Assembly (NCBI GenBank): GCA_016869375.1
Contig: VGEH01000001.1
Coordinates: forward strand, 18,669-82,668
Length of the DNA stretch: 64,000 nt
Direction of reading: 5' to 3'
DNA from: Alphaproteobacteria bacterium
Lineage (GTDB): Bacteria; Pseudomonadota; Alphaproteobacteria; SHVZ01
The translations under genes were made by a program, and so were the position numbers. The notes beneath the pieces are model-generated. The model was not told the DNA's origin, did not search any database, and saw only the letters and a list, made by a program, of their open reading frames with translations. This document shows, piece by piece, positions 1 to 64,000 of this stretch (its first letter is position 1; the number at the start of each line of letters is the position of its first letter).

Positions 1-704
1 ACCGTCAGAGCGACGGTCGGCTTCGAGGTCAGCGGATCCAGGCTGACATTGGCGACGGCGACCGCCGCATCGGCGGCGTTGTAGCGCCGCGACAGCGCAT
101 CGAGCTTGGCCTGGTCGCCGGCCATCGCCGACCTGGCGTCGAGATCGGCGATATCGCGGAGATCGCCCAGGGGCACGATGATCGGCATCAGCGTGTCGCG
201 CTGCCGGCGCTGGGTCCAGACCTCCCGCCAGGGATTGCGGTCCTCGAACAGCACCGTGCTGCCGCCGGCGACATAGACCGGGACCAGCAGGACCGGCCGT
301 GCCTTGATCTCGGTGAAGGCGATGCCGGAAGAGCTCAGCACGTCGCGGACCGTCGCCGGGTTGAAGCGGACGGTCAGGCTCGCGAGGTAGCGGACCGCTG
401 AGGTGCGCTCGTTTGTGACGTCGATCGAGCGGACGAGGGTGACGAGGGTCGCCTCGTCCAGCCGCGGCACGCGCGCATTGGCATCCGTCGCCAGCCGCTG
501 GATCAGGCGCTGGAAGGCCTGGCGCTGGCCCTCCAGCAGCGCCTTCTCGCGCGCCTGGGTGGCCGTCGCATCCGTGACGTCGACGGCGACGTCGGTAACG
601 GTGAAGACGTCGTCCTGGCCGGCGGCGGGCACCTGAGCGCTCGCCGGCGCGGCGAGCACGAGCGACGCCGCCACGATCAGACGGATAAGCCCGGCTCCCG
701 CCAT
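1..704 (-). CDS. DUF2066 domain-containing protein (N-terminal part; C-terminus runs off the window start)
   Basis: Minus-strand translation starts at the ATG complementary to 702-704: [43 protein letters not shown]... (signal peptide; continues with no stop to position 1). Divergent from purM, the usual position of the DUF2066 gene in alphaproteobacteria. Not in the ORF track because the ORF is truncated by the window edge. Confidence 0.6.
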
Positions 705-821
705 TGCAATGCGTCCGCGTTTCTCTATCTTCTGCGCCGCTTATACCGTGGCGAGCGCGAGGACACCATAACCGCCAGGACCTACAAGGATGCCGGCGTC
801 GATATCGACGCGGGCAACGCA

Positions 822-1826
822 TTGGTCGAGGCGATCAAGCCCTTGACCCGCGCCACCCGCCGGCCCGGCGCCGACGGCGAGATCGGCGGCTTCGGTGCCG
901 CATTCGACCTCCGCGCCGCCGGATACCGCGACGCCATCCTGGTCGCCTCGACCGACGGCGTCGGCACCAAGGTCAAGATCGCCATCGACGCGCACCGGCC
1001 GGATACTGTCGGTATCGACCTCGTCGCCATGTGCGTCAATGACCTGGTCGTCCAGGGCGCCGAGCCGCTGTTCTTCCTGGACTACTACGCGACCGGGAAG
1101 CTCGAGGTGGACGTCGCCCGCCGGGTCGTCGCCGGTATCGCCGAGGGCTGCCGGCGTGCCGGCTGCGCCCTGATCGGCGGCGAGACCGCGGAGATGCCGG
1201 GCCTCTACGCCAAGGGCGACTACGACCTCGCCGGATTCGCCGTCGGCGCCGTCGAGCGCGACCAGATGATCACCGGCGAGACCGTCGCCCCGGGCGACGT
1301 CATCCTCGGCCTCGCCTCCTCGGGCGTCCATTCCAACGGCTTCTCCCTGGTCCGGCGCGTCGTCGCCGATCGCGGCATGAACTGGGACCAGCCGGCGCCC
1401 TTCGACCAGCAGCGCTCGCTCGGCGAGGCGCTGCTGACGCCGACCAAGATCTACGTCAAGTCGACGCTGGCCGCGATCAAGGGCGGCGGCGTCAAGGCAT
1501 TGGCGCACATCACCGGGGGCGGCCTCATCGAGAACCCGCCGCGCGTCTATCCGAAGACCGTCGCGGCCGAACTCGACGGCACCGCCTGGCAGATGCCGCC
1601 GGTGTTCCGCTGGCTCAAGCGCGAAGGTGGCCTCGACGCCTCCGACATGCCGCGGACCTTCAACTGCGGCCTCGGCATGCTGGTCATCGTCGATCCGGGG
1701 AGCGCCAAGGCGGCCAAGGCGGCGCTCGAGGCCGCAGGCGAGACCGTCTTCGAGGTCGGGCGCATGACGGCGCGGCAGGGCGAGGCGGTGACGATCGCCA
1801 ATCTGGAGCGTGCATGGCGCGACTGA
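822..1826 (+). CDS. purM: phosphoribosylformylglycinamidine cyclo-ligase (AIR synthetase)
   Basis: 334-aa ORF with strong PurM similarity ([50 protein letters not shown]..). The conserved N-terminal motif [14 protein letters not shown] is encoded in-frame upstream (783-821) of the first canonical start (TTG 822), so the true start is upstream and non-canonical (see finding). Confidence 0.9.
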
Positions 1827-2464
1827 GGCTGGGCGTGATGATCTCCGGGCGCGGCAGCAACCTGCAGGCCCTGATCGACGCCTGCCAGGGTCTCGCCTTT
1901 CCCGCCGAAATCGCCTGTGTCATCTCCAATGTCCGGGGCGTCCAGGGCATCGAGCGCGCCAAGGCAGCCGGACTTCCAGCCGTCGTTGTCCCGCACAAGG
2001 GCTATCCGGATCGCGAGAGCTTCGAGAAGGATCTGACGCGGGTGCTCTACGCCCATGGCGCCGATCTCGTCTGCAATGCCGGCTTCATGCGGATCCTGAC
2101 GCCCTCCTTCTTCGAGGAGTGGCCGGACCGCGTGATCAACATCCACCCCTCGCTGCTGCCGGCCTTTCCGGGCCTGAAGACGCATGAGCGGGTGCTCGCC
2201 GCCGGATGCCGCTTCACCGGCTGTACGGTGCATTTCTCGCGGCCCGAGGTCGATGCCGGGCCGATCATCGTCCAGGCCGTTGTGCCGGTCCGCCCCAACG
2301 ACACGCCCGACACGCTGGGCGAGCGGGTGCTGGCCGAGGAGCACCGGATCTATCCGCTCGCCGTGCGCTGGCTGGCCGAGGGCCGGGTCCATCTCGACGG
2401 CGACAAGGCGGTGGTTTCGGAGAGCGCGGTCCCCGAAGGCGCGCTGATCAATCCGGCCGGCTAG
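1814..2464 (+). CDS. purN: phosphoribosylglycinamide formyltransferase
   Basis: 216 aa with PurN motifs ([29 protein letters not shown]). Overlaps the purM 3' end by 13 nt (translational coupling). Confidence 0.9.
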
Positions 2465-2523
2465 AAAAACCGCCGAAGCTGGGCTATACGCGTTTCGTCG
2501 GCATCGGGAGGGAGAATTCAGCC

Positions 2524-2646
2524 ATGGCCGTCGACAGCGATCTCAAGCACCACCAGGAAACCTGGCACCTGTTCATCAAAGGCTCGACCTGGATCGGCGG
2601 CGTGACCGTCGCGATCCTGGTCCTGCTGGCGATCTTCGTCGTCTGA
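2524..2646 (+). CDS. small membrane protein, aa3-type cytochrome c oxidase subunit IV-like (40 aa)
   Basis: ATG at 2524 preceded by gggagggag. The product MAVDSDLKHHQETWHLFIKGSTWIGGVTVAILVLLAIFVV has one C-terminal TM helix and an FIKGSTW-type motif reminiscent of the bacterial aa3 oxidase subunit IV / DUF family. High GC3. Confidence 0.45.
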   Translation: MAVDSDLKHHQETWHLFIKGSTWIGGVTVAILVLLAIFVV

Positions 2647-2655
2647 CGACGGCAC

Positions 2656-2690
2656 CCGCCCGCGCTCGACCGAGACGCGGGCGGGTTCGA
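2656..2690. terminator. GC-rich hairpin between convergent genes (putative bidirectional terminator)
   Basis: cccgcccgcg-ctcgaccgaga-cgcgggcggg (10-bp perfect stem) followed by tt. Lies between the + strand small ORF and the - strand ndk. Confidence 0.45.
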
Positions 2691-2707
2691 GCCTTGGAGG
2701 TCGGCCC

Positions 2708-3130
2708 CTAGCCGACGATCTCGGTCTCAGCGAAAAAGTAGGCGATCTCGATCTTCGCGTTCTCGAGCGAGTCCGAGCCATGCACGGAATTCGCCTCGAT
2801 CGACTCCGCGAACTGCTTGCGGATGGTGCCCTCGGCGGCGTTCGCCGGGTTGGTCGCGCCCATGACCTCGCGGTTCTTGGCGACGGCATTCTCGCCCTCA
2901 AGGACCTGGACCACGACGGGGCCGGAGGTCATGAATTTGCAGAGGTCGCCGAAGAACGGCCGTGCCTTGTGGACGGCATAGAAGCCCTCGGCCTGGGCCT
3001 GGGTCAGGCGGACGCGCTTCTGCGCGACGATGCGGAGGCCGGCGCCTTCCAGCACCGCATTGACCTTGCCGGTGAGGTTCCGGCGCGTCGCATCCGGCTT
3101 GATGATCGAAAAGGTACGCTCGAGCGCCAT
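2708..3130 (-). CDS. ndk: nucleoside diphosphate kinase
   Basis: 140 aa: [28 protein letters not shown]...[20 protein letters not shown], canonical NDK. Confidence 0.95.
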
Positions 3131-3227
3131 CGCTGAACTCCTGGCTACGTCTTATGGGTTGTTCGAAAGTCGCAGGCTTATAGCGGCGGGTCTTTCGCAC
3201 CGCAACCGCGGCCGCTACCCTTCCGCC

Positions 3228-4037
3228 ATGAGCGGCGGCGACTACGTTCACGGCTATTCCGAGCGCGAGCACCAGCGGCTGCTCGACCAGGCCGGCAGCC
3301 TGGTCGAGCTCCTGCACGCCGACACCGCCTTCCCGGCCGGCAGCGAGGTGCTGGAGGCGGGCTGCGGCGTCGGCGCGCAGACCGTGACCATCGCCGCCCA
3401 AAGCCCCGGCGCCCGCTTTCTCTCGATCGACATCTCGCCCGCCTCGCTCGCCGCGGCCAGGGAGCGTGTGACCAAGGCGGGCCTCGTCAACGTCACCTTC
3501 CAGCAGGCCGACATCTTCGACCTGCCTTTCCCGCCGACGCGCTTCGACCATGTCTTCGTCTGCTTCGTGCTCGAGCATCTGAAGGATCCGGCTGGCGCGC
3601 TCCTCCGGCTCAAGACCATGCTGAAGCCGGGTGGCAGCATCACCGTGATCGAAGGCGATCATGGCTCGACCTACTTCCATCCCGACAACGAGGATGCGCG
3701 GCGCGCAGTCCAATGCCTGGTCGAGGTGCAGGCGCGAATGGGCGGCAACTCGCTCATCGGCCGCGAGCTCTATCCGCACCTCGTGCAGGCGGGCTTCGGC
3801 CAAGTCTCGGTGTCGCCGCGCATGGTCTATGTCGACGGCAGCAAGCCGGCGTTGATCGAGGGCTTCACACGCAACACCTTCACCACAATGGTCGAGGGCG
3901 TGCGCGAACCGGCTCTCGCTGCCGGATTGATGGACGCGGCGTCCTGGCAGCGCGGCATCGACGGCCTCAACCGTTCGGCCACCGAGGACGGCGTGTTCTG
4001 CTACACCTTCTTCAAGGCGCGCGGCATCGCGCCATGA
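3228..4037 (+). CDS. class I SAM-dependent methyltransferase
   Basis: Start taken at ATG 3228 (MSGGDYVHGYSEREHQRLLDQ..) because the longer ORF would overlap ndk. Has the motif I sequence LEAGCGVGAQ and the DIFDLPFPPTRFDHVFVCFVLEHL region. Confidence 0.8.
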   Translation: MSGGDYVHGYSEREHQRLLDQAGSLVELLHADTAFPAGSEVLEAGCGVGAQTVTIAAQSPGARFLSIDISPASLAAARERVTKAGLVNVTFQQADIFDLPFPPTRFDHVFVCFVLEHLKDPAGALLRLKTMLKPGGSITVIEGDHGSTYFHPDNEDARRAVQCLVEVQARMGGNSLIGRELYPHLVQAGFGQVSVSPRMVYVDGSKPALIEGFTRNTFTTMVEGVREPALAAGLMDAASWQRGIDGLNRSATEDGVFCYTFFKARGIAP

Positions 4038-4276
4038 AGCACGCGAAGAGCAACGCGCTGGATCAACTGGAGCCGCTGCTCGCGGCGATCCGCGACATCG
4101 CCGCCTTCAAGGAGAAGACGCGCGGCGTCTTCTATCTGAAGTCCCGCGCGGCCCTGCATTTCCACGAGGATCCGAAGGGCCTCTTCGCCGACTACCGCAC
4201 GACCGGCGATTGGCAGCGCTTTCCGGTGAATACGAAAGCCGAGCGGGCGGCGCTGCTGAAGGCCCTTCGCCCATAG
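4034..4276 (+). CDS. hypothetical protein (80 aa), translationally coupled to the methyltransferase
   Basis: ATGA start/stop overlap at 4034-4037: MKHAKSNALDQLEPLLAAIRDIAAFKEKTRGVFYLKSRAALHFHEDPKGLFADYRTTGDWQRFPV... No family recognised. Confidence 0.45.
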   Translation: MKHAKSNALDQLEPLLAAIRDIAAFKEKTRGVFYLKSRAALHFHEDPKGLFADYRTTGDWQRFPVNTKAERAALLKALRP

Positions 4277-4277
4277 A

Positions 4278-6050
4278 TCAAGACCGGCGCTCGCCGGTCG
4301 CGGCATGCTTCGCCAGCGCATCGCCGAGCGCGGCCGGACGGATCGGCTTCGCCAGGTAGTCGTCGAAGCCGGCGGCCATCGCCGACTGCCGGTCTTCCTC
4401 GAAGACATTCCCGGTGAGCGCGATGATCGGCGTGGCGCGATTGGGGCCTGGCTGAGCGCGGATCTGACGGGTCGCCTCCAGCCCGTCCATGTCCGGCATC
4501 TGGATGTCCATCAGGATAGCGTCGAACGGCCGGGCCCGGGCCATCTCGACCGCAGCCCGACCACCCCCGGCAAGCTCGACGTCGAAGCCGAGGCCGCCGA
4601 CCAGCCGGGCAATCAGCTGACGGTTCACGTCGTTGTCCTCCACCAGAAGGACGCATGCGCGTCGTTCGGGCGGCGACGGTGACTCCGCCTCGATCGCGGC
4701 AGCGGCTCTCGCCCCTGTCGCCGGCAGCCGGGCAGTAAACCAGAACGTGGTTCCGCTGCCGACCTCGCTCTGGAAGTCGATATGGCCGTCCATCGCGTCC
4801 ACGAGCTGCTTGCAGATCGCAAGGCCAAGCCCGGCGCCGCCGAATCGCCGGGTGATGGTCTGGTCGGCCTGGGTGAATTTCTCGAACACGCGCGAGCGCA
4901 GCTGCTCGGACATGCCGATGCCCGTGTCCGCGACCGAGAATTTCAGCAGCCCTGTCTCCGTCGAAGGTGCAACGGAAATCCGAATGCTGCCCCGGTCGGT
5001 GAACTTGATCGCATTGGTCAGCAGGTTGAGGAGGACCTGGCGCAGCCTCGTCGGATCGCCCAGGCGCCAGCCGCCGGCATCGTCGCCGATGTCGAGTTGC
5101 ATCGACAGCCCCTTGGCCTTTGCGCGTGGCTCGGCCGTGGCGAAGGCGCCGCGCAGCATCTCCGAGAGGTCGAACGGGATCCTCTCGAGGACGATCTGCC
5201 CGGCTTCGAGCTTCGAGAGATCCAGGATATCGCCGAGCAGCTCGGTCAACTGTAGAGACGAGGCAAGCGCCTGATCGACGAGCTGCCTCTGCTCGGCGGT
5301 CAGAGACGTCGCGGCGAGAAGATCGACGCCGCTGATGACCGAGGCGAGCGGCGTCCTGAGCTCGTGGCTCATGACGGCAAGGAACTCGGACTTGGCCTGG
5401 TTCGCGATCTCGGCGCGGCGGCGCGCTGCCCGGGACTCGGCGAACCATCGGAACACCACGAGCGACGAGGTCAGCAGCGTCAGCAGCAGCATGATCGCGA
5501 AGGCGCCGACCGCCGCATAGTCGAGGTCGCTGTAGAAAAGGAAGAACAGCGCGACCGGGACGAGAACCCCGCCCACGAACCCGGCAGCCGCGAGCGGGAG
5601 CACCGCCAGCGTCGCCGCGCCGCCGGCGGCGACGCCGGCAAACATGACGCACAAGGTCAGGGTCTCGGCCGGTCCCGCGCCGGGTACGAAGACGAGCGCG
5701 CTGCTCCAGAGCAGGCCGCCGAGAGTCGCCCAGAGGACGGGCTTGCGCCAGCTCCCGGCCCGCACGGTCGGCGGCAGCACGCGCCCGCGGAATCTGATCC
5801 AGCGCCGGAGCTGGAACATCGAGAATCCGCAGGCCAGCCCGGCCCAGAGAAGGATCAGCGGGCGGTTGCCCTCGGGCCACAGCACGATGCTGATGATCAG
5901 CGCATTGACGATGCTCGCAAGCGCATTGATCGGCGTCGTCTGCGCCAGGACGGCGAGCTGGTCGCGCCTCAACGCCTCGGGATAGAAGGTCTCTCGCCAG
6001 CCTGCGACCAACGCCTCGAGCCTAGGCCGCACCGGTCGATCCCGCGTCAC
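4278..6050 (-). CDS. hybrid sensor histidine kinase/response regulator with multi-TM N-terminus
   Basis: 590 aa. Hydrophobic N-terminal sensor region, H-box SHELRTPL, N/G boxes (LLNLLTNAIKFT, DTGIGM, GGAGLGLAI), and a C-terminal receiver (LLVEDNDVNRQL ... DAILMDIQMPDMDG ... KP). Confidence 0.85.
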   Translation of the reverse strand: MTRDRPVRPRLEALVAGWRETFYPEALRRDQLAVLAQTTPINALASIVNALIISIVLWPEGNRPLILLWAGLACGFSMFQLRRWIRFRGRVLPPTVRAGSWRKPVLWATLGGLLWSSALVFVPGAGPAETLTLCVMFAGVAAGGAATLAVLPLAAAGFVGGVLVPVALFFLFYSDLDYAAVGAFAIMLLLTLLTSSLVVFRWFAESRAARRRAEIANQAKSEFLAVMSHELRTPLASVISGVDLLAATSLTAEQRQLVDQALASSLQLTELLGDILDLSKLEAGQIVLERIPFDLSEMLRGAFATAEPRAKAKGLSMQLDIGDDAGGWRLGDPTRLRQVLLNLLTNAIKFTDRGSIRISVAPSTETGLLKFSVADTGIGMSEQLRSRVFEKFTQADQTITRRFGGAGLGLAICKQLVDAMDGHIDFQSEVGSGTTFWFTARLPATGARAAAAIEAESPSPPERRACVLLVEDNDVNRQLIARLVGGLGFDVELAGGGRAAVEMARARPFDAILMDIQMPDMDGLEATRQIRAQPGPNRATPIIALTGNVFEEDRQSAMAAGFDDYLAKPIRPAALGDALAKHAATGERRS

Positions 6051-6133
6051 GCGAATACATGCCGTTCAACTGCCCCAGCCTTCTCGGAATCGTCAACATT
6101 CGACGAGGTTAACAAGCTGTCGAGACCCGGTTC

Positions 6134-6880
6134 TCACGCAGCGTTGAAGACGGGGAAGAGCGCCCGGATCGTGCCGACAATGCCGGTGAACACGAGCAGC
6201 CACAGAACGACCTGCCGGAATCGCTCGGGCGAGGTGCCGCGAAAGGCGCGTTCGCCGACGAAGACGCCGGCGAGCAGGAACGGGATCAGCAGGAGCGCCA
6301 TCGTCGCCGTCTCGTGCCGGACGATCCCGCCATACCAGGCGAATAGGAGCGCGGCCGCATCGGTGACAAAGAAGAAGGCGATCAGGGTCGAACGTCCGAC
6401 GGAGAGCGAGTCCGCGCGCGTGAGGTAGAGAAAGACCAGCGGCGGGCCGGAAAGCCCGGCAACGCCATTCATCATCCCTGCTAAAGCTCCGGTCGCGACA
6501 ATGGTCCCCTTCCCCGGCGCACCGGTCAGGCGAAAGCCGACCAGGAACAGGATCGCGACCGCGATCACCGCGACCGAGAGCCCGAGGCGCAACGCCGTCG
6601 GCGAGGCGACGCCGAGCATCCAGGTGCCGACCGGCGTGGTCAGGATCGCGACCGGCATCAGGAGCTTGAGCCCGCGCCAGTCGATATGCTGCCAGAGGCC
6701 GGGAAGCTGCTTCAGCGCCACCGTCACGCCGAAGATCAGGACGATGATCACCGCGTCTTGTGGCACGAGCACGAGCGAGAGCAGCGGGACAATCATCAGC
6801 CCCATCCCGAAGCCGGAATAGCCCCTGACCACGGCGCAGACCGAAGTCACGGCGACGGCGAAGGCGAAGGTCCAGTCCAT
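6134..6880 (-). CDS. sulfite exporter TauE/SafE family membrane protein
   Basis: 248 aa, 7-8 TM segments, and the duplicated motif characteristic of TauE/SafE (GFGMGLMIVPLL ... GLSGPPLVFLYL). Confidence 0.8.
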   Translation of the reverse strand: MDWTFAFAVAVTSVCAVVRGYSGFGMGLMIVPLLSLVLVPQDAVIIVLIFGVTVALKQLPGLWQHIDWRGLKLLMPVAILTTPVGTWMLGVASPTALRLGLSVAVIAVAILFLVGFRLTGAPGKGTIVATGALAGMMNGVAGLSGPPLVFLYLTRADSLSVGRSTLIAFFFVTDAAALLFAWYGGIVRHETATMALLLIPFLLAGVFVGERAFRGTSPERFRQVVLWLLVFTGIVGTIRALFPVFNAA

Positions 6881-6899
6881 CGACGGAGAACGGAGCGCC

Positions 6900-7349
6900 T
6901 TAGGCGCCCTTCTCCCAGCTTCCGGCGTCGTTCTGCTTCCAGTAGGTGACGGTGTGGCCGGCCGCCTTGTAGGCGGTCCAATGCGCGCGGGCGCGATCGA
7001 CCTGCGCCGGATCGCGACCGTCGAAGATCTCGAAGCAGCGCTCGTAGTCGCCGAGCTTCGCCGTCTCCTGCCCGTCGACCAGCATCACGAACTGCGCGCC
7101 GTTCGGATTCTCGTCATCGGCGGTGAGCCAGACCGGCTGGTGCCCCGCCTGGCCGTCCTTGGCCGTGCCGTGCGGCAGAAAGGAATTGGGGTCGAAAGTC
7201 CAGAGCTGGCCTGAGAGCGATTCCACGCGCTCGGACGATCCGGCGATGACGACCGCGCGCTTCTGCAATGAGAGCGCGCGGTCGAGCAGCCTTGCGAGCG
7301 CCCAGTCAAGCGATCGCGTCGTCAGGTGATAGAAGCCGATTTCGGTCAC
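6900..7349 (-). CDS. holC: DNA polymerase III subunit chi
   Basis: GTG start overlapping the pepA stop (GTGA). Product VTEIGFYHLTTRSLDWALARLLDRALSLQKRAVVIAGSSERVESLSGQLWTFDP...PHG.. is typical HolC. The longer in-frame ORF (to 7610) lies inside pepA and is rejected. Confidence 0.8.
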   Translation of the reverse strand: MTEIGFYHLTTRSLDWALARLLDRALSLQKRAVVIAGSSERVESLSGQLWTFDPNSFLPHGTAKDGQAGHQPVWLTADDENPNGAQFVMLVDGQETAKLGDYERCFEIFDGRDPAQVDRARAHWTAYKAAGHTVTYWKQNDAGSWEKGA

Positions 7350-8836
7350 TTCGGCTCGTAGTAGGCCTTCACCAGGTGGTCGAGCAGGCGCACGCCGTAA
7401 GCGGTCGCGCCCTTCGGCGTCACCGCATTGCCTTTGGCCGACCATGCCATGCCGGCGATGTCGAGATGCGCCCAGGGCACGTCGTTGGTGAAGCGCTTCA
7501 TGAACATCGCCGCCTTGCACGAACCGCCGTCGCGCGAGCCCGAGTTCTTCATGTCGGCGATGTCGGAATCCATGCCGCGGTCGTAGCTCTCGGCGAGCGG
7601 CATGCGCCACACGCCCTCGCCCGTCGCCTTGCCCGAAGCGACCAGGCGGTCGGCGAGCTCGTCGTCGGTGACGAAGGCGCCGGCGAATTCATGGCCGAGC
7701 GCGATGATGATGGCGCCGGTGAGCGTCGCGAGGTCGATCATGAAGCGCGGCTTGAAGCGGTCCTGGCAGTACCAGAGCGCATCCGCGAGCACGAGCCGGC
7801 CTTCGGCGTCGGTGTTGTTCACCTCGATGGTTTGGCCGGACATGCTCTTGACCACATCCCCCGGACGCTGGGCGTTGCCGTCCGGCATGTTCTCGACCAG
7901 GCCGACGATGCCGACGACATTCGCCTTGGCCTTGCGGCCGGCGAGGGCGCGCATGAGGCCGATCACGGCGGCGGAGCCGCCCATGTCCCACTTCATGTCC
8001 TCCATGCCCGCGGCGGGCTTCAGCGAGATCCCGCCGGTGTCGAAGGTGACGCCCTTGCCGAGGAAGGCGAGCGGCTTGTCCTTCGACTTGGGATCGCCCT
8101 GCCACTGCATGACGACGAGCTGGCTCTCCTGGGTGCTACCCCGGCCGACGCCAAGCAGTGCGCCCATGCCCAGCTTGGTCATTTCCTTGACGCCGAGGAT
8201 CTCGACCTTGACGCCGAGCGCGCTGAGCGTCTTGCACTGGGCGGCGAGGCTTTTCGGAAAGAGCACATTGCCCGGCTCGGAAACGAGGTCGCGGGCGAAG
8301 AACACCGCGTCGCCGACCTGCTCGAGCTCGCCATAGGCGCGCTGCGCCGTGCGGCTCGCCTCGACATGGATGGCGAGGCGCTGCAGCGTCGGCTTGTCTT
8401 CCGCCTTCTCCTTGGTGCGGTACTTGTCGAAACGGTAGGAACGGAGCTTGGCGCCGAGCGCGAAATGCGCTGCCGCGTTGCCGCCTTCCTCGCCCGGAAG
8501 GTCGAAGGCGACCGCGGCCTCGGCGACGCCTGAATTCGCGAGCTCACCGACCAGCGCGCCGCCCATCGCCTCGATGTCGACGGGCTTCATCTCGCCCTTC
8601 GCCTTGCCGAGACCGATCAGGACGATGCGACTCGCCTCGATGCCGGCTGGCGCCAGGATCGAGAGGATCTGCTTCGCCTTGCCGGAGAAACGGCTGCCGG
8701 ACATCGCGCGGGTGATCGCGCCCTTGGTCTTGCGGTCGAGCTCGCTGGCGCTCGCGCTCAGCTTCTTGCCCTCAGAAACGCCAACGACGAGCGCGCCTTT
8801 CGCCGAGAGTCCCGGCTTGGCGAACGAGATTTTCAT
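7346..8836 (-). CDS. pepA: leucyl aminopeptidase
   Basis: Start at ATG 8836 (MKISFAKPG..) with a GGAGG RBS. Has the M17 peptidase signature NTDAEGRLVLADAL and VGLVENMP. Confidence 0.9.
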   Translation of the reverse strand: MKISFAKPGLSAKGALVVGVSEGKKLSASASELDRKTKGAITRAMSGSRFSGKAKQILSILAPAGIEASRIVLIGLGKAKGEMKPVDIEAMGGALVGELANSGVAEAAVAFDLPGEEGGNAAAHFALGAKLRSYRFDKYRTKEKAEDKPTLQRLAIHVEASRTAQRAYGELEQVGDAVFFARDLVSEPGNVLFPKSLAAQCKTLSALGVKVEILGVKEMTKLGMGALLGVGRGSTQESQLVVMQWQGDPKSKDKPLAFLGKGVTFDTGGISLKPAAGMEDMKWDMGGSAAVIGLMRALAGRKAKANVVGIVGLVENMPDGNAQRPGDVVKSMSGQTIEVNNTDAEGRLVLADALWYCQDRFKPRFMIDLATLTGAIIIALGHEFAGAFVTDDELADRLVASGKATGEGVWRMPLAESYDRGMDSDIADMKNSGSRDGGSCKAAMFMKRFTNDVPWAHLDIAGMAWSAKGNAVTPKGATAYGVRLLDHLVKAYYEPK

Positions 8837-8951
8837 GAGAGATCCCCTCCGGTGTCGCAGTGCCATTAGCCCTCGGCCGTTTCGGCTGTCAATGGCACCG
8901 GCGCCCGTGGCAAATTAGGCCCAACCTCTTCAACCTCGCGGCGGATCATCG

Positions 8952-10601
8952 GTGCTCTCCTTCCTCGCCTCGCCCTGGGCGCGGGTTCTCGTGCTTGCCA
9001 TGACGCTGGCGGCGTTGCTGCCGGGCGCGCTTCGCCTGCCGGCGATCGACCGCGACGAATCCCGCTACGCGCAGGCGACCAAGCAGATGCTGGAGACTAA
9101 GGATTTCGTCCGTATCCGCTTCCAGGACGAGCCGCGCAACAAGAAGCCGGCCGGAATCCACTGGATGCAGGCGGCGGCGGTCTCGCTGATCGCGCCCGAC
9201 TCGAAGACGATCTGGGTCTACCGCCTGCCGTCGATCCTCGGCGTGCTGCTCGCCGTCGGTCTGACCATGGCGATCGCGCGCCGCCTCTACGACCCGATGA
9301 CCGCGACGCTCTCCGGCGGCCTCGTCGGCGCCGCCATGCTCACGCAGATCATGGGCCAGCAGGCGACCACCGACGGCGCGCTGCTCGCCGCCGCCGTCGC
9401 CGCGCAGGGCGCGCTCGCGCTCGCCTATGTGCGCCAGCGACGCGGCGAGCTCGTCAGGCCAGGTCTCGCCTTCGCCTTCTGGGCGGCGGAAGGCATCGCC
9501 ATCCTGATCAAGGGACCGGTGATCCTCGCCGTCACCGCACTCACCGTGATCACGCTCTCGGTCGCCGACAAGGATTGGCGCTGGCTGCGCCTCCTGCGCC
9601 CGCTGCTCGGCATCCCGCTGATGCTGGCGATCGCGAGCCCGTGGTTCATCGCGGTCCAGCTCGCGACCGATGGCGGCTTCGTCAGCGATGCGGTTCGCAA
9701 CGACCTCCTGCCCAAGCTGATCGGCGGGCACGAGAGTCATGGCGCGCGCCCCGGCTACTATTTGGCCCTGGTCAGCGTCACCTTCCTTCCCGCCTCTCTC
9801 GTGCTGTGGCCCGCGCTCAAGGAAGCCTGGAGCGACCGGCTCGACGCCCCGACTCGTGCGCTGCTCGCCTGGGCCTTGCCGGCGTGGTTCCTGTTCGAGG
9901 CCGTGCCGACCAAGCTTCCGCACTACGTCCTGCCGCTCTTCCCTGCTCTGGCGATGCTAGCGGCGCGTCTTCTCGTCCGCACCGCCGATGGCGAGACGAC
10001 GGCGCTCGCGCGGGGCTGGAGCGTCGCCGCGGCGGCGCCCTGGCTCCTTGCCAGCCTCGCGCTGGCCGCCGCCCCGGCGGTGCTGGGATACGCCGTCGAC
10101 CAGCGACTCGATCCGGCCGCGCTCGCGCTCGGGATCGGAGCGATGGCCACGACGCTGATCGCCGCGATTGCCGCAGGCCGAAGGCGGTGGCTCGGCGCGA
10201 CTGTGATATCGGCCCTGGCGACCTGGGCGATCCTGACGACGACCTTCGGCCAGATCCTGCCGCGCCTCGACGCGGTCTGGCTCGGCCGCGAGGCCGCCGA
10301 GACCATCGCGGCGAAGGCACCGGGGACTGCGGCGGCCGACATCGCCGCCTCGGGCTATGCCGAACCGAGCATGGTGTTCGCCGTCGGTACGCCGATCCGC
10401 CTGATCGATGCCGGCCTCGCCGGCCAATTCCTCGCCGAGGCGCCCGGGCGAGTCGCTCTGATCGGCCGCGAGGAGCAGTCGGCTTTCCTGGCCGCCGTAG
10501 CCGCCACGGGCGCCCGGGCCGAAGCGCTCGACACCCTCGCCGGCTTCAACTATTCCAAGGGCCGGTGGACCACGCTGACGCTCTATCGGCGGCACCCGTG
10601 A
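8952..10601 (+). CDS. ArnT/PMT-family (GT39/GT83-like) integral membrane glycosyltransferase
   Basis: 549 aa, ~12 TM segments. Has the ArnT-type motif DRDESRYAQATKQML..DFV..RFQDEPRNKKPAGIHW (DExRYA ... KP...W). Confidence 0.8.
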   Translation: MLSFLASPWARVLVLAMTLAALLPGALRLPAIDRDESRYAQATKQMLETKDFVRIRFQDEPRNKKPAGIHWMQAAAVSLIAPDSKTIWVYRLPSILGVLLAVGLTMAIARRLYDPMTATLSGGLVGAAMLTQIMGQQATTDGALLAAAVAAQGALALAYVRQRRGELVRPGLAFAFWAAEGIAILIKGPVILAVTALTVITLSVADKDWRWLRLLRPLLGIPLMLAIASPWFIAVQLATDGGFVSDAVRNDLLPKLIGGHESHGARPGYYLALVSVTFLPASLVLWPALKEAWSDRLDAPTRALLAWALPAWFLFEAVPTKLPHYVLPLFPALAMLAARLLVRTADGETTALARGWSVAAAAPWLLASLALAAAPAVLGYAVDQRLDPAALALGIGAMATTLIAAIAAGRRRWLGATVISALATWAILTTTFGQILPRLDAVWLGREAAETIAAKAPGTAAADIAASGYAEPSMVFAVGTPIRLIDAGLAGQFLAEAPGRVALIGREEQSAFLAAVAATGARAEALDTLAGFNYSKGRWTTLTLYRRHP

Positions 10602-11296
10602 CGCCGCATCCCTGGTACTGGCCACGTCCCGCGCCGATCGCGCGGTTCTGGGCGGCGACGGCGGCGGCTGCCGTCCTCGTCGCGATCGCCGCGCTGTGGC
10701 TCGACCGGCCGGTGGCGATCTGGTTCCAGGGGCAGGGCGAAACCAGCATGAGGTTCTTCCGTCGTATGTCGCTGCCGGGCGATTCGGTTTGGTATCTCGT
10801 TGCCGGCGGCATCGGCGCGCCGCTCGCCTATTTCCTGTCGCGGCGCCTCATCGACAGAGCGCGTGAACGCTGCCTGCTGCTCAGCAGCCGGCTCGCCCTC
10901 CTGTTCCTCGCCGTCGCCGCGACCGGAATCGTCGTCGACCTCCTGAAGATCCTGATCGGCCGAGCGCGGCCGAGGCATCTCTTCCAGGACGGCCTCATGG
11001 CCTTGGCGCCCGGCAGCTTCACGTCGTCCTGGTGGTCTTTCCCGTCGGGCCACGCGACGACGGTAGGCACGGTCGCCATGACACTGATCCTGCTGGCTCC
11101 CCGGCTCGCCTGGCTCTGGATCCTGCTCGCGCTCGCGGTGGCGCTCGGCCGCGTCGGCGCCACGGCGCATTTCATCAGCGACACCATCGCCGGGCTGTGG
11201 CTCGGCGCGATGGGCGCGACGCTGGTCAGCTGGGCGCTCGCACGCCGGGCGGAAGCGATCGAACGGCGCTGGGGGCTGCCCCGATGCGTTGGATGA
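10598..11296 (+). CDS. PAP2-family phosphatase (lipid phosphate / lipid A phosphatase-like)
   Basis: GTG 10598 overlaps the glycosyltransferase stop (GTGA). PAP2 motifs KILIGRARP, PSGHAT and GATAHFISD. The upstream in-frame extension to 9575 overlaps the previous gene and is rejected. Confidence 0.75.
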   Translation: MTPHPWYWPRPAPIARFWAATAAAAVLVAIAALWLDRPVAIWFQGQGETSMRFFRRMSLPGDSVWYLVAGGIGAPLAYFLSRRLIDRARERCLLLSSRLALLFLAVAATGIVVDLLKILIGRARPRHLFQDGLMALAPGSFTSSWWSFPSGHATTVGTVAMTLILLAPRLAWLWILLALAVALGRVGATAHFISDTIAGLWLGAMGATLVSWALARRAEAIERRWGLPRCVG

Positions 11297-12396
11297 CGCG
11301 CTACCCGCTGCGCCAGATGACGATGGCGCTGCTGTTCGTGCTGGGCTCGGTGACCCTGGCCATCTGGCTGACCCAGGCGCTCCGTTTCGTCGACCTGATC
11401 GTGAACCGCGGCCTCCCGGTCGAGACCTTCCTCCACCTCGCCATCCTGCTTCTGCCGCAGTTCTTCCAGCTCGTTCTGCCGATCGCGACATTCTCGGCGG
11501 TGGTATTCGCCTACAACAAGATGCAGGCCGACTCCGAACTCGTGGTGATGCGGGCGACCGGCCTCTCCTCCTTCGGCCTCTCGCGGCCCGCCTTCGTCCT
11601 CGCGCTCGGCTCGACGCTGGCAGCCTATGCCCTGAGCTTCTACCTCTCCCCGCTCGCGCACGGCGCCTTCAAGACGCTGCAGTTCGAGATCCGCAACCAG
11701 TTCACCAACGTGCTGCTGCGCGAAGGCGTGTTCACCAACATCGGCGAGAAGATGACGGTGTACATCCGCCAGCGCGAAAGCTCGGGCGAACTGCTCGGTG
11801 TCCTGGTCCAGGACGAGACCGACCCGAAGAAGCACGTGACGATGGTGGCCGAGCGCGGCGCCCTGGTGCGCGGCGACGAAGGCCCGAAGGTCCTGATGGT
11901 CAACGGCAACCGCCAGGAGCGCGACGTCGCCTCCGGCCGCCTGTCGGTGCTCTACTTCGAGAGCTACGCGCACGACCTCGGGCGGATGCAGCAGGCCGCC
12001 GCACTGCGCTGGCGCGAGCCCAGGGAGCGCTTCCTCTCAGAGCTGTTCTGGCACGAGAACACGCCGATCGACATCGAACACCGTACCGAGCTGATCGCCG
12101 AAGGCCATCAGCGGATCGCGACACCGCTCTTCTGCATCACCTTCACGCTGATCGCCCTTGCCGCGCTCCTGACCGGCGAGTTCTCGCGGCGCGGCCATCT
12201 CGGGCGCATCCTGATCGGCATCCTCGCGGTGATCCTCTGTCAGGCGGCCAATCTCGGCGCCACCCATGCCGCGGCGCGCTCGCTCGCCGCCGTGCCCGCC
12301 ATCTACGCGGTGGTCGTGCTGCCGGCGCTGGCGGCGCTCTGGCTGCTGCTGCAACCACAACGCCGCGCAATCCCGCGCTTCGCTCCGGCCGAGTAG
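11284..12396 (+). CDS. lptF: LPS export ABC transporter permease LptF
   Basis: ATG 11284 (MRWMTRYPLRQMTMALLFVLG..) overlaps the PAP2 3' end. YjgP/YjgQ-family topology. Confidence 0.85.
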   Translation: MRWMTRYPLRQMTMALLFVLGSVTLAIWLTQALRFVDLIVNRGLPVETFLHLAILLLPQFFQLVLPIATFSAVVFAYNKMQADSELVVMRATGLSSFGLSRPAFVLALGSTLAAYALSFYLSPLAHGAFKTLQFEIRNQFTNVLLREGVFTNIGEKMTVYIRQRESSGELLGVLVQDETDPKKHVTMVAERGALVRGDEGPKVLMVNGNRQERDVASGRLSVLYFESYAHDLGRMQQAAALRWREPRERFLSELFWHENTPIDIEHRTELIAEGHQRIATPLFCITFTLIALAALLTGEFSRRGHLGRILIGILAVILCQAANLGATHAAARSLAAVPAIYAVVVLPALAALWLLLQPQRRAIPRFAPAE

Positions 12397-12397
12397 C

Positions 12398-13492
12398 ATG
12401 AGACTTTCGCGCACTCTTTCCGTCTATATCGGACGCCGGTTCCTCTACTGGTTCGCCTGCGTATTCCTGTCGCTTCTGGCGCTGACCTTCGTCTTCGATC
12501 TTGTCGAGCTGCTCCGGCGCGTCGCCTCGCGCCAGCAGGCGGGCTTCGGCATCGTGCTTCAGCTGGCGCTGCTCAAGCTGCCGACCATGGCGCAGATGCT
12601 GCTGCCCTTCGCCGTGCTGTTCACGACGATGATGACCTATTGGCAGCTGACGCGGAGCCAGGAACTCGTGGTGGCACGCGCCTCCGGCGTCTCGGTCTGG
12701 CAGTTCCTGCTGCCGGCGCTCGTCGCCGCGCTTCTGATCGGCACCTTCCGCACGACGCTCTTCAATCCGGTCGCCTCGGTACTGACCCAGCGCTACGAGC
12801 AGCTCGAGGCGCAGATCTTCCGCGGCCGCACCAGCCTGCTCGCGGTCTCGGAATCCGGCCTCTGGCTCCGCCAGATGGGCGAGCGCGGGCAGGCGATCAT
12901 CCACGCGCAGGGCGTCTCCCAGCAGCACATGGAGCTGATGGACGTGACGGTCTTCCTCTACGAAGGGCTGGACCGCTATTCCGGGCGCATCGACGCCGCC
13001 TCGGCGCGGCTCGAGGAAGGCCACTGGGCGCTGCGGGACGCGCTGGTCGTAAGCGGCGACCGCGCGCCGGTGCGCGAGCCGACGATGCGGATCGCCACCG
13101 ACCTCACGCTCGAGACGATCCAGGACAGTTTCGCCGCGCCTGAGACCATGAGCTTCTGGGAACTCCCGGCCTTCATCGACGTGCTCGAGAAGGCGGGCTT
13201 CTCTGCGGCGCGACACCGACTGCATCTGCACGGGCTCCTCGCCGCGCCGCTGATGCTGGCCGCCATGGTGCTGATCGCCGCCACCTTCTCGCTCCGCATG
13301 GTACGCCGTGGCGGCACCATGGCGGTGGCGGGAGCCGGGATCTTCGTCGGCTTCCTCGTCTACTTCGCCTCCGACGTCATCTTCGCGCTCGGCCTTTCGG
13401 GCCGCCTGCCGGTCGAGCTCGCGGCCTGGACGCCGGCCTCGATCTCGACGCTGCTCGGGCTCGCGATGCTGCTCCATCTCGAGGACGGCTGA
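12398..13492 (+). CDS. lptG: LPS export ABC transporter permease LptG
   Basis: ATG 12398 (MRLSRTLSVYIGRRFLYWF..). YjgP/YjgQ family. Its stop overlaps the lptD start (ATGA). Confidence 0.85.
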   Translation: MRLSRTLSVYIGRRFLYWFACVFLSLLALTFVFDLVELLRRVASRQQAGFGIVLQLALLKLPTMAQMLLPFAVLFTTMMTYWQLTRSQELVVARASGVSVWQFLLPALVAALLIGTFRTTLFNPVASVLTQRYEQLEAQIFRGRTSLLAVSESGLWLRQMGERGQAIIHAQGVSQQHMELMDVTVFLYEGLDRYSGRIDAASARLEEGHWALRDALVVSGDRAPVREPTMRIATDLTLETIQDSFAAPETMSFWELPAFIDVLEKAGFSAARHRLHLHGLLAAPLMLAAMVLIAATFSLRMVRRGGTMAVAGAGIFVGFLVYFASDVIFALGLSGRLPVELAAWTPASISTLLGLAMLLHLEDG

Positions 13493-15666
13493 TGCTCAGG
13501 TTGCTTGCCGCTCTGCTCTTCCTCGCCTTCTCCAGTGGTTCGGCCTCGGCCCAGTTCGGCGGGCTGAAGACGAGCAACGAGCCCGTCCTGATCAAGGCCG
13601 ACCAGCTGACCCATCACCAGGACCTCGGCACCACGGTCGCGAGCGGCAATGTCGAGATCGTGCAGGGCGAAAGCATCCTGCTCGCCGACACCGTCGCCTA
13701 CAGCGAGCGCGAGGACAAGGTCACCGCGACCGGCAATGTGAGCCTGACCCAGGCGACCGGCGAAGTGATGTTCGCCGACTTCGTCGAGCTGACCGGTGGC
13801 ATGCGCGACGGCTATGTGCAGAACCTTCGAGCACTGCTCGCCGACAACAGCCGGCTTGCCGCCAACGCCGCGCGCCGCGTCGGCGGCACCCGCAAGGAGA
13901 TGACACGCGCCGTCTACTCGCCCTGCGACCTGTGCAAGGAAGACCCGACGCGCGCGCCGCTGTGGCAGATCCGCGCGGTCAGGGTCGTCCACGACGAAGT
14001 CTCGCGCGACATCGAATACACGGATGCCACGCTCGAGATGTGGGGCATACCGGTCGCGTACTTCCCGACGCTGAGCCATCCCGACCCGACCGTGAAGCAG
14101 CGCTCGGGTATCCTGGCGCCCAAGCTCGGCCAGTCGGGCGAGGTCGGCGCCATCGTGGGCATTCCCTATTACTGGGCAATCAGCCCGAGCCAGGACCTCA
14201 CGGTCGAGCCGATCTTCTACTCCTCGGAAGGCGGGCTGGTCGCAAGCGAGTACCGGCAGCGCTTCGCCAAGGGCCTGATCGACGTCAAAGGCAGCGCCGG
14301 CTACCTCGACCAGCGCGAAGGAGACATCAAGACCGGCGAGCAGAACATCAAGGGCCATATCGATGCCAGCGCGCGCTTCGACCTGACCGATGTCTGGCGC
14401 GCCGGCGGCGATCTCCGGCGCTCGTCGGACCGGCTCTACCTCAAGCGCTACAAGCTCGGCGATCCCGAAGTTCTCACCAGCCGCGCCTTCGCCGAAGGCT
14501 TCCATGGCCGCGACTACCTCGCGCTCAACGCCTATTCCTTCCAGGGGTTGCGCGCGACCGACATCCGCGACCAGTCGCCGCTGCTCGCGCCCTACACCTA
14601 CTACTCCTTCCTGAGCGAGCCCGGCCGCCACGGCGGACGCTTCTCGATCGATGCCAGTGCCATGTCGCTGACGCGCGACGTCGGCTCGGACTCGAACCGC
14701 CTGGCCGTAACCAGCGGCTGGACGCTTCCCTATACCTCGCGCTCGGGCGAAATCTACACGCTCTCCACGCTGCTCTATACCGACGGCTATTGGACGGCGG
14801 ATGTCAACGATCCGACGCGCCCCGGCGGCTTCTTCGAGGACGGCTTCACCGGTCGCGTCGTGCCGCAGGTGAAGTTCGAATGGCGCTGGCCCTGGGTCCG
14901 ACGCGACGGGAGCCTCCGCACGGTCATCGAGCCGATCGCCGATGTGGTCCTGAGCCCCAACGGGGGCAACCCGGATCGCATCCCCAACGAGGACTCGCAG
15001 GTCTTCGAGCTCGACGAGACCAACCTCTTCGAGCCCAACCGCTTCGCCGGCTTCGACCGCGTCTCGACCGGCCAGCGCATCGACTACGGTCTCAAGCTCG
15101 GCGTCTACGGAGACTCCGGACGAGGCGCGACCATGCTCGTCGGCCAGAGCTACGCATTCCAGCGCAACTCGGCCTATGTGATGGGATCCGGCGTCAACGA
15201 GGACTGGTCGGACTATGTCGGACGCCTGACCGTGACGCCCGGCCCGTACCTCGACCTGATCTACCGCTTCCGGCTGGACGAGGACAATTTCGCGCTCAGG
15301 CGAAACGAGGTTGGCGTCTCCACGGGGCCGTCCTGGCTGCGCTTCGACGCCTTCTACCTGCAGGTCGCCTCGCGACCGGACGTGCCCCAGATAGGCCAGC
15401 GGCGCGGGCTGGCCACCATCGTTACCGCACGCCTCAGCGATCACTGGAGCGGCCAGGCACGACTCGTCCGCGACCTCGGCGCCGCCCAGGACAAGAACCG
15501 CCTGGCGGGCGTGACGTTCAATTATGGCGACGAATGCTTCGCAGTCGCTTTCGACGTCACCCGGCACTACACCACGGACGGCAACCTCAAGCCCGACACG
15601 ACCGCCTTCATCCGGCTGGTGTTCAAGAATCTGGGCCAGGTCGACTTCCGCGGGCTGGGCTTCTGA
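13492..15666 (+). CDS. lptD: LPS-assembly protein LptD
   Basis: 724 aa with a signal peptide (MLRLLAALLFLAFSSGSASAQ). Has an OstA N-terminal domain and a C-terminal beta-barrel. Confidence 0.9.
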   Translation: MLRLLAALLFLAFSSGSASAQFGGLKTSNEPVLIKADQLTHHQDLGTTVASGNVEIVQGESILLADTVAYSEREDKVTATGNVSLTQATGEVMFADFVELTGGMRDGYVQNLRALLADNSRLAANAARRVGGTRKEMTRAVYSPCDLCKEDPTRAPLWQIRAVRVVHDEVSRDIEYTDATLEMWGIPVAYFPTLSHPDPTVKQRSGILAPKLGQSGEVGAIVGIPYYWAISPSQDLTVEPIFYSSEGGLVASEYRQRFAKGLIDVKGSAGYLDQREGDIKTGEQNIKGHIDASARFDLTDVWRAGGDLRRSSDRLYLKRYKLGDPEVLTSRAFAEGFHGRDYLALNAYSFQGLRATDIRDQSPLLAPYTYYSFLSEPGRHGGRFSIDASAMSLTRDVGSDSNRLAVTSGWTLPYTSRSGEIYTLSTLLYTDGYWTADVNDPTRPGGFFEDGFTGRVVPQVKFEWRWPWVRRDGSLRTVIEPIADVVLSPNGGNPDRIPNEDSQVFELDETNLFEPNRFAGFDRVSTGQRIDYGLKLGVYGDSGRGATMLVGQSYAFQRNSAYVMGSGVNEDWSDYVGRLTVTPGPYLDLIYRFRLDEDNFALRRNEVGVSTGPSWLRFDAFYLQVASRPDVPQIGQRRGLATIVTARLSDHWSGQARLVRDLGAAQDKNRLAGVTFNYGDECFAVAFDVTRHYTTDGNLKPDTTAFIRLVFKNLGQVDFRGLGF

Positions 15667-15707
15667 TCGGCTTGCCTCGATGGGCGTCAAGCGTTAGGTC
15701 TGACCCG

Positions 15708-16946
15708 ATGATGCTGCTCCGGCTCTCCCTCCTTGCCCTTCTGGCGCTGACGCCCGCGGCGTCGGCCCAGGAGTCCCTGCGGATCGCCGCAGTCGTCAAC
15801 GACGAGGCGATCTCGTTCCGCGACCTAGAAGCCCGTCTGCGGGTGGTCCTGGTTTCGAGCAATGTCGGCGACACGCCGGAAAACCGCCGCCGTGCCGCCT
15901 CTCAGGTCCTCCGCCAGCTCATCGACGAGCGCCTGCAGCTGCAGGAAGGCAAGCGCCTCAACATCGATGCCACGGAAGCCGAGATCCAGGAGGCATTCCG
16001 CCGCATCGAGGAGCAGAGCAACCTCCCGCCCGGCGGCCTCGAGGAAGAGATCAAGCGGCACGATGTCAGCCGGCCGTCGATGGTCGAGCAGATCCGCTCC
16101 AGCATCGTCTGGCAGAAGCTCGTGCGCCGGCAAGCCGCCTCCCAGGTCCAGGTCGGCGACGACGAGATCGATGAGATCTTCGCCAGCTTCCAGCGCACGC
16201 GCGATCTTCCCGAGCTACGCATCAGCGAGATCCTTCTGACCGTCGACCGTCCCGACCGCGAACCCGAGGTCCGGCGCTTCGCCGAGCAGCTGGTCGAGCA
16301 GGCGCGCGGCGGCGCCGAATTCGTTTCGCTCGCCCGCCAGTTCTCCGAGGCCGCCAGCGCGGCGGCAGGCGGCGAGATCGGTTGGGTGCTCCCCACCCAG
16401 CTCGACGAGGCGATCGAGCGCGAGGTCTCGAAGGCGCAGCCCGGTACGATCGTCGGCCCGATCCGGACCGTCGCGGGTTTCCATGTCATCCGGCTGGCCG
16501 ACCGCCGCATGATGCAGCAGGCCGGCGCCGAGGAGGCGGTCCTCAATCTTCGCCAGGCGGTCATTCCCATCGCGGGCACGACCGAAGAGGAAGCGCGCCA
16601 GCGCGCCGCGACGGTGGCCTCATCCAAGACCTGCCCCGACTTCGAGAAGGCGGCGGAAGAGGCGAAGGCGTTGCGGCCCTATAGCCTCGGCCGCCTCAAG
16701 ATCGGCGAGCTCAACGCCGCGGTCAGACCGCTCGTCGCTCCGCTCGAAGCCGGCAAGACGAGCGCGCCGACCCGGGTTACCGAGGTGGTGGTGGTCTTCA
16801 TGGTCTGCGACAGGACCCAGCCCGAGACGGGCATGCCCAAGCGCGAAGAGATCCGCGAGCAGCTCTTCCGCGGCAAGCTCTCGATCGTCGCCCGTCGTTA
16901 TCTCCGGGACCTCCGTCGCGCCGCCCATCTGGACCTGCGCACGTGA
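15708..16946 (+). CDS. surA: peptidyl-prolyl cis-trans isomerase / chaperone SurA
   Basis: Signal peptide MMLLRLSLLALLALTPAASAQ, SurA N-domain, and a parvulin domain (GGEIGWV...GPIRTVAGFHVIRL). Confidence 0.85.
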   Translation: MMLLRLSLLALLALTPAASAQESLRIAAVVNDEAISFRDLEARLRVVLVSSNVGDTPENRRRAASQVLRQLIDERLQLQEGKRLNIDATEAEIQEAFRRIEEQSNLPPGGLEEEIKRHDVSRPSMVEQIRSSIVWQKLVRRQAASQVQVGDDEIDEIFASFQRTRDLPELRISEILLTVDRPDREPEVRRFAEQLVEQARGGAEFVSLARQFSEAASAAAGGEIGWVLPTQLDEAIEREVSKAQPGTIVGPIRTVAGFHVIRLADRRMMQQAGAEEAVLNLRQAVIPIAGTTEEEARQRAATVASSKTCPDFEKAAEEAKALRPYSLGRLKIGELNAAVRPLVAPLEAGKTSAPTRVTEVVVVFMVCDRTQPETGMPKREEIREQLFRGKLSIVARRYLRDLRRAAHLDLRT

Positions 16947-17953
16947 CAGTGCCCCTGGCGTTGACCATGGGCGAGCCGGCCGGCATCGGCGGCGAGATCG
17001 CCCTGATGGCCTGGGCGCGACGCGGCGAGGGCGTGAAGCCCTTCTTCGTTCTCGACGACCCCGAGCGCCTGACGGCGCTGTCGAAGCGCATCGGCCTCGA
17101 TGTGCCGCTGGTGACGATCGAGGCACCGGAGGGCGCCTCGCGGGCGTTCGACGCGGCGCTTCCCGTGTTCCCGATCCGGCTGGCGAAAGCTGCTACGCCC
17201 GGCAAACTCGATCCCGCGAACGCTGCCGCGGTATTGGAGGCGATCCGCCGCGCTGTCGCGCTGGTCCGCGAGGGGCGAGCCGGCGCCGTGGTAACCAACC
17301 CGATCCATAAGCACGTGCTCTACGAGGCCGGCTTCCATCATCCCGGCCACACCGAGTTCCTCGCCGAGCTCGCCGCCGAGAACGGACACGTACCGACGCC
17401 GGTGATGATGTTGGCCTGCCCACAGCTCCGCGTCGTCCCCGTCACCATTCACCTGCCGATCCGCAAGGCCGTCGCCGATCTCACCAGCGCGATGATCGTC
17501 GAGACCGGCGCAATCCTCGCCCGCGATCTCACCCGGCGCTTCGGCAAGGCGAAGCCACGGATCGCGGTCGCGGGCCTCAATCCACACGCCGGCGAAGGCG
17601 GCGCCCTCGGCAAGGAGGACGACGAGATCGTCCGTCCCGCCATCGACGCCTTGAAGAAGCTCGGCATCGACGCGACCGGCCCCTGGGCGCCGGACTCGAT
17701 GTTCCATGCCGATGCGCGCGCCGGCTACGACGCCGCGCTCTGCATGTATCACGATCAGGCGCTGATCCCGATCAAGACGCTCGATTTCCACGGCGGCGTC
17801 AACGTCACGCTCGGGCTTCCCTTCATCCGGACGTCGCCCGATCACGGCACCGCGCTCGATATCGCCGGATCCGGCCGCGCCAACCCCGCGAGCCTGATCG
17901 CCGCGCTCAAGCTCGCCGACGCGATGGCGGAGAGCAGCGCTGCAACGGCTTGA
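16943..17953 (+). CDS. pdxA: 4-hydroxythreonine-4-phosphate dehydrogenase
   Basis: 336 aa with PdxA motifs ([37 protein letters not shown]). Confidence 0.9.
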
Positions 17954-18764
17954 GGCTCTGCCGCCGTTAGGCGAGGTCATCCGCCGCCACGAGCTCCAGG
18001 CGGTCAAGGCCCTCGGACAGAACTTCCTTCTCGACCTCAACCTGACCGGCAAGATCGCACGATCGGCGGGCGATCTCGCGCGCGGCACGACGATCGAGAT
18101 CGGCCCCGGGCCCGGCGGACTCACACGCGCGCTGCTTCTGGCCGGAGCCGCCAAGGTGATTGCGATCGAGCGCGACCGGCGTGCGCTTCCGGCGCTCGCC
18201 GAGATTGCCGAGGCCGCCGATGGGCGGCTGCATGTCGTCGAAGGCGACGCGCTCGACGTCGACGCGTCAACGCTCGGCGAGCCCCCTCGCCGCATCGTCG
18301 CCAATCTTCCCTACAACATCGCGACGCCGCTGCTCTTCGCCTGGCTCGCGCGGATCGGCGATTTCGAGAGCCTGACCCTGATGTTCCAGAAGGAAGTGGC
18401 CGAGCGCATCACCGCTCAGCCGAACTCGAAAGCCTATGGCCGGCTCGCCGTGATGACGCAATGGGTCGCCGAGGCGAAGCGTCTCTTCGATATTCCCGCG
18501 CGCGCCTTCACCCCTCCGCCGAAGGTGACATCGTCGGTCGTCCGCATCACGCCGCGCTCCGCACCGCAAGGCGAAGCCGATGCCAGGACGATGGAGCGCG
18601 TGGTCGCAACCGCCTTCAACCAGCGGCGCAAGATGCTGCGCCAGGCGCTGAAGCCGCTCGGCAATGCCGAAGCCCTGCTCGCCGCCGCGGGCATCGACCC
18701 GACACGCCGAGCAGAAACGCTGCATGTCTCTGAGTTCGCTACCCTCGCGAGGATAGCGGGCTGA
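17940..18764 (+). CDS. rsmA: 16S rRNA (adenine1518-N6/adenine1519-N6)-dimethyltransferase RsmA/KsgA
   Basis: The C-terminal 202 aa are in the ORF track (18156..18764). The conserved N-terminus (..[56 protein letters not shown]) is encoded in the same frame from ~17940, but there is no ATG/GTG/TTG between the upstream stop (17895) and GTG 18156. The 5' end is therefore approximate (CTG 17940 candidate). Confidence 0.75.
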
Positions 18765-18780
18765 CCGGTCGCTGGATCGA

Positions 18781-20298
18781 CTACACCGGTCTTTGCGAGA
18801 CTGCCTTCCCGGTTCCGCGAAAATCGAAGGCGACCGTGAGCCGGATGTCGTCGCCTTCGAACGGCGTGGTCCCGTGCATGAAGTAAGATGGGAAGAACAC
18901 GACCGTACCGGGCCGCGGTGTGACGAGCCGTCCGCGTCCGATGCCCTCGCTAGGCTCGCCCAGCTTGAGCCATCCCTGCATTCCGGCGGGATCGGCCGTT
19001 CCGGCCGGAACCTTGACGTAGTAGACGCCGCTGATCCAGCCGTTCTGGTCAAAATGGCTGACGTGAAAGCCCTGGCGGCGAAGCAGAATTGACCAGGATC
19101 CGGCTGGTATGGGCTTCTCGCGAAGCCGCGCAAGGAAAGGATGGTCTGCCGCGGGCTCGAGGGTCCCCAAATAGGCCTGAGCCTCTTTCAGAAGCTGCGC
19201 CCTGAGCAGGAGCAGCGGCCCCTCCGCCGAGGCAAAGAGGTCGCCTCTGGTTTGCGTCCCGCCGCGTAGACTTTGATCAGGCGAACGATGCCCTTCTCGC
19301 CGATGCAGGTCGATCAACTGAGCGGCGAGCGCATCATTGAACTCTGAAAGCGTCCTGTACCCTTCCGGCGTCCCGATCTCCTTTGCGAGGACAAGACCTG
19401 CATAGTCGTTGACGCGCTCCGCTTCCGGATGCCCCAGCTCGGCAAGACAACGGGCCCGAAGCATGATCAGCTCCTGGTCGAAAGCATCGTTCGCGAGCGC
19501 CTGGTCCAGCAATGCAAGCGCGCTCCGGGCCTGATTGAGCTTGATCTGGACGTCGGCAAGAATAGCCAGCGCGCCCCTCCTGTCGGTCGTCGTAGCCGCA
19601 ACGCGACGAAGCAGAGCAAGCGACGGTAGGAGCTCCGACGTATCCGCCAGCGCGCGGCCGAGAATTTCCAGAGGAGGCGTCTCGCCAGGCGCCAAGGCCA
19701 CGGCTTTTCGGAGCGGCGGCAGCGCTTCCGCCGCCCGACCGCAGGTGAGCAGGGATCGGCCGTATGCATGGTGGCTCGCCGCCGATTGGAGGGGCCCGCT
19801 GCAAAGCAGCCGCAGTGACGCGCATGGATCGCCGAGTTCCGGATTGTTTCTGAGCAGATCGAAGAGTCGATCGTGATGACTTAGCTCGCCAGGTCGGATC
19901 GCGAGAGCGCGTCGAAAGGCGACCGCCGCAGCCGTCGGATTCCCGAGCACTCTGAGGACGAGACCGAGGTTAGCCAGACCGACGTCCAGAACCGGTGCAA
20001 GGACAAGAGCCTGCCTAAGCTCGGCCGCCGCATCGATGAAGTTGCCCGTGGCGCGCAGACACTCCGCAAGATTGCCGTGGAACGCCGCGATTCCCGGCGC
20101 CTTGGCGATCGCCCGCCTCATGTGAGCGATTGCATCTCCGGTGCGGCCACGCTGATAGAGAAGCATCCCCAGCATCTGCCACGCGTCGGCGTTGCCACGG
20201 TCCTTGGATAGAATCCTTCGATATGCGCGCTCCGCACGATCAAGCTCGCCCCCCGCATGGAGCTTCATCGCGAGCGCAAGCGTATTCTTCGAATCCAT
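18781..20298 (-). CDS. TPR-repeat protein with a C-terminal 2OG-Fe(II) oxygenase-like domain
   Basis: 505 aa. Several TPR-like repeats at the N-terminus. The C-terminal ~150 aa (GWISGVYYVKVP...GWLKLGEP...VFFPSYFMHGTTPF..RLTVAFDF) resemble the 2OG-FeII_Oxy_5 family. Confidence 0.65.
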   Translation of the reverse strand: MDSKNTLALAMKLHAGGELDRAERAYRRILSKDRGNADAWQMLGMLLYQRGRTGDAIAHMRRAIAKAPGIAAFHGNLAECLRATGNFIDAAAELRQALVLAPVLDVGLANLGLVLRVLGNPTAAAVAFRRALAIRPGELSHHDRLFDLLRNNPELGDPCASLRLLCSGPLQSAASHHAYGRSLLTCGRAAEALPPLRKAVALAPGETPPLEILGRALADTSELLPSLALLRRVAATTTDRRGALAILADVQIKLNQARSALALLDQALANDAFDQELIMLRARCLAELGHPEAERVNDYAGLVLAKEIGTPEGYRTLSEFNDALAAQLIDLHRREGHRSPDQSLRGGTQTRGDLFASAEGPLLLLRAQLLKEAQAYLGTLEPAADHPFLARLREKPIPAGSWSILLRRQGFHVSHFDQNGWISGVYYVKVPAGTADPAGMQGWLKLGEPSEGIGRGRLVTPRPGTVVFFPSYFMHGTTPFEGDDIRLTVAFDFRGTGKAVSQRPV

Positions 20299-20336
20299 GA
20301 CCGGATGCGTGATGACATAGAAGCCGAGCTAGAACG

Positions 20337-20975
20337 TCAATGGCCCTGCTGCAGGCGCTTGACGAAGTCGGGCAACCCGACCTGGCGGATTCGGCGCAGC
20401 CGCTCGGCGGTCAGGATCGAGCCGACCTGGGCGATGCTCTTGTCGAAGTCGTGGTTGACGACGATGTAGTCGTACTCAGGCCAGTGGCTCATCTCGTCCG
20501 ACGCCTTCGACATGCGCTTGGCGACCACCGCCGGCGTGTCCTGCGCCCGGTTCTTGAGCCGGCGCTCGAGCTCGCCGGTCGAGGGCGGCAGGATGAAGAC
20601 GCTGACCAGGTCGTCGCGCGCCGCTTCCTTGAGCTGCTGCGTGCCTTGCCAGTCGATGTCGAACAGCACGTCGCGGCCGAGCGCGAGCTGCTCCTCCACC
20701 GGTTTCTTCGGCGTGCCGTAGTAGTTGTCGAAGACCTTGGCGTGCTCCAGCAGCTCGCGGCGGTTGACCATGAGGTCGAACTCGGTGCGGTCGATGAAGT
20801 GATAGTCCCGGCCTGCGACTTCGCCCGGACGCTTCTTCCGCGTGGTGACCGAGACCGACATCGTGATGGAGTCGTCTAGCTCCAGCAGCTTTCGCGCGAT
20901 CGAGGTCTTCCCCGCACCCGAAGGCGAAGAGAGCACCAGCATCAGGCCGCGCCGGGAGACTCCACCCTGGATCAT
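20337..20975 (-). CDS. gmk: guanylate kinase
   Basis: P-loop SSPSGAGKTS, plus TTRKKRPGEVAGRDYHFI and LERRLKNR. The start may be an internal Met (MLVLSS..). Confidence 0.9.
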   Translation of the reverse strand: MIQGGVSRRGLMLVLSSPSGAGKTSIARKLLELDDSITMSVSVTTRKKRPGEVAGRDYHFIDRTEFDLMVNRRELLEHAKVFDNYYGTPKKPVEEQLALGRDVLFDIDWQGTQQLKEAARDDLVSVFILPPSTGELERRLKNRAQDTPAVVAKRMSKASDEMSHWPEYDYIVVNHDFDKSIAQVGSILTAERLRRIRQVGLPDFVKRLQQGH

Positions 20976-20979
20976 CGCT

Positions 20980-21861
20980 TCATTCCACGTTCTGGATCTG
21001 CTCGCGGAACTGGTCGATCACCGTCTTGAGCGCGATGCCGATTCGGGTCAGCGCCACGTCCTGCGACTTCGAGCAGAGCGTGTTGGATTCCCGATTGAAC
21101 TCCTGCGAGAGGAAGTCGAGCCGCCGGCCGATGGCGCCGCCCTCCTTCAGCATGTCGCGCGCCTGGCCGACATGGGCGCCGAGCCGATCCAGCTCCTCGC
21201 GCACATCGCCCTTCGCTGCCAGCAGCGCCAGCTCCTGCGCGAGCCGCTCTTCCGACGGAACGGGAACCGCATCCAGCAGGGTCTGGACCTGCTGGCGGAG
21301 CCGTTCCTTGACTGCCTCTGGCCTGAGCGCTGCCGACGACGCCGCTTCCGTGCTCAGGCGCTGGATCTCGTCGATCTGCCCCAGCAGGACGGCCTGGAGT
21401 CGCGCGCCTTCATCCGCGCGCGCCGCGATCAGCCGCTTGAGCGCCTGGGCGAAACCCAGGAGCAGCACCTTCTCGGTCTTCTCGTCGACCGCGTCGGCGA
21501 GACCGCCGCGATCGAGCACGCCCGGAATCTGCAGCAGGGCTTCGATCCTCGGCGGCGCCTGGTCGACGCGACCGAGAAGGTCGGCCTGCAGCCCCAGCAC
21601 TTGGTCGAGGATCACGCGATCGACGGTGAAAGCCGACGCGCCGGCCGCCCGTGACAGCGTCAGATTGACCGAGACGTTGCCGCGCTTCAGCTGCTTCGCC
21701 GCCTCGGCACGCAGCTGCGGATCGAGGCGATCGAGACCGGAGGGCAGCCGGCAGCGGATGTCGAGGCCGCGGCCGTTCACGCTGCGCGCCTCCCACACCC
21801 AGGAAAGTCCGCTGGTCTCGCCCTCGGCGCGGGCGAAACCGGTCATGCTGGCGATAGTCAC
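20980..21861 (-). CDS. yicC: YicC/YloC family stress-induced protein
   Basis: 293 aa (MTGFARAEGE...LSQEFNRESNTLCSKS..). Conserved yicC-gmk adjacency. Confidence 0.85.
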   Translation of the reverse strand: MTIASMTGFARAEGETSGLSWVWEARSVNGRGLDIRCRLPSGLDRLDPQLRAEAAKQLKRGNVSVNLTLSRAAGASAFTVDRVILDQVLGLQADLLGRVDQAPPRIEALLQIPGVLDRGGLADAVDEKTEKVLLLGFAQALKRLIAARADEGARLQAVLLGQIDEIQRLSTEAASSAALRPEAVKERLRQQVQTLLDAVPVPSEERLAQELALLAAKGDVREELDRLGAHVGQARDMLKEGGAIGRRLDFLSQEFNRESNTLCSKSQDVALTRIGIALKTVIDQFREQIQNVE

Positions 21862-21945
21862 GTCGCTCAGGTCCCCCCGACCGTCTTAACCCCGACGGCG
21901 GCGCGACTATAACTGCGTGCCGCTTCCGCGCCTATACTCGCACAC

Positions 21946-22707
21946 ATGAAAGACCCGACATCGATCCTGATCAGCGGCGCGTCGAGCGGCCTTGGCGCGG
22001 CGCTGGCGGAGGCCTACGCGGCACCCGGTATTCGCCTCGCGCTCGGCGGGCGCGATCGAGAGCGGCTCGACGGCGTGGCGGAGCGATGCCGGGCCGCCGG
22101 CGCCGAAGTCGACGTTGAAATCGTGGACGTGGTCGATGCCAGCGCGACAACGCGTTGGGTCGAAACCGCCGACGATCGGCGCGCGCTCGATCTGGTCATC
22201 GCCAACGCGGGTATCTCGGCCGGCAGCCGCAGCACCGGCGAGGCCGCGGAACAGGTAAGACGCATTCTCGCGGTCAACATCGATGGCGTCGTCAGCACCG
22301 TGCTGCCGGCGCTCCCGCGCATGCAGCGTCGAGGGCGAGGCCAGGTCGCTCTGATGGCGTCCCTCGCCGGCTATCGCGGGCTTCCCGGCGCGCCCGCCTA
22401 CTGTGCGAGCAAGGCAGCCGTAAAGGTCTTCGGCGAGGCGCTGCGCGGCGAACTCGCCGCGGACGGCGTCGGCGTCAGCGTCATCTGTCCCGGATATGTC
22501 GATACGCCGCTGACGCAGCGGAACCGCTTTCCGATGCCGTTCCTGATGGACGCGCCTAGCGCCGCTCGGCTGATCAAGCGCCGGCTCGCGAAGAACAAGG
22601 CGCGCATCGCCTTCCCCTGGCCGATGGCGACGCTGGTCTGGCTGCTGCAGGCGATGCCGCCGGGTCTGATCGACCTCGCGCTGGCGAAGCTGCCGAGAAA
22701 GTCCTAG
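21946..22707 (+). CDS. SDR-family oxidoreductase
   Basis: ISGASSGLGAAL Rossmann motif and the catalytic YCASKAA. Confidence 0.85.
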   Translation: MKDPTSILISGASSGLGAALAEAYAAPGIRLALGGRDRERLDGVAERCRAAGAEVDVEIVDVVDASATTRWVETADDRRALDLVIANAGISAGSRSTGEAAEQVRRILAVNIDGVVSTVLPALPRMQRRGRGQVALMASLAGYRGLPGAPAYCASKAAVKVFGEALRGELAADGVGVSVICPGYVDTPLTQRNRFPMPFLMDAPSAARLIKRRLAKNKARIAFPWPMATLVWLLQAMPPGLIDLALAKLPRKS

Positions 22708-23180
22708 CGATCCTGGCGGCGAGACCGCTCGGCCCAGCGCCGTTCGCGCTCGGCCATGCGCTCGCGAAACGCCTTGCGCTCTTCGGGGGTGAGCTGCGCG
22801 CTGGCCTCGATCATCGTCGACTGCATGAGCTCCGACATGGCATTGGCGCGACGGCGCGCCTCGACGAAAGCGGCTTCGGCCTTGGCCTTGTCGAAGGGCT
22901 CGGCCGCGAGCGTCTGCATCGCCTCCGACCGCGCCCGGCGGAACTCGCGGCTCTGCTCGCGGATCTGCGCCTGACGTCCTTCCATCACCGCTTTGACCTT
23001 GGCGCGCCCGGATTCCGGCAAGCCGGCGGCGATGCGGCCCATCGGCCCCATCATCGCCCGTTCCGAGGAACGCTGATGCTCGCGCCAGTAGCGCATGCCG
23101 ACGACCGCGCCGAGGAAGAGGTTGAGCGCGAGCGAGACGATCAGCGCCCAGCCGACCCAACGATTGCCGAGGAAGGCCAT
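22704..23180 (-). CDS. periplasmic Spy/CpxP-like (LTXXQ-type) protein, third gene of an ECF sigma operon
   Basis: ATG 23180 overlaps the anti-sigma stop (ATGA). N-terminal TM/signal segment (WVGWALIVSLALNLFLGAVVG) followed by a coiled, charged region with repeated EQSREFRRARSEAMQ..AEAAFVEARRRANAM..ERKAFRERMAERERRWAE. Confidence 0.55.
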   Translation of the reverse strand: MAFLGNRWVGWALIVSLALNLFLGAVVGMRYWREHQRSSERAMMGPMGRIAAGLPESGRAKVKAVMEGRQAQIREQSREFRRARSEAMQTLAAEPFDKAKAEAAFVEARRRANAMSELMQSTMIEASAQLTPEERKAFRERMAERERRWAERSRRQDR

Positions 23181-23485
23181 CACAGGATGTCCCCTTCGAT
23201 CGGATCGCCCTCGAAGTAGAGAGCATCGAAGCCCGGCTCGAGCGACGTGGCGTAGCTCTCCATGCCGTCCATCCACCAGCCGACGACGAGACCGAGGCAG
23301 GCGGCCGCGGCCAGCGTCGCCATGCGCGGCCAGGACCAGGTGAAGGCGGGCGCCTTCGGCCGCGCCTTGGCGAGGATCGCCTGCGCCAGGCCTGGGCTCG
23401 TCGGATACGTCTGCCAGGTATCGAGCACGCGCGCGAGCTGGCGCTCTTCCGCCGGGGTCAGATCGATCTCAGGCTTCATGTCCAT
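23180..23485 (-). CDS. putative single-pass anti-sigma factor
   Basis: 101 aa with one TM helix (ATLAAAACLGLVVGWW). Overlaps the ECF sigma gene 3' end by 17 nt. Confidence 0.5.
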   Translation of the reverse strand: MDMKPEIDLTPAEERQLARVLDTWQTYPTSPGLAQAILAKARPKAPAFTWSWPRMATLAAAACLGLVVGWWMDGMESYATSLEPGFDALYFEGDPIEGDIL

Positions 23486-24050
23486 CCTCCGCCAGATCCG
23501 ACATCAGCGGCTTCAGGCTGTCGCGCAGCTGCCGCTTGGCACGGATCAACAACGACTCCAAGGCGCCGACGGTGATGCCCATCACCTCGGCTGCTTCGAT
23601 ATTGCCGAGCCCTTCATAGTGGCAAAGGGTCAGCGCGGTGCGCTGCCGTTCCGGCAGCTCGCCGACGGCCGCCTTGACCGACCGCGCCACCTCCGTCTGG
23701 TGCAGCGTCCGGAACGCATTCGGCTGCTCGTCCTCCGGTTCGGGCACATCGTCGATCGGCAGCGAGCGCGGGCGCCGGAGCCGGTCGATCGAGGCATTCA
23801 CCACCACGCGGTAGAACCAGGTGGTGAAACGGCCGCCCTCCGGACGCCAGCGATCGGCGTGCTGCCAAAGTCTGAAGAAGGCGTCCTGGGCCACGTCCTC
23901 TGCCTCGCCACGGTCGCCCAGCAGGCGCTGGGCGGTTCTGACGGCACGGTCGAGGTGACGGGTGACCAAGGCGGCGAACGCCGTCCGGTCGCCGTCGGCG
24001 ATCCGCGCCATCAAAGCCTCGTCGGCCAGTCCGTCCATCAGGCGATCCAA
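23469..24050 (-). CDS. RNA polymerase ECF-type sigma-70 factor
   Basis: 193 aa. Region 2 (DVAQDAFFRLWQHADRW..FTTWFYRVVVNASIDRLRR) and region 4 (LPERQRTALTLCHYEGLGNIEAAEVMGITVGALESLLIRAKRQLR). Confidence 0.85.
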   Translation of the reverse strand: MDRLMDGLADEALMARIADGDRTAFAALVTRHLDRAVRTAQRLLGDRGEAEDVAQDAFFRLWQHADRWRPEGGRFTTWFYRVVVNASIDRLRRPRSLPIDDVPEPEDEQPNAFRTLHQTEVARSVKAAVGELPERQRTALTLCHYEGLGNIEAAEVMGITVGALESLLIRAKRQLRDSLKPLMSDLAEDGHEA

Positions 24051-24105
24051 CGCCGGCCGACCTCCTGTGGTTGGAACGGGCTGCCGCGGTATTTTCCTGC
24101 GGTCC

Positions 24106-24513
24106 CTATTCGGCGTTGCTGTAGAGGGTTTCGGGCGAGATTAGAACTCTTTGAATTTCCACCCATTTGCCGTCGCGCCAGGCCCGGAACAGACAGGAAC
24201 GGCGGCCGGTATGGCAGCAGACACCGGTCTGGTCGACCTTGAGCAGCAGCATGTCGCCGTCGCAGTCGACGCGGAGCTCGACCAGGCGCTGGACCTGGCC
24301 CGAGCTCTCGCCTTTCCGCCACAGCTTGCCTCGCGAGCGCGACCAGTAGCAGACGCGCCCGGTGGCCAGGGTCTCGGCCAGGCTCTCCATGTTCATCCAG
24401 GCGAGCATCAGGACCTCGCCGGTGTCGAATTGCTGCGCGACCGCGGGAACGAGCCCGCGCTCGTCGAAGGCGAGGACGGCCTCAACCTCGGGCGAGAGCG
24501 CCGGCGTGGTCAC
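24106..24513 (-). CDS. hisI: phosphoribosyl-AMP cyclohydrolase
   Basis: GTG 24513 (VTTPALSPEVEAVLAFDERGLVPAVAQQFDTGEVLMLAWMN...CHTGRRSCLFR) overlaps the metC stop. The upstream in-frame extension is rejected because it overlaps metC. Confidence 0.85.
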   Translation of the reverse strand: MTTPALSPEVEAVLAFDERGLVPAVAQQFDTGEVLMLAWMNMESLAETLATGRVCYWSRSRGKLWRKGESSGQVQRLVELRVDCDGDMLLLKVDQTGVCCHTGRRSCLFRAWRDGKWVEIQRVLISPETLYSNAE

Positions 24514-25745
24514 GCCGCCTTCGCCACCTGGGTCAACCGGGAGAAGCCGGCCTCGAGATCGGCAATCAGGTCGTCGGCATCCTCGAGCCCGATATGGAGG
24601 CGGACCAGCGTCCCCTTCTCCGTCCATGGCACCGCGGTCCGATGCAGCACGTTCGAGACCGGCAGCGCCAGGCTCTCATAGCCGCCCCAGGAGGCGCCCA
24701 TGCGGAAGATCTTGAGCGTGTCCAGGAAGGCGTCCATCGCCGGTTTCGGCTGCTCCTTGATCAGGACCGAGAAGAGGCCGGAGCAGCCGGTGAAGTCGCG
24801 CTTCCACAGCTTGTAGCCGGGGAAGCTCGGCAGCGCCGGGCAGAGCACGCGCGCGACCTCGGGCCGGGTCTCGAGCCAGGTCGCAACCTTGATCGCGTTC
24901 TCCTGATGGCCCTTGAGGCGCACATGCATGGTGCGAAGCCCGCGCAGACCCAGATAGACGTCGTCGGGGCCGACCGAATAGCCGAGAGCCTTGAAGCTCG
25001 CCTCGACCGCCGGCAGCGTCGCCTCGGTGCAGGTCGTGGTTCCCAGCATCGCGTCCGAATGGCCGACAATGTACTTGGTCGCCGCCTGGATCGAGACATC
25101 GACGCCGTGCTTGAAGGCGCTGAAGAAGAAGCCGCCCGACCAGGTGTTGTCCATGAAGACGACGCAGCCCTTCTTGTGCGCTTCTTCGGCGATCGCCGGG
25201 ATGTCCTGCATCTCGAAGGTGCCGGTGCCCGGCGACTCCGTGTAGACGATCCTGGTGTTGGGCCGGATCAGGTCGCGGATGCCGCCGCCGATCAGCGGAT
25301 CGTAGTAGGTCGTCTCGATTCCCATGTTCCTGAGGAAGTTGTCGCAGAACCGCCGGTTCGGGAAATAGGCGGAGTCGACCATGAGGATGTGGTCGCCCGA
25401 CTTCACGAAGGCGAGGATCGCGCCGACCACCGCGGCGAAGCCGGACGGCCAGGCGATGCAGCCATGCCCGCCTTCGGTCGCCGCCACCGCCTCGCCGAAG
25501 GCGCGATGCGTCGGCGTGCCGTAGCGGCCGTAGACGAAGCCCTTGAAGCCCGGCTTGTGCGCCTCGTCCCAGGCGGCGACGCTGGCGAAGGTGATCGTGG
25601 AGGCGTGATAGACGGGCGGATTGACGATGCCGTGGTTCGCTTCCGGATCGAGCCCCGCATGGGTGATGATCGTGTCGCGCCTGAAGCTGCCCTTGAGTGC
25701 CATGCGTCGCTGCGCCCCGAGTTCATCGCCGAAATGCCGCGCCAT
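24510..25745 (-). CDS. metC: cystathionine beta-lyase / PLP-dependent Cys-Met metabolism enzyme
   Basis: PLP-fold type I Cys/Met family (..TYYDPLIGGGIRDLI.., SIQAATKYIVGHSDAMLG). Start is ambiguous (25796, 25745 or 25700); 25745 is given. Confidence 0.8.
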   Translation of the reverse strand: MARHFGDELGAQRRMALKGSFRRDTIITHAGLDPEANHGIVNPPVYHASTITFASVAAWDEAHKPGFKGFVYGRYGTPTHRAFGEAVAATEGGHGCIAWPSGFAAVVGAILAFVKSGDHILMVDSAYFPNRRFCDNFLRNMGIETTYYDPLIGGGIRDLIRPNTRIVYTESPGTGTFEMQDIPAIAEEAHKKGCVVFMDNTWSGGFFFSAFKHGVDVSIQAATKYIVGHSDAMLGTTTCTEATLPAVEASFKALGYSVGPDDVYLGLRGLRTMHVRLKGHQENAIKVATWLETRPEVARVLCPALPSFPGYKLWKRDFTGCSGLFSVLIKEQPKPAMDAFLDTLKIFRMGASWGGYESLALPVSNVLHRTAVPWTEKGTLVRLHIGLEDADDLIADLEAGFSRLTQVAKAA

Positions 25746-25860
25746 GGTGATGGCCCCCCGCTTTCGGCGCAAGCGGAAGGAAGCGGTTGCGGCCACCCCG
25801 AGCGAATTGTAAGCATTGACACCATAGAGGCCCCGAAGGGCCCCGGGAGGCGGTGGACAT

Positions 25861-26628
25861 ATGGCAGCTCAGGCGCAGCGCAAGCTTTCGACGGACGTCG
25901 TCATCCACATGGCGGGCGTCCACAAATGGTACGGCGATTTCCACGTCCTCAAGGACATCAACCTCTCCGTCCATCGGGGCGAGCGCATCGTCGTCTGCGG
26001 GCCGTCGGGCTCGGGCAAGTCGACGATGATCCGCTGCATCAATCGCCTGGAGGAGCACCAGAAGGGCCAGATCGTCGTCGACGGCATCGAGCTCTCCCAG
26101 GACGTCAAGAACATCGACATGGTCCGCCGCGAAGTCGGCATGGTGTTCCAGCAGTTCAACCTGTTCCCGCATCTGACCGTGCTCGAGAACCTGACGCTGG
26201 CCCCGATCTGGGTCAGGAAGATGCCGAAGGGCGAGGCCGAGGCATCGGCGATGAAGTACCTGACCCGCGTGCGCATCCCCGAGCAGGCGCAGAAATATCC
26301 GGGCCAGCTCTCCGGCGGACAGCAGCAGCGCGTCGCAATCGCGCGCTCGCTCTGCATGCAGCCCAAGATCATGCTGTTCGACGAGCCGACCTCGGCACTC
26401 GACCCCGAGATGATCAAGGAAGTGCTCGACGTCATGGTGGGCTTGGCCGAAGACGGCATGACCATGATCTGCGTGACGCACGAGATGGGCTTCGCCCGCA
26501 CCGTCGCCGACCGCATGATCTTCATGGACTATGGCGAGATCGTCGAGCAGGCGCCGCCGGAAGAGTTCTTCCAGAACCCGAAATCCGACCGCACCAAGCT
26601 GTTCCTGAGCCAGATCCTCAAGCATTAG
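25861..26628 (+). CDS. polar amino-acid ABC transporter ATP-binding protein (stand-alone)
   Basis: 255 aa with Walker [10 protein letters not shown], signature [13 protein letters not shown] and Walker [11 protein letters not shown]. No adjacent permease or SBP genes. Confidence 0.9.
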
Positions 26629-26679
26629 TGCGGCATTGACGCCCCTCCCCTGGCGGCGCCGGGGGAGGTAAAACGCCTC

Positions 26680-27804
26680 ATGACCTCCCGCCTTCCCTTC
26701 GTCGACCTGCAGGCTCAGCGCCGCCGCATCGGTGCGCGCATGGACGAGGCGCTCGCGCGCGTGCTCGCCCATGGCCAGTTCATCCTCGGGCCGGAAGTGA
26801 AGGAGCTCGAAGGCAAGCTCGCCGCCTTCTCCGGCGTGAAGCATTGCATCGGCTGCGCCAACGGCACCGATGCCCTGCTGTTGCCGCTGATGGCCTGGGG
26901 CATCGGCCCGGGCGATGCGGTGATCGTGCCCTCCTTCACCTTCGTGGCGTCGGCCGAGGTCGTGGTGCTCGCCGGCGCGACGCCGGTCTTCGTGGATGTC
27001 GATCGCGGCAGCTTCAACATGACCGCCGAGACGCTGGAGCTCGGCATCCTCGCCGCGCGCGAGGCCGGCCTCACGCCGAAGGTGGCGATGCCGGTCGATC
27101 TCTTCGGCCAGCCCGTCGATTTCGCGAGCTTGGGGCGGGTTTGCTCGAAGTACGGCCTCAAGATCCTGTCGGACGCGGCGCAGAGTTATGGCGGCGCCCA
27201 GGGCAATCGCCGCGTCGGTTCGCTGGCGCCGGCGACCTCGACCAGTTTCTTCCCGTCCAAGCCGCTCGGCACCTATGGCGACGGCGGCGCCATCTTCACC
27301 GACGATGACGGGCTGAACGATCTGCTGCGCAGCATCCGCATGCACGGCCAGGGCATCGACAAGTATCACAACGCCCGCATCGGCCTTAATTCTCGCCTGG
27401 ACACGATGCAGGCCGCCGTACTGCTGCAGAAGCTCGATATCCTCGAAGACGAGATCGCGACCCGCGACCGCGTCGCGCGGCGCTATTCGGAGGCGCTGGA
27501 CGATGTCTGCGAGGTGCCGCGTGTGGCCTCCGGCAACGTCTCGGCCTGGGCCCAGTACACGATCCTGATCGAGAACCGCGATGGCATCGCCAAGGCGCTG
27601 GACGCCGCCGGCATCCCGACCGCGATCTACTACCCGATCCCGCTGCACCGGCAGGAAGGCTACCGGCACTTCCCAATCGCCAAGGGCCAGCTTGCGGTCT
27701 CGGAGGAGCTCGCGCGCCTCGTGCTCAGCCTGCCGATGCACCCCTATCTCACGATTGCCGACCAGGATCGCGTGATCGCCGCGGTGAGGAACGCCGTCGC
27801 CTAG
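26680..27804 (+). CDS. DegT/DnrJ/EryC1/StrS-family PLP-dependent aminotransferase
   Basis: 374 aa with GPEVKELEGKLAAFSG, SFFPSKPLG and LSLPMHPYLT. Confidence 0.85.
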   Translation: MTSRLPFVDLQAQRRRIGARMDEALARVLAHGQFILGPEVKELEGKLAAFSGVKHCIGCANGTDALLLPLMAWGIGPGDAVIVPSFTFVASAEVVVLAGATPVFVDVDRGSFNMTAETLELGILAAREAGLTPKVAMPVDLFGQPVDFASLGRVCSKYGLKILSDAAQSYGGAQGNRRVGSLAPATSTSFFPSKPLGTYGDGGAIFTDDDGLNDLLRSIRMHGQGIDKYHNARIGLNSRLDTMQAAVLLQKLDILEDEIATRDRVARRYSEALDDVCEVPRVASGNVSAWAQYTILIENRDGIAKALDAAGIPTAIYYPIPLHRQEGYRHFPIAKGQLAVSEELARLVLSLPMHPYLTIADQDRVIAAVRNAVA

Positions 27805-27866
27805 CGCGGTATTCGGGAACCATTCGCGGGCCGGGCTGTTCTGGCAGCATCGGAGGTCCCCGCTCC

Positions 27867-28775
27867 ATGTTCCATCGTCCCCTCGCCGTCCTCGTTACGT
27901 TCCTCGGTTTCGTCGCCAGCGGCCCCCCGGCGACGGCCGTCGTAGCGTCCGTTCACCCCTTCTGCGTTCAGTATCTGATGAACGTGCAGGATTCGCGCAT
28001 GCAGGGCGTGATCGACGACCCGATGCCGGTCACGGCCTGCAACGAGCACTTCAAGAACGCACCGATCGACATCAAGGACGACTACTACAGCGCCGAAGTG
28101 AAGGGCATCCACAACGAGAAGCCCTACTACCGGTACAAGGTCGTCGGCATGCATCGGAATGCGACGATTGTCAGCGTCGCGGAAAACCCCGGCGGGGCCA
28201 ACGTCTATTCGGCGATCGGCATGATCATGGGCTGGCCGGTCTCGAGCTCCTCCGACGCGCGTGACTTCTTCACGCAGAGGATGACCCTTCTCGGCTTCGT
28301 CGAAGGCGGCGATCGCTGCAATGGCGGCTTCGCCGAAGTGAAGATGACGGCGCCTGCGACGCTCCTGGTCAGCACAAGGCTCACGCCCTATGACCTGTTC
28401 GTCTATCGTCCGAACCGCGGCCTCGTCCGCGACAAGGAAAAGCCGGTCTACGTCTCCGTCGAGAACGAGGAGCTGGGCCCGGTGTCGATGAAGCTCATGG
28501 AGCTCGAGCCCTATCGCGACCTCGACACCGGGGCGACCAGCTGCATCGGCACCGCGACGACCGAGTACAATCTCGACTACGGCACCGCCAAGCTCGTCTC
28601 GGTGAAGCTCGACAAACTCACCTCCGGTGCCGGCGTCGCGAAGCACAAGCACCAGGCCTGCTTCAACAAGGTGGTGCAGGAAGCGGCGCCGTCGCTGCCG
28701 GCGACGATCACGCCGGAGAAGCTGCGTGCGATGTCGAACGCCTTCGAAAGCAAGTGCATGGCAGCGACGCCGTAG
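27867..28775 (+). CDS. hypothetical secreted protein (Cys-containing, no recognised domain)
   Basis: 302 aa with an N-terminal signal peptide (MFHRPLAVLVTFLGFVASGPPATA). Six Cys. GC visibly lower (~60%) than neighbours. Confidence 0.55.
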   Translation: MFHRPLAVLVTFLGFVASGPPATAVVASVHPFCVQYLMNVQDSRMQGVIDDPMPVTACNEHFKNAPIDIKDDYYSAEVKGIHNEKPYYRYKVVGMHRNATIVSVAENPGGANVYSAIGMIMGWPVSSSSDARDFFTQRMTLLGFVEGGDRCNGGFAEVKMTAPATLLVSTRLTPYDLFVYRPNRGLVRDKEKPVYVSVENEELGPVSMKLMELEPYRDLDTGATSCIGTATTEYNLDYGTAKLVSVKLDKLTSGAGVAKHKHQACFNKVVQEAAPSLPATITPEKLRAMSNAFESKCMAATP

Positions 28776-28789
28776 CGCCGCCGCACCGA

Positions 28790-29476
28790 TCAGGCGGCGG
28801 CTAGCCGCCGGTAGATCGCGCCGGTGGAGGCGCCGAGCGCCAGCCAGAAGACGAGGCCGCTCACCAGCGCGGCGATGATGAACTCGCGCACCAGGCCGGG
28901 CGGTGCTGCACCGCCCTGCTCGGCCGGATGCGGCGCACCCACCAGATGCGGCAGCGCGAGGAGCGCCAAGCCGAGGACGATGCCGATCGCGCCGCGCCGG
29001 ATCAGGATCAGGGCAAGCCCGGCCGCGGTCGCGGCGGCCGTGGCGGTCCACCAGAGCTGACGCGAGACCAGCGGCGCCGCCTCGGTGCCGGGCAGCTCCG
29101 GCGGCAGGCCGAGCGCCGGCGCGACGACGAAGCTCAGATAGCCGCAGACGCCCCAGGCGAGGCCCGTCTTCCATCCGCCCTCGCCGCTCAAGGCGAGCCC
29201 TGCCGAGATCAGCAGGCCGAATCCGATGCCGGCGAGGAGGTTGAACAGCAGCGTGTAGCCGGTACGCTCCCAGCCATCGGCCGGGGCCCAGGCGTCTTCA
29301 TCATGATCATGCGTGGCCGAGGCGGCATGGTCGTGCGGCTTCGCCTTCCCGGCGGCCTCCTCGAAGACCTCGGCCTGAAGAATCAGCGGGACGGCGCGCA
29401 CCGCCTGGACGGCGCTGGCGATGCCGCCGGCGACCAGACCTCCAAGGACGGCGGCGAAGAAGATTCGCCGGAACAT
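28790..29476 (-). CDS. cbtA: cobalt transporter subunit CbtA
   Basis: 228 aa membrane protein with a His-rich loop (KPHDHAASATHDHDED) and the CbtA topology. Confidence 0.7.
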   Translation of the reverse strand: MFRRIFFAAVLGGLVAGGIASAVQAVRAVPLILQAEVFEEAAGKAKPHDHAASATHDHDEDAWAPADGWERTGYTLLFNLLAGIGFGLLISAGLALSGEGGWKTGLAWGVCGYLSFVVAPALGLPPELPGTEAAPLVSRQLWWTATAAATAAGLALILIRRGAIGIVLGLALLALPHLVGAPHPAEQGGAAPPGLVREFIIAALVSGLVFWLALGASTGAIYRRLAAA

Positions 29477-29480
29477 CAGA

Positions 29481-29663
29481 TCAGTGGCAGGGGAAGGCGT
29501 GGATGTGCCGGGCGTCGTGCGCGGCGTTGTGGATAACGCTGGGGCCGGCGAACCCGACGCCGAAGATCAGGAACACCCCGAGGAATGCCGCGGCGAAAGC
29601 CGGCCAACGGGAGGCTTCGCCCTTCAGGACGACAACGGCGGCGAGGGTCTGTCCGGTCGGCAT
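29481..29663 (-). CDS. cbtB: cobalt transporter subunit CbtB
   Basis: 60 aa. LGVFLIFGVGFAGPSVIHNAAHDARHIHAFPCH matches the CbtB C-terminal HNAAHD..H.FPCH motif. 4-nt gap to cbtA. Confidence 0.7.
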   Translation of the reverse strand: MPTGQTLAAVVVLKGEASRWPAFAAAFLGVFLIFGVGFAGPSVIHNAAHDARHIHAFPCH

Positions 29664-29794
29664 CTTCGAGGCTCCGAAAGCAGGCGGGAAAGGTGCAAGC
29701 TAGGTCCGGATCCCAGGGCCGTCAATCCGGCGAGTTTCGAAGACTCGGCTTCGGCAAAACTGCTAAACGACCGGGCACCGATCCGGGAGAGACG

Positions 29795-30454
29795 ATGACC
29801 GACACCGCGACCGCGCAACTCACCGCCGACATCCTCCTCGACATCCAGGCCGTCCATATCCGGCCCGAGCAGCCCTTCACCTTCACCTCCGGTCGGCTCT
29901 CCCCCGTCTATGTCGACTGCCGCAAGATCATCTCCTTCCCGCGGGCACGGGCGAAGCTGATGGATCTCGGCGTCGAGCGGGTCTGCCGCGACGCCGGCCA
30001 CGAGGCCTTCGACGTCGTCGCCGGCGGCGAGACCGCCGGCATCCCCTTCGCCGCCTTCATGTCCGAGCGCCTCGGCCTGCCGATGACCTACATCCGCAAG
30101 AAGCCGAAGGGCTTCGGCCGCAACGCGCAGATCGAAGGCGACTTCAAGGACGGCGCGCGCATGCTGCTGGTCGAGGATCTGGCCTCGGAGGGCGGCTCGA
30201 AGCACGTCTTCCTCGACGCGATCAACGCCGCCGGCGCCGTCTGCAGGCACATCTTTGTCATCTTCAACTACGGCACCTTCCCCGAAGGCATCGCGGCGCT
30301 CGAAGCGCGCGGCGTCAAGCTGCATGCGCTCGCCACATGGGCCGACGTGCTGATCGCCGCCGAGCGCCGCGGCTACACCAAGGACCAGCTCGACCAGGTG
30401 CGCAGCTTCCTCACCGATCCCGACGGCTGGGCCGCCAAGCGGAAGTCGGCCTGA
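29795..30454 (+). CDS. pyrE: orotate phosphoribosyltransferase
   Basis: MTDTATAQLTADILLDIQAVHIRPEQPFTFTSGRLSPVYVDCR.. and the PRPP-binding LLVEDLASEGGS. Confidence 0.9.
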   Translation: MTDTATAQLTADILLDIQAVHIRPEQPFTFTSGRLSPVYVDCRKIISFPRARAKLMDLGVERVCRDAGHEAFDVVAGGETAGIPFAAFMSERLGLPMTYIRKKPKGFGRNAQIEGDFKDGARMLLVEDLASEGGSKHVFLDAINAAGAVCRHIFVIFNYGTFPEGIAALEARGVKLHALATWADVLIAAERRGYTKDQLDQVRSFLTDPDGWAAKRKSA

Positions 30455-31230
30455 TGCCGCGCTTCGCCGCCAACCTATCGACGATGTTCCGCGAGCATGA
30501 CTGGCTCGCGCGCCCGATGGCTGCCAAGCGCGCCGGCTTCGATGCGGTCGAGATCCAATACCCTTACGAGATCGACCTGGAGGCGCTGGCCCGCGCCAAG
30601 CGCGATGCGGATGTGCAGTGGCTGATGATCAACGTTCCGGCCGGCAACCAGGCTGCCGGCGAGCGTGGCATCGCCTGCCTCCCCGGCCGCGAGGCCGACT
30701 TCCGCGAAGGCATCGCGCTGTGCCGGCGCTACGGCGAGGCCCTCGGCATCTTCCAGGTCAACACGCCGGCCGGCATCCCGCCGACGGGCGTCGAGCGCGC
30801 CCGCATCGAGGAAACGCTGATCGGCAATCTGAACTACGCCGCCGAGGAGCTCGGCAAGGCCGGCATCAAGGTGCTGGTCGAGCCGCTCAATACCCGCGAC
30901 GTCCCCGGCTTCTTCGTCACCCGCGCCGATCAGGCGCTCGACCTGATCGACCGCGCCGGCCATGCCAATCTCGGGCTGCTCCACGACCTCTATCACGCAC
31001 AGGTGATGGTCGGCGACCTGATGCGAAATCTGGAGCGGCTGATGCCGCGCATCGGCCATATCCAGTTTGCCGATCCGCCCGGCCGCCACGAGCCCGGAAG
31101 CGGCGAGCTGAACTGGCCGGCGCTGTTCGCCCTGATCGACAAGCTCGGTTACCGCGGCTGGGTATCCGCGGAGTACTTTCCAACCGGAAATACCGCGGAC
31201 AGCCTGGGCTGGATGGCGACGCCGGGCTAG
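30454..31230 (+). CDS. hydroxypyruvate isomerase family (TIM-barrel sugar-phosphate isomerase/epimerase)
   Basis: ATG overlaps the pyrE stop (ATGA). MPRFAANLSTMFRE...VEPLN...HDLYHAQV..GHIQFAD is typical of the Hyi/OtnI family. Confidence 0.8.
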   Translation: MPRFAANLSTMFREHDWLARPMAAKRAGFDAVEIQYPYEIDLEALARAKRDADVQWLMINVPAGNQAAGERGIACLPGREADFREGIALCRRYGEALGIFQVNTPAGIPPTGVERARIEETLIGNLNYAAEELGKAGIKVLVEPLNTRDVPGFFVTRADQALDLIDRAGHANLGLLHDLYHAQVMVGDLMRNLERLMPRIGHIQFADPPGRHEPGSGELNWPALFALIDKLGYRGWVSAEYFPTGNTADSLGWMATPG

Positions 31231-31300
31231 GCCGCCCTTCCGCCGAAGATGAACGCCGTAATATAGTCGCCGCCAGCCAAGTCCATTCCGGGAGGTTGTC

Positions 31301-32966
31301 TATGCGTTATCTTGCAACAGGCGTGCTGGCTGCGTCGCTGGCGCTTACGGGCGCCGCGTTCGCCCAGCAGAAGGCCGGAGAACTGACGGTCGCAATGACC
31401 CAGTTCCCCTCGACCCTCAATCCGCATATCGACTCGATGCTGGCCAAGACGATCGTGCTGCACATGACGCAGCGGCCGCTGACCACCTACAACGAGAAAT
31501 GGGAGGCGATCTGCCTCCTCTGCACCGAGCTTCCGACGATCGAGAACGGCAAGGCCAAGCCGGTCGATCTGCCCGACGGCAAGAAGGGCGTGAAGGTCAC
31601 CTACACGATCCACCCGAACGCCAAATGGGGCGACGGCACGCCGGTCACGACCAAGGACGTGATCTTCACCTACGAGGTCGGCAAGAACCCGGACACGGGC
31701 GTTGCCAACATGGAGCAGTTCCGCGAGATCGTCTCGATCGAGGCGCATGACGACAAGAGCTTCACGGTCACCAAGGACAAGCTGAAGTTCACCTACAACC
31801 TCATGAACGACTTCCGGCTGATCCCGGAGCATATCGAGAAGGCGAATTTCGATCCGAAGAACGCCGCCGAGTACAAGAAGAAGACCGCCTTCGACACCAA
31901 CACGACAAACCCCGGCCTCTTCTTCGGCCCCTACAAGATCGCCGAGATCGTGACCTCGAGCCACGTCTCCTTCGTGCCCAACCCCACCTGGTTCGGCGAC
32001 AAGGCGAAGTTCAACCGCATCACATTCAAGGTGATCGAGAACACCGCGGCGATGGAAGCCAACCTGCTCTCGGGCTCGGTCGACTACATCATGGGCGAGC
32101 TCGGCGTCACCATCGACCAGGCGATCGCGTTCCAGAAGCGCCAGGCCGACAAATACAATTACGACTTCAAGCCCGGCCTCGTGTACGAGCACATCGATCT
32201 CAACCTCGACAACCCGCTGCTCAAGGACAAGCGCGTCCGCCAGGCGCTGCTCTACGCGATCAACCGCGAGCAGATCGTCCAGCAGCTCTTCGAGGGCAAG
32301 CAGCCGGTCGCGCACACCAACATCAACCCGCTCGACTGGATCTACCACAAGGACGTCAAGACCTATCGTCACGACGCCAAGCGCGCGGGCGAGCTTCTCG
32401 ACGCCGCCGGCTTCAACGTGATGAAGGACGGCTATCGCCACAACGCCGCCGGCGACCGCCTCCGCTTCGAGCTCATGACCACGGCCGGCAACCGCTCGCG
32501 CGAGCTGGTGCAGCAGGTCCTCCAGAGCCAGTGGAAGGCGGTCGGCGTCGAGATCGTGATCAAGAACGAGCCGGCCCGCGTCTTCTTCGGCGAGACCACG
32601 AAGGAGCGCAAATACACCGGCATGGCGCTGTTCGCCTGGATCTCCTCGCCGGAGAACGTGCCGCTGACGATCCTCTCCTCCAAGCACATCCCGACCAAGG
32701 AGAACAACTGGGCGGGTCAGAACTACACGGGCTACAAGAACCCGGAGATGGACAAGCTGCTCGAGGAAATCGAGGTCGAGCTCGATCGGAACAAGCGGCT
32801 CGCGCTCTGGACCAAGTTCCAGGCGATCTACTCGGAGGACCTGCCGGTCCTGCCGCTGTTCTTCCGCGCCGAGCCCTTCATCGTGCCGAAGTGGCTGAAG
32901 GGCATCGTGCCGACGGGGCACCAGTACGGCACCACGATGTGGTCGCAGAACTGGGCCGCGAACTGA
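31301..32966 (+). CDS. ABC transporter substrate-binding protein, family 5 (peptide/nickel/opine type)
   Basis: 555 aa with a signal peptide (MRYLATGVLAASLALTGAAFAQ). SBP_bac_5 architecture. AT-richer codon usage than neighbours. Confidence 0.85.
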
Positions 32967-33023
32967 CGCGAGACGAGGCCGGCGGAGAAATCCGCCGGCC
33001 TTTCTCTTTCCGGCATATCTCCG

Positions 33024-33980
33024 ATGACACGCTTCCTCTCGCTGCGCTTCCTGCAGGCGCTGATCGTGGTCCTGGTGATGTCGTTCGTCGTCTACGGCCT
33101 GATCGGGCTGATGCCGGGCGATCCGATCGACATCATGCTCTCGGGCGATCCCAACATGACCGCGGCCGACGCGGCGCGGCTGCGCGCGCTCTACGGCGTC
33201 GACAAGCCGATCATCGAGCGCTATTTCGAATGGCTGAGGAACGCCGTCGGCGGCGATTTCGGCTATTCCCGCCAGCATAACCAGCCGGTGCTGCACATCC
33301 TGCTGCCGCGGCTGGTGAACACGCTCTACCTGATGATGGGCGCCTTCCTGATCTCGGTGATCGTCGCGATCCCCGCCGGCGTCTACGCCGCGCGCCACCC
33401 GCGCTCGCTGGTCGACCAGGCGATCAACCTCTTCTGCTTCGCCGGCATCTCGGTGCCGGTGTTCTTCCTCGCCCTCCTGCTGATCATCCTCTTCGCGGTC
33501 CAGCTCGGCATCCTGCCGGCCAGCGGCACGCGCACGGTCGGCGCGCAATCTTCGTTCACCGACCAGCTTCGCTACCTGGCGCTGCCGGTTCTCACGCTTA
33601 CCATCGCCAACATCGCCCAGGTCACCCGCTATGTGCGCTCGGGCATGATCGAGGTCCTGCGCGAGGACTACATCCGGACGGCGCGCGCCAAGGGCGCCGA
33701 CGAGAACCGCGTGGTCTGGAAGCACGCGCTCCGCAACGCCCTGATCCCGACGGTGACGATCATGGCGCTCGAATGCGGCACGCTGCTCTCCGGCGCGCTG
33801 ATCACCGAGACCATGTTCGCCTATCTCGGCATGGGGAAGCTGATCTTCGATTCCATCCTCGCCAACGACTACAACGTGGCGCTGGTCGGCCTGCTCTTCG
33901 CCTGCAGCGTGACGCTGCTCCTGAACCTGATCGCGGACGTGCTCTACGCCGCGCTCGATCCGCGCATCTCCTATCGCTAG
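33024..33980 (+). CDS. ABC transporter permease (DppB/OppB-like)
   Basis: 318 aa, 6 TM segments, and the EAA-like loop in the region YIRTARAKGADENRVVWKHALRNALIP. Confidence 0.85.
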   Translation: MTRFLSLRFLQALIVVLVMSFVVYGLIGLMPGDPIDIMLSGDPNMTAADAARLRALYGVDKPIIERYFEWLRNAVGGDFGYSRQHNQPVLHILLPRLVNTLYLMMGAFLISVIVAIPAGVYAARHPRSLVDQAINLFCFAGISVPVFFLALLLIILFAVQLGILPASGTRTVGAQSSFTDQLRYLALPVLTLTIANIAQVTRYVRSGMIEVLREDYIRTARAKGADENRVVWKHALRNALIPTVTIMALECGTLLSGALITETMFAYLGMGKLIFDSILANDYNVALVGLLFACSVTLLLNLIADVLYAALDPRISYR

Positions 33981-33990
33981 AGGTGACGCG

Positions 33991-34950
33991 ATGGCCACGG
34001 TGATCTCGCCCGAGACCTCGATCCGCTCCGCCGACGACGCGGCGCTGCCGCCGCCGACGCGCCCCGCGCTCCTGATCTGGCGCCGCTTCCGCCGCCACAA
34101 GGGTGCGCTGATCGGCGCCGGGGTGCTGATCTTCCTGGCGCTGCTCGCGATCTTCGCGCCTGCCATCGCCGGATGGCGCGGCCAGGACCACGAGGCGGTC
34201 AACCTGTTCAACCGCTTCCAGCCGGCCTCCGCCGAGCATCCGCTCGGCACCGACGATCTCGGGCGCGACCTGCTGCTGCGCCTGATCTATGGCGGCCGGA
34301 TCTCTCTCTTCGTCGGCCTCGTCACCGCGGTGCTCACCGCCTCGATCGGCACCGTGATCGGGCTGATCTCGGGCTGGTACGGCGGGCGCGTCGACGCCTT
34401 CCTGATGCGCTTCTGCGACGGCTGGATCTCGCTGCCGCTGCTGCCGGTGCTGATCGTGCTCGCCGCCGTCGATCCGACCAAGGTCGGCCTGCCGGCTGCC
34501 ATCGCCAAGTCGCCGGATTTGAGCCTCTATCGCATCGTCCTGATCATCGCGCTGGTCGCCTGGACCACCTCGGCCCGCCTGGTGCGCGGCGTCACGCTGA
34601 CGCTCAAAACCCGAGACTTCGTGCAGGCCGCGGTCGCGCAAGGCGCCTCGACCGCGCGCATCCTCTTCGTCCATATCCTGCCGAACGCGCTGTCGCCGAT
34701 CCTGGTCGCCGCCACGCTCGCCAGCGGCAACATCATCCTGCTGGAATCGACCCTGAGCTTCCTCGGTCTCGGCATCCAGCCGCCGGTGGCGAGCTGGGGC
34801 AACATCCTGACCAACGCCCAGGAGATCATCTGGTCGCAGCCGATGCAGGCGATCTACCCGGGCGTCCTGATCTTCGCCACGGTGATCTCGCTCAACTTCG
34901 TCGGCGACGGCTTGCAGGACGCGTTCGATCCGAGGACAGAGGGGCGATAG
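33991..34950 (+). CDS. ABC transporter permease (DppC/OppC-like)
   Basis: 319 aa, N-terminal OppC_N-like segment, TM bundle. No ATPase genes follow. Confidence 0.85.
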   Translation: MATVISPETSIRSADDAALPPPTRPALLIWRRFRRHKGALIGAGVLIFLALLAIFAPAIAGWRGQDHEAVNLFNRFQPASAEHPLGTDDLGRDLLLRLIYGGRISLFVGLVTAVLTASIGTVIGLISGWYGGRVDAFLMRFCDGWISLPLLPVLIVLAAVDPTKVGLPAAIAKSPDLSLYRIVLIIALVAWTTSARLVRGVTLTLKTRDFVQAAVAQGASTARILFVHILPNALSPILVAATLASGNIILLESTLSFLGLGIQPPVASWGNILTNAQEIIWSQPMQAIYPGVLIFATVISLNFVGDGLQDAFDPRTEGR

Positions 34951-34959
34951 GGCCGCGTC

Positions 34960-35397
34960 TCACTTCTTCGGGCGCGACGGGAGTCTCGGATATTGTTCGT
35001 CCAACGGGACCTTGTACGGACGTCGCTTCGGCCCTGCGTTCATGTCGTACTCGCCGGCAAACAGCAGCGTGAACATCGCGTCCATACTGAACTCGGCAGC
35101 TCTCGCTTCGATGATGTCGATGAGCACGTCGATCGCACGATCCTTCGCAAAGGAGAGGCTTGCCTGGGCCGCCGTTAATCGGATGGGAACGAGCTCGTGA
35201 TCCATGAGGCTAAGAAGCGCTGCTTCTCCTTCTGAGCCTGACTCCTTTAAGGCTTTGGCGACCGCGGCCATTTCGTTTCTGTGCCGGTCGAACGCCTCGA
35301 CGCCCCCCTCTCCGTCTATGGGCGGATAGGATTTTCCGAGCTGAAGGAACGTCCCGACGAGGCTATCCACCGATCGGCCGGACCATTTCGATGTCAT
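34960..35397 (-). CDS. putative immunity protein (145 aa), ATGA-coupled to the upstream nuclease gene
   Basis: ATG 35397 overlaps the stop of the WHH gene. Product MTSKWSGRSVDSLVGTFLQLGKSYPPIDGEGGVEAFDRHRNEMAAVAKALKESGSEGEAALLSLMDHELVPIRL.. is acidic and helical. Low GC (~55%). No family recognised. Confidence 0.5.
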   Translation of the reverse strand: MTSKWSGRSVDSLVGTFLQLGKSYPPIDGEGGVEAFDRHRNEMAAVAKALKESGSEGEAALLSLMDHELVPIRLTAAQASLSFAKDRAIDVLIDIIEARAAEFSMDAMFTLLFAGEYDMNAGPKRRPYKVPLDEQYPRLPSRPKK

Positions 35398-36572
35398 CGC
35401 ACCACTCCTCGCCACTTCAAGATGGTAAGGCCGAACTCTCTCTGAAAGGCGGGATCCTTCGTTTTCAACCACTCGCGGACCGTCATCCCACCCAGTTCCT
35501 CTCGCTTGAACGAGTAGAAATCGCTGATCCTGCGGTGATGCACGACGGGGACGCGAACGATATTGTCCGTCGAGTGAACGTCCCATCCCTCGGCGCTTCC
35601 GAACTCTCTCTCACGAATATGGTGCCATTCATATCCCGGTCCAGCGGGGTTCCTTCTTCGGAACTCGTCGAAGGATCCGTAGTCCTCAACCCGCACCCTT
35701 GGATGCATTTCGGAGAGTGTCTTAGGCTCGTCGAAGTATGTGACGACCTCGGGGAACCCCTCTTCTAAGAGCACCGATGCCACAAGCCCCCAGGTCGATC
35801 GTCTAAGGGCAAAGGCTGCTGCGGGCGCGATACGCGTGATCATCTGCCGAACCAGTTGCCCGCGCGTCTTGGGTGTTCCCTCCACCGGCGGAAGGTCGGT
35901 CGGAGGAGGCTTTGGCGGATCGAAAGGATCCCTGGCGCCGCCGGCGAGGTGAAGCAATCCGCGCGATGATCGCGCTACAAGATCATCGAGCCTCGCAAGA
36001 GCATGATCCGCCCTGCTGAGTTCTTCCTCGGTGACCGGCCGATCGAGGTCCGAAACCTCGTCGCCGCTTCCATCCGTCCACTGCCCACCGTTGGGATGGC
36101 CGCGCGGCACGCGCGGCTGGTTCGGGTCGTATTTGCGTTCGAGCGCTTTGCGCTGGCGCCAGGCGTCGACGTTGATGCGCGGGTTGCCGCGGCGATGCGC
36201 CGGCCCCCAGCTCAGGTACCGGCCACAGGCGTTGCGGAAGGTCGTGAAGTAGTCGGGCGGCGGGAACGCGACGGCTTCGGCGAGTTCGGCGGCATAGGCG
36301 CGGTCGCCGGCGGCGAGCGCGTCGACCGCCATCTGCAGGATCGGCATGCGGTCGCCGAGACGGAAGTCGCGGCCGTAGACCGACTGCATCGCCTCTTCAA
36401 GGACCGAAAGGTCTACCAGCCAGGGGATCGGCGGTTGGCGGCCATTCGGCCGGATGCCGCCTACCGGCGAGGTCCAGAGGCGGATGAGGTCGCCGTCGAT
36501 CCAGCAACGCTGCACGACGCCGCGGACAAAATCCGGGCGGTCGTGCGCGCCCTCGCGGGTGCGCCCGTGCAT
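35394..36572 (-). CDS. WHH-type HNH/EndoVII-fold nuclease domain protein (candidate polymorphic toxin)
   Basis: Start at ATG 36572 with a GGAG RBS (the GTG at 36626 is an alternative). The C-terminal ~90 aa contain GYEWHHIREREFGSAEGWDVHSTDNIVRVPVVHHRRISDFY (the W-H-H ... N ... H-H pattern of the WHH nuclease family). The ~280-aa N-terminal region has no recognised domain. Low GC; AGA/AGG/TTA codons. Confidence 0.55.
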   Translation of the reverse strand: MHGRTREGAHDRPDFVRGVVQRCWIDGDLIRLWTSPVGGIRPNGRQPPIPWLVDLSVLEEAMQSVYGRDFRLGDRMPILQMAVDALAAGDRAYAAELAEAVAFPPPDYFTTFRNACGRYLSWGPAHRRGNPRINVDAWRQRKALERKYDPNQPRVPRGHPNGGQWTDGSGDEVSDLDRPVTEEELSRADHALARLDDLVARSSRGLLHLAGGARDPFDPPKPPPTDLPPVEGTPKTRGQLVRQMITRIAPAAAFALRRSTWGLVASVLLEEGFPEVVTYFDEPKTLSEMHPRVRVEDYGSFDEFRRRNPAGPGYEWHHIREREFGSAEGWDVHSTDNIVRVPVVHHRRISDFYSFKREELGGMTVREWLKTKDPAFQREFGLTILKWRGVVR

Positions 36573-36786
36573 CGATCCAACTCCATCTGCGGAAAAGAAA
36601 AGGGGCCGGGGGTCCGTCGGACCCACCTAGCCCCAGTTAGCACGCATCCTGTCAAAGACGCGGGGTTTTGTCAGCTAAATTCTCGTATAAAAATCCGCAT
36701 TATTTTTCGACGCCCCTCTTGGTCTCCGCGAAGCGGGCCGGCCTCAAGGGGTTAGCGAGGGTCGCCGGGAAGGCTATGATCGCCCG

Positions 36787-37149
36787 GTGATCCGGCTCCT
36801 GCTCCCCCTCGCGGCCCTCATCCAGGTCGCCGCAACCGCCCTTCCCGCCTCGGCGCAGATCGGGCCGGCGACGCATGGGGCGTGCTTCCTGGTGCGCAAC
36901 ATGGCGCCCTTCTCGCTCGCCGGACGCGTCGTCATGAAGTCGCGGCAGCGCTACACCTTCGTGCTGCAGAAGGGCCAGAGCCGGCGGGCCTGTCTGGAAG
37001 GCGAGATGCATCCGGGCGACAAGGTCGAGCTGGTGATCACGGTTTTCGCGATCCCGCTCTTCGTCTGCTACACGCAGGTCGACCAGCCGATCGAGCTCTA
37101 CGCCGCCCGCCAGGAAGAGGGCTACAAGTACTACGCCAACTGCCGCTAG
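36787..37149 (+). CDS. small secreted hypothetical protein (120 aa, 4 Cys)
   Basis: GTG start. Signal peptide MIRLLLPLAALIQVAATALPASA|QI. High GC3, native-looking. Divergent from the nuclease gene across an AT-rich spacer. Confidence 0.5.
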   Translation: MIRLLLPLAALIQVAATALPASAQIGPATHGACFLVRNMAPFSLAGRVVMKSRQRYTFVLQKGQSRRACLEGEMHPGDKVELVITVFAIPLFVCYTQVDQPIELYAARQEEGYKYYANCR

Positions 37150-38378
37150 CTGGCGCGCAGCACCTTCGGCGAGAGCAGCGCCAGCGCCGCGGTCAGGCCG
37201 CCGGCCGCTCCCACCCACATCGTCGCCGACATGCCAATGAATCCTGCGAGCGGCCCTGCGATCAGCGCACCCAGCGGCAGCGCCAGGCCCGTCGCCACCT
37301 GGAAGGTGGCATTGGCGCGGCCCAGCACCTCGAGCGGCAGCACGCGCTGGCGCAGGCTGATGGCGTGGATCAGGAAGATGCTGAGGAAGGCGTCGCCGAT
37401 GAGCTGATGCGCGACGAGGCTCGGGACCGCGAACGGGCCGGCGAGTTCCGAGAGCGGGATCAGCAGCGCCGCCGCATTGCCGATGGCAAGCGCCGAGATA
37501 AGCGTCGGGCCGAGGCCGAGACGCCCCGCCATCCTCTCCGCGACCAGCGCGCCACAGAATGAGCCGATGCCGCCGACGCTGATGACCAGCCCGATCACCA
37601 GCGGAAGAAGACCGAGCGTCTCGAGCGCCAGGATCATGTAGAGCGTGTGGAAGAAGCCACCGAACAGCATCATCAGTGTTTCGGCCGCGAGCAGCCGCGC
37701 GACAACAGGCTCGCCGAGACAGGCGCGGAAGCCGATGCCGATATCGGCGAGCACGCGGCTCGCCGCCCCGGGCGCGGCGGCCGGCGCCTCGACGGCGCGG
37801 ATGCGGCTCAGCATCAGCGCCGACCACAGATACGAAGCCGCGTCGACGATGACGGCGAGCGGTGCGGACATGACCTGGATCAGGATGCCGGCGAGCCCCG
37901 GTCCGACGCTCTCGGCGATCGAATCCGTCGCCTCGAGCTTGGCATTGCCCTCGACCAGATGCGGCTTGCCGACCAGCGCCGGCAGGTAGGTGTTGTCGGC
38001 GATGCGGAACAGCGCCGAGGCGGCGCCGACCGCAGCGGCGATGGCATAGAGCTGCGGCATCGAGAGATCGCCCGACCATGCCGCCAGCGGAATCGTGAGA
38101 ATGAGCGCGGCGCGGACGAGGTCGGCGGCGATCAGCAACGGCCGCTTCGCATGCCGGTCGACCGGCCCGCCGGCGACGAGCCCGACGATGACGCCGGGCA
38201 GCACGCCGAGCGCCGAGAGGATCGCGATCTCGCTCGGGCTCGCCTGGATCGTCAGGATCGCGATCATCGGCAGCGCCGTCCGCGTGACGCGGCTGCCCAT
38301 CGCGCTCAAGGACTGCGCGGCCCACAGCTTCAGGAAATCGGGATGGCGCCAAAGCCCGCCCGACGGCCACCACGGCAT
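37146..38378 (-). CDS. MFS transporter
   Basis: 12 TM segments, N-terminal MFS motif region (..GPVDRHAKRPLL..). Start at ATG 38378 (TTG 38438 is an alternative). Confidence 0.8.
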   Translation of the reverse strand: MPWWPSGGLWRHPDFLKLWAAQSLSAMGSRVTRTALPMIAILTIQASPSEIAILSALGVLPGVIVGLVAGGPVDRHAKRPLLIAADLVRAALILTIPLAAWSGDLSMPQLYAIAAAVGAASALFRIADNTYLPALVGKPHLVEGNAKLEATDSIAESVGPGLAGILIQVMSAPLAVIVDAASYLWSALMLSRIRAVEAPAAAPGAASRVLADIGIGFRACLGEPVVARLLAAETLMMLFGGFFHTLYMILALETLGLLPLVIGLVISVGGIGSFCGALVAERMAGRLGLGPTLISALAIGNAAALLIPLSELAGPFAVPSLVAHQLIGDAFLSIFLIHAISLRQRVLPLEVLGRANATFQVATGLALPLGALIAGPLAGFIGMSATMWVGAAGGLTAALALLSPKVLRAS

Positions 38379-38440
38379 CTGGCTCGATCCCCCGGATAAG
38401 ACGCCGTGCTGTCTCGCCGATTGCGGAGGTCGGCGCAAGC

Positions 38441-39364
38441 CTAGAGCGGCCGCGCCGCCGCCAGCTCGTTCTCGCGGGCGTCGAGCAACGCGCGGATCGG
38501 AAGCCCGTCGCGCGCTCCGGACATCGTGCAGGCGATCGCGCCGGCGACGCTCGCCCGGCGAAGCGATGACGGGAGGTCGCGACCCTCATCCAGGCTTGCC
38601 GCGAACACGCCCAGAAAAGCGTCTCCGGCGCCGACCGTGTCGAGCACCGTGACATCGAGCGCGCCGATGCGCCAGGCGGCCTCCGGCGAGATCGCAATCG
38701 CGCCGTCGGCGCCGAGCGTCACGACCACGGTGTTGCCGAAGCGCCGTGACAGCGCCCAGGCGGCAGGCTCCGGATCGCGCTCCGGCATCTGCATCTGCTT
38801 CGCCAGCGCCTCGGCCTCGTGCTCGTTCAGGACGAGGAATCCGACATCGGCGAAGAGGCTGGGAGGTGCCGGCATCGCCGGCGCGAAGTTGAAGAGCACG
38901 CGCGAGCCCGCCTTGCGCGCGCGCGCCGCCATGATCGCGTTCTCGCCCGGCGGCACCTCCATCTCGAGAACGACCGTCGTCCCGGGCCCCAGCGCCGCCT
39001 CCGGCACATCGGCGGCGCGCACGGCGTAGTTGGCTCCGAGCGCGCCGAGGATCTGATTCTCGCCCGCCGGGTCGATGGCGATGAAGGCGGCGCCCGTCGG
39101 CTCGCGCGAGCTGCCGACGCCGCCGACGTCGATCCCTTCCGCCGCAAGCCCTTCCCTGAGCACCTTGCCGAATGCGTCCTCGCCGATCCGGCCGAAGAAC
39201 TTCACCTTGGCGCCGGCCCGCGCCGCCGCGACGGCCTGGTTGGCGCCCTTGCCGCCGGGAAGGAAACGATAGGTCGGCGCCACCACCGTCTCGCCCGGCC
39301 CCGGCAGCCGGTCGACCGCGAGGATGAAGTCCGCGTTGATCGAGCCGAAGACGAGGACGGTCAT
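38441..39364 (-). CDS. rbsK: ribokinase (PfkB family)
   Basis: VLVFGSINADF, the GG motif PGGKGANQAVAAAR, and DTVGAGDAFLGVFAASL (anion hole / catalytic Asp). Confidence 0.85.
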   Translation of the reverse strand: MTVLVFGSINADFILAVDRLPGPGETVVAPTYRFLPGGKGANQAVAAARAGAKVKFFGRIGEDAFGKVLREGLAAEGIDVGGVGSSREPTGAAFIAIDPAGENQILGALGANYAVRAADVPEAALGPGTTVVLEMEVPPGENAIMAARARKAGSRVLFNFAPAMPAPPSLFADVGFLVLNEHEAEALAKQMQMPERDPEPAAWALSRRFGNTVVVTLGADGAIAISPEAAWRIGALDVTVLDTVGAGDAFLGVFAASLDEGRDLPSSLRRASVAGAIACTMSGARDGLPIRALLDARENELAAARPL

Positions 39365-39383
39365 GGGCACTGTCGTCGTCGTG

Positions 39384-39520
39384 CCCCCTCTCCCGGCGCA
39401 GCCGGGGGAGGGTTGGGGTGGGGGCCGAGCGCAGCGAGGATCAGCGGTTCAGCCATGACGCTACCCCTCGCTTCGCTCGGCCCCCACCCTGCCCTCCCCC
39501 GCGCTACGCACGGGAGAGGG
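39384..39520. repeat. REP-like nested palindromic intergenic element, copy 1
   Basis: ccccctctcccggcgcagccgggggagggttggggtgggggccgagcg ... cgctcggcccccaccctgccctcccccgcgctacgcacgggagaggg. The arms are mutual reverse complements and each arm is itself a hairpin. A second copy is at 56870..57001. Confidence 0.6.
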
Positions 39521-39552
39521 TTCCGAGGAGCGGGCATCGGCAACATCGAGGC

Positions 39553-40579
<1,027 letters not shown>

Positions 40580-40587
<8 letters not shown>

Positions 40588-41545
40588 GGGCGTAGAGCCA
40601 GCAGGAGGCTTGGGTGACGCCGGTGTCGAGGAGCTCCGGCCGTTCGACCCGGCAGCGGTCGAAGACATGCGGGCAGCGCGGGTTGAAGGCGCAGCCCGGC
40701 GGGATCTCGGTCAGGCGCGGCATCGAGCCTTCGATCTGGTCGAGCCGTTCCTTCTCGTCGTTGATCTTCGGGATGGAGCCCATCAGCCCGTGGCTGTAGG
40801 GATGCTTCGCTTCCTTGATCACCGAGCGCACCGGGCCGATCTCAGCAATGCGGCCGGCATACATGACGGCGACCCGGTCGGCGGTCTCGGCGATCACGCC
40901 CATGTCGTGGGTGATCAGCATGATCGCGGTGCCGTGGTCGCGGCAGAGGCGCTTGAGCAATGCGATGATCTGCGCCTGGATCGAGACGTCGAGTGCGGTG
41001 GTCGGCTCGTCGGCGATCACCAGCTTGGGATTGACGCAGAGAGCGAGCGCGATGACGACGCGCTGGCGCATGCCGCCCGAGAACTGGTGCGGGTAGTGGT
41101 CGATGCGGCGCTCGGCCGCCGGGATGCCGACCTCGTGCAGGAGCTCGAGCGCGCGCGTGCGCGCCTGGGTCGGCGACATGTCGGTATGGGTCTGGATCGT
41201 CTCGACCAGCTGGCGGCCGACCGAATAGAGCGGGTTCAGGCTGGTCAGCGGATCCTGGAACACGGCGCCGATCTGCTTGCCGCGGATCTTGCGCATCTCC
41301 TCGTAGGGGAGGTTGTCGATGCGGCGGCCCATGAGCCGGATCTCGCCGGCCGCGATGCGTCCGGGCGGCTCCAGCAACCCGATGATCGCGGTACCGGTCA
41401 GCGACTTGCCGGCGCCGGACTCGCCGACCACGCCCAGCACCTCGCCTTCGGCGATCTGGAGGGAGATGTCATCGACCGCGACGAGCGTGCCGCGGCGCGT
41501 CGGGAACTCGATGCGGAGGTGCTCGACCTCGAGAAGAGCAGCCAT
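40580..41545 (-). CDS. oligopeptide/dipeptide ABC transporter ATP-binding protein (OppD/DppD-like)
   Basis: [25 protein letters not shown] and PPGCAFNPRCP. Confidence 0.85.
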
Positions 41546-42477
41546 CAGCGGAGCTTCGGGTTGAGAGCATCGCGGAGCCAGTCACCGAGCAGGTTGACCG
41601 ACAGCACCAGGATGACGAGGAACAGGCCAGGGAAGATCGCCATCCACCACTCGCCGGAGAAAAGGAAGTTGTTGCCGATGCGGATCAGCGTGCCGAGCGA
41701 AGGCTCGGTCGGCGGCACGCCGACGCCGAGGAAGCTCAAGGTGGACTCCGTCAGGACGGCGATGCCGAGGCCCAGCGTGCCGATCACCAGCACCGGCCCC
41801 ATCACGTTCGGCAGCACGTGCCGGAACATGATCAGCATCGGGTGCAGCCCAATGACGCGCGCCGCCTGGACGTATTCCTTGTTCTTCTCGACCAGGGTCA
41901 GGCCGCGCACGGTGCGGGCGTACTGGATCCAGGTCGACAGCCCGATCGCCAGCACGATGACGTATACCGCGGCCTTGTCGTGGACGTCGCGCGGCAGGAT
42001 CCCGCGGGCGACGCCGTCGATCAGCAGCACGATCAGGATCGCCGGGAAGCTGAGCTTCACGTCGGCGACGCGCATGATCACCGAGTCGGTGACGCCGCCG
42101 ACATAGCCGGCGATGAGGCCGAGTGCGACGCCCATGGTCAGCGCGAGGGCGACCGAGGCGAAGCCGACCAGCAGCGACACGCGGGCGCCGAGAATGATGG
42201 TCGAGAACACGTCGCGGCCCTGATCGTCGGTGCCGAGGAGGTAGGTGAGCTTGCCGCCCTGCACCCAGGCCGGCGGCAGGAAGGCGTCCATCAGGTTGAG
42301 GGTCGCGACCTCGTAGGTGTTGTGCGGCACGATCCAGGGGGCGAAGGCCGCCGAAACCATGAACAGCATGGTCAGCGCGAAGGCGACCACCACGGTCGGC
42401 GAGCGTTTGAAGCTGTAATAGACGTCCGAGGCGAGGAAGCGCCGGACGAGGTCGGTGAAGTTGCGCCAGATCGCCAT
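41545..42477 (-). CDS. ABC transporter permease (DppC/OppC-like)
   Basis: 310 aa TM protein. Start overlaps the upstream permease-gene stop region. Confidence 0.85.
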   Translation of the reverse strand: MAIWRNFTDLVRRFLASDVYYSFKRSPTVVVAFALTMLFMVSAAFAPWIVPHNTYEVATLNLMDAFLPPAWVQGGKLTYLLGTDDQGRDVFSTIILGARVSLLVGFASVALALTMGVALGLIAGYVGGVTDSVIMRVADVKLSFPAILIVLLIDGVARGILPRDVHDKAAVYVIVLAIGLSTWIQYARTVRGLTLVEKNKEYVQAARVIGLHPMLIMFRHVLPNVMGPVLVIGTLGLGIAVLTESTLSFLGVGVPPTEPSLGTLIRIGNNFLFSGEWWMAIFPGLFLVILVLSVNLLGDWLRDALNPKLR

Positions 42478-42481
42478 GGGA

Positions 42482-43465
42482 TCAGTGAGCGCTCACCGAC
42501 CGCTCGACCCGGAGCCTCGGATCGACGGCGAAGTAGAGCAGGTCGACGACCAGGTTGATGAGGACGAAGAAGAGCGCGACCAGGACGAGGTAGCTGCTCA
42601 TCACGGGAACGTCGACGAACTGGATCGCCGTGATGAAGAGGAAGCCCATGCCCGGCCACTGGAACACCGTCTCGGTGATGATGGCGAAGGCGATCAGGCC
42701 GCCGATCTGAAGGCCGGCAATGGTGATCACCGGCACCAGCGTGTTCTTGAGCGCGTGGCCGAAATTGATCGCGCGGTTGGTCAGCCCCCGGGCGCGCGCG
42801 AACTTGATGTAGTCCGAGCGCAGCACTTCCAGCATCTCCGAGCGCACGAGCCGCATGATCAGCGTGGTCTGGAAGAGACCGAGCGTGATCGAGGGCAGGA
42901 TCAGCGCCTTGAGCCCGCTCGCGGTGAGGAAGCCGGTCGACCAGAATCCGAGCTGCACCGTCTGGCCGCGGCCGAAGGATGGAAGCCAACCCAGCAGCAC
43001 GGCGAAGATCAGGATCAGCAGGATGCCGATCAGGAAGGTCGGCAGCGACACGCCGATCAGGGACACCGTCAGCATGAAGCGGCTCATCGCGCCGTGCCGA
43101 TGCAGGCCGGTGTAGACGCCGGCGGGCACGCCGATGAAGAGCGCGAAGAGCGCGGCGACGAGGACGAGCTCCAGCGTCGCCGGCAGGCGCTCGGCGATGA
43201 TCTGGGCGACCGGCGTGCCGATACGGAACGAGAAGCCGAAATTGCCGGTCATCAGGTTCTTCAGGAACACCAGGAACTGTACGTAGAAGGGCCGGTCGAG
43301 GCCGAGCGTGCGACGGAGCGCTTCGCGCTCGGCGGCGCTCGCATCCTGCGCCACCATCTGGTTGATGGGGTCGCCCATGTACTGGAAGAGGGCGAAGGCG
43401 ACGAACGCCACCGCCGCCATCACCAGGATGGACTGGAGAGCACGACGAACAATGTAGGCGAACAT
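42482..43465 (-). CDS. ABC transporter permease (DppB/OppB-like)
   Basis: 327 aa, 6 TM segments, and the motif region YIKFARARGLTNRAINFGHALKN. Confidence 0.85.
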   Translation of the reverse strand: MFAYIVRRALQSILVMAAVAFVAFALFQYMGDPINQMVAQDASAAEREALRRTLGLDRPFYVQFLVFLKNLMTGNFGFSFRIGTPVAQIIAERLPATLELVLVAALFALFIGVPAGVYTGLHRHGAMSRFMLTVSLIGVSLPTFLIGILLILIFAVLLGWLPSFGRGQTVQLGFWSTGFLTASGLKALILPSITLGLFQTTLIMRLVRSEMLEVLRSDYIKFARARGLTNRAINFGHALKNTLVPVITIAGLQIGGLIAFAIITETVFQWPGMGFLFITAIQFVDVPVMSSYLVLVALFFVLINLVVDLLYFAVDPRLRVERSVSAH

Positions 43466-43544
43466 GATCTGACTCGAGGCGGGTAAGCGGCGAGGCCCGG
43501 ACCGATCGCTCGGCCCGGGCCTCGCGCTTACGCCATACCGATGG

Positions 43545-45119
43545 TTACTTCATCTTGATCTGGCGGAGGTCGACGTCGTTCGACGGGCGCGGCTTGACCG
43601 AGCCGTCGACCGTGTCGCGCACGCCCCAGGCCAGCGTCTGCTGGTGCAGCGGGATGTGGCCGTAGTCGTCCTTGTGGATCTTCTGCGCCTCGACCATCAG
43701 ATCGTTGCGCTTCTTCAGGTCCATCTCGGTCTCGGCCTGCTTGGTCAGCTGTTCGACCTTCGGGTTGGTGTACCGGCCGGAATTGAAGATGCCGGAATCC
43801 TTCTCCTTCAGGGTCACGATGTTGACCAGCATGTTGTGGGCATCGAAGGTGCCCGGGGTCCAGCCCAGCATGTAGAAGCTGGTGTTGTAGTTCTCCTTGA
43901 GCCCGATCTTGTCGAAATGCTTGGAGCGGGTCTGGGCGTTCAGCTTGATCTGGACGCCGATGCGGGTGAGCATCGGAACCACTGCCTGGCAGATCGCCTC
44001 GTCGTTGTCGTAGCGGTCGTTCGGGCAGTCGAGGGTCACCGGGAAGCCGTTCGGATAGCCCGCATCGGCCAGCAGCTTTTTCGCCTCGTCAGGATTGTAG
44101 GCCGGGCGCTTGTCGACTTCCTCGGAGAAGCCGGCGATGCCGGGGGCGACCATCGAGCCGGTCGGCCGCGAGCTGCCGCGCATGACGACGCGCTGGATCG
44201 ACTGGATGTCGATCGCCTTGTAGAAGGCCTCGCGCACCCGCTTGTCCTTGAACGGGTTCTTGCCCGTGCCCTTCATGTCGAGGAGCTCGCTCCGCTCCTG
44301 ATCGAAGCCGAAGAAGATGGTGCGGAGCTCGGCTCCCGTCAGCACCTTGGCGCCCGGGGTCGAGTTGATGCGCTGAACGTCCTGCGCCGGCACCGGGTAC
44401 ATCAGGTCGATCTCGCCCGAGAGCAGCGCCGCGACGCGGGTCGCGGCGTTGGCGATCGGGCGGAACTCGGCGCGGGTCAGGTTGTGGTCGGGCTTGCCCC
44501 ACCAGTCCTTGTTCGGCTCGACCACCGTGCGGTTGTCGGCGACGCGCTCGACCAGCTTGAAGGGGCCGGTGCCGTTGGCGTTGAAGTTGATGAAGGTCGG
44601 CGCCGAGGTGCCGCGCACCACCTGGGTGGTGTTGTTCTTCTCCGACCACACCTTCGACATGATGTAGAAGAGCGGCAGCTGCTGCGGCAGGATCGGATCC
44701 GGACCGCTGGTGACGAAGTCGATCGTCGACGGGTCGACGATCTTGACCTCCTTGACCGTCGCGACATAGCTCTTCATATCGGACTGGTCGGCCTTGTAGC
44801 GGCCGAGCGAGAAGACCACATCCGCAGCGGTGAGCGGCGTGCCGTCATGGAACTTCACGCCCTGGCGCAGCTTGAAGCGCCACACTTCCGGGCTCACCTG
44901 CGACCATTCGGTCGCCAAGCCCGGCGACAGGCTCAGGTCGAAGTTGCGATAGATCAACCCTTCGTACAGGTTGGTCTTCATCGCATTGGTCGGCCCCTCG
45001 TTGTTGATCGCGGGGTCGAGGCCGAGAAGATCGGCGTTGGTCGAATAGCGCAGTACCTTGGCATGGGCCGGAGCCGCAGCCATAGCGACGGCCAAGGCCG
45101 TCGCGATCACGTAACGCAT
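43545..45119 (-). CDS. ABC transporter substrate-binding protein, family 5 (paralogue 1)
   Basis: 524 aa with a signal peptide (MRYVIATALAVAMAAAPAHA). ~50% identical to the SBP at 48440..50014 by eye (LLGLDP..NN.G.TNAMK.NLYEGL ...). Confidence 0.85.
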   Translation of the reverse strand: MRYVIATALAVAMAAAPAHAKVLRYSTNADLLGLDPAINNEGPTNAMKTNLYEGLIYRNFDLSLSPGLATEWSQVSPEVWRFKLRQGVKFHDGTPLTAADVVFSLGRYKADQSDMKSYVATVKEVKIVDPSTIDFVTSGPDPILPQQLPLFYIMSKVWSEKNNTTQVVRGTSAPTFINFNANGTGPFKLVERVADNRTVVEPNKDWWGKPDHNLTRAEFRPIANAATRVAALLSGEIDLMYPVPAQDVQRINSTPGAKVLTGAELRTIFFGFDQERSELLDMKGTGKNPFKDKRVREAFYKAIDIQSIQRVVMRGSSRPTGSMVAPGIAGFSEEVDKRPAYNPDEAKKLLADAGYPNGFPVTLDCPNDRYDNDEAICQAVVPMLTRIGVQIKLNAQTRSKHFDKIGLKENYNTSFYMLGWTPGTFDAHNMLVNIVTLKEKDSGIFNSGRYTNPKVEQLTKQAETEMDLKKRNDLMVEAQKIHKDDYGHIPLHQQTLAWGVRDTVDGSVKPRPSNDVDLRQIKMK

Positions 45120-45276
45120 TAGGATTCACCTCCGATGAGCGGCCGGATACGGCCGCAATCCCTGTTTTCATTCCGCCGCCGGATTGGCCCGGGCGACAGC
45201 TGGTCCTAGTTTCGCCAGACGGACGCAGAAAATCAACCGGAAGCGCGGGGGGTACCCCACATCTTGCCGCTGGCGC

Positions 45277-45909
45277 TCACTTGGTGCCGTAGATGCGGTC
45301 GCCGGCGTCGCCAAGGCCGGGGACGATGTAGCCATGGTCGTTGAGGTGGCTGTCGATCGCGGCGGTGAAGACCGGAACGTCCGGATGCGCCTCGCCCATC
45401 GCCTGGACGCCCTCGGGTGCCGCCAGCAGGCAGACGAAGCGGAGATTGACGGCGCCGCGATCCTTGAGCCGCCCGACCGCGGCGATCGCCGAATGCCCGG
45501 TCGCCAGCATGGGGTCGACGACCACGACCGGCCGGTCGGCGATGTCATGCGGGACCTTGAAGTAGTACTCGACCGGCTGGAGCGTCTCGGGATCGCGGTA
45601 AAGGCCGATATGCCCGACGCGCGCCGAGGGAATCAGGTCGAGGATGCCGTCGAGGATGCCGTTGCCGGCACGCAGGATCGAGACGATGCAGATCTTCTTG
45701 CCCGCGATCGTCGGCGCATCCATCTCGGCGAGCGGCGTCTCGATCGGCCGCATGATCAGCGGCAGGTCGCGCGTCACCTCATAGGCCAGGAGCAGCGAGA
45801 TCTCGCGGAGCAGCTGGCGGAACTCCGAGGACGGCGTCTCCTTGCGGCGCATCAGCGTCAGCTTGTGCTGCACCAGCGGATGGCTGACGACAGTGACGGT
45901 GCTGGGCAT
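45277..45909 (-). CDS. upp: uracil phosphoribosyltransferase
   Basis: 210 aa with the [13 protein letters not shown] and [17 protein letters not shown] motifs. Confidence 0.9.
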
Positions 45910-45941
45910 TTCTCTCCCCCGAGCGGCTTTCGCCGAAGCTA

Positions 45942-47174
45942 TTAGAAGACCGTCCCGTCGCTGTCGAGCGTGAGCGGCGGGCCGCCGCCTGGACGCAGAC
46001 GCTGGGCGACGCGGCGGCCGGCGGTCCAGGTGCCGCCCTGCAGGACTTTGGCCAGCGGCAGCCGCTCAGCGTCGAGGCCGAGTCGCTGGCGCATGCCCTT
46101 CGCGACCTCGTCGAGGAGAGCGACGGTCAGCGCCCGCCATTCGACGATCGGCTCCTCGCCGGGCGTCATCACGCGCGACGCCACCGCGGGATCGCGCCAG
46201 GCGAGCACGCCGAGATCGAGGAAGAGGCCACCGTTGCGGTATTCCGGCAGGCCCGTCAGCGCATCGAGATCGGTGACCGTGAGGCCGAGCCATTCCAGCG
46301 GCTCGACCAGCGAGTAAGTGAGCCATTGCGAGAGCTTGTGGAAGGGCACGAGCGCGTCCGCCGCATCGGGGCTTTGCGCCGAACGATGGCGCCAGGTGTC
46401 GCCGAGCGGAAGGCCGGCGAGAGTGAGGCGTCCGGGCCAGACCAGGCCGAAACCGGCGAGCACGGCATCGAGGATGTCGGTCGCCTTGAGCCTGCCATCG
46501 ACGGCATGCCGCTCGAGATAGTCGACGAGATTGCCGATGCGCGCATCGCGGCCGAAGAGATCGGGCGCGGCGGCGATGGCGCGGCCGAGGCTGCGCATGA
46601 GGGCGGCGCGGCCGTCGAGACCGACGAGCGGGTTCGCCGCGCCGCACTGAAAGCCCGAGGCGAGCCGGCTCGCCTCGAAGCGGGCAAGGCCGGTGGCGTC
46701 GGCGCGGAGCGGCCGCGTCGCATCGCCGGAGAAGGCGCCTGACGCGAAGAGATCGAAGCTGGCGACCGCGAGCCCTTCGGAGCGCGTGAAGACATCCCCG
46801 CTCGCCGGCTCGCGATAGCGCCAGTCAGGCCCCGCCCCGGCATCGAGCAGCACGCTGGTCACGGCGAGGTCGAAGCCGATGCGGGCACGCTCGCGCGCGT
46901 CGACATCGACGGCGTCGACGAGGCCGGCCCAGCGGTCTCGGCCGCCGACGGAGAAATGGCGCCAGCGGCTGTGATAGGGAACGGCGCCGTCCGGATAGGC
47001 GCCCTTGGTCACCGCGACCACCTCGTCGATGACGGCGGGCAGACGCGCGCGATCGAGCACGAGATGCGGGAGATCGCCGGCATCCGCGTGCGCGAGAAGC
47101 TGATGCGCGCGCTCGCGCACCGCGCCCGCCGTCAGCAGCCAGCGCGCGGCCTCGGCTTCGCTGCGTCCGCTCAT
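45942..47174 (-). CDS. DUF1688 family protein (URC4-like)
   Basis: ATG 47174 overlaps the upstream gene's stop (ATGA). 410 aa ([27 protein letters not shown]...[10 protein letters not shown]...) whose overall architecture matches DUF1688 proteins. The upstream in-frame extension to 47687 overlaps the URC1-like gene and is rejected. Confidence 0.7.
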
Positions 47175-48427
47175 TCCTTCAGGGACCGGCCCTTGGCCTT
47201 GGCGAGCTCGGATGCGTCCGGCACCGCGGCGCTGTAGTAGCCGGCCGCCTTCTTCGCATCCATCTCGACGCTCGCATCGGCGGGGATCAGCGCCTCGGGG
47301 ATCGGCACGCGCTCGACCACCTCGATGCCGCTTCTGACCAGCGGCTCGTACTTCATGTCGCTCATCGAGCAGAAGCGGTCGATGCGCGTGACGCCGAGCC
47401 AGTGCAGCACGTCGGGCGCCAGCTCCTGGAAGCGCATGTCCTGCACGCCGGCGACGCATTCGGTGCGCTCGAAGTAGGTCGCGGCGCGGTCGCCGCCCTC
47501 CTGGCGCTTCCTCGCGTTGTAGACGAGGAACTTGGTGACCTCGCCCAACGCACGGCCTTCCTTCCTGTTGTAGACGACGATGCCGGCGCCGCCCTGCTGC
47601 GCCGTCTCGATGCAGACCTCGATGCCATGGGCGAGATAGGGCCGGCAGGTGCAGATGTCGGACCCGAAGACGTCGGAGCCGTTGCACTCGTCATGGATGC
47701 GGCAGGCGACCTTCTTCTCCGGATCGGTCAAGGCCGCGACCTCGCCGATGAGATAGATCGTGTGGCCGCCGATCGGCGGCAGGAAGACCTTCAGGTCCGA
47801 GCGCGTCACCAGCTCGGGAAACATGCCGCCGGTGTACTCGAACAGCGAGCGGCGGAGCTGGCTCTCGTTCACCTGGAAGCGCTCGGCGATGCCGGGGAGA
47901 TACCAGACCGGCTCGATCGCGATCTTGGTCACGCGCACATCGCCGCTCTTGAGCAGGACATCGCCGTCCGGCTTGAGGCGGCCGGCGCTCATCGCCTCAC
48001 GCAGCTCCGGCAGGTTGATGCGTGCCTTGGTCACCGCGATGGTCGGGCGGATGTCCCATCCGGCCTTGAGGCGATCGGCGAAGACCTCGGCGACCATGTG
48101 GCCCCAGGGGTCGAGCGAGACGATGCGCTTGGGATCGGCCCATTGCGGATGCGGCCCGATCGGCTCGGCCGGCGCGGTGTTGGTGAGATCCGGCACATGC
48201 ATCGAGCTCAGCCGGCCCGAGGCGATGGCGAGCGCGCGGTAGAGCGCGTAGGCGCCGGCATGGGCGCCGATCACGTTGCGGTGCTTCGGTTCCGTGGTGG
48301 TGGCGACGACCGGCCCGCGCGTCGCGGCATCGGCGGCACCCCATTTGATCGGCACCGGCTTGGTCCCGCTCCCGCCCGGGTGCGAGGTCAGGACAATGTG
48401 GCCGGGGGCTTTGTTCGGGCCGGGCAT
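47171..48427 (-). CDS. GTP cyclohydrolase II-family protein (URC1-like paralogue, not RibA)
   Basis: 418 aa. GCHII zinc/active-site pattern VACRIHDECNGSDVFGSDICTCRPYL, plus a ~200-aa N-terminal extension not found in RibA. Confidence 0.75.
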   Translation of the reverse strand: MPGPNKAPGHIVLTSHPGGSGTKPVPIKWGAADAATRGPVVATTTEPKHRNVIGAHAGAYALYRALAIASGRLSSMHVPDLTNTAPAEPIGPHPQWADPKRIVSLDPWGHMVAEVFADRLKAGWDIRPTIAVTKARINLPELREAMSAGRLKPDGDVLLKSGDVRVTKIAIEPVWYLPGIAERFQVNESQLRRSLFEYTGGMFPELVTRSDLKVFLPPIGGHTIYLIGEVAALTDPEKKVACRIHDECNGSDVFGSDICTCRPYLAHGIEVCIETAQQGGAGIVVYNRKEGRALGEVTKFLVYNARKRQEGGDRAATYFERTECVAGVQDMRFQELAPDVLHWLGVTRIDRFCSMSDMKYEPLVRSGIEVVERVPIPEALIPADASVEMDAKKAAGYYSAAVPDASELAKAKGRSLKE

Positions 48428-48439
48428 GCGCCGACTGTA

Positions 48440-50014
48440 CTACTTCAGCCGCACCCAGCGGAGATCGACGTCGTTCCAGGGACGCGGCTTGATGTCGGCG
48501 ACGGTCGGGCGCACGCCCCAGGCCAGCACCTGCTGGTGCAGCGGGATGTGGCCGACATCCTGCTGATGGATGGCGAGCGCCTGGCCAATCAAGTGGCGGC
48601 GCTGCACCGGGTCCTGCTCCTGGGCGGCCTTCTTCGCCAGGATGTCGATCTTGGTGTTCGAGTAGCGGCCGAAATTGGCGCCGCCGCCCGATCCCATCAC
48701 CGAGTTGAGCGCGGCGAGGCCGTCGAAGGTCGGCGGCGTCCATCCCAGGATGAAGAAGGAGGTGTTGTTGCCCCCCCGCGCGCTCGCCTTCTCGAAATAC
48801 TCCGCGCGCGGCTGGACGTTCAGCTTCACGGTGATGCGGATTCGCGCCAGCATCAGCGCGACGCGCCGGCAGATCGCCTCGTCATTGTCGTAGCGGTCAT
48901 TGGTGCAGTCGAGCGTCACCGGGAAGCCGTTGGCGTATCCGGCCTGGGCCAGCAGCGCCGAGGCGCCGTCGGGATCGTAGGCGGCAGGCTTGTCGAGCTC
49001 GCCGGAATAGCCCTCGATGCCGGGGGCGATCATCGAGCCGGTCGGGCGCGAGAGACCGCGCATCACGTCGGTGTGGAGGGCTTCAAGGTTGATCGCCTTT
49101 CGGAAGGCTTCGCGCACGCGGCGGTCCTTGAAAGGGTTGCGCCCCTTGCCCTTCAGGTCGAGCGACTCGTCGCGGAAGCTGTCGAAGCCCAAGAACACCG
49201 TGCGCAGGTCGGGGCCGGTGATGACGCGGATTCCGGCCTGCTCGAGGCGCTGCACCTCATGCGCATGGACCGGGTAGGCCATGTCGATCTCGCCGTAGAG
49301 CAGCGATTGCATCCGCGCCTCGGCGTTGGGGATCGGGCGGAAGACCGCGCGGGAGAGATTGTGCTCCGGCTTGCCCCACCAGCCGGGATAGGGCTCGACC
49401 GCGGTGTAGAGGCCGGGAATCCGGCGGACCAGCTTGAACGGTCCGGTGCCGTTGGCGTTGCCATTGGCGTATGTGGCGGCATTGGAGCCGCGCAGCACAT
49501 GCTCGGTGCCGTTCCCCTCGAGCCAGCGCTTGCACATGATGAGGAAGACCGGCAGGCCCTGGTCGAGCGTCGCATCCGGCTGCTTGGTGACGATGTCGAT
49601 CTCGTAATCGTCGTTCTTGCGCATCTCGCGGATCGACGCCACCGCCGAGCGATAGGCCGACTGGTCATGCCTGATGCGCGCGTATGAGGCGATCACGTCG
49701 TCGGCGGTGAAGGGCGTGCCGTCATGGAAGGTGACGCCGGCGCGGAGCTTGAAGCGCCAGACATCCGGCGCCGCCCGCACCCATTCGGTAGCGAGTCCGG
49801 CCTCGAGCGCCATGTCGTGGCGGCGGATGAGCAACCCCTCATAGAGGTTGCCCTTCATGGCATTGGTGATGCCGTCATTGTTGATGTAAGGGTCGAGCCC
49901 GAGCAGGTCGGCGCTGGCGGCATAGCGGAAGGTCGCCGCCTCCGCCGCCGGAAGCACCGTCAACAAGGCCCCCGTCAGGCCCAGAAGCGCCCAGCCCGCG
50001 ATCCTGGTCTTCAC
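48440..50014 (-). CDS. ABC transporter substrate-binding protein, family 5 (paralogue 2)
   Basis: 524 aa with a signal peptide (MKTRIAGWALLGLTGALLTVLPAAEA). Paralogue of 43545..45119. Confidence 0.85.
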   Translation of the reverse strand: MKTRIAGWALLGLTGALLTVLPAAEAATFRYAASADLLGLDPYINNDGITNAMKGNLYEGLLIRRHDMALEAGLATEWVRAAPDVWRFKLRAGVTFHDGTPFTADDVIASYARIRHDQSAYRSAVASIREMRKNDDYEIDIVTKQPDATLDQGLPVFLIMCKRWLEGNGTEHVLRGSNAATYANGNANGTGPFKLVRRIPGLYTAVEPYPGWWGKPEHNLSRAVFRPIPNAEARMQSLLYGEIDMAYPVHAHEVQRLEQAGIRVITGPDLRTVFLGFDSFRDESLDLKGKGRNPFKDRRVREAFRKAINLEALHTDVMRGLSRPTGSMIAPGIEGYSGELDKPAAYDPDGASALLAQAGYANGFPVTLDCTNDRYDNDEAICRRVALMLARIRITVKLNVQPRAEYFEKASARGGNNTSFFILGWTPPTFDGLAALNSVMGSGGGANFGRYSNTKIDILAKKAAQEQDPVQRRHLIGQALAIHQQDVGHIPLHQQVLAWGVRPTVADIKPRPWNDVDLRWVRLK

Positions 50015-50121
50015 GCGCGGATTGGTAACCTCAGGAAATGGTTAAGGTCAAATCCCTGGCGTTGCAGCCTTTCCATCGTCCAAGCTGTTAAGGCACCTGG
50101 ATACCTACCCCAAGAACCCCC

Positions 50122-51681
50122 ATGCCCGCCGTCCGCAACATCCTGTTCATCATGTGCGACCAGCTCCGGCACGACTATCTGTCGTGCACCGGGCACCCGT
50201 ATCTGGAGACCCCGCATATCGACGCGCTGGCGGGGCGCGGGGTGTTGTTCCGCAACGCCTTTTGCACCTCGGCGGTATGCGGGCCGTCGCGCATGTCCTT
50301 CTATACGGGGCGATATGCGCTGACCCATGGCGCGACCTGGAACGGCGTGCCGCTGCCGGTGGGCGAGGCGACGCTGGGCGACTATCTCCGGCCGCTCGGC
50401 CTCCGGGTCGCACTCGCCGGCAAGACGCATTTCGCCCCCGACATCGAAGGCATGAAGAGACTCGGGCTCGACCCCGCCTCCTCCGACACGGTGTTTCTGC
50501 GCGAGGGCGGCTTCGAGCCCTTCGACCGCCATGAGGGGCATGTGCGGCCGCCAGCGGATTCTCTCTACATGCGCTACCTCAAGGCCCGATATCCGGGCGA
50601 GGATCCGTGGTCGGAATACGTGGTCGGCGTCGAGGGGCCGGGCGGCGAGGTCGAGGATGGCTGGCTGATCCGAAACGCGCATCGGCCGGCGCGGGTGAAG
50701 GAAGCGGATTCCGAGACCGCCTACATGACCGATCGCGCCATGGCCTTCATCCGCGAGCAGGGCGACAAGCCCTGGTGCCTGCACCTCTCCTACATCAAGC
50801 CGCACTGGCCCTATCTCGCGCCCGCGCCCTATCACGCCCTTTACCCGCCGGAGACGCATCTGAAGCTGGCACGCCGGAAGCACGAGCTGAAGGACGCGCA
50901 TCCCGTCGTCGCCGCCTATCGCCGCACCGACGAGGGGCTGAGCTTCGAGCGCGAGGAGGTCGCGCGCAACGCGACGCAGGCGTACATGGGGTTGGTCAAG
51001 CAGATCGACGACCACATCGGCCGCCTCACCCAGTTCCTGGAAGAAAGCGGCCGGCTCGCCGACACCATGATCGTGTTCACCTCCGACCACGGCGATTTCC
51101 TCGGCGATCATTGGCTCGGCGAGAAGGAGCTGTTCTACGACCAGGCGGTCCGCATCCCGCTGATCGTCTACGACCCCGACCACGCCTCGACGGCGCGCAA
51201 GCGCCGCGTCGACGACCGCTTCGTCGAGGCGATCGACCTGCTGCCCACATTCATCGAGGCGCTGGGCGGCACCGTGCCGACGCAGACGATCGAGGGCACC
51301 TCCCTCCTCCATCACCTGCGCGGCGGCCCGGTGCAGGAGAAGGACGCGGTCTTCGCCGAGCTCGACTATGGCTTCCGCCGCGCGCGCAAGGTGCTCGGCC
51401 GCAGCCCGCAAGGCTGCCGCGGATTCATGGTGCGCACGGCACGCTGGAAATACGTCGAATGGCCCGGCTTCGCCCCGCAGCTCTTCGACCTGGAAAACGA
51501 CCCCGGCGAGTACCAGGACCTAGGCGGCGACGCCGGCAAGGCGCGCGTGCGCCGCGAGATGAAGGAACGCCTGTTCGACTGGATGACCTGCCGCAAGACC
51601 GGCCCGAACCAGGCCGACGAGAAGATCGAAGCCGGCACCGATACGCATCGCTCGCGGGGGATTCACATCGGGGTGTGGTGA
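50122..51681 (+). CDS. sulfatase-family hydrolase (cytoplasmic, Cys-type)
   Basis: 519 aa. MCDQLRHD and the C-X-P-S-R motif SAVCGPSRMSFYTGRY. No signal peptide. Confidence 0.85.
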   Translation: MPAVRNILFIMCDQLRHDYLSCTGHPYLETPHIDALAGRGVLFRNAFCTSAVCGPSRMSFYTGRYALTHGATWNGVPLPVGEATLGDYLRPLGLRVALAGKTHFAPDIEGMKRLGLDPASSDTVFLREGGFEPFDRHEGHVRPPADSLYMRYLKARYPGEDPWSEYVVGVEGPGGEVEDGWLIRNAHRPARVKEADSETAYMTDRAMAFIREQGDKPWCLHLSYIKPHWPYLAPAPYHALYPPETHLKLARRKHELKDAHPVVAAYRRTDEGLSFEREEVARNATQAYMGLVKQIDDHIGRLTQFLEESGRLADTMIVFTSDHGDFLGDHWLGEKELFYDQAVRIPLIVYDPDHASTARKRRVDDRFVEAIDLLPTFIEALGGTVPTQTIEGTSLLHHLRGGPVQEKDAVFAELDYGFRRARKVLGRSPQGCRGFMVRTARWKYVEWPGFAPQLFDLENDPGEYQDLGGDAGKARVRREMKERLFDWMTCRKTGPNQADEKIEAGTDTHRSRGIHIGVW

Positions 51682-51699
51682 GGGAGGGCTTCCTTCCGG

Positions 51700-51777
51700 C
51701 TAGAGCCCGTCGAGTATCGACTTCCGCTTCTCCTCATACTCCGCCTGGCTGATGAGCTTCCGGTCGTAGTGACACGC
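51700..51777 (-). pseudogene. SHOCT-domain gene remnant (25 codons)
   Basis: Minus-strand frame reads ACHYDRKLISQAEYEEKRKSILDGL*, a typical SHOCT C-terminal motif, bounded upstream by an in-frame stop. AT-rich surroundings include the 12-bp palindrome tagggatcccta. Confidence 0.3.
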
Positions 51778-51881
51778 CTAGGGATCCCTAAAAAGACTAA
51801 AGGTCTATCGCCGCACAATGACTGATGATCTGCCTCGCCGCGCCGGTCGTAGATGCTGAGCACGCGCGGAGAACGAGGACG

Positions 51882-52292
51882 ATGAAACCCTGGCTCGCCA
51901 CATATCTCGCTACCGGCTTGGTCCTCCTTGCCGGCGATGTGCTGTGGCTCTCGACCATGACCGGGATCCTCTACCGGCCGGCGCTCGGCGCGCTGATGGC
52001 GGAGCAGCCCGATCTCGTGGCCGCCGCGCTCTTCTATCTCGTCTATGTCTTCGGCATCGTGTTCTTCGCCGTCGCGCCGGCGCTGGCGTCGGGCCGGTGG
52101 TCCGCCGCGCTCGCCCGTGGCGCCGCGCTCGGCCTCGTCGCCTATGGCACCTACGACCTCACCAACCAGGCGACGCTCCGCGGCTGGCCCGTCCTCGTCA
52201 CCGTCGTCGACATCGCCTGGGGCGTCGTGCTCACGGCCGCCGCGGCCATCGCCGGATATCTCGCCGGGCGCGCGGCGGCGCGGACGTCCTGA
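51882..52292 (+). CDS. DUF2177 family membrane protein
   Basis: 136 aa with 4 TM helices (MKPWLATYLATGLVLLAGDVLWLSTMTGILYRPALG...). Confidence 0.65.
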   Translation: MKPWLATYLATGLVLLAGDVLWLSTMTGILYRPALGALMAEQPDLVAAALFYLVYVFGIVFFAVAPALASGRWSAALARGAALGLVAYGTYDLTNQATLRGWPVLVTVVDIAWGVVLTAAAAIAGYLAGRAAARTS

Positions 52293-52334
52293 TGCTATGA
52301 TCGGCGCCCATCGGCTTCACGGCACGGATAGACC

Positions 52335-52748
52335 ATGCCTCTCGACGATCAGAACTGGGGCGGCGGCGGACCGAGGCGGGCGCCGTCGAAGAACGTGCTC
52401 GGCGGCAAGCTCGAGGATTGCTCGCTTTCGCCCGTGACCGGTTTCTTCCGCAACGGCTGCTGCGACACCTCGGCCCAGGATGTCGGCAGCCACACGGTGT
52501 GCTGCGTCACCACCGAGGAGTTCCTCAGCTACTCCAGGCGCGTCGGCAACGATCTCTCGACGCCGTTTCCCGAGTACGGGTTTCCGGGATTGAAGCCCGG
52601 CGACCGCTGGTGCCTCTGCGCGCCGCGCTGGCAGCAGGCGCTCGAAGCCGGCATGGCGCCCAAGGTCGTGCTGCGCGCCACGCATGAAGGCGCGCTCGCC
52701 TATTGCGCGCTCGAGGACCTGAAGAAATACGCGATCGACCTGGCGTGA
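52335..52748 (+). CDS. DUF2237 family protein
   Basis: 137 aa with conserved Cys pairs (GFFRNGCCDT...HTVCCV...WCLCAPRW). Confidence 0.7.
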   Translation: MPLDDQNWGGGGPRRAPSKNVLGGKLEDCSLSPVTGFFRNGCCDTSAQDVGSHTVCCVTTEEFLSYSRRVGNDLSTPFPEYGFPGLKPGDRWCLCAPRWQQALEAGMAPKVVLRATHEGALAYCALEDLKKYAIDLA

Positions 52749-52761
52749 CGCCGCCCGATCG

Positions 52762-52959
52762 CTAGTCGATCTTCAGGCCGGCCTGCTCGAGCTTCAGGCT
52801 CGGAAGGTCCGTTTCCCCACGCGGACCGATGATGCGCACGGTGCGGCGACCGTCCGTCAGCATCCTCTCCGCCTTCTCGATCGCTTCGGCGCGCGTCAGA
52901 TCCTCGTAGATCCGCGCCTGGGAGCCGCTTCCGTGGATGACCGTGTAGCTCATGCCCAA
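52762..52959 (-). CDS. hypothetical small protein (65 aa)
   Basis: MGMSYTVIHGSGSQARIYEDLTRAEAIEKAERMLTDGRRTVRIIGPRGETDLPSLKLEQAGLKID. High GC3 and no overlap with other genes. No family recognised. Confidence 0.4.
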   Translation of the reverse strand: MGMSYTVIHGSGSQARIYEDLTRAEAIEKAERMLTDGRRTVRIIGPRGETDLPSLKLEQAGLKID

Positions 52960-53096
52960 CCCCGCTCTCCGCCGAGCATCGGGACAGCGAGCGCCAGGGT
53001 CAATCTAAACCAAGGTTAACGGCGGACAGATTGGCGTGAAGCCGCGCAGGAGTTCGGCTACCGTCGACGCGTCCGTTCCCCTTCTGGAGACAAGGC

Positions 53097-53564
53097 ATGG
53101 CCGACATCGGCAAACCGGCACCCGAGTTCAAACTCAAATCCCATGAAGGCAAGGACGTCGCCTTGAGCGACTTCCGTGGCTCGAAATGGGTCGTGATCTC
53201 GGCATACCCCTTCGCCTTCACCGGTGGGTGAAGCAATCAGACCTCTACTTTCAACCGTGCGTTGAAGCAATTCGATGAGCGTGGTGCCCAGCTTCTGGGC
53301 CTGTCGTGCGATACCCATCATGCCCTTCGCGTCTGGGCGGCCGCCCTCGGCGGCATCGGGTATCCGCTGTTGTCCGATCACTGTCCGCAGGGGAAGACGG
53401 CGCAAGGCCTCGGCATCCTGAATGCCGAGGGCGGCTATCCCGCGCGGTCGGTGACGGTGATCGACCCGCAGGGAATCGTGCGCGCTTTCCACACCTACCC
53501 GCCTGGCCAGCTGCCGGTGCCGGGCGAGGTGCTGGCGGAGCTCGTCAGCCTGCAGGGTAAGTAA
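53097..53564 (+). CDS. peroxiredoxin with in-frame TGA at the peroxidatic-Cys position (candidate selenoprotein; otherwise a TGA-disrupted pseudogene)
   Basis: ATG 53097 with a GGAGA RBS. Reads MADIGKPAPEFKLKSHEGKDVALSDFRGSKWVVISAYPFAFTGG-TGA(53229-53231)-SNQTSTFNRALKQFDERGAQLLGLSCDTHHALRVWAA...VIDPQGIVRAFHTY... The TGA falls exactly on the C of the universal Prx motif P-x3-T-x2-C, and the frame is open and Prx-like on both sides. The ORF track splits it into 53097..53231 and 53262..53564. Confidence 0.55.
53249..53267 (+). ncRNA. candidate bacterial SECIS-like hairpin downstream of the in-frame UGA
   Basis: tttcaa-ccgtgcg-ttgaag: 6-bp stem (including G.U) and a 7-nt loop containing GU, with the loop 26-32 nt after the U of UGA. 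Weak; needs covariance-model confirmation. Confidence 0.25.
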
Positions 53565-53603
53565 GCCTAGAGAGATCCCGTCGAGCGAAGCGCTCGGCGG
53601 GAT

Positions 53604-55088
53604 CTACCACCCCTTCTCCTTCTCCAGCGGATAGATCGGCACGCGGCGGTGCTTGTAGGTGAAGGTGGTGAGGTCCGCCGTGGTGACGCCCGGCGTTCCC
53701 ATCCAGATCATCTCCTTGGCGATCGGCTCCATCGCCGGTCGTGGGGAGTGCACGCCCTTGGCGACGATGACCTTCTGGTCCTTGGGCTCGATGCCGAGGG
53801 CGCGGAACTGCTGCAGGCTGGAGGAGCCGGCGCCGTAGGTCGTCAGCACGATGGTCCAGCCGTCGTCGGTCGCGATCGCCGCGCTCGGCCCGTCGTTGAA
53901 GAAGCGGAAACCGCCATGGACGGGCCCGGTCTCCTCGTAGCGGCCATCGGTGAGCGCGGTGACCTTGCCCTTGATCGCGAAGGGCTTGCCGTGGCGCCCG
54001 TCGATCTTGCCGCCGACGGCGAGATCGATGCGGCCGCCGACACCGGCGGCCTGGCACGCCTTCACGCCTTCGGGATCGCAGAGCGCCTGCAGCACGCCGG
54101 GCACCTTGAGCCGGCGTGCGGCGTGCAGGACCAAGGTCGAGTCGGCCGGGCTGCCGCCGCCGACATTGTCGCCGACATCGAACAGCACCACCGGGTTCAC
54201 GTTCGCGGCCCGGGCGCGCATCAGCGCCTCGTCGACCGGCGTGCCGCCGGTGTTGAGCGCGGCGCGCATCGACCAGGCGGCGTCGGAGAGCGTCCTGGCG
54301 ATCTCGTTGGCGAGCGCCTGGTTGTTGTCGGTGACGGCGATGAAGGACATGCCCATCTCGGCGACGTCGGCATAGGGATAGCCTTCCACCACGCTGACCG
54401 AGAGCACGCCTGGGCGCCGGCGCTGCTCGTCGGCGAGGCGGATGAGGTCCGACATCGGCCTGTCGCTGGTGCCCTGGTTCAGGATGTTGACCAGCAGCGG
54501 CGGCGTCTCCAGCGCCGTCGTCGGCCTGATCTTGCCGCGCACCATGTCGAGCACGAGGCGCGCGCAGAGCTCGGCCTGCTCCTTGGTGTCGATATGCGGG
54601 TTGGTCTGGTAGACGGTGGTGATGTCCGCGTTCTCGATCATCTGGCGCGAGATGTTCGCGTGCATGTCGAGGGCGACGCCGATCGGGACCTTAGGCCCGA
54701 CCGTCTCGCGCACGCGGCGGATCAGCTCGCCATCCGCATCCGGCCAGGTCTCCGAGACCGCGGCGCCATGCTGGGGCAGCAGCACCGCGTCCCACGGCCC
54801 GTTGTCGCGGATGCCCGAGATGATGCGGTCCATGAAGTAGCGGATGGCCTCGTCGGTGATCGCCGCCATCGGCGTCAGCCTGGCGAAGAACAGCGGCACC
54901 AGCTCGACCTCGGGATCCGCATCGGCGACGGCGAAGAAGCCGGAGAGCGTCGCCTTCGACTCGGCGTATTCCTTGCGGAGCTGATCGCCTTCGAGGATGC
55001 CTGCCCGGCGGAACTTGTCCAGGCTGGCCGGGACCGTGGAGAAGGTGTTCGACTCGTGCATGAAGCCGGCGGTGGCGATGCGGATCAT
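53604..55088 (-). CDS. M81-family metallopeptidase (MlrC/microcystinase C-like)
   Basis: Start at ATG 55088 (MIRIATAGFMHESNTF..), typical of the M81/MlrC N-terminus. 494 aa. Confidence 0.85.
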   Translation of the reverse strand: MIRIATAGFMHESNTFSTVPASLDKFRRAGILEGDQLRKEYAESKATLSGFFAVADADPEVELVPLFFARLTPMAAITDEAIRYFMDRIISGIRDNGPWDAVLLPQHGAAVSETWPDADGELIRRVRETVGPKVPIGVALDMHANISRQMIENADITTVYQTNPHIDTKEQAELCARLVLDMVRGKIRPTTALETPPLLVNILNQGTSDRPMSDLIRLADEQRRRPGVLSVSVVEGYPYADVAEMGMSFIAVTDNNQALANEIARTLSDAAWSMRAALNTGGTPVDEALMRARAANVNPVVLFDVGDNVGGGSPADSTLVLHAARRLKVPGVLQALCDPEGVKACQAAGVGGRIDLAVGGKIDGRHGKPFAIKGKVTALTDGRYEETGPVHGGFRFFNDGPSAAIATDDGWTIVLTTYGAGSSSLQQFRALGIEPKDQKVIVAKGVHSPRPAMEPIAKEMIWMGTPGVTTADLTTFTYKHRRVPIYPLEKEKGW

Positions 55089-55253
55089 TCCAGAAACCCC
55101 GATTGCGCGTGCCGCAGATTGCCGCACGGCCGCCCCGGCCTCCTAGCGCTACGGTCTTCAGGCGAAACCCGGATTTCATCTCTCGCGACTGCGAGTTGCC
55201 GAGACGGCGCCGACGGCTAACCTAGGCGCATCCAGGATCAGAGGAGCCCATCC

Positions 55254-56831
55254 ATGTCCGACAGCAAGATTCTCGACCCGATCCTTCAGCACGCCTTCGA
55301 ACGCCGCGGCCTGCTGCAGATGCTGCTCGCCGGCGGCGCCATGGCCGTCAGCCCGCTCGCCTTCGCGCAAGGCACGCCGAAGAGGGGCGGCACGCTCACC
55401 ATCGGCGCCGATGCCGACCCGATCGGCTTCGACCCCGTCACCCTGACCGCCTTCTCGTCATACGACTTCACCGCGCTGCTCTACACCGGCCTGCTGCGCT
55501 GGAGCGCCGACATGAAGCCGGAGCCGGACCTGGCGACGCGCTTCGAGCAGCCGAACGACACCACCTACATCTTCCATCTGCGCCAGGGCGTGAAGTTCCA
55601 TAACGGCCAGCCCTTCTCGGCCGAGGATGTGAAGTGGACCTTCGAGCGCATCCAGAACCCGGCCAACGCCAGCCCGAACCTGACCATCTACTCGGTGATC
55701 AAGGCGGTCACCGTGGTCGACCCGTACACGGTGAAGTTCGAGCTGAACGCGCCGAGCGCGGCGTTCCTGGCGTTCCTCTCGACCAACCCGGTCGGCGTGA
55801 TCGTGCCGAAGGGCGTGTCCGACCTCGCCACCAAGCCCGTCGGCACCGGCCCGTTCAGCTTCGTCTCCTACGAGCCGAACCAGCAATGCACGCTGAAGGC
55901 CTTCGCCGACTACTACGAGAAGCCGCAGCCCTATCTCGACACGGTCGTCTTCCGCTTCTTCAAGGACCAGGCCTCGATCACCTCGGCGCTGCGCTCGAAG
56001 GCGATCGACATGACCTGGTTCAAGGATCCGAAGGTTTCGGCGCAGATCGTGCGCACCGCGCCCGACCTCGTGAACGCGCCCGGCAAGACCACCCGCACCT
56101 TCCCGGTGTGGATGAACCTCAAGGACAAGCCGCTCAACGACGTGCGCGTCCGCCGCGCCATCAGCCTCGCGACCGACCGGAAGGCGGCGCTGGAGACCGT
56201 GCTCGGCGGCTCCGGCAAGGTCGCGGCGATGGTTCCGGAGAGCCATGTCGGCGGCTATGACGGCGTCGGCGAGATGCCCTACTACAAGACCGACATCGCC
56301 GCGGCGAAGAAGCTGCTGGCCGATGCGGGCTATCCGAACGGCATCGACCTCGGCGACTACATCGTCGTCGCCGCCAACCCGCTCGACGTCAGCTGCGCGC
56401 AGATCCTTCAGCAGCAATGGGCGGCGGCCGGCATCAAGGTCGCGATCAAGCCGATGGAGACGGCGCCGCTGATCTCGATGTGGCTCAAGGGCGAGTTCCC
56501 GACGCTGCTCTCGGTCGCGCTCTCCTGGAGCCCGGATCCGGACTCGATCCTCTCGCGCATCCTCTCGACCAACCCCTCGGGCAAGGCGCTCGGCATGACC
56601 GACACCGAGCTCGACAAGATGATCGTCGACGCACGCACGATCCTCGACGTGAAGAAGCGGGCCGAGGCCTATCTCGCGATCCAGAAGCGGATCTGCGACA
56701 ACGTCTACGTCCTGGACATCTACCAGTACCCGCTGCGCTGGGAAGCCTGGTGGGGCTATGTGAAGGGCTATGTGGCGCTGGCGGCGAACATCCGCACCTA
56801 CGTCCGCACCACCTGGCTCGACAAGGCCTAG
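55254..56831 (+). CDS. ABC transporter substrate-binding protein, family 5, Tat-type signal
   Basis: RRGLLQMLLAGGAMAVSPLAFAQG twin-arginine signal. SBP_bac_5 architecture. Confidence 0.85.
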   Translation: MSDSKILDPILQHAFERRGLLQMLLAGGAMAVSPLAFAQGTPKRGGTLTIGADADPIGFDPVTLTAFSSYDFTALLYTGLLRWSADMKPEPDLATRFEQPNDTTYIFHLRQGVKFHNGQPFSAEDVKWTFERIQNPANASPNLTIYSVIKAVTVVDPYTVKFELNAPSAAFLAFLSTNPVGVIVPKGVSDLATKPVGTGPFSFVSYEPNQQCTLKAFADYYEKPQPYLDTVVFRFFKDQASITSALRSKAIDMTWFKDPKVSAQIVRTAPDLVNAPGKTTRTFPVWMNLKDKPLNDVRVRRAISLATDRKAALETVLGGSGKVAAMVPESHVGGYDGVGEMPYYKTDIAAAKKLLADAGYPNGIDLGDYIVVAANPLDVSCAQILQQQWAAAGIKVAIKPMETAPLISMWLKGEFPTLLSVALSWSPDPDSILSRILSTNPSGKALGMTDTELDKMIVDARTILDVKKRAEAYLAIQKRICDNVYVLDIYQYPLRWEAWWGYVKGYVALAANIRTYVRTTWLDKA

Positions 56832-56869
56832 CAGGGCGCCGGCGTTAACCGAGAAGACGGCGTCGTATA

Positions 56870-57001
56870 CCCTCTCCCGCCGAAGGCGGGGGAGGGTTAG
56901 GGAGGGGGCGAGCGTAGCGGGGTGGGAAGGTGCAGGTCGCGCGATCCCTCCTCGCTTCGCTCGCCCCCTCCCCACCCTCCCCCGCCTTCGGCGGGAGAGG
57001 G
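56870..57001. repeat. REP-like nested palindromic intergenic element, copy 2
   Basis: ccctctcccgccgaaggcgggggagggttagggagggggcgagcg ... gctcgccccctccccaccctcccccgccttcggcgggagaggg. The right arm is the exact reverse complement of the left arm. Same family as 39384..39520. Confidence 0.6.
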
Positions 57002-57062
57002 AGCACAAGAGGATATCAACTGCTTCCTTGCATATATTTCTTGAGCAAAGGCCGATGAGCCG

Positions 57063-58007
57063 ATGATACGCATGGTGCTCGTCCGCCTCGCGCTGACGAT
57101 CCCGATCCTGCTGGGCGTTTCGATCGTCGCCTTCGGGCTGATGCGGATGCTGCCAGGCGACTTCGCCGAGGCCGCGGCCGGCACCACCTCGGTCTCGGCC
57201 GAGGTCCTGGCGACGACGCGCGCCCAGCTCGGCCTCGACCGGCCGCTCTGGGAGCAGTACGGGATCTGGCTTAAGGGTGTGCTCACCGGCGATCTCGGCC
57301 GCTCCTTCGCCACCAAGCGGCCGGTGACGACCGAGCTGCTGCCGAGGCTCGCCGTCACCGCCGAGCTGACGCTGATGGCCGGCCTCATCGCCATGATCAT
57401 CGGCGTCGCCACGGGCCTCGCCTCGGCGCGGCTGCGCGGCCGCACCGACTGGCTGGTGCGCGGCTGGAACAGCCTCTTGCTGGCGGTGCCGAACTTCGTC
57501 GTCGCCACGCTGATCGTGCTGGTCTTCGGGCTCTACTTCCCGATGATCGGAATCTTCAACTACGTGCCCTTCGCCAAGGACCCGATAGGCAACATCGCGA
57601 GCCTGCTGCTGCCGGCGCTCTCGCTCGGCCTCACCGTCTCGGTCACGATCTCCGAGAACACGCGCGCCGCCGTGCTCGAGGTCTCCAGCCAGGACTACGT
57701 GATGGTCGCCCGCGCCAAGGGCCTGCTCGCCCGCACCATCCTCGGCAACTACCTCGTGCGCAACGCGCTGACGCCGGTGATCACGGTGACCGGCCTGCAG
57801 CTCGCCGCCCTCCTCGGCGGCTCCATCCTGATCGAGACCATCTTCACCATTCCGGGCATGGGCCAGTATCTCTTCGACTCCGTCACGCGGCGCGACTATC
57901 CGGTCATCCAGGCGATCGTGCTGGTCTCTTCGACCATCGTGCTGCTGACCAACGTCCTGGTCGACATCGCCTATGCGCGGGTCGATGCGCGGGTGTCCTA
58001 TGAGTGA
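57063..58007 (+). CDS. ABC transporter permease (DppB-like)
   Basis: 314 aa, 6 TM segments, motif region YVMVARAKGLLARTILGNYLVRNAL. Confidence 0.85.
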   Translation: MIRMVLVRLALTIPILLGVSIVAFGLMRMLPGDFAEAAAGTTSVSAEVLATTRAQLGLDRPLWEQYGIWLKGVLTGDLGRSFATKRPVTTELLPRLAVTAELTLMAGLIAMIIGVATGLASARLRGRTDWLVRGWNSLLLAVPNFVVATLIVLVFGLYFPMIGIFNYVPFAKDPIGNIASLLLPALSLGLTVSVTISENTRAAVLEVSSQDYVMVARAKGLLARTILGNYLVRNALTPVITVTGLQLAALLGGSILIETIFTIPGMGQYLFDSVTRRDYPVIQAIVLVSSTIVLLTNVLVDIAYARVDARVSYE

Positions 58008-58833
58008 CGCGCCCGCGCCTAAGAAGCACCATCGCGGCCAGACGATGGTCTTCATCGGGCTTGCCATGCTGGCGGTGCTGCTGCTGATCGTCGTCTTCGG
58101 CCCGTCGATCGCCCCCTACAGCCCGTCCAAGACCTCGCCCAACTCGCTCGACGGACCGACCGCCATGCACTGGCTCGGCACGGACTCCATCGGACGAGAC
58201 CTGCTCAGCCGGCTGATCGTCGGCGGCCGCGGCACGCTGTTCATCACCTTCGTCGCCGTGGCGCTCGCGCTCGCCGCCGGCCTCGTTCTCGGCCTCACCT
58301 CCGGCTACATGGGCGGCAAGGTCGATCTCATCGTCATGCGTATTCTCGACGTGATCTTCGCCTTCCCGGTCTTCCTGCTGGCGATCGCCGTGGTTGCGGC
58401 GCTAGGACCGACGGTGAGAAACCTCATCCTCACTATCGCCATCGTCTACACGCCGGCGATGGCGCGCGTGGTGCGAGGTCCCGTGCTCAGCGTCAAGCGC
58501 TGGGACCACGTGGAAGCCGCGCGCAGCGTCGGCGTCGGCGAATTCGCCATCGCCATCCGCCACGTGCTGCCGATGGTGATCTCGCCGATCCTGGTGCAGA
58601 CCAGCCTGATCCTCGCCAACACCATCTTCACCGTGACCGCGCTCTCCTTCCTGGGCCTTGGGCCCCCGCCGCCGGATCCCAACTGGGGCAGCATGCTGGC
58701 CGAGGCGCGGCAGTTCATGGAGCTGGCGCCGCTGACCGTGATCGGCCCCGCCGTCGCCATCATCTTCGCCTCGCTGACCTTCATCGTGCTCGCCAACGGC
58801 CTCCGCGAGCTCCTCGACGTGGGGAGCCGCTGA
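58000..58833 (+). CDS. ABC transporter permease (DppC-like)
   Basis: ATG 58000 (MSDAPAPKKHHRG..) overlaps the upstream stop by 8 nt. OppC_N-like region followed by a TM bundle. Confidence 0.8.
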   Translation: MSDAPAPKKHHRGQTMVFIGLAMLAVLLLIVVFGPSIAPYSPSKTSPNSLDGPTAMHWLGTDSIGRDLLSRLIVGGRGTLFITFVAVALALAAGLVLGLTSGYMGGKVDLIVMRILDVIFAFPVFLLAIAVVAALGPTVRNLILTIAIVYTPAMARVVRGPVLSVKRWDHVEAARSVGVGEFAIAIRHVLPMVISPILVQTSLILANTIFTVTALSFLGLGPPPPDPNWGSMLAEARQFMELAPLTVIGPAVAIIFASLTFIVLANGLRELLDVGSR

Positions 58834-59630
58834 TGCTCGAGGTCCGCGACCTCACCGCCGAGTTCATCCGCGAAGGCGAGGTCCTGCGCGTGGTTCAGCG
58901 CATCGGCTTCGACATCGCCGCGGGCGAGGCGGTGGGCTTCGTCGGCGAGTCGGGATCGGGCAAGAGCGTCACCGCGCGCGCGGTCATGCGCCTCGCCCCG
59001 GAAGGCTCCTCGATCCGCTGGGGCGGGCGCATCCTGTTCAAGGGCCAGGATCTGCTGGCCCTCTCCGAGCGCGAGATGACCGATGTCCGCGGCCGGCGCA
59101 TCGCCATGGTCTTCCAGGACCCGATGGCCTCGCTCAACCCGGTGATGACCGTGGGCCAGCAGATCGACGACATGCTGATGCGCCATATGAGCCTCTCCGG
59201 TGCGCAGGCGCGCAAGCGCACGGTCGAGCTGCTCGGCCTCGTCGGCATCCGCGATCCCGAGCACCGCGCCGACGACTATCCGCACCAGTTCTCCGGCGGC
59301 ATGCGCCAGCGCGTCCTGATCGCCATCGCCGTCTCCTGCGAGCCCGACCTGCTGATCGCCGACGAGCCGACCACGGCGCTCGACGTCACCGTGCAGGCGC
59401 AGATCCTCCGCCTCCTGATGCGCCTCAGGCGCGAGCTCGGCATGGCGCTGATGCTGATCACCCATGATTTCGGCGTCATCGCCGGCATGGTCGAGCGCGT
59501 CTATGTGATGAACAACGGCGAGATCGTCGAGTCCGGCGCCATCGACACGCTGTTCGCCGCACCGAAGCATCCCTACACCCAGGCGCTGCTCGCCGCCGTG
59601 CCGCGCATCGGGACGAGGCGCTCGGCATGA
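58833..59630 (+). CDS. oligopeptide/dipeptide ABC transporter ATP-binding protein
   Basis: [25 protein letters not shown] and [11 protein letters not shown]. Confidence 0.85.
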
Positions 59631-60595
59631 CCGCGCCCCTGCTCCAGGTCCGCGACCTCTCGGTCGTCTTCCCGCCGCGCCGCGGCCGGCCGCCGGTGCG
59701 CGCGGTCGACCGCGTCTCCTTCGATATCGAGCCCGGCCGCACGGTCGGCCTCGTTGGCGAGTCCGGATCGGGCAAAACCACCACCGGCCGCGCCATCCTG
59801 CAGCTGCAGCCGATCACCGGCGGCTCGGTCAGCCTGCTCGGCCGCGAGCTCACCACCATGTCGCGCGCCGATGTGCGGGCCATGCGCCGGCACATGCAGT
59901 TCGTGCTGCAGAACCCCTATTCGAGCCTGCATCCGCGCATGCGCGTGGCCGACATCCTGGCCGAGCCGCTGAAGGTGCATCGCTCCGTGGCGAAGGCCGA
60001 GATCCCCGACCGCGTCGCCGAGCTGATGCGGCTGGTCAACATGGATCCGGCGGTGGTGAAGCGCTATCCGCATGAATTCTCCGGCGGCCAGCGCCAGCGC
60101 ATCGTCATCGCCCGCGCGCTCGCGGTGAACCCGGATTTCGTCGTCTGCGACGAGCCGGTCTCCGCCCTCGACGTGCGAACGCAGAAGCAGATCGTCGACC
60201 TGCTGCACGATCTGCAGACCAAGCTGAAGCTCTCATACCTGTTCATCGCGCATGACCTCGCCATCGTGCGCGCGGTGGCACACCGCGTCGCGGTCATGTA
60301 TGGCGGGCGCATCGTCGAGCTCGGCGACGCCGACGATGTCTACGAGAACCCGGTCCATCCCTATACGAAGAACCTGCTGGAAGCGGTGCCGATCCCCGAC
60401 CCCGCCCGCCAGCGCGCCAAGCTCGCCGCGGCGACGCCCGATCCCAACTTCCGCGGCCGCGACGGCGAGACGGGCAAATGCGTCTTCGGCCACGATCATT
60501 CGGCCGACCACTCGCCCGAATGGCACGAGGTCGGCCCCAACCACGCCGTCTCCTGCAAATTCTGGCCGCCGGGCGTGACGCCCCTCAGAAGCTGA
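59627..60595 (+). CDS. oligopeptide/dipeptide ABC transporter ATP-binding protein (with C-terminal extension)
   Basis: GESGSGKTTT, FSGGQRQRIVIARAL and VCDEPVSALD. Confidence 0.85.
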   Translation: MTAPLLQVRDLSVVFPPRRGRPPVRAVDRVSFDIEPGRTVGLVGESGSGKTTTGRAILQLQPITGGSVSLLGRELTTMSRADVRAMRRHMQFVLQNPYSSLHPRMRVADILAEPLKVHRSVAKAEIPDRVAELMRLVNMDPAVVKRYPHEFSGGQRQRIVIARALAVNPDFVVCDEPVSALDVRTQKQIVDLLHDLQTKLKLSYLFIAHDLAIVRAVAHRVAVMYGGRIVELGDADDVYENPVHPYTKNLLEAVPIPDPARQRAKLAAATPDPNFRGRDGETGKCVFGHDHSADHSPEWHEVGPNHAVSCKFWPPGVTPLRS

Positions 60596-61580
60596 CGATC
60601 ACCACGGTGCGATCGTCCGCGCGGATGCGGCCGATCGTGCCCTTGACCGAGGGGTAGCGGTCGACCTTCTCCGGGTCGACACGCTCGACTTCGGCGAAAG
60701 CCTCTTCCCACGCCGCCACGCTCGGCGTCGCGCCGGGCGCGAAATAGCCGTCGGTGAAAAGCTCGACGCTGCGGATCTCGGCGCGCGGGCGGTCGATCAC
60801 GCGCACCAGCGACATCGGCACCTCGAAGCCGTCGAGCACGGCGTAGCTGAGCGGGCTCACCGTGTTGTTCTGGAACTGCGTCTGGCCCTTGAGGATGCCG
60901 CCGTCGAGCAGTAGGCGGAGGTCGCGCTCCGGCACATTCGGGAAGCGGGCACGGCAGCGCCCCAGGCAGCGCTCGCGGAGCGCGGCGAGGCCCGCCGCAT
61001 CCAGCCAGGGCGCCATGTCCGGCTGGAGCTCGGCCGCGCCGCCGAAGGCGCAGGCCTTGCCGAGCTTCGCCTGATCCTCGGCATTGCCGCCGGCAGCCGC
61101 GACGACGCGATAGGCCTCCTGGCGCAGGCTCGATGTGACGAGGTCGAGCCCGGTGTCGTTGATCAGGATCTCGCTGCCGTTGATGCGGAGGCCGCTGTCG
61201 CCGACCAGGATGAAGCGCAGCATCGGCCCCTGCTCGACCGCGAGCGCCAGGGTCGCGCCGAAGCGGCGCGTCGCGTCGGTGCGGGCGATGTCGAGGATGC
61301 CATGCGCCTGATAGGCGGCGCGGATCGCCGCCGAGACATGCGTAACCAGACGTTCAGGATCGGCCGACTTCTCAACCGGATCGATCAGGAAGCGGGCGAC
61401 CGCGGCCTGCACCGTGCGGCTGGCCATTTTCCCCGCGAGCATGCCGTCATAGCGGTGCCCCGTGCGGTCGGTGACGCCGTCGATGACGGCGAGGCCGCGT
61501 CCCGGCAGCACCAGGAACCGGTCCTCGTTCGCCTCCGGCTCGTCGAGGTTCTTTCCCTCGCTGAACGCCTCGACACGCAT
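60585..61580 (-). CDS. PP2C-like (PPM-type) phosphatase domain protein
   Basis: 331 aa. N-terminal NEDRFLVLPGRGLAVIDGVTD resembles the PP2C metal-binding motif. Convergent 11-nt overlap with the ATPase gene 3' end. Confidence 0.55.
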   Translation of the reverse strand: MRVEAFSEGKNLDEPEANEDRFLVLPGRGLAVIDGVTDRTGHRYDGMLAGKMASRTVQAAVARFLIDPVEKSADPERLVTHVSAAIRAAYQAHGILDIARTDATRRFGATLALAVEQGPMLRFILVGDSGLRINGSEILINDTGLDLVTSSLRQEAYRVVAAAGGNAEDQAKLGKACAFGGAAELQPDMAPWLDAAGLAALRERCLGRCRARFPNVPERDLRLLLDGGILKGQTQFQNNTVSPLSYAVLDGFEVPMSLVRVIDRPRAEIRSVELFTDGYFAPGATPSVAAWEEAFAEVERVDPEKVDRYPSVKGTIGRIRADDRTVVIVSF

Positions 61581-61690
61581 TCGTCTTCCTTGGCGCTGTA
61601 CACATGGATGCCGGCTTCGGCGATTGCGGGCCGCAGCCGATTGTTACAGTATCATGACACGCAATCGAGGCATCTCTGGGAGAAACGACT

Positions 61691-62674
61691 ATGGGCAAGA
61701 CACGGGTTCCGGTCCTGGCGCTGGCGGCGACGCTCGCCTTCGCCGCATCGGCCGAGGCGCAGCAGCGCGTCAGCGTCTACACGGCGCACACCGCCAATAT
61801 CGTCGAGCGGCTCCTGCCGGAGTTCGAGAAGGCCACGGGCATGAAAGCCGATGTGGTCAAGGCGGGCTCGGGCGACATCATCAACCGCGTGCGCGCCGAG
61901 CGCGCCAACCCGAAGGCCGACGTGATCTGGTCGATCGGCGCCGAGCTGCTCGAGGCCAACAACGAGCTGCTCGAAGCCTACCAGCCGAAGGAGTTCGACA
62001 AGATCGCGGACGCCTTCAAGGGTACCGGCACCTGGCTGCCCTATACCGGCATCGTCAACGTCTTCATGGTCAACACCAAGAAGCTGAAGCCGGAGGAGTA
62101 TCCGAAGACCTGGCTCGACCTCGCCAAGCCGCAATACAAGAACCAGATCTCGATGGCGGCGGCCGACAAGTCCGGCTCCTCCTACATGCAGCTCAACACC
62201 TTCCTCACCATCTACGGCGACGCCAATGACGGCTGGGGCAAGTTCAAGTCGGTGTTCGGCAACCTCGCCCTCTCGAACAGCTCCGGCGCGGTGCCGCGCT
62301 TCGTCAATGACGGCGAGGCCGCGATCGGGCTTACGCTCGAGGACAACGCCTATCTGTTCGTGAAGGGCGGCGGCCCGGTCGCCATCGTCTATCCGGAAGA
62401 CGGCACCTCGGCGATCGCCGACGGCATGGCGCTGGTCAAGGGCGCGCCGAACGCCGCCGGCGGCAAGGCCTTCATCGACTGGGCGCTGTCGACACCGACC
62501 CAGGACCTCGTCGTCCAGGAGCTCGGCCGCCGGCCGATCCGCAAGGACGCGAAGCCGGTGGGCAACCTCAAGTCGCTCGATCAGGTCAAGCTGATCAAGT
62601 ACGACATCAAGAAGGCGGCGGATAAGCGCCAGGAATACATGGACAAGTGGAACGACCTGGTGGCGGCGCGCTGA
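61691..62674 (+). CDS. ABC transporter substrate-binding protein (iron(III)/spermidine-type SBP_bac_1/8 fold)
   Basis: 327 aa with a signal peptide (MGKTRVPVLALAATLAFAASAEAQ). Resembles FbpA/thiamine-type periplasmic binding proteins. Confidence 0.8.
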   Translation: MGKTRVPVLALAATLAFAASAEAQQRVSVYTAHTANIVERLLPEFEKATGMKADVVKAGSGDIINRVRAERANPKADVIWSIGAELLEANNELLEAYQPKEFDKIADAFKGTGTWLPYTGIVNVFMVNTKKLKPEEYPKTWLDLAKPQYKNQISMAAADKSGSSYMQLNTFLTIYGDANDGWGKFKSVFGNLALSNSSGAVPRFVNDGEAAIGLTLEDNAYLFVKGGGPVAIVYPEDGTSAIADGMALVKGAPNAAGGKAFIDWALSTPTQDLVVQELGRRPIRKDAKPVGNLKSLDQVKLIKYDIKKAADKRQEYMDKWNDLVAAR

Positions 62675-62748
62675 GCCTCAGGGTCATATCGGCCGAGGCC
62701 GGCAGCGTGTAAAAGCGCTGCCGGTTTCGTTTCAGGGGGGAGGCGGAC

Positions 62749-63816
62749 TTGGCCCGGGTCGATCTCAGGCACATCGAGAAGGGCTATCCGGGCCTGAAGG
62801 CGCTCGACGACGTCGATCTCGTCATCGAGTCCGGCGAGTTCTTCACGCTCCTCGGGCCCTCCGGCTGCGGCAAGACCACGCTGCTGCGCACCATCGCGGG
62901 ATTCATCCAGCATGATTCCGGCGAGGTGCTGGTCGCTGGCGAGCGCATCGACCAGATGCCCGCGCACAAGCGCAACATGGGCATGGTCTATCAGGACTAC
63001 GCGATCTTTCCCCACCTCTCCGTCGCCGACAACGTCGCCTTCGGCCTGAAGACGCGCGGACGCCCGAAGCCCGAGATCGCCGAGCGCGTGCAGCGCGCGC
63101 TCGAGCTCGTCCAGCTCGGCAATCACGGCAAGCGCCTGCCGCACGAGCTTTCCGGCGGCCAGCAGCAGCGCGTGGCGCTGGCCCGCGCCATGGTGATCAG
63201 CCCGCAGATCCTGCTGATGGACGAGCCGCTCTCCAACCTCGATGCCAAGCTCCGCGTCGAGCTGCGCGAGGACATCCGCGACCTGCAGCGCTCGCTCGCC
63301 ATCACCACCATCTATGTCACCCACGACCAGGAAGAGGCGCTGGCGATCTCCGACCGCATCTGCGTGATGCAGTCGGGTCGCGTGCACCAGGTCGCGAGCC
63401 CGCAGAAGATCTACGCCGAGCCGGCGACGCTGTTCGTCGCCTCCTTCATCGGCGCGATGAACATCATGCCGGTGGGATCGCAGGAAGGCGCCCTCGCCGC
63501 CGCCGATCTCCCCGAGCGCCTGCGCGCCCGCGGGCCGATGACGCTCGCCATCCGGCCGGAGGACGTCATCGTCGGCCAGAGCACCAATGGCAACGCGCTC
63601 GCGGTCGAGGGCGCGGTGGAGAAGGTCACCTTCGCCGGCCGCGAGGCCTATGCGCATGTCCGCTGCGCCAACGGGCTCCATCTCCAGGCCCATCTCTACC
63701 GCCCGAGCGCCGGCCAGCTCGCGCTGGTCGGCGAGAGCGTGCGGCTTCGCCTGCCGCTCGATCGCCTCCATGCCTTCGACGCCGCCGACGGCAAGCGCGT
63801 CGAGCTGCCCGCATGA
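62749..63816 (+). CDS. ABC transporter ATP-binding protein (FbpC/PotA-like, with TOBE-type C-terminal domain)
   Basis: TTG start after gggggagg. [24 protein letters not shown] and LLMDEPLSNLD. Confidence 0.85.
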   Translation: MARVDLRHIEKGYPGLKALDDVDLVIESGEFFTLLGPSGCGKTTLLRTIAGFIQHDSGEVLVAGERIDQMPAHKRNMGMVYQDYAIFPHLSVADNVAFGLKTRGRPKPEIAERVQRALELVQLGNHGKRLPHELSGGQQQRVALARAMVISPQILLMDEPLSNLDAKLRVELREDIRDLQRSLAITTIYVTHDQEEALAISDRICVMQSGRVHQVASPQKIYAEPATLFVASFIGAMNIMPVGSQEGALAAADLPERLRARGPMTLAIRPEDVIVGQSTNGNALAVEGAVEKVTFAGREAYAHVRCANGLHLQAHLYRPSAGQLALVGESVRLRLPLDRLHAFDAADGKRVELPA

Positions 63817-64000
63817 ATTCCGTGCGCCGCGTCGATGTCTGGACCTGGGCGATGGTGCTGGGCTTCGCCGTCATCGCCGTGCTGCTGGTCTGGCCGTTGT
63901 GGAGCATCGTCGCCGCCAGCTTCATCGACAACCGCACCGGCGTCTTCACGCTCAACAACTACGTCAGCGTGATGACCCGGCCGCTCTACCAGACGGCGCT
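63813..64000 (+). CDS. ABC transporter permease (FbpB-like), N-terminal fragment truncated by window end
   Basis: ATG overlaps the ATPase stop (ATGA). MNSVRRVDVWTWAMVLGFAVIAVLLVWPLWSIVAASF.. Confidence 0.55.
   Translation, partial: MNSVRRVDVWTWAMVLGFAVIAVLLVWPLWSIVAASFIDNRTGVFTLNNYVSVMTRPLYQTA

Follow-up and report, generated by a model that had tools for sequence, protein, structure and literature searches.

A probable polymorphic toxin-immunity module with motif-bounded cassette exchange, fixed at one chromosomal site in an alphaproteobacterial lineage

Two overlapping genes lie beside a set of ABC importer genes that has no ATPase genes next to it, within the 64-kb window, the whole stretch of alphaproteobacterial DNA that was analysed here. 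The initial annotation read the pair as a horizontally acquired, low-GC islet encoding a nuclease toxin of the WHH clade and its immunity protein, the insertion of which seemed to have displaced or replaced the missing ATPase genes. The locus raises the question of which part of it is mobile, what the two proteins may do and whether the importer owes its present state to the insertion.

Both open reading frames were real and were also present in the source gene calls: one of 392 aa (35394..36572, minus strand), termed here the toxin gene, and one of 145 aa (34960..35397, minus strand). The toxin gene begins with an ATG at 36572 behind a GGAG ribosome binding site at 36581-36584, its first residues (MHG...) were kept in an alignment of 27 homologues, and an identical 392-aa protein was called on two metagenome contigs. 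The C-terminal sequence quoted in the annotation was found as given and carries a genuine HH...N...H motif. The overlap of stop and start codons (ATGA) was likewise seen in the sequence, and the same 4-nt overlap joined the toxin ORF to a DUF2019 partner in all 10 related loci examined. The sequences support the reading of the two genes as a toxin-immunity pair of the polymorphic-toxin type, in which the downstream partner is translated together with the toxin.

A block of low GC content and rare codons had been claimed for the entire pair; it was found from 34955 to 36084, covering the immunity gene, the C-terminal domain and the linker of the larger protein, but it does not extend over the rest. 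Codons 1-166 of the 392-aa ORF are host-like (GC 0.71, GC3 0.87, no AGA or AGG), with a GC3 of 0.89-0.94 in the flanking host genes. Within the low-GC block the excess of rare codons was confirmed, as AGA and AGG make up 36% of the Arg codons versus 4% in flanking genes, TTA accounts for 3/34 versus 1/326 and TTT for 4/17 versus 1/92. The same division was present at all seven lineage loci, where GC3 was 0.58-0.72 in the block and 0.81-0.89 in the N-terminal domain, and the break in composition (7/7 loci), like that in codon usage, falls at a short motif inside the toxin gene.

Comparison between strains placed boundaries at the same positions. L127 and L057 are loci of near-identical strains, and strains that match the source at 92-97% in the adjoining permease DNA diverge in the block. 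Nucleotide identity to the two was 0.86-0.97 in the flanking permease gene (perm2) and fell to 0.33-0.57 over 34955-36084; identity to L127 then jumped from 0.54 to 0.84 at ∼36085 and remained at 0.82-0.90 in the N-terminal domain, while the L057 contig stops short of that point. The breakpoints were therefore located at ∼34955 from both loci and at ∼36085 from L127, and strain identity, GC3 and codon counts together define an exchangeable cassette (34955..36084) made up of the linker, the toxin domain and the immunity gene. Among syntenic loci the flanking proteins were 75-94% identical and the N-terminal domain 66-70%, whereas the C-terminal domain was 31-66% identical and the immunity protein was either 60% identical or undetectable. 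These data show that what lies 3' of the junction motif is swapped as one unit between strains by recombination, and therefore close relatives putatively hold variants that do not protect against one another. All of the toxin variants at the source locus belong to one family, so that the replacement is one of co-diverging versions and not a mixture of unrelated folds.

The right-hand breakpoint falls at the junction motif DPNQPRVPRGHPNGGQWT (aa 149-166, 36075..36128, minus strand). Ten of its residues (P, Q, P, R, V, P, G, G, G and W) are invariant in the family. The motif can be written QPRVPxGxPxGGQW and is predicted to be disordered (AF2, pLDDT < 50). A literature search for the motif found nothing functional.

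The idea of a horizontally acquired islet stood in part. The pair was acquired and is not ancestral, as outgroup loci with the same synteny do not contain it; however, it is now fixed at the site throughout a lineage in which the flanking proteins are 7-25% different, and only the part 3' of the motif moves today. The set of substrate-binding protein and two permease genes (31301..34950) does have no adjacent ATPase genes, and the other two peptide importers of the window (∼39553-43444, minus strand, and 57063-60574, plus strand) do possess them, as annotated. Displacement of the ATPase genes was contradicted by five outgroup loci (L059, L060, L061, L063 and L098), which keep the ATPase-less block without the toxin pair. 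In the outgroups ∼20-240 nt separate the end of the block of PRT, AP_endonuc2, substrate-binding protein and two permease genes from a PfkB gene, which is convergent with it. Because outgroup loci without the pair are also without ATPase genes, the ATPase-less state predates the insertion, and the orphan importer was not created by it. The pair entered the gap that separates the permease gene from PfkB in the ancestor of this freshwater alphaproteobacterial lineage, with no ATPase genes removed.

Upstream of the toxin gene ∼130 nt are conserved as a leader and promoter region (36573..36700, minus strand), and the leader is common to both paralogous chromosomal sites despite their differing upstream neighbours. 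The AT-rich spacer described upstream of the gene was confirmed, ∼36621-36720 being the lowest-GC 100 nt of the window (48% GC). The leader contains two TTGACA boxes and an inverted repeat (GGATTTTT / AAAAYCC), and a GC-rich hairpin (36602-36634) is followed by a U-tract (36593-36601) and then the ribosome binding site. The hairpin was predicted from the consensus and also from the window, L001 and L009 singly, with a stem of different sequence in the window. A search of Rfam with the leader returned no family and a promoter scan did not find a sigma-70 consensus in it.

The toxin protein begins with a carrier domain (aa 1-146, folded from ∼aa 22 to 146; 36135..36572, minus strand), delimited by the alignment, the AF2 model and its GC3 of 0.87. 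The domain is highly conserved among homologues and was modelled with four strands and five helices at a pLDDT of ∼86-91. Only 24 matches were found among 1.84 billion representative proteins, and by these searches the domain is restricted to the source lineage. No match to aa 1-228 was obtained in Pfam, NCBIfam, PHROG or PADLOC, nor did a structural search with the N-terminal region give one, and the earlier statement that this region holds no known trafficking domain or signal peptide agreed with the Pfam and NCBIfam results. In distant homologues of the domain the motif is degenerate and the C-terminus is another one, not of the HNH kind; for two of them (P0137 and P0140) a GH108-type muramidase was considered as the C-terminus and dropped, as Pfam gave no support. 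Five half-length matches (P0037 and P0039-P0042), considered as alternative C-termini, were truncated or frameshifted copies. Behind the motif follows a linker (aa 167-228; 35889..36074, minus strand) of one helix and a Pro-rich disordered stretch (aa 205-226, pLDDT 39-53 in AF2), which is variable in length, poorly conserved and has a GC3 of 0.64.

The C-terminal toxin domain (aa 229-392, 164 aa; 35397..35888, minus strand) consists of a helical bundle and a ββα core (aa 313-354, nt 35511-35636), with H317, H318, E321, N337, P342 and H346 conserved. It is predicted to be a nuclease of the ββα-metal or His-Me finger (HNH-like) type, on evidence that is weak and concordant. A confident structure model gave a ββα arrangement with the invariant residues positioned as in HNH enzymes, and a PHROG profile of HNH endonucleases matched over the same residues with an E-value below significance (E = 0.064), the sole signal from PHROG. 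The AHH model (PF14412) matched 3 of 83 family members (best E = 0.19); the HH, N, one H and the aromatic residue of its signature are present, and the [AG] and second H are absent. Assignment to the WHH clade did not survive: PF14414 gave no match to the full protein or to C-terminal fragments even at E ≤ 10, and none to any of the 83 family members. The position before HH varies in a family of at least 720 relatives, and in 129 of these it is filled by I, V, L, D, T, R, W or Q; the 'H, HxG' tail of the WHH type is absent, H346 being the only conserved residue after N337.

Searches for a named family were otherwise empty. Pfam and NCBIfam assigned no family to the large protein or its fragments, Foldseek found nothing for the toxin protein, and searches of PDB profiles, made separately for the full family, for the C-terminal module and for its 53-residue core, returned nothing relevant or significant. 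An hhalign comparison of the core with an approximate sequence of the colicin E9 DNase aligned only the YELHH stretch (2.7% probability). The toxin and its carrier domain thus match no annotated family. The combination of motif, linker and toxin module was found in at least 720 proteins, the N-termini of which are short and differ from one another. Neither the phage nor the plasmid collection yielded a tblastn match to a short-form member.

The smaller protein had been described as an acidic, helical ORF of no recognisable family. It is helical, but acidic just marginally (21 D+E against 19 K+R), and it does have a family: DUF2019 (PF09450) matched residues 26-111 with E = 6.5e-10 and 39.4 bits, against a curated cut-off of 23.3 bits. 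A match to HEAT_2 was weak, and matches to HTH, RHH and AbrB families were absent. The protein also resembled PDB 2i9c (RPA1889 of Rhodopseudomonas palustris; E = 0.0037), sharing the all-helical, HEAT-like fold and differing by ∼25 extra C-terminal residues. Every partner ORF at the related loci was DUF2019-like. Five tandem DUF2019 genes lie 3' of a broken toxin gene in Nitratireductor luteus, three loci (L001, L038 and L039) have two copies each, and in L062 the immunity gene is kept with the toxin reduced to a remnant, a toxin-deleted allele. The literature on DUF2019, PF09450 and RPA1889 yielded no assigned function and no published immunity role.

This organization was compared with known polymorphic toxin systems, such as CdiA-CT/CdiI with its VENN junction, Rhs-CT and the colicin E-type DNases with their Im proteins (PMC3482391, Zhang, Aravind et al. 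2012). The source locus has in common with these a conserved N-terminus, a short junction, a variable C-terminal toxin and a cognate immunity gene immediately 3', as well as replacement of the cassette at the junction between close strains and arrays of orphan immunity genes. It differs in the junction (QPRVPxGxPxGGQW instead of VENN or PxxxxDPxGL), in the immunity protein (DUF2019 instead of SUKH, Im or CdiI), in its variants being of a single toxin family, and in having no trafficking domain of the T5SS, T6SS, T7SS, Rhs, PAAR, LXG or MuF kinds.

Within the nuclease core, the colicin E7 and E9 DNases show the same HH...N...H pattern and the same spacing, 'YE[WL]HH ... DNI[VR]V.. P..H', with sequence similarity that is not significant. 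Tox-AHH and Tox-WHH, which like the source family occur in toxin-like contexts only, have in common with it a predicted ββα-metal core in which a His dyad closes the first strand, an Asn precedes the second, and the helix bears a His that is followed by an aromatic residue. Tox-WHH is defined by a Trp before the dyad and then 'L, H, HxG' (PMC3482391, Table 2), whereas in the source family the residue before HH is unconserved and HxG is missing; the pattern resembles the AHH signature '[AG]HH, N, H, H, Y', with the few matches to PF14412 noted above. Two invariant residues are specific to the source family, the Glu that stands three positions after HH (HHIxE) and the Pro that follows the second strand. 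The T6SS DNase effector TseN (PDB 9j9w, PMC12574953) showed a similarity below the usual significance level, at 9% identity, and differs from the source system in its VgrG/PAAR delivery and in the fold of its immunity protein.

Taken together, the locus is probably a chromosomally fixed polymorphic toxin-immunity module with motif-bounded cassette exchange, a predicted nuclease and a DUF2019 immunity protein. The carrier domain (aa 1-146) is joined through the disordered motif and the variable linker to the 164-aa toxin domain, which most likely cuts nucleic acid by analogy with HNH and colicin-type DNases. The DUF2019 protein would be translated from the toxin's own mRNA, coupled through the ATGA overlap, and, judging from its context, most likely neutralises the toxin variant encoded beside it by binding to it. 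Because the protein has no signal peptide or secretion domain and no secretion genes lie within ∼10 kb at the source or syntenic loci, we infer a role between cells from genomic behaviour only.

The missing export signal and secretion genes would also fit a two-gene module of the toxin-antitoxin or abortive infection type, in which the nuclease stays inside the cell with DUF2019 as its labile antitoxin, and the variability would stem from conflict with phages and not with neighbouring bacteria. Most family members are indeed short (200-350 aa), cytosolic-looking and encoded in two-gene modules among housekeeping genes, and one relative's module lies inside a GTA-like head-tail cluster. The C-terminal tail also showed a weak likeness to the toxin-binding C-terminal domain of Xre/MbcA/ParS antitoxins in 14 of 83 members (best E = 0.0039), and the conserved leader with its terminator-like hairpin suggests tight regulation. 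We consider an intracellular role unlikely, however. No PADLOC defence model matched the large protein or its fragments, tandem arrays of immunity paralogues (here up to five) and remnants with the immunity gene alone typically mark the loci of inter-bacterial toxins, and a carrier domain with a cassette-exchange junction is the architecture of polymorphic toxins. The same junction, moreover, precedes CdiA-type and ADP-ribosyltransferase domains on phage portal proteins. A type II toxin-antitoxin system does not fit, as the partner is downstream, HEAT-like and without a DNA-binding match and the toxin is a multidomain protein of 392 aa, in place of the usual upstream autoregulating antitoxin and small toxin.

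The junction motif was present in at least 138 viral ORFs, and among 107 motif-bearing viral ORFs analysed a portal domain was found in 29 and MuF in 2. The domains after the motif in viral contigs included CdiA-CT RNase A (12 ORFs), ADP-ribosyltransferase (6) and barnase-type (2) domains. In Rhodopseudomonas telluris a toxin gene and two DUF2019 genes directly follow the major capsid gene of an RcGTA-like cluster, which has a second motif-bearing ORF too, and in three GTA-like contigs (L042, L047 and L049) motif ORFs lie beside the portal gene or are fused to it. A motif that links portal proteins to toxin domains hints at capsid-associated delivery, for which the MuF-type phage toxins, with toxin domains on head- or portal-associated proteins, are a precedent (PMC3482391; PMC5576092, Jamet et al. 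2017); the main text of the latter does not use the word 'motif', so that the junction is not described there. The N-terminal domain could then be a portal- or head-binding adaptor, functionally like MuF or gp7, and tailed particles would deliver the nuclease. The source protein, though, contains neither MuF nor a portal domain and is outside any prophage or GTA cluster, homologues of portal, capsid and terminase genes being absent from the window and from ∼10 kb around the syntenic loci. Similarity of the N-terminal domain to MuF and phage families was undetectable with Pfam and PHROG, most of the short-form loci examined (L030, L034 and L039) have ordinary chromosomal surroundings, and the motif could be a generic recombination or linker junction. 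Delivery of this nuclease in capsids is accordingly rather improbable. Of similarly low probability is the wider proposal that QPRVPxGxPxGGQW is a general tag for toxin cargo in the heads of tailed particles, tethering toxins to the portal in phages, with the N-terminal adaptor of the source lineage loading the nuclease into GTA or phage particles as strain-discriminating weapons to which DUF2019 would be the antidote.

The reading of the nuclease as a selfish HNH endonuclease of the homing type, accompanied by an accessory gene and unconnected with toxin-immunity biology, was rejected on context as highly implausible, as the position is fixed and intergenic and not within a host gene or intron, a co-diverging DUF2019 gene is always paired with it, and the replaced cassette ends at a junction motif that is itself protein-coding.

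As a probable toxin-immunity module of the polymorphic type, the locus provides a new junction motif for cassette exchange and an HNH-like toxin family, the size of which is given above, that has no Pfam or NCBIfam model. DUF2019, which has a crystal structure and no assigned role, gains a proposed immunity function. The motif is a simple tag by which head-associated toxins can be sought in sequence data, and it offers a lead on how a toxin without a secretion signal may be delivered.

Two overlapping genes were located on the minus strand of the window, a large ORF of 392 aa (35394..36572) and a small ORF of 145 aa (34960..35397), the stop codon of the former overlapping the start codon of the latter as ATGA. 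Both ORFs and their overlap, as reported in the initial annotation, were found in the sequence and match gene calls on public contigs, where the large protein is identical; the C-terminal sequence previously quoted was also found in the 392-aa ORF. A database search identified 44 full-length relatives of the large protein, all of ~380-420 aa, all unannotated and all from freshwater alphaproteobacterial metagenome-assembled genomes. Their alignment resolved four regions: a very conserved N-terminal domain of 146 residues, the near-invariant stretch ERKYDPNQPRVPRGHPDGGQWT (the junction motif, aa 149-166), a linker of variable length, and a more divergent C-terminal domain in which H318, E321, N337 and P342 are invariant and H317 and H346 nearly so.

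The dip in GC content attributed to this locus is genuine but shorter than was proposed, as values of 0.57-0.61 were confined to ~34800 to 36000, while 36000-36600 was at 0.69. The first 166 codons of the large ORF had a GC3 of 0.87 and no AGA/AGG Arg codons, the flanking genes had a GC3 of 0.89-0.94 and 4% AGA/AGG, and the linker, C-terminal domain and small ORF had a GC3 of 0.64-0.71 and 36% AGA/AGG. The compositional break fell at the junction motif in all seven lineage loci. The spacer 5' of the toxin gene, described as AT-rich, contains the lowest-GC 100 nt of the window.

The decisive observation for polymorphism was the identity profile against two metagenome contigs, L127 and L057, in which the product of the flanking permease gene (perm2) is 98-99% identical to that of the window, and its DNA 86-97% identical. 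Nucleotide identity drops to 0.33-0.57 over 34955 to ~36084 and, in L127, returns to 0.82-0.90 from 36085 onward; the right-hand breakpoint coincides with the junction motif (nt 36075-36128). Across loci, protein identity was 66-84% for the N-terminal domain, 30-66% for the C-terminal domain, and 31-62% or undetectable for the partner.

The small protein, previously considered to have no recognisable family, belongs to DUF2019 (PF09450, 39.4 bits against a cut-off of 23.3 bits), with a weak HEAT-repeat signal and a match to the uncharacterised structure 2i9c. All partner ORFs examined were DUF2019-like, and in 10 of 10 loci the toxin gene came first and overlapped its partner by 4 nt. A second DUF2019 gene was found at L001, a locus syntenic with the window, and two each in Rhodopseudomonas telluris and N. 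thuwali. In Nitratireductor luteus (L034, 7902-10803) five tandem DUF2019 paralogues, an apparent immunity-gene array, follow a seemingly interrupted toxin gene, the ORF of which stops at 8444 while similarity runs on to 8626. The metagenome contig L062 (1-2380; perm2 98.6% identical to that of the window) has kept the DUF2019 gene and lost most of the toxin gene, of which a ~62-aa remnant persists; this allele appears to be an immunity-only 'cheater' state. In P0043 (363 aa, Logan assembly) the toxin frame continues into a segment that is HEAT-like and resembles the DUF2019 partner, either through a frameshift or assembly artefact or as a natural toxin-immunity fusion.

Polymorphic toxin-immunity systems are defined by exchange, arrays, remnants and toxin-first order (PMC3482391), all of which were seen among the window locus and its relatives. 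From sequence, predicted structure and genomic context, we consider it likely that the pair is a polymorphic nuclease toxin and a co-translated DUF2019 immunity protein, which would neutralise the toxin, and that the system diversifies by replacement of the toxin/immunity cassette at the junction motif. The comparisons establish its anatomy, conservation, synteny, insertion history and cassette exchange; nuclease activity, neutralisation by DUF2019 and a role between cells are inferred. An alternative in which the pair is an intracellular toxin-antitoxin or abortive-infection module, rather than one acting between cells, appears unlikely.

The nuclease had been assigned to the WHH clade. The large protein gave no match in Pfam (to E <= 10), NCBIfam or PADLOC, and therefore fails the PF14414 WHH test. 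A profile built from motif, linker and C-terminal domain retrieved at least 720 proteins without a Pfam domain, mostly of 200-350 aa, from Rhodopseudomonas, Bradyrhizobium, Pseudolabrys, Nitratireductor, Aliihoeflea and many metagenomes. The C-terminal module is a large unannotated family with the consensus GYDxHHIVE...NLVRIP..KHW.I..WY, and 'WHH' is not its signature: any of I, V, W, L, D, T, R and Q can precede HH, and Trp is peculiar to the subgroup of the window. In a Pfam scan of 83 family members WHH was not matched, AHH was matched in three (best E = 0.19) and DUF2380 in six. PF09722, the C-terminal toxin-binding domain of Xre/MbcA/ParS antitoxins, was weakly matched in 14 of the 83 (best E = 0.0039), over a segment, LGGhoPREWLRG..., that follows the ββα core (window aa ~358-392, nt 35397-35501).

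AlphaFold modelling of aa 229-392 on the 83 sequences gave a confident structure (pLDDT 93.2, pTM 0.85) that consists of a helical bundle followed by strand, strand and helix. HH lies at the end of strand 1, N337 ahead of strand 2 and H346 within the helix, the ββα-metal arrangement of HNH enzymes. A PHROG HNH family matched aa 310-372 weakly (E = 0.064). These weak but concordant indications suggest that the toxin domain is probably a His-Me-finger nuclease.

The pair is flanked on one side by the permease gene and on the other by a divergent 120-aa secreted ORF, beyond which come MFS, PfkB and the neighbouring importer's ATPase genes. It occupies the same place in L001, L004, L007 and L009/L010, where flanking proteins are 75-94% identical to those of the window; a second conserved site is occupied by a paralogous pair, and genomes carry two or three copies. 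In five outgroup loci (L059, L060, L061, L063 and L098; perm2 identity 60-65%) the order is PRT, AP_endonuc2, SBP, perm1, perm2, then PfkB ... ATPase, ATPase, with ~20-240 nt from the end of perm2 to the convergent PfkB gene. These loci contain neither the toxin and immunity genes nor orf120 or an MFS gene. The module must therefore have been inserted in the ancestor of the window's lineage, which upholds its acquisition by insertion but places that event before the lineage diversified. The SBP-permease-permease set (31301..34950) does lack adjacent ATPase genes, which the two other peptide importers of the window possess. However, the outgroups share this ATPase-less order without the toxin pair, so that it is older than the insertion and the suggested displacement of ATPase genes is refuted.

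The 120-aa ORF (36787-37149, plus strand), divergent from the toxin gene, has an N-terminal signal-peptide-like segment and no family. Present with 83-94% conservation at all 'site A' loci, it is absent from the toxin-less outgroup loci and the second chromosomal site, and may have come in with the insertion. The window, L001, L004 and L007 have an MFS gene between it and PfkB (37146-38438 in the window), which L009/L010 and the outgroups lack; the intergenic site has therefore gained more than one insertion.

The N-terminal domain is predicted to fold into four strands and five helices (pLDDT ~86-91), and neither structure nor sequence connects it to a relative of known function. It is rare, with 24 matches among 1.84 billion representative proteins. 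Four distant homologues (P0135, P0137, P0138 and P0140; L050, L051) carry a degenerate version of the motif, HPRxPAGSPxGxGG[QE]F, and their C-terminus is different and unannotated; the domain therefore behaves as a carrier able to bear more than one cargo. Their genes have no same-strand downstream partner. Muramidase-like cargo was suspected in these homologues and gained no support from Pfam.

A leader of ~130 nt 5' of the toxin gene (36573-36700, minus strand) is conserved at each of the two paralogous chromosomal sites, where the upstream neighbours differ (counterparts: L001 ~2040-2164; L005 and L008 ~9875-10000). Its elements are a pair of TTGACA boxes 17 nt apart, the inverted repeat GGATTTTT...AAAAATCC and, immediately 5' of the RBS, a GC-rich hairpin with a U-tract; the stem in the window differs in sequence and retains pairing. 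Rfam gave no match to the leader, which is possibly an attenuator or regulated leader.

In IMG/VR contigs the junction motif connects portal proteins to variable C-terminal extensions, among them a CdiA-CT RNase A domain. At least 120 viral stretches matched a degenerate DNA pattern for QPRVPxGxxxGG[QE][WF], against an estimated chance expectation of <1. The full motif, (K/R)(Y/F)xP(D/N)QPRVPxGxPxGG(Q/E)(W/F), occurred at at least 138 in-frame sites in viral ORFs (L041-L049, L133-L251), typically with 100-300 residues C-terminal to it, and several contigs had two or three motif ORFs. Among 107 motif-bearing viral ORFs scanned, 29 had a portal domain (24 Phage_portal, three Portal_Mu, one Phage_portal_3 and one Portal_T4), two MuF, 12 CdiA-CT RNase A, six an ADP-ribosyltransferase exoenzyme domain, two a barnase-type ribonuclease and one ART. 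The motif has the appearance of a general junction at which toxin domains are attached to portals. In R. telluris (L038, 1-16903; GCA_042432815.1) an RcGTA-like head-tail cluster has, directly 3' of its major capsid gene, a short-form toxin (8001-8903) and two DUF2019 genes, and holds a further motif-bearing ORF (4060-4794); in the GTA-like contigs L042, L047 and L049 motif ORFs adjoin or are fused to the portal.

MuF toxins offer a precedent for toxin delivery by phage heads (PMC3482391, PMC5576092). The main text of PMC5576092 does not use the word 'motif', and literature searches for the junction-motif sequence found nothing relevant. Capsid- or GTA-borne delivery of the present toxin, really a refinement of the polymorphic toxin-immunity account, is a long shot; no portal, capsid, terminase or secretion-system genes were found near the pair in the window or syntenic loci. 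That the large gene encodes a homing endonuclease is scarcely credible.

Carriers are uncultured organisms except for the distant short-form carriers. Polymorphic toxin-immunity is already known as a kind of system; new here are a toxin family for which neither Pfam nor NCBIfam has a profile, the proposal that DUF2019 is its immunity partner, the carrier domain, and the junction motif with its link to phage portal proteins. An extension to particle-borne delivery, improbable as it is, would be of high value.

Follow-up and report, generated by a model that had tools for sequence, protein, structure and literature searches.

A bacterial URC-type pyrimidine catabolic cassette beside an Opp/Dpp-type importer operon in an alphaproteobacterial lineage

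The window (the whole stretch of alphaproteobacterial DNA that was analysed, 64,000 nucleotides) contains three genes that are the bacterial counterpart of fungal URC1, URC4 and URC6, located between two paralogous binding protein genes (SBP2 and SBP1) of an ABC importer. The reading that accounts best for this locus, with a probability of roughly 0.55, is that a bacterial URC cassette was inserted, together with SBP2 and a sulfatase-family gene, before an older importer operon. The identification of the three genes, first proposed from the sequence alone, is borne out by their family scores. The accompanying proposal of a transporter-coupled URC pathway fares less evenly: the identity of the trio and its nature as a conserved cassette stand, whereas the importer and ribokinase belong to a separate module that also occurs without URC genes.

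All orfs of 37146..50014 are present at the coordinates given here, as confirmed by an ORF check, and all lie on the minus strand, with very high GC3 (0.89-0.95). The gene order that had been claimed is real: SBP2, the URC1-like gene, the DUF1688 gene URC4, upp, SBP1, two permease genes, two ATPase genes, a hairpin, a ribokinase gene and an MFS transporter gene. By coordinates, SBP2 (48440..50014) is separated from URC1 (47171..48427) by 12 nucleotides, the stop codon of URC1 is overlapped by the start codon of URC4 (45942..47174) in an ATGA motif, and gaps of 32 and 157 nucleotides follow between URC4 and upp (45277..45909) and between upp and SBP1 (43545..45119). No consensus terminator was found in this same-strand gene run, no urease or urea carboxylase gene among the scanned genes of the window, and no nucleoside hydrolase or phosphorylase in the window.

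The URC1-type protein, a predicted UTP cyclohydrolase, consists of a GTP_CH_N domain (PF12471, 291 bits) followed by a GCHII-like domain (GTP_cyclohydro2, PF00925, 58.8 bits), each exceeding its gathering cut-off, and scores 767 bits against NCBIfam PRK07198 (cut-off 403). Over residues 4-416 it matches a crystallised bacterial enzyme (PDB 7EJ3 and 7EEV, with "UTP cyclohydrolase" in the entry titles) at 629 bits and 68-69% identity. The two-domain architecture is common to both proteins along their full length and no sequence-level difference was detected, so the URC1-like protein is a straightforward orthologue. This bacterial UTP cyclohydrolase (7EEV, 7EJ3) was reportedly described by Zhang et al. 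in ACS Catal in 2021 (11:8895), and the statement that bacterial URC1 homologues are essentially uncharacterised is wrong for URC1. The choice of UMP as the substrate for ring opening is likewise outdated; the identity to the deposited UTP cyclohydrolase indicates UTP, rather than UMP, as the pathway intermediate. The UTP cyclohydrolase paper is cited as a reference for the URC pathway in PMC12507026.

It is very improbable that the URC1-like protein is instead the GTP cyclohydrolase II of riboflavin synthesis and that the locus has no connection with pyrimidines. NCBIfam and JGI do name it 'GTP cyclohydrolase II', and it shares with RibA the C-terminal fold, the three cysteines that bind zinc and a Tyr/Arg pair to which a part in pyrophosphate release is attributed: C248/C259/C261, Y303 and R332, invariant in 17 homologues, align with C54/C65/C67, Y105 and R128 of RibA. 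The first cysteine of the motif 'CRIHDEC', quoted from the sequence earlier, is not among the zinc cysteines in this alignment. However, RibA models give only 55-61 bits against cut-offs of 148-206 (PRK00393, 60.9 versus 148; TIGR00505, 55.5 versus 205.85), and the 28% identity to E. coli RibA is confined to the C-terminal 174 residues. The protein possesses an additional N-terminal domain of about 200 residues (190 of them GTP_CH_N), its architecture is near-identical to that of the deposited UTP cyclohydrolase, and its gene always occurs together with DUF1688 and upp, a neighbourhood unlike that of RibA and without rib genes. The missed RibA cut-offs, the GTP_CH_N domain and the linkage to DUF1688 and upp led to rejection of a RibA identity for 47171..48427, in keeping with the sequence-only reading.

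The URC4 protein matches DUF1688 (PF07958, 486 bits) over its full length (profile positions 2-420 of 420) and has no other match in Pfam; NCBI names its homologues 'URC4/urg3 family protein'. It has an HhH-type two-lobe fold with the insertions specific to Qng1 (DUF2419), a queuosine-5′-monophosphate N-glycosylase that hydrolyses its nucleoside 5′-monophosphate by means of a K...D-Y motif and a C-terminal carboxylate (PMC9881137). By analogy, URC4 is predicted to be an N-glycosidase that releases urea from ribosylurea(-5′-phosphate). In yeast, ribosylurea is assigned to URC4, and urc4 mutants accumulate it (PMC7530994). The invariant residues K280...E311-Y312 and the C-terminal F410 of URC4 are candidates for the equivalents of Qng1 K199, D231-Y232 and Y323, matched by spacing and conservation. 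The relation is not found at the level of sequence: identity is 13-19%, URC4 is not a member of the DUF2419 sequence family, and a profile search of PDB sequences returned neither 7UGK nor 7U07. The two proteins also differ in the candidate catalytic residue (Glu311 in URC4, Asp in Qng1), in the leaving group, which would be urea for URC4 instead of a deazapurine, and in length, DUF1688 being about 80 residues longer.

The upp gene encodes a uracil phosphoribosyltransferase, the counterpart of URC6, that exceeds the equivalog cut-offs of TIGR01091 (278 versus 208 bits) and PRK00129 (293 versus 114) and matches PF14681 at 261 bits. A genome context survey for co-occurrence of URC1, URC4 and upp, which had been suggested as a check, revealed a conserved cassette: of the 71 bacterial loci that are complete (untruncated), 59 have the three genes in the order URC1→URC4→upp on a single strand, with representatives in Alpha-, Beta- and Gammaproteobacteria, cyanobacteria and Planctomycetota. 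Linkage of bacterial URC1, URC4 and UPRT genes is already reported in PMC3869809, citing Andersen 2008. The neighbours of the trio elsewhere agree with a role in pyrimidine metabolism, as had been proposed: cytosine deaminase in nine loci, RutR-like TetR regulators in nine and BMP/PnrA-type ABC transporter components in 9-12. SDR genes adjoin it in nine loci, and a TTT system adjoins it on a Pseudoroseomonas plasmid.

The same three families (extended GCHII paralogue, DUF1688 and UPRTase) make up URC1/URC4/URC6 of Lachancea kluyveri and urg1-urg2-urg3 of S. pombe, where the genes are also clustered and the urg1-3 cluster is induced by uracil (PMC2174524); the end products of the URC pathway are urea and 3-hydroxypropionate (PMC3869809, PMC7530994). 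In contrast to the fungal systems, the window locus lacks a urea amidolyase, a Zn-finger regulator and a uracil permease, its genes form a bacterial operon with translational coupling, and its neighbour is an Opp-type binding protein. It resembles the BMP/PnrA-flanked URC trios of, for example, Cupriavidus and Roseomonas in that an uptake system adjoins the cassette, but its transporter is of the SBP_bac_5 type, from another branch of the superfamily than Bmp, and neither cytosine deaminase nor a TetR regulator is present.

The importer has the composition of Opp/Dpp-type (PepT-family) systems: SBP_bac_5 binding proteins (SBP1, 281 bits; SBP2, 236 bits), an OppB/DppB-type permease (42482..43465, BPD_transp_1 and BPD_transp_1_N), an OppC/DppC-type permease (41545..42477, BPD_transp_1 and OppC_N), and ATPases of the OppD/DppD type (40580..41545) and OppF/DppF type (39553..40587), each with ABC_tran and oligo_HPY domains. 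The second ATPase was first called as 39553-40668; the ATG at 40587 is the likelier start because it gives an overlap of eight nucleotides with the first ATPase, as in the related locus L090. Loci without URC genes encode permeases 65-83% (OppB/DppB type) and 65-80% (OppC/DppC type) identical to those of the window, and homologues of SBP1, the importer's binding protein of ancestral type, head URC-less ABC operons in many phyla with 59-74% identity. In the URC-less locus L085, importer and ribokinase occur as a unit with 73-83% subunit identity; in Beta- and Deltaproteobacteria, the importer occurs without URC genes and without ribokinase, beside amidohydrolases. Homologous importers elsewhere adjoin peptidase-like amidohydrolases and omega-aminotransferases, not nucleoside genes. 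The importer and ribokinase are an older, widespread unit separate from the URC trio, and the usual substrate of the SBP1/permease/ATPase module is probably an amide or peptide-like compound.

The embedding of catabolic genes between two SBP genes of one importer had been considered unusual. Tandem SBP genes, 2-6 in number, are frequent in URC-less importer loci (six in Stella humosa); this is a habit of the SBP family, and several binding proteins per translocator are therefore not unusual in themselves. The window locus shares with these multi-SBP importers the two permeases, the two oligo_HPY ATPases and the SBP paralogues that precede a single translocator, and differs from them in having catabolic genes between two SBP genes.

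The predicted ribokinase (PfkB family, 38441..39370) scores 249 bits against TIGR02152, below the cut-off of 299.65, but its best 15 PDB matches are all ribokinases and the motifs GSINAD, GGKGANQ and GAGDAF are present; a ribokinase gene follows the same ABC genes in L085. The last gene, for an MFS_3/EntS-like transporter that resembles exporters (37146..38438, Pfam MFS_1 and MFS_3; 179 bits against TIGR00900, below cut-off), is also found in L090. Recycling of ribose from the URC pathway by the ribokinase, as once suggested, is not indicated by context, since ribokinase, MFS transporter, SBP1, permeases and ATPases form a separate, widespread module that occurs without URC genes.

Between the second ATPase and the ribokinase lies a palindromic insert (39402..39501, without strand) that had been described as a REP-like element. 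It is intergenic and forms a near-perfect hairpin of about 130 nucleotides (39371-39552 folds with dG -138 kcal/mol, z -11.3), as that description implies, but as for repeat copies, the 64 kb of the window contain only one further, partial match (56964-56983, three mismatches). Rfam gave only spurious miRNA-precursor matches for the hairpin. L085 and L005 do not have it, as the gap between ATPase and ribokinase is just 17-40 nucleotides there.

SBP2, a periplasmic binding protein with a signal peptide ending in ...AAEA/ATF, is a diverged paralogue of SBP1 (57% identity). No named equivalog cut-off was reached for the importer. The orthologues of SBP2 that were found (79-80% identity; L005, L090, L091 and L097) all immediately precede URC1, and the SBP2-URC1 gap is 2-17 nucleotides across the five loci; there is no SBP2-type protein among 120 database homologues or among 79 further metagenome relatives. 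Because SBP2-type proteins are seen only beside URC genes, a functional link between the two is plausible. SBP2 retains 196 of 213 conserved family positions and thus is not obviously re-tooled. The other 17 positions have mostly conservative changes; nine of the 17 lie within residues 371-411, a stretch surrounding the Arg whose aligned counterpart in DppA binds the ligand carboxylate. By alignment to 8Z1Y/8Z1Z, Arg355 of E. coli DppA (carboxylate) is retained in both SBPs (NDRYD), whereas at the position of Asp408 (peptide N-terminus) SBP2 has Pro and SBP1 has Gly, giving GWTPP and GWTPG in place of GWTGD.

Two spacers bear on how the genes may be transcribed. The spacer upstream of SBP2 contains a block, CGCCAGGGnTTTGACC, that is conserved across four genomes and includes a TTGACC box on the minus strand (50046..50051). 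This box may be the -35 element of the SBP2-URC unit; it is taken as a lead only, because a strict sigma-70 scan returned nothing in this region. In the upp-SBP1 spacer (45120..45276), a hairpin, GGGGTACCCC, and a box, CCGGTTGA(C/T), are conserved in the window, L005 and L090; the spacer bears no relation to the sequence that precedes the SBP gene in L085. Its overall fold is not significant (z -0.23) and Rfam has no match to it. These features suggest that the spacer parts two transcription units or holds an internal promoter for SBP1 onward; with a conserved hairpin and TTGAC box in this 157-nucleotide interval, the earlier claim of one operon throughout is unsupported.

On the far side of the first spacer, transcribed divergently, is the gene of a sulfatase-family esterase (50122..51681, plus strand; Pfam Sulfatase, 168 bits). 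It is PehA-like (308 bits against NCBIfam PehA, below the cut-off of 900) and predicted to be cytoplasmic; it lacks a signal peptide and carries the formylglycine motif CGPSR. The gene has the same position in L005, L090 and L091. The arrangement of divergent sulfatase-family gene, SBP2 and trio before the importer was found in one lineage only (five loci), so the SBP2-URC association counts as approximately one evolutionary event. In L085, the HSP70-like, aminotransferase and Sox genes directly adjoin a run of SBP, permease, permease, ATPase, ATPase and ribokinase genes; in L090, the sulfatase-family gene, SBP2 and the trio stand between these two flanks. Relatives with URC1 proteins 78-79% identical to that of the window have the bare trio. 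These comparisons point to a history in which, in one freshwater alphaproteobacterial lineage, a URC cassette would have been placed directly before an older Opp/Dpp-type importer-plus-ribokinase operon, possibly arriving together with SBP2 and the esterase gene, with SBP1, permeases, ATPases, ribokinase and MFS transporter as the pre-existing module.

The sequence-only reading took the whole stretch as one operon for uptake and degradation of a pyrimidine or nucleoside, in which both SBPs import, the trio degrades and the ribokinase recycles ribose. This is unlikely. The common strand, the missing consensus terminator and the retention of the order in L005 and L090, ribokinase and MFS transporter included, are in its favour, as are the uptake systems that often adjoin URC trios elsewhere (BMP-type ABC in about 12 loci, TTT in Pseudoroseomonas) and the assignment of a ribose-containing compound, ribosylurea, to yeast URC4. 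It is opposed by the importer-ribokinase unit of L085, by the importers beside amidohydrolases in Beta- and Deltaproteobacteria, which have neither URC genes nor ribokinase, by the separate promoter that the conserved spacer elements suggest from SBP1 on, and by the lack of a nucleoside hydrolase or phosphorylase in the window. Moreover, the expected product of a Qng1-like URC4 is ribose-5-phosphate, so that no ribokinase would be needed.

Pure juxtaposition, in which an autonomous trio landed within an expanded set of SBP genes of an importer for peptides or amides and SBP2, as a further paralogue with a peptide-like ligand, has nothing to do with pyrimidines, is also doubtful, though some observations suit it: tandem SBP paralogues are typical of the family, three Opp-type systems occur within 30 kb here and make a chance neighbourhood likelier, the closest relatives from beyond the lineage have a bare trio, and SBP2 departs from its family at few positions, mostly conservatively. 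Against it, every SBP2-type sequence lies directly upstream of URC1 with a short gap, SBP2 has been conserved within the lineage (79-80% identity), as have the URC genes, and its changes are concentrated around the Arg aligned with that of DppA.

If the preferred reading of an inserted URC cassette is correct, uracil would be converted to UMP by Upp, and UMP to UTP by housekeeping kinases encoded outside the locus. The URC1-type zinc enzyme would then open and hydrolyse the ring of UTP with loss of pyrophosphate; by analogy with RibA, this step would give a ribosylurea phosphate plus a C3 piece, the latter ending up as 3-hydroxypropionate. Finally, URC4, with its fold of a Qng1-like nucleotide N-glycosidase, would cleave the ribose-urea bond, and the urea could serve as a nitrogen source.

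SBP2 would almost certainly share a transcript with the URC genes. Having no translocator of its own, it most likely delivers its ligand to the permeases encoded next to it; this ligand may be a source of pyrimidine. The locus is a variant arrangement of a known system: the catabolic trio itself is known and ordinary, and the novelty is limited to its putative link with the importer.

All of the open reading frames proposed in the sequence-only reading exist where it placed them on the minus strand, with the junctions it described, and they have very high third-position G+C, as real genes do in this window of 67% G+C. By profile search, in order of transcription, they encode an SBP_bac_5 binding protein (SBP2, 48440-50014), a URC1-like protein with GTP_CH_N and GTP cyclohydrolase II-like domains (47171-48427), a full-length DUF1688 protein (URC4, 45942-47174), Upp (45277-45909), a second SBP_bac_5 protein (SBP1, 43545-45119) that is 57% identical to SBP2, two Opp/Dpp-type permeases, two ATPases with the oligo_HPY extension and, downstream of these, a ribokinase-like PfkB kinase and an MFS transporter. 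SBP2 and URC1 are separated by 12 nt, URC1 and URC4 overlap at ATGA, URC4 and upp are 32 nt apart, and 157 nt lie between upp and SBP1. Elsewhere the window carries ordinary chromosomal genes (purM, purN, pepA, lptFGD, gmk and others), and neither urease, urea carboxylase nor nucleoside hydrolase was found among the window genes scanned. The closest genome in a one-genome-per-species scan is a Lake Baikal MAG, and matching contigs are present in a freshwater metagenome and in an NCBI alphaproteobacterial MAG.

The URC1-like protein is no RibA: it fell short of the RibA cut-offs (55-61 bits versus 148-206), and the family model PRK07198 gave 767 bits. A search of solved structures matched it over its full length to PDB entries 7EJ3 and 7EEV (629 bits, 68-69% identity), both titled "UTP cyclohydrolase" and released in 2021 and 2022; the titles come from a PDB fold search with an AF2 model built from a shallow alignment, which was poor (pLDDT 61.5) and served only to retrieve them. 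For the URC pathway of bacterial pyrimidine degradation, PMC12507026 cites the corresponding paper (Zhang et al., ACS Catal 2021;11:8895). The description of bacterial URC1 homologues as essentially uncharacterised is outdated, since the enzyme has been both published and crystallised, and the intermediate of the pathway is UTP instead of UMP, judging from the identity to the deposited structures. In the URC1-like protein the zinc triad is kept, as are the two residues, Tyr and Arg, for pyrophosphate release in RibA, consistent with a nucleoside-triphosphate substrate. A theoretical study of the mechanism of UTP cyclohydrolase exists, and the exact products of its reaction are presumed by analogy with RibA. 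A tandem double URC1 is encoded on a 2.9 kb JGI contig (P0012, 725 aa); its first copy is truncated and has lost the zinc cysteines (RLHDESYDSDVFATAASSCRSC), and the complete copy after it is 59% identical to the protein of the window.

No structure of DUF1688/URC4 has been solved, and searches of the PDB with it as a single sequence and as a profile found no relative. A model of the protein from 29 homologues (pLDDT 92.4, pTM 0.91) confidently matched the fold of Qng1, a nucleotide N-glycosylase that cleaves the N-glycosidic bond of queuosine-5'-monophosphate by means of a lysine, an Asp-Tyr pair that follows it by 32 residues, and the carboxylate of its own C terminus, where the last residue is invariantly aromatic (PMC9881137). 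Candidate counterparts in the DUF1688 family are Lys280, Glu311-Tyr312-Arg313 (31 residues on) and the C-terminal Phe410, all of them invariant. From the fold and these residues we infer that URC4 is a nucleotide N-glycosidase that frees urea from ribosylurea, the 5'-phosphate being its probable substrate. In yeast, ribosylurea has likewise been assigned to URC4 (PMC7530994). No connection to Qng1 was found in the literature mentioning DUF1688 or URC4, as searched. For the one step of the pathway still unassigned, the fold match yields a concrete prediction that is cheap to test: hydrolysis of ribosylurea-5'-phosphate to urea and ribose-5-phosphate.

The genes for URC1, URC4 and upp (hereafter the trio) are nothing new in themselves, being widespread (more than 600 matches in a collection of one genome per species) and having a first enzyme that is already crystallised. 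Among the best 80 of these matches, 71 loci are untruncated, and 59 of them have the three genes in succession on one strand, the median gaps being 73 and 54 nt; two loci in which genes overlap were counted after manual correction. The loci belong to Alpha-, Beta- and Gammaproteobacteria (Legionella among them), cyanobacteria and Planctomycetota. Genes repeatedly seen beside the trio are those of cytosine deaminase (825 bits; 9 loci), RutR-like TetR regulators (9 loci), BMP/PnrA-type ABC transporters (9-12 loci) and SDR proteins (9 loci), which supports a pyrimidine-catabolic role of the trio; its position beside an uptake system is common. In a plasmid collection the trio is present and the importer absent. 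Linkage of URC genes in bacteria and fungi has been stated before (PMC3869809), and the urg1-urg3 cluster of Schizosaccharomyces pombe is induced by uracil (PMC2174524). The sequence-only interpretation is upheld in part: the locus does encode the bacterial URC pathway, but the pathway was already known, as were its clustering and its first enzyme. In five alphaproteobacterial loci (L014, L026, L051, L071 and L077), upp follows URC1 and an adjacent DUF1688 gene is absent, so that URC4 may be non-orthologously replaced or encoded elsewhere; in L051, an unrelated 279-aa ORF (3668-4507) lies between URC1 and upp. Twelve cyanobacterial loci, L020 among them, have in common a small, conserved TPR protein of about 156 aa, encoded divergently some 0.8 kb upstream of URC1.

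The importer is an older module, independent of the URC genes. Homologues of SBP1 with 59-74% identity occur in many Alpha-, Beta- and Deltaproteobacteria, in loci that have the same permeases and ATPases (65-83% identity) and no URC genes. In L085, one such locus, the ATPase genes lead on to the same ribokinase and then to an AtzE-like amidase; the ribokinase belongs to the importer and therefore not, as had been proposed, to the URC pathway. For the PfkB gene of the window the best matches and the motifs are those of ribokinase, and a nucleoside-kinase model scored only 44-51 bits, so it was rejected as a nucleoside kinase feeding UMP. In Oceanibaculum and a deltaproteobacterial contig the importer is accompanied by two amidohydrolases, one Xaa-Pro-dipeptidase-like and one of the M20 type, and an omega-aminotransferase frequently adjoins the importer. 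Several binding-protein genes per translocator are habitual in this family: tandem paralogous SBP_bac_5 genes ahead of one permease/ATPase set number five in locus L087 and six in Stella humosa (L094, AP019700.1, 475789-495372), so that two binding proteins on one importer are not unusual in themselves. The gap in the L087 array was considered as a site of catabolic genes like those of the window; it holds a broken, frameshifted fifth binding-protein gene instead. Upstream of the array in both of these loci is an omega-aminotransferase gene. A 416-aa HSP70/actin-fold protein (L085 8419-9669, L090 5319-6569, L091 2761-4011) also adjoins this importer family, consistently paired with omega-aminotransferase and heterotetrameric sarcosine-oxidase-like genes; the NCBIfam model PRK11678 "molecular chaperone" matches it with 265 bits, below cut-off.

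SBP2 precedes the trio in four further loci (L005, L090, L091 and L097), the URC1 proteins of which are 81-87% identical to that of the window; L005 and L090 extend far enough to display the whole layout, including a divergent sulfatase gene. The next relatives (URC1 78-79% identical) have a bare trio beside a tuf/ribosomal cluster. L085 and L090 are flanked alike: one flank has Sox genes and genes for an aminotransferase and an HSP70-like protein, the opposite one SBP1, permeases, ATPases and ribokinase, and the sulfatase, SBP2 and trio lie between these flanks only in L090. This is most simply read as the insertion of a block before an existing operon. The gene order on which the sequence-only reading based a single importer operon with embedded catabolic genes is real, but it is better read as a lineage-specific insertion that put SBP2 and the trio before an unrelated ABC-ribokinase operon. 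Transcription of SBP2 with the trio and of SBP1 onward as two units is at least as likely as transcription as one, because the upp-SBP1 spacer contains a conserved hairpin and a TTGAC box and a TTGACC box is kept upstream of SBP2. A sigma-70 consensus scan found no promoter, terminator-like sites were no more frequent than expected, and Rfam (E up to 1) identified no riboswitch or leader, the sole matches being hairpin artefacts. The "REP-like element" (39402-39501, in the spacer 39371-39552 between the second ATPase and ribokinase genes) is a GC-rich, almost perfect hairpin about 130 nt long (dG -138 kcal/mol, z -11.3) with a partial second copy at 56964-56983; it looks like a mobile palindromic insert, since the ATPase-ribokinase gap is short in L005 (40 nt) and L085 (17 nt) and long in L090 (182 nt).

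Whether SBP2 is tied to pyrimidine catabolism is less clear, and we put the chance of a real functional coupling at roughly one in three to two in five. Every SBP2-type sequence seen lies immediately ahead of URC1, at a distance of 2-17 nt: of 120 SBP1 homologues in the database, none resembled SBP2 more than SBP1, and a further 79 metagenome relatives included no protein of the SBP2 type. Within the lineage SBP2 is kept at 79-80% identity, as its neighbours are, and nine of its 17 group-specific substitutions fall in residues 371-411, around the Arg aligned to the one with which DppA binds the carboxylate; both SBP1 and SBP2 lack the Asp with which DppA anchors the peptide amino terminus. Against a coupling, however, every case comes from one lineage, 196 of the 213 family-conserved columns are kept in SBP2, the other contexts of the family point to amide- or peptide-like substrates, and Opp-type systems are dense in the window, with three separate Opp/Dpp-type ABC systems (30618-35000, 39553-50014 and 55254-60595) within 30 kb. 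An MlrC-like M81 peptidase gene (53604-55127) is transcribed divergently from the third of these, and the ORF at 30618-32966 in the first encodes 782 aa with an SBP_bac_5 domain from residue 326 only, possibly owing to a wrong start or an N-terminal extension.

Divergent from SBP2 is a sulfatase-family gene (50122-51681), best matched by the phosphonate-monoester/sulfate-ester hydrolase PehA, with an intact CGPSR formylglycine motif and no signal peptide; it is kept in this orientation in all three relatives with contigs extending upstream of SBP2 (L005, L090 and L091). It is conceivable, though unlikely, that SBP2 is a cluster-C (Opp/Dpp-family) protein re-specified for a pyrimidine-derived nitrogen source, which would borrow the translocator of the neighbouring peptide/amide importer. 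Candidate ligands would then be uracil, uridine and ribosylurea, or else a sulfate or phosphate ester containing uridine, which the adjacent cytoplasmic PehA-like esterase would unmask. On this unlikely reading, sulfatase, SBP2, URC1, URC4 and upp would form a self-contained "plug-in" uptake-degradation cassette, of a type as yet undescribed for either the URC pathway or this binding-protein family.

The interest of the locus is kept by the testable prediction for URC4 and by the question of the SBP2 ligand. If SBP2 only binds peptides like its paralogues, the arrangement amounts to an accident of gene order in this one lineage. If SBP2 binds a pyrimidine-derived ligand, the ligand range of Opp/Dpp-type binding proteins would be widened, and a catabolic cassette would be able to recruit an existing translocator by the addition of a binding protein alone.

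Follow-up and report, generated by a model that had tools for sequence, protein, structure and literature searches.

Background

Peroxiredoxins (Prx) in which selenocysteine (Sec, U) stands in place of the peroxidatic cysteine have been known since PrxU, and in aquatic metagenomes few selenoprotein families are more abundant (PMC2398784). Successive surveys have listed 12 TxxU Prx selenoproteins in 2006 (PMC1794560), 253 sequences in GOS (PMC2398784) and 91 Sec-Prx proteins in 78 organisms in the genome survey of 2016 (PMC5029168), which does not bear out the view, taken in a preliminary description of the locus studied here, that such proteins are rare. The TxxU proteins have in common the AhpC/TSA fold (PF00578), Sec for the peroxidatic Cys in a PxxxTxxU motif and a bacterial SECIS (bSECIS) hairpin after the UGA; they occur in aquatic bacteria, and the Cys-forms far outnumber the Sec-forms (PMC1794560, PMC2398784, PMC5029168, PMC13188914).

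PrxU of Eubacterium acidaminophilum is the experimentally verified Sec-Prx (cited in PMC13188914). It is a longer protein of the Prx1/AhpC type, and its NCBIfam model (NF040737, peroxi_PrxU) spans 233 positions. AhpE of M. tuberculosis (Rv2238c; structures 1XXU, 1XVW and 4X0X), a protein of 153 aa, is a 1-Cys enzyme reduced by mycoredoxin-1/mycothiol, with Cys45 as the peroxidatic residue.

The bSECIS model, the prototype of which is the element of E. coli fdhF, comprises a loop of 3-9 nt that has a G at its first or second nucleotide and a U after this G, a stem of 4-16 bp, a spacing of 16-37 nt and a minimum free energy (MFE) of -7.5 kcal/mol or lower (PMC13188914). A curated selenoprotein family of a different kind, NF041054 ('ResA-like WAxxUGC motif-containing protein'), corresponds to the 'Prx-like (UGC-containing)' proteins of the GOS study; its members of ~366 aa carry a U-G-C motif and share with the Prx described below the thioredoxin fold.

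In this work we have analyzed a gene located in a stretch of 64,000 nucleotides from an Alphaproteobacteria bacterium (GCA_016869375.1, VGEH01000001.1:18669-82668), hereafter called the window. It is very probably a monocistronic AhpE-like Prx gene whose peroxidatic residue is selenocysteine, inserted at UGA 53229-53231. The gene resembles the known TxxU Prx in the fold, in the predicted Sec of its PxxxTxxU motif and in the hairpin after the UGA, and it comes from the same kind of aquatic bacteria; whereas the published surveys are not divided by Prx subfamily, the clade to which it belongs can be set apart as AhpE-like with the signature FTGG-U-[ST]NQTS. The window gene thus adds an unannotated AhpE-type example to the known Sec-Prx, with a putative SECIS core that is unusually frozen, and changes no concept of the field.

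The gene and its product

The elements of the gene are as follows.

53086..53090, + strand: Shine-Dalgarno-like GGAGA, read from the sequence, with a 6-nt spacer to ATG 53097
53097..53564, + strand: coding sequence of an AhpE-like Prx of 155 residues with putative Sec (U) at residue 45 (translation, Pfam, PDB match and dN/dS)
53208..53231, + strand: motif P38-F-A-F-T42-G-G-U45 (PxxxTxxU), with P38, T42 and the Cys/Sec column invariant in alignment A1
53229..53231, + strand: in-frame TGA, codon 45, putative Sec codon at the peroxidatic position, in a column conserved in the relatives
53307..53309, + strand: Cys71 (GLSCD), candidate resolving cysteine, kept in the proteobacterial clade and in locus L060 but not family-wide
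53445..53447, + strand: Arg117, conserved Prx active-site arginine, invariant in A1 and aligned with the AhpE arginine in '...anRgtfvvd'

The reading frame extends from ATG 53097 to TAA 53562-53564 and its sole internal stop is the TGA at 53229-53231. The start, the ggaga ribosome binding site, the frame, the TGA and the end of the gene were all found where the preliminary description had placed them, and the translation was identical: MADIGKPAPEFKLKSHEGKDVALSDFRGSKWVVISAYPFAFTGG, then the TGA of codon 45, then SNQTSTFNRALKQF...LQGK. The proportion of G and C in third codon positions (GC3) is 0.77 on the 5' side of the TGA and 0.79 on its 3' side, and hence is as high after the TGA as before it.

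When U was read as C, the product matched Pfam AhpC-TSA (PF00578) with an E-value of 2e-33 and 115.4 bits (cutoff 26), and the alignment covered residues 4-130 of 155 and profile positions 1-123 of 124 unbroken across the TGA. The protein thus scores above the Pfam gathering threshold over the whole domain and has the PxxxTxxC(U) motif and the distal Arg that mark a Prx. In a ranking of PDB entries the top seven were AhpE (E ~3e-20), followed by Prx1 (E 4e-17). The closest solved structure was M. tuberculosis AhpE 1XXU (E 2.6e-20, 76 bits, a moderate similarity), with which the product was aligned over residues 1-139. Both proteins have P-[LF]-A-F-T-G-x-C/U, PLLSDF-x-PHG and the active-site Arg, and Cys45 of AhpE falls in the same alignment column as TGA codon 45; the window Prx differs in having the UGA there, in the extra conserved Cys71 and in its proteobacterial origin. 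As judged from the PDB ranking, from its length of 155 aa and from the lack of a C-terminal extension, the window Prx is a member of the AhpE subfamily. The lack of that extension also distinguishes it from PrxU, which it resembles in the Sec predicted at the peroxidatic position; it scored 67.5 bits against NF040737 (cutoff 270) and is therefore not a PrxU equivalog. No NCBIfam model reached its own cutoff in a scan of the product, so that automated selenoprotein annotation misses this clade.

The GLSCD segment had been called a resolving-Cys-like region in the preliminary description, and its Cys is conserved in a part of the family. Cys71 is present in 33/33 proteobacterial sequences and in L060; the column is occupied by S in SAR202, by V in L061 and L063, by A in L065 and by T in the Cys-form described below. 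A selenenylsulfide with Cys71 is therefore possible in the proteins that have it, with no family-wide requirement.

Conservation of the in-frame TGA among relatives

Relatives of the gene were collected from alpha- and betaproteobacterial metagenome-assembled genomes (MAGs), SAR202 Chloroflexi and marine metagenome contigs, and yielded 38 distinct Sec-form genes. All 38 have TGA at the peroxidatic codon, with protein identities to the window gene of 55-88% and lower. The TGA is found in each of 17 species-representative genomes, which are MAGs labelled Alphaproteobacteria, Rhodospirillaceae and Burkholderiales/Betaproteobacteria and one SAR202 Chloroflexi, and in 24 of 25 metagenome loci, the exception being a Cys-form with TGC. 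Four more distant 50%-identity clusters, with a GC content of 43-67%, were found when the Cys-form was used as the query, and these also have TGA.

Every fetched Sec-form locus has the same layout of a 44-codon AhpC-like ORF, the in-frame TGA and an ORF of 99-110 codons, and the sense codons just 3' of the TGA are conserved as S/T-N-Q-T-S-x-F-N-R-A. One of these loci, the ENA contig L056 (3.8 kb, an independent assembly), has the same 44-aa N-terminal ORF as the window, and the product encoded after it is identical.

The single close Cys-form homologue, P0003, is full-length, is 56% identical and has TGC in the column in question (FTGGCSNQTS in the context PAAFTGGCSNQTS). Its Cys, like Cys45 of AhpE, lines up with the TGA, which confirms the earlier placement of this codon at the C of P-x-x-x-T-x-x-C, and the alignment with a Cys-containing homologue for which the preliminary description had called gives the same answer.

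The relatives are 58-85% identical to the window gene at the nucleotide level, with pS of ~0.5-0.6. Among 34 genes dN/dS was 0.21 for codons 2-44 and 0.26 for codons 46-155, and there were no extra stops or frameshifts. The frame is thus intact and Prx-like on both sides of the TGA, as had been noted from the window alone, and the UGA and both of its flanks are under purifying selection, with the UGA aligned with a redox Cys in P0003 and in AhpE. Since TGA is conserved and dN/dS is low on either side of it, the gene is not decaying. A reassignment of the code is ruled out as well, because 25 of the 35 window genes have TGA as their normal terminator.

A conserved hairpin downstream of the TGA

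53249..53267, + strand: putative bSECIS hairpin with 5' arm UUUCAAC (53249-53255), loop CGUGC (53256-53260) and 3' arm GUUGAAG (53261-53267), from the RNAalifold consensus
53250..53267, + strand: invariant 18-nt block, codons F52 N R A L K57 (TTC AAC CGT GCG TTG AAG), in 33 distinct proteobacterial homologues

A short hairpin with a GU-containing loop 17 nt after the TGA had been pointed out at 53249..53267 from the single sequence, and it proved to lie in the only long invariant run of the gene. Codons F52-K57 show an identity of 1.0 in all 528 pairs of the 33 sequences as compared with ~0.6 gene-wide, although these sequences are only 67-85% identical overall to the window. The 18 nt form the longest invariant run of the Prx gene, the next longest being 5 nt; invariant third positions number only 12 in 155, and six of these are in codons F52-K57. 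A run of six such positions in a row would be expected ~3e-5 times. The block moreover fixes rare codons, CGT accounting for 4.2% of Arg and TTG for 3.5% of Leu in the window genes. The Cys-form P0003 keeps F-N-R-A-L but uses CGG and CTG, by which the stem is destroyed. These patterns indicate that the hairpin is under constraint at the RNA level beyond the protein code.

RNAalifold with 30-31 distinct sequences returned the hairpin 53249-53267 as the only consensus structure. In the proteobacterial clade the stem is invariant and classical covariation is confined to one alternation at its bottom pair, which is U.G in 16 sequences and C-G in 17. In the SAR202 L025, and in L060 and L063, a different and longer hairpin with variable apices (CUCCUCG...CGAGGAG) is found at the same place.

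The geometry of the hairpin is inside the bSECIS ranges: its loop of 5 nt has G as the second nucleotide and U as the third and begins 24 nt after the UGA, and its stem has 7 bp. It is like the bSECIS consensus also in its site in the coding region directly 3' of the UGA; in contrast to fdhF, the stem is A/U-rich and weak and is without the bulged U, and its core is invariant across two proteobacterial classes. Taken alone it has a free energy of -4.7 kcal/mol in the window and of -7.1 kcal/mol in the C-G variant, as against the model limit of -7.5 kcal/mol. The hairpin was not thermodynamically significant (z -1.69, with 13 of 200 shuffles folding equally well), and the MFE fold of the 62-nt region (-10.7 kcal/mol) was a different, unconserved structure that was not significant either (z +0.62). 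The case for the hairpin therefore rests on conservation and not on energy. An alternative fold, GUUGAA-GCAA-UUCGAU with a lower stem, is the MFE structure for the window sequence and for the alpha clade and was rejected, as betaproteobacterial sequences cannot form it. Searches of Rfam, with the whole window at gathering thresholds and with 53180-53340 at E up to 10, gave no SECIS or other family. From position, geometry and conservation we infer that the hairpin 53249-53267 is a bacterial SECIS.

The pathway that we propose for the gene is as follows. Translation would start at ATG 53097, a step read directly from the sequence, and SelB.GTP.Sec-tRNASec would be recruited to UGA 53229-31 by the mRNA hairpin 53249-53267, with the insertion of Sec instead of termination, after which translation would proceed on to TAA 53564. 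By analogy with the family, the U45 selenolate in the P38-x-x-x-T42-x-x-U45...R117 site would reduce H2O2 or organic hydroperoxides and pass to the selenenic acid. The latter might be resolved by Cys71 in an intramolecular selenenylsulfide or directly, in the manner of the 1-Cys AhpE, by an external thiol or redoxin, two routes between which the present data do not discriminate.

The Sec-form with the hairpin and the Cys-form with the same peptide and without the hairpin make a natural pair for the study of SECIS recognition and of the benefit of Sec versus Cys.

Probable selenocysteine decoding in the related genomes

All fetched DNA was scanned for TGA codons that lie in frame and have a SECIS-like hairpin after them. 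The scan revealed such a second gene in six betaproteobacterial loci; it is convergent with the Prx orthologue and reads ...YAWAPY-TGA-GCSRD..., and its product (U read as C) scored 489.5 bits against NF041054 (cutoff 300). After its UGA there is CCUGCC-CGUGU-GGCAGG, with a loop that starts 20 nt from the UGA. This loop is almost that of the Prx hairpin (CGUGU vs CGUGC) but on an unrelated stem; in a common-structure alignment of the two, 5 of 7 pairs were changed on both sides while 89% of the cells stayed paired. Such a near-shared loop is to be expected if one SelB reads both mRNAs. A WAxxUGC neighbour with nearly the same loop is an indirect indication that the genomes carrying the Prx decode Sec.

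Within the window there is no WAxxUGC gene and no second in-frame TGA with a CGUGY loop after it. Nor were other selenoprotein genes found in it when it was searched for an in-frame TGA with two-sided coding potential, with and without a SECIS-like hairpin; a candidate TGA at 32964 was discarded as it merely separates two adjacent genes in the same frame.

The main competing explanation is that the UGA is read through by means other than a Sec system, with Cys, Trp or Arg inserted by a near-cognate tRNA or by Cys-tRNASec, the hairpin acting as a stimulator and the yield being low. Conservation of the frame on both sides needs read-through only and not Sec, and the weakness of the hairpin would suit such a process. 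The same can be said of the search for the Sec machinery: in the window and ~0.55 Mb of related loci there was no tblastn match to SelA, SelB or SelD of E. coli (NC_000913.3) and ARAGORN found no tRNA-Sec, and the 10 kb beyond the window end, reached in a second assembly via gene 61691-62674, contain ABC transporter and sarcosine oxidase genes and no sel genes. We nevertheless regard Sec-independent read-through as very unlikely. The enzyme requires its catalytic residue and would be killed by Trp or Arg; with Cys as the product, the long retention of TGA over TGC is not expected, and a TGC form does exist, without the hairpin. The hairpin geometry and the GU loop fit the bSECIS model, and in related genomes a nearly identical loop is present after the UGA of a gene from a curated selenoprotein family. 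Decoding of the UGA as Sec, by a Sec machinery that the genome would have to encode, accounts better for these observations.

Public annotation of the locus

53262..53564, + strand: truncated 100-aa ORF, GenBank MBM3545376.1 'redoxin domain-containing protein', with its TTG 'start' inside the 3' arm of the hairpin

The expectation that standard pipelines would split the gene was borne out. MBM3545376.1 is a product of 100 aa from TTG 53262, and the records of the relatives contain ORFs of 44 aa and 99 aa. In a collection of 5.8 billion protein clusters there are >50 clusters of 99-101 residues, all with a match confined to the C-terminal 64-65% of the query, along with N-terminal fragments that break off at ...PFAFTGG and one full-length close homologue, P0003; a full-length U-containing version of the AhpE-like clade is absent from it.

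Taken at face value, these records describe two separate products, a 44-residue N-terminal peptide and a 100-residue 'redoxin domain' protein, and gene callers do predict exactly these pieces in every record. The C-terminal piece, however, would be devoid of the peroxidatic residue and of the beta-strands with which the fold begins, Pfam AhpC-TSA is continuous across the TGA (residues 4-130), and the pieces are always in the same frame, set apart only by the TGA and conserved sense codons. TTG 53262 has no ribosome-binding site of its own and falls inside the 3' arm of the hairpin, because of which the 100-aa ORF is an annotation artefact. With the TGA conserved and not reassigned, dN/dS low and no decay, the two-product reading is untenable and can be given only the slightest credence.

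A recent pseudogene, or a TGC to TGA error of assembly or sequencing in an ordinary Cys-Prx, would call for a change of one base only, and would be in line with the existence of the Cys-form P0003 and with the outcome of the search for Sec machinery in the window and ~0.55 Mb, but it is untenable on the same grounds and has next to no probability, as the same TGA occurs in 38 distinct genes of several phyla in independent assemblies (L056, with its identical downstream product, being one), a shared-pipeline artefact is excluded by contigs from NCBI, ENA, JGI and Logan assemblies, pS of ~0.5-0.6 goes with dN/dS of 0.2-0.26 on both sides and no further decay, and neutral decay leaves the invariant 18-nt block unexplained. 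The preliminary description had preferred a Sec-Prx to a recent pseudogene and had named, as the pattern that would overturn this choice, TGC in close relatives together with further decay of the window copy; that pattern was not seen, as all 38 Sec-form relatives have TGA and no decay is apparent, and the comparative data (the 38 TGA genes, the two-sided selection and the constrained hairpin that is absent from the Cys-form) decide for the Sec-Prx.

The practical value of the reading as a Sec-Prx lies in the correction of annotation, since what is on record under MBM3545376.1, and in dozens of related entries, is a 100-residue fragment without the catalytic residue. An antioxidant selenoenzyme would in consequence have been overlooked, and so would the dependence on selenium of these bacteria, which are abundant in lakes and oceans.

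A broader proposal can be made with some reserve. The gene may represent a distinct, uncatalogued clade of AhpE-type Sec-Prx, widely distributed among aerobic Alpha- and Betaproteobacteria of fresh and marine waters, SAR202 and others and systematically split by pipelines, in which the SECIS core would be frozen as UUCAAC-CGUGC-GUUGAA, the CGUGY loop, common to the Prx and the neighbouring WAxxUGC gene, would be a lineage-specific SelB motif and Cys71 would take part in a selenenylsulfide step that the 1-Cys AhpE lacks. We regard this proposal in its entirety as tentative, and somewhat less probable than its failure in one or another part.

Genomic context

The neighbours of the Prx gene in the window are genes for a sulfatase, DUF2177 and DUF2237 proteins, a small divergent ORF, a convergent MlrC/M81 peptidase gene and a peptide ABC transporter, among which there are no redox- or selenium-related genes. 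The neighbourhoods in the relatives are different, so that the Prx gene is a stand-alone unit. Scans for the sigma-70 promoter and intrinsic-terminator consensus around the gene found nothing. An inverted repeat is located between the convergent genes:

53573..53605, no strand assigned: 15-bp inverted repeat AGATCCCGTCGAGCG / CGCTCGGCGGGATCT between the convergent Prx and MlrC-like genes

It is possibly a bidirectional terminator hairpin of a type that has no T-run.

Two predicted SECIS architectures in the Sec-Prx family

Two architectures of the predicted SECIS hairpin downstream of the UGA codon are found within the single family of selenocysteine-containing peroxiredoxins (Sec-Prx). The first, a short invariant hairpin UUCAAC-CGUGC-GUUGAA, is present in the window, in the alpha and beta clades and in the fetched loci L061 and L065. 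The second, seen in SAR202 (L025) and in loci L060 and L063, is longer; its lower stem (CUCCUCG/CGAGGAG) is conserved and its apices vary. Hairpins of the longer type were located as follows:

L025, 10133-10194: longer-type Sec-Prx SECIS
L060, 2974-3040: longer-type Sec-Prx SECIS
L063, 960-1025: longer-type Sec-Prx SECIS

The window Prx departs from otherwise well-conserved family motifs at two sites:

53316-53321: residues 74-75
53382-53390: residues 96-98

At the first site it has THHAL in place of the T[VI]P[AS]L of its relatives. At the second, the SDF[HYW]PHG shared by the relatives and AhpE of M. tuberculosis is SDHCPQG in the window protein, a change that brings in a third, non-conserved cysteine (Cys96). 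In the closest relative, L011, this second motif reads SDYYPQG.

A second selenoprotein gene in betaproteobacterial relatives

In six betaproteobacterial relatives (L017, L014, L019, L034, L036 and L042) a second selenoprotein gene comes after the Sec-Prx orthologue, in convergent orientation; this gene is absent from the window.

L017, 4873-5985, minus strand: ResA-like WAxxUGC selenoprotein gene, in-frame TGA at 5634

The protein matches NF041054 with 489.5 bits (cutoff 300), and the TGA lies in frame within YAWAPY-U-GC. Its putative SECIS, CCUGCC-CGUGU-GGCAGG, has a loop almost identical to that of Prx, and gene callers break up this gene as they do Prx.

Flanks of the Prx gene

51825-52748, plus strand: genes for DUF2177 (predicted membrane protein) and DUF2237, directly upstream of Prx
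53573-53605: inverted repeat (15 bp, 93% complementary, 3-nt loop) separating Prx from the convergent MlrC-like gene

The order DUF2177/DUF2237/Prx is repeated in the independent ENA contig L056; in more distant relatives the DUF2177 and DUF2237 genes are not linked to Prx. The inverted repeat overlaps the stop codon of the MlrC-like gene, has no T-run and was not detected by a terminator consensus scan.

Other calls in the window

ARAGORN reported an 80-nt tRNA-Thr(tgt) at 6936-7015 on the plus strand and placed its anticodon at position 33. When the full window was scanned with Rfam at gathering thresholds, no tRNA was reported here. ARAGORN may have made a spurious prediction or picked up an aberrant tRNA. 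The selenoprotein scan flagged an adjacent same-frame pair:

30618-32966, plus strand: first gene
33024-33980, plus strand: second gene

They are separated by a TGA (32964) with a hairpin of 10-bp stem just downstream; the pair appears to be a normal gene terminus with another gene behind it rather than a selenoprotein gene.
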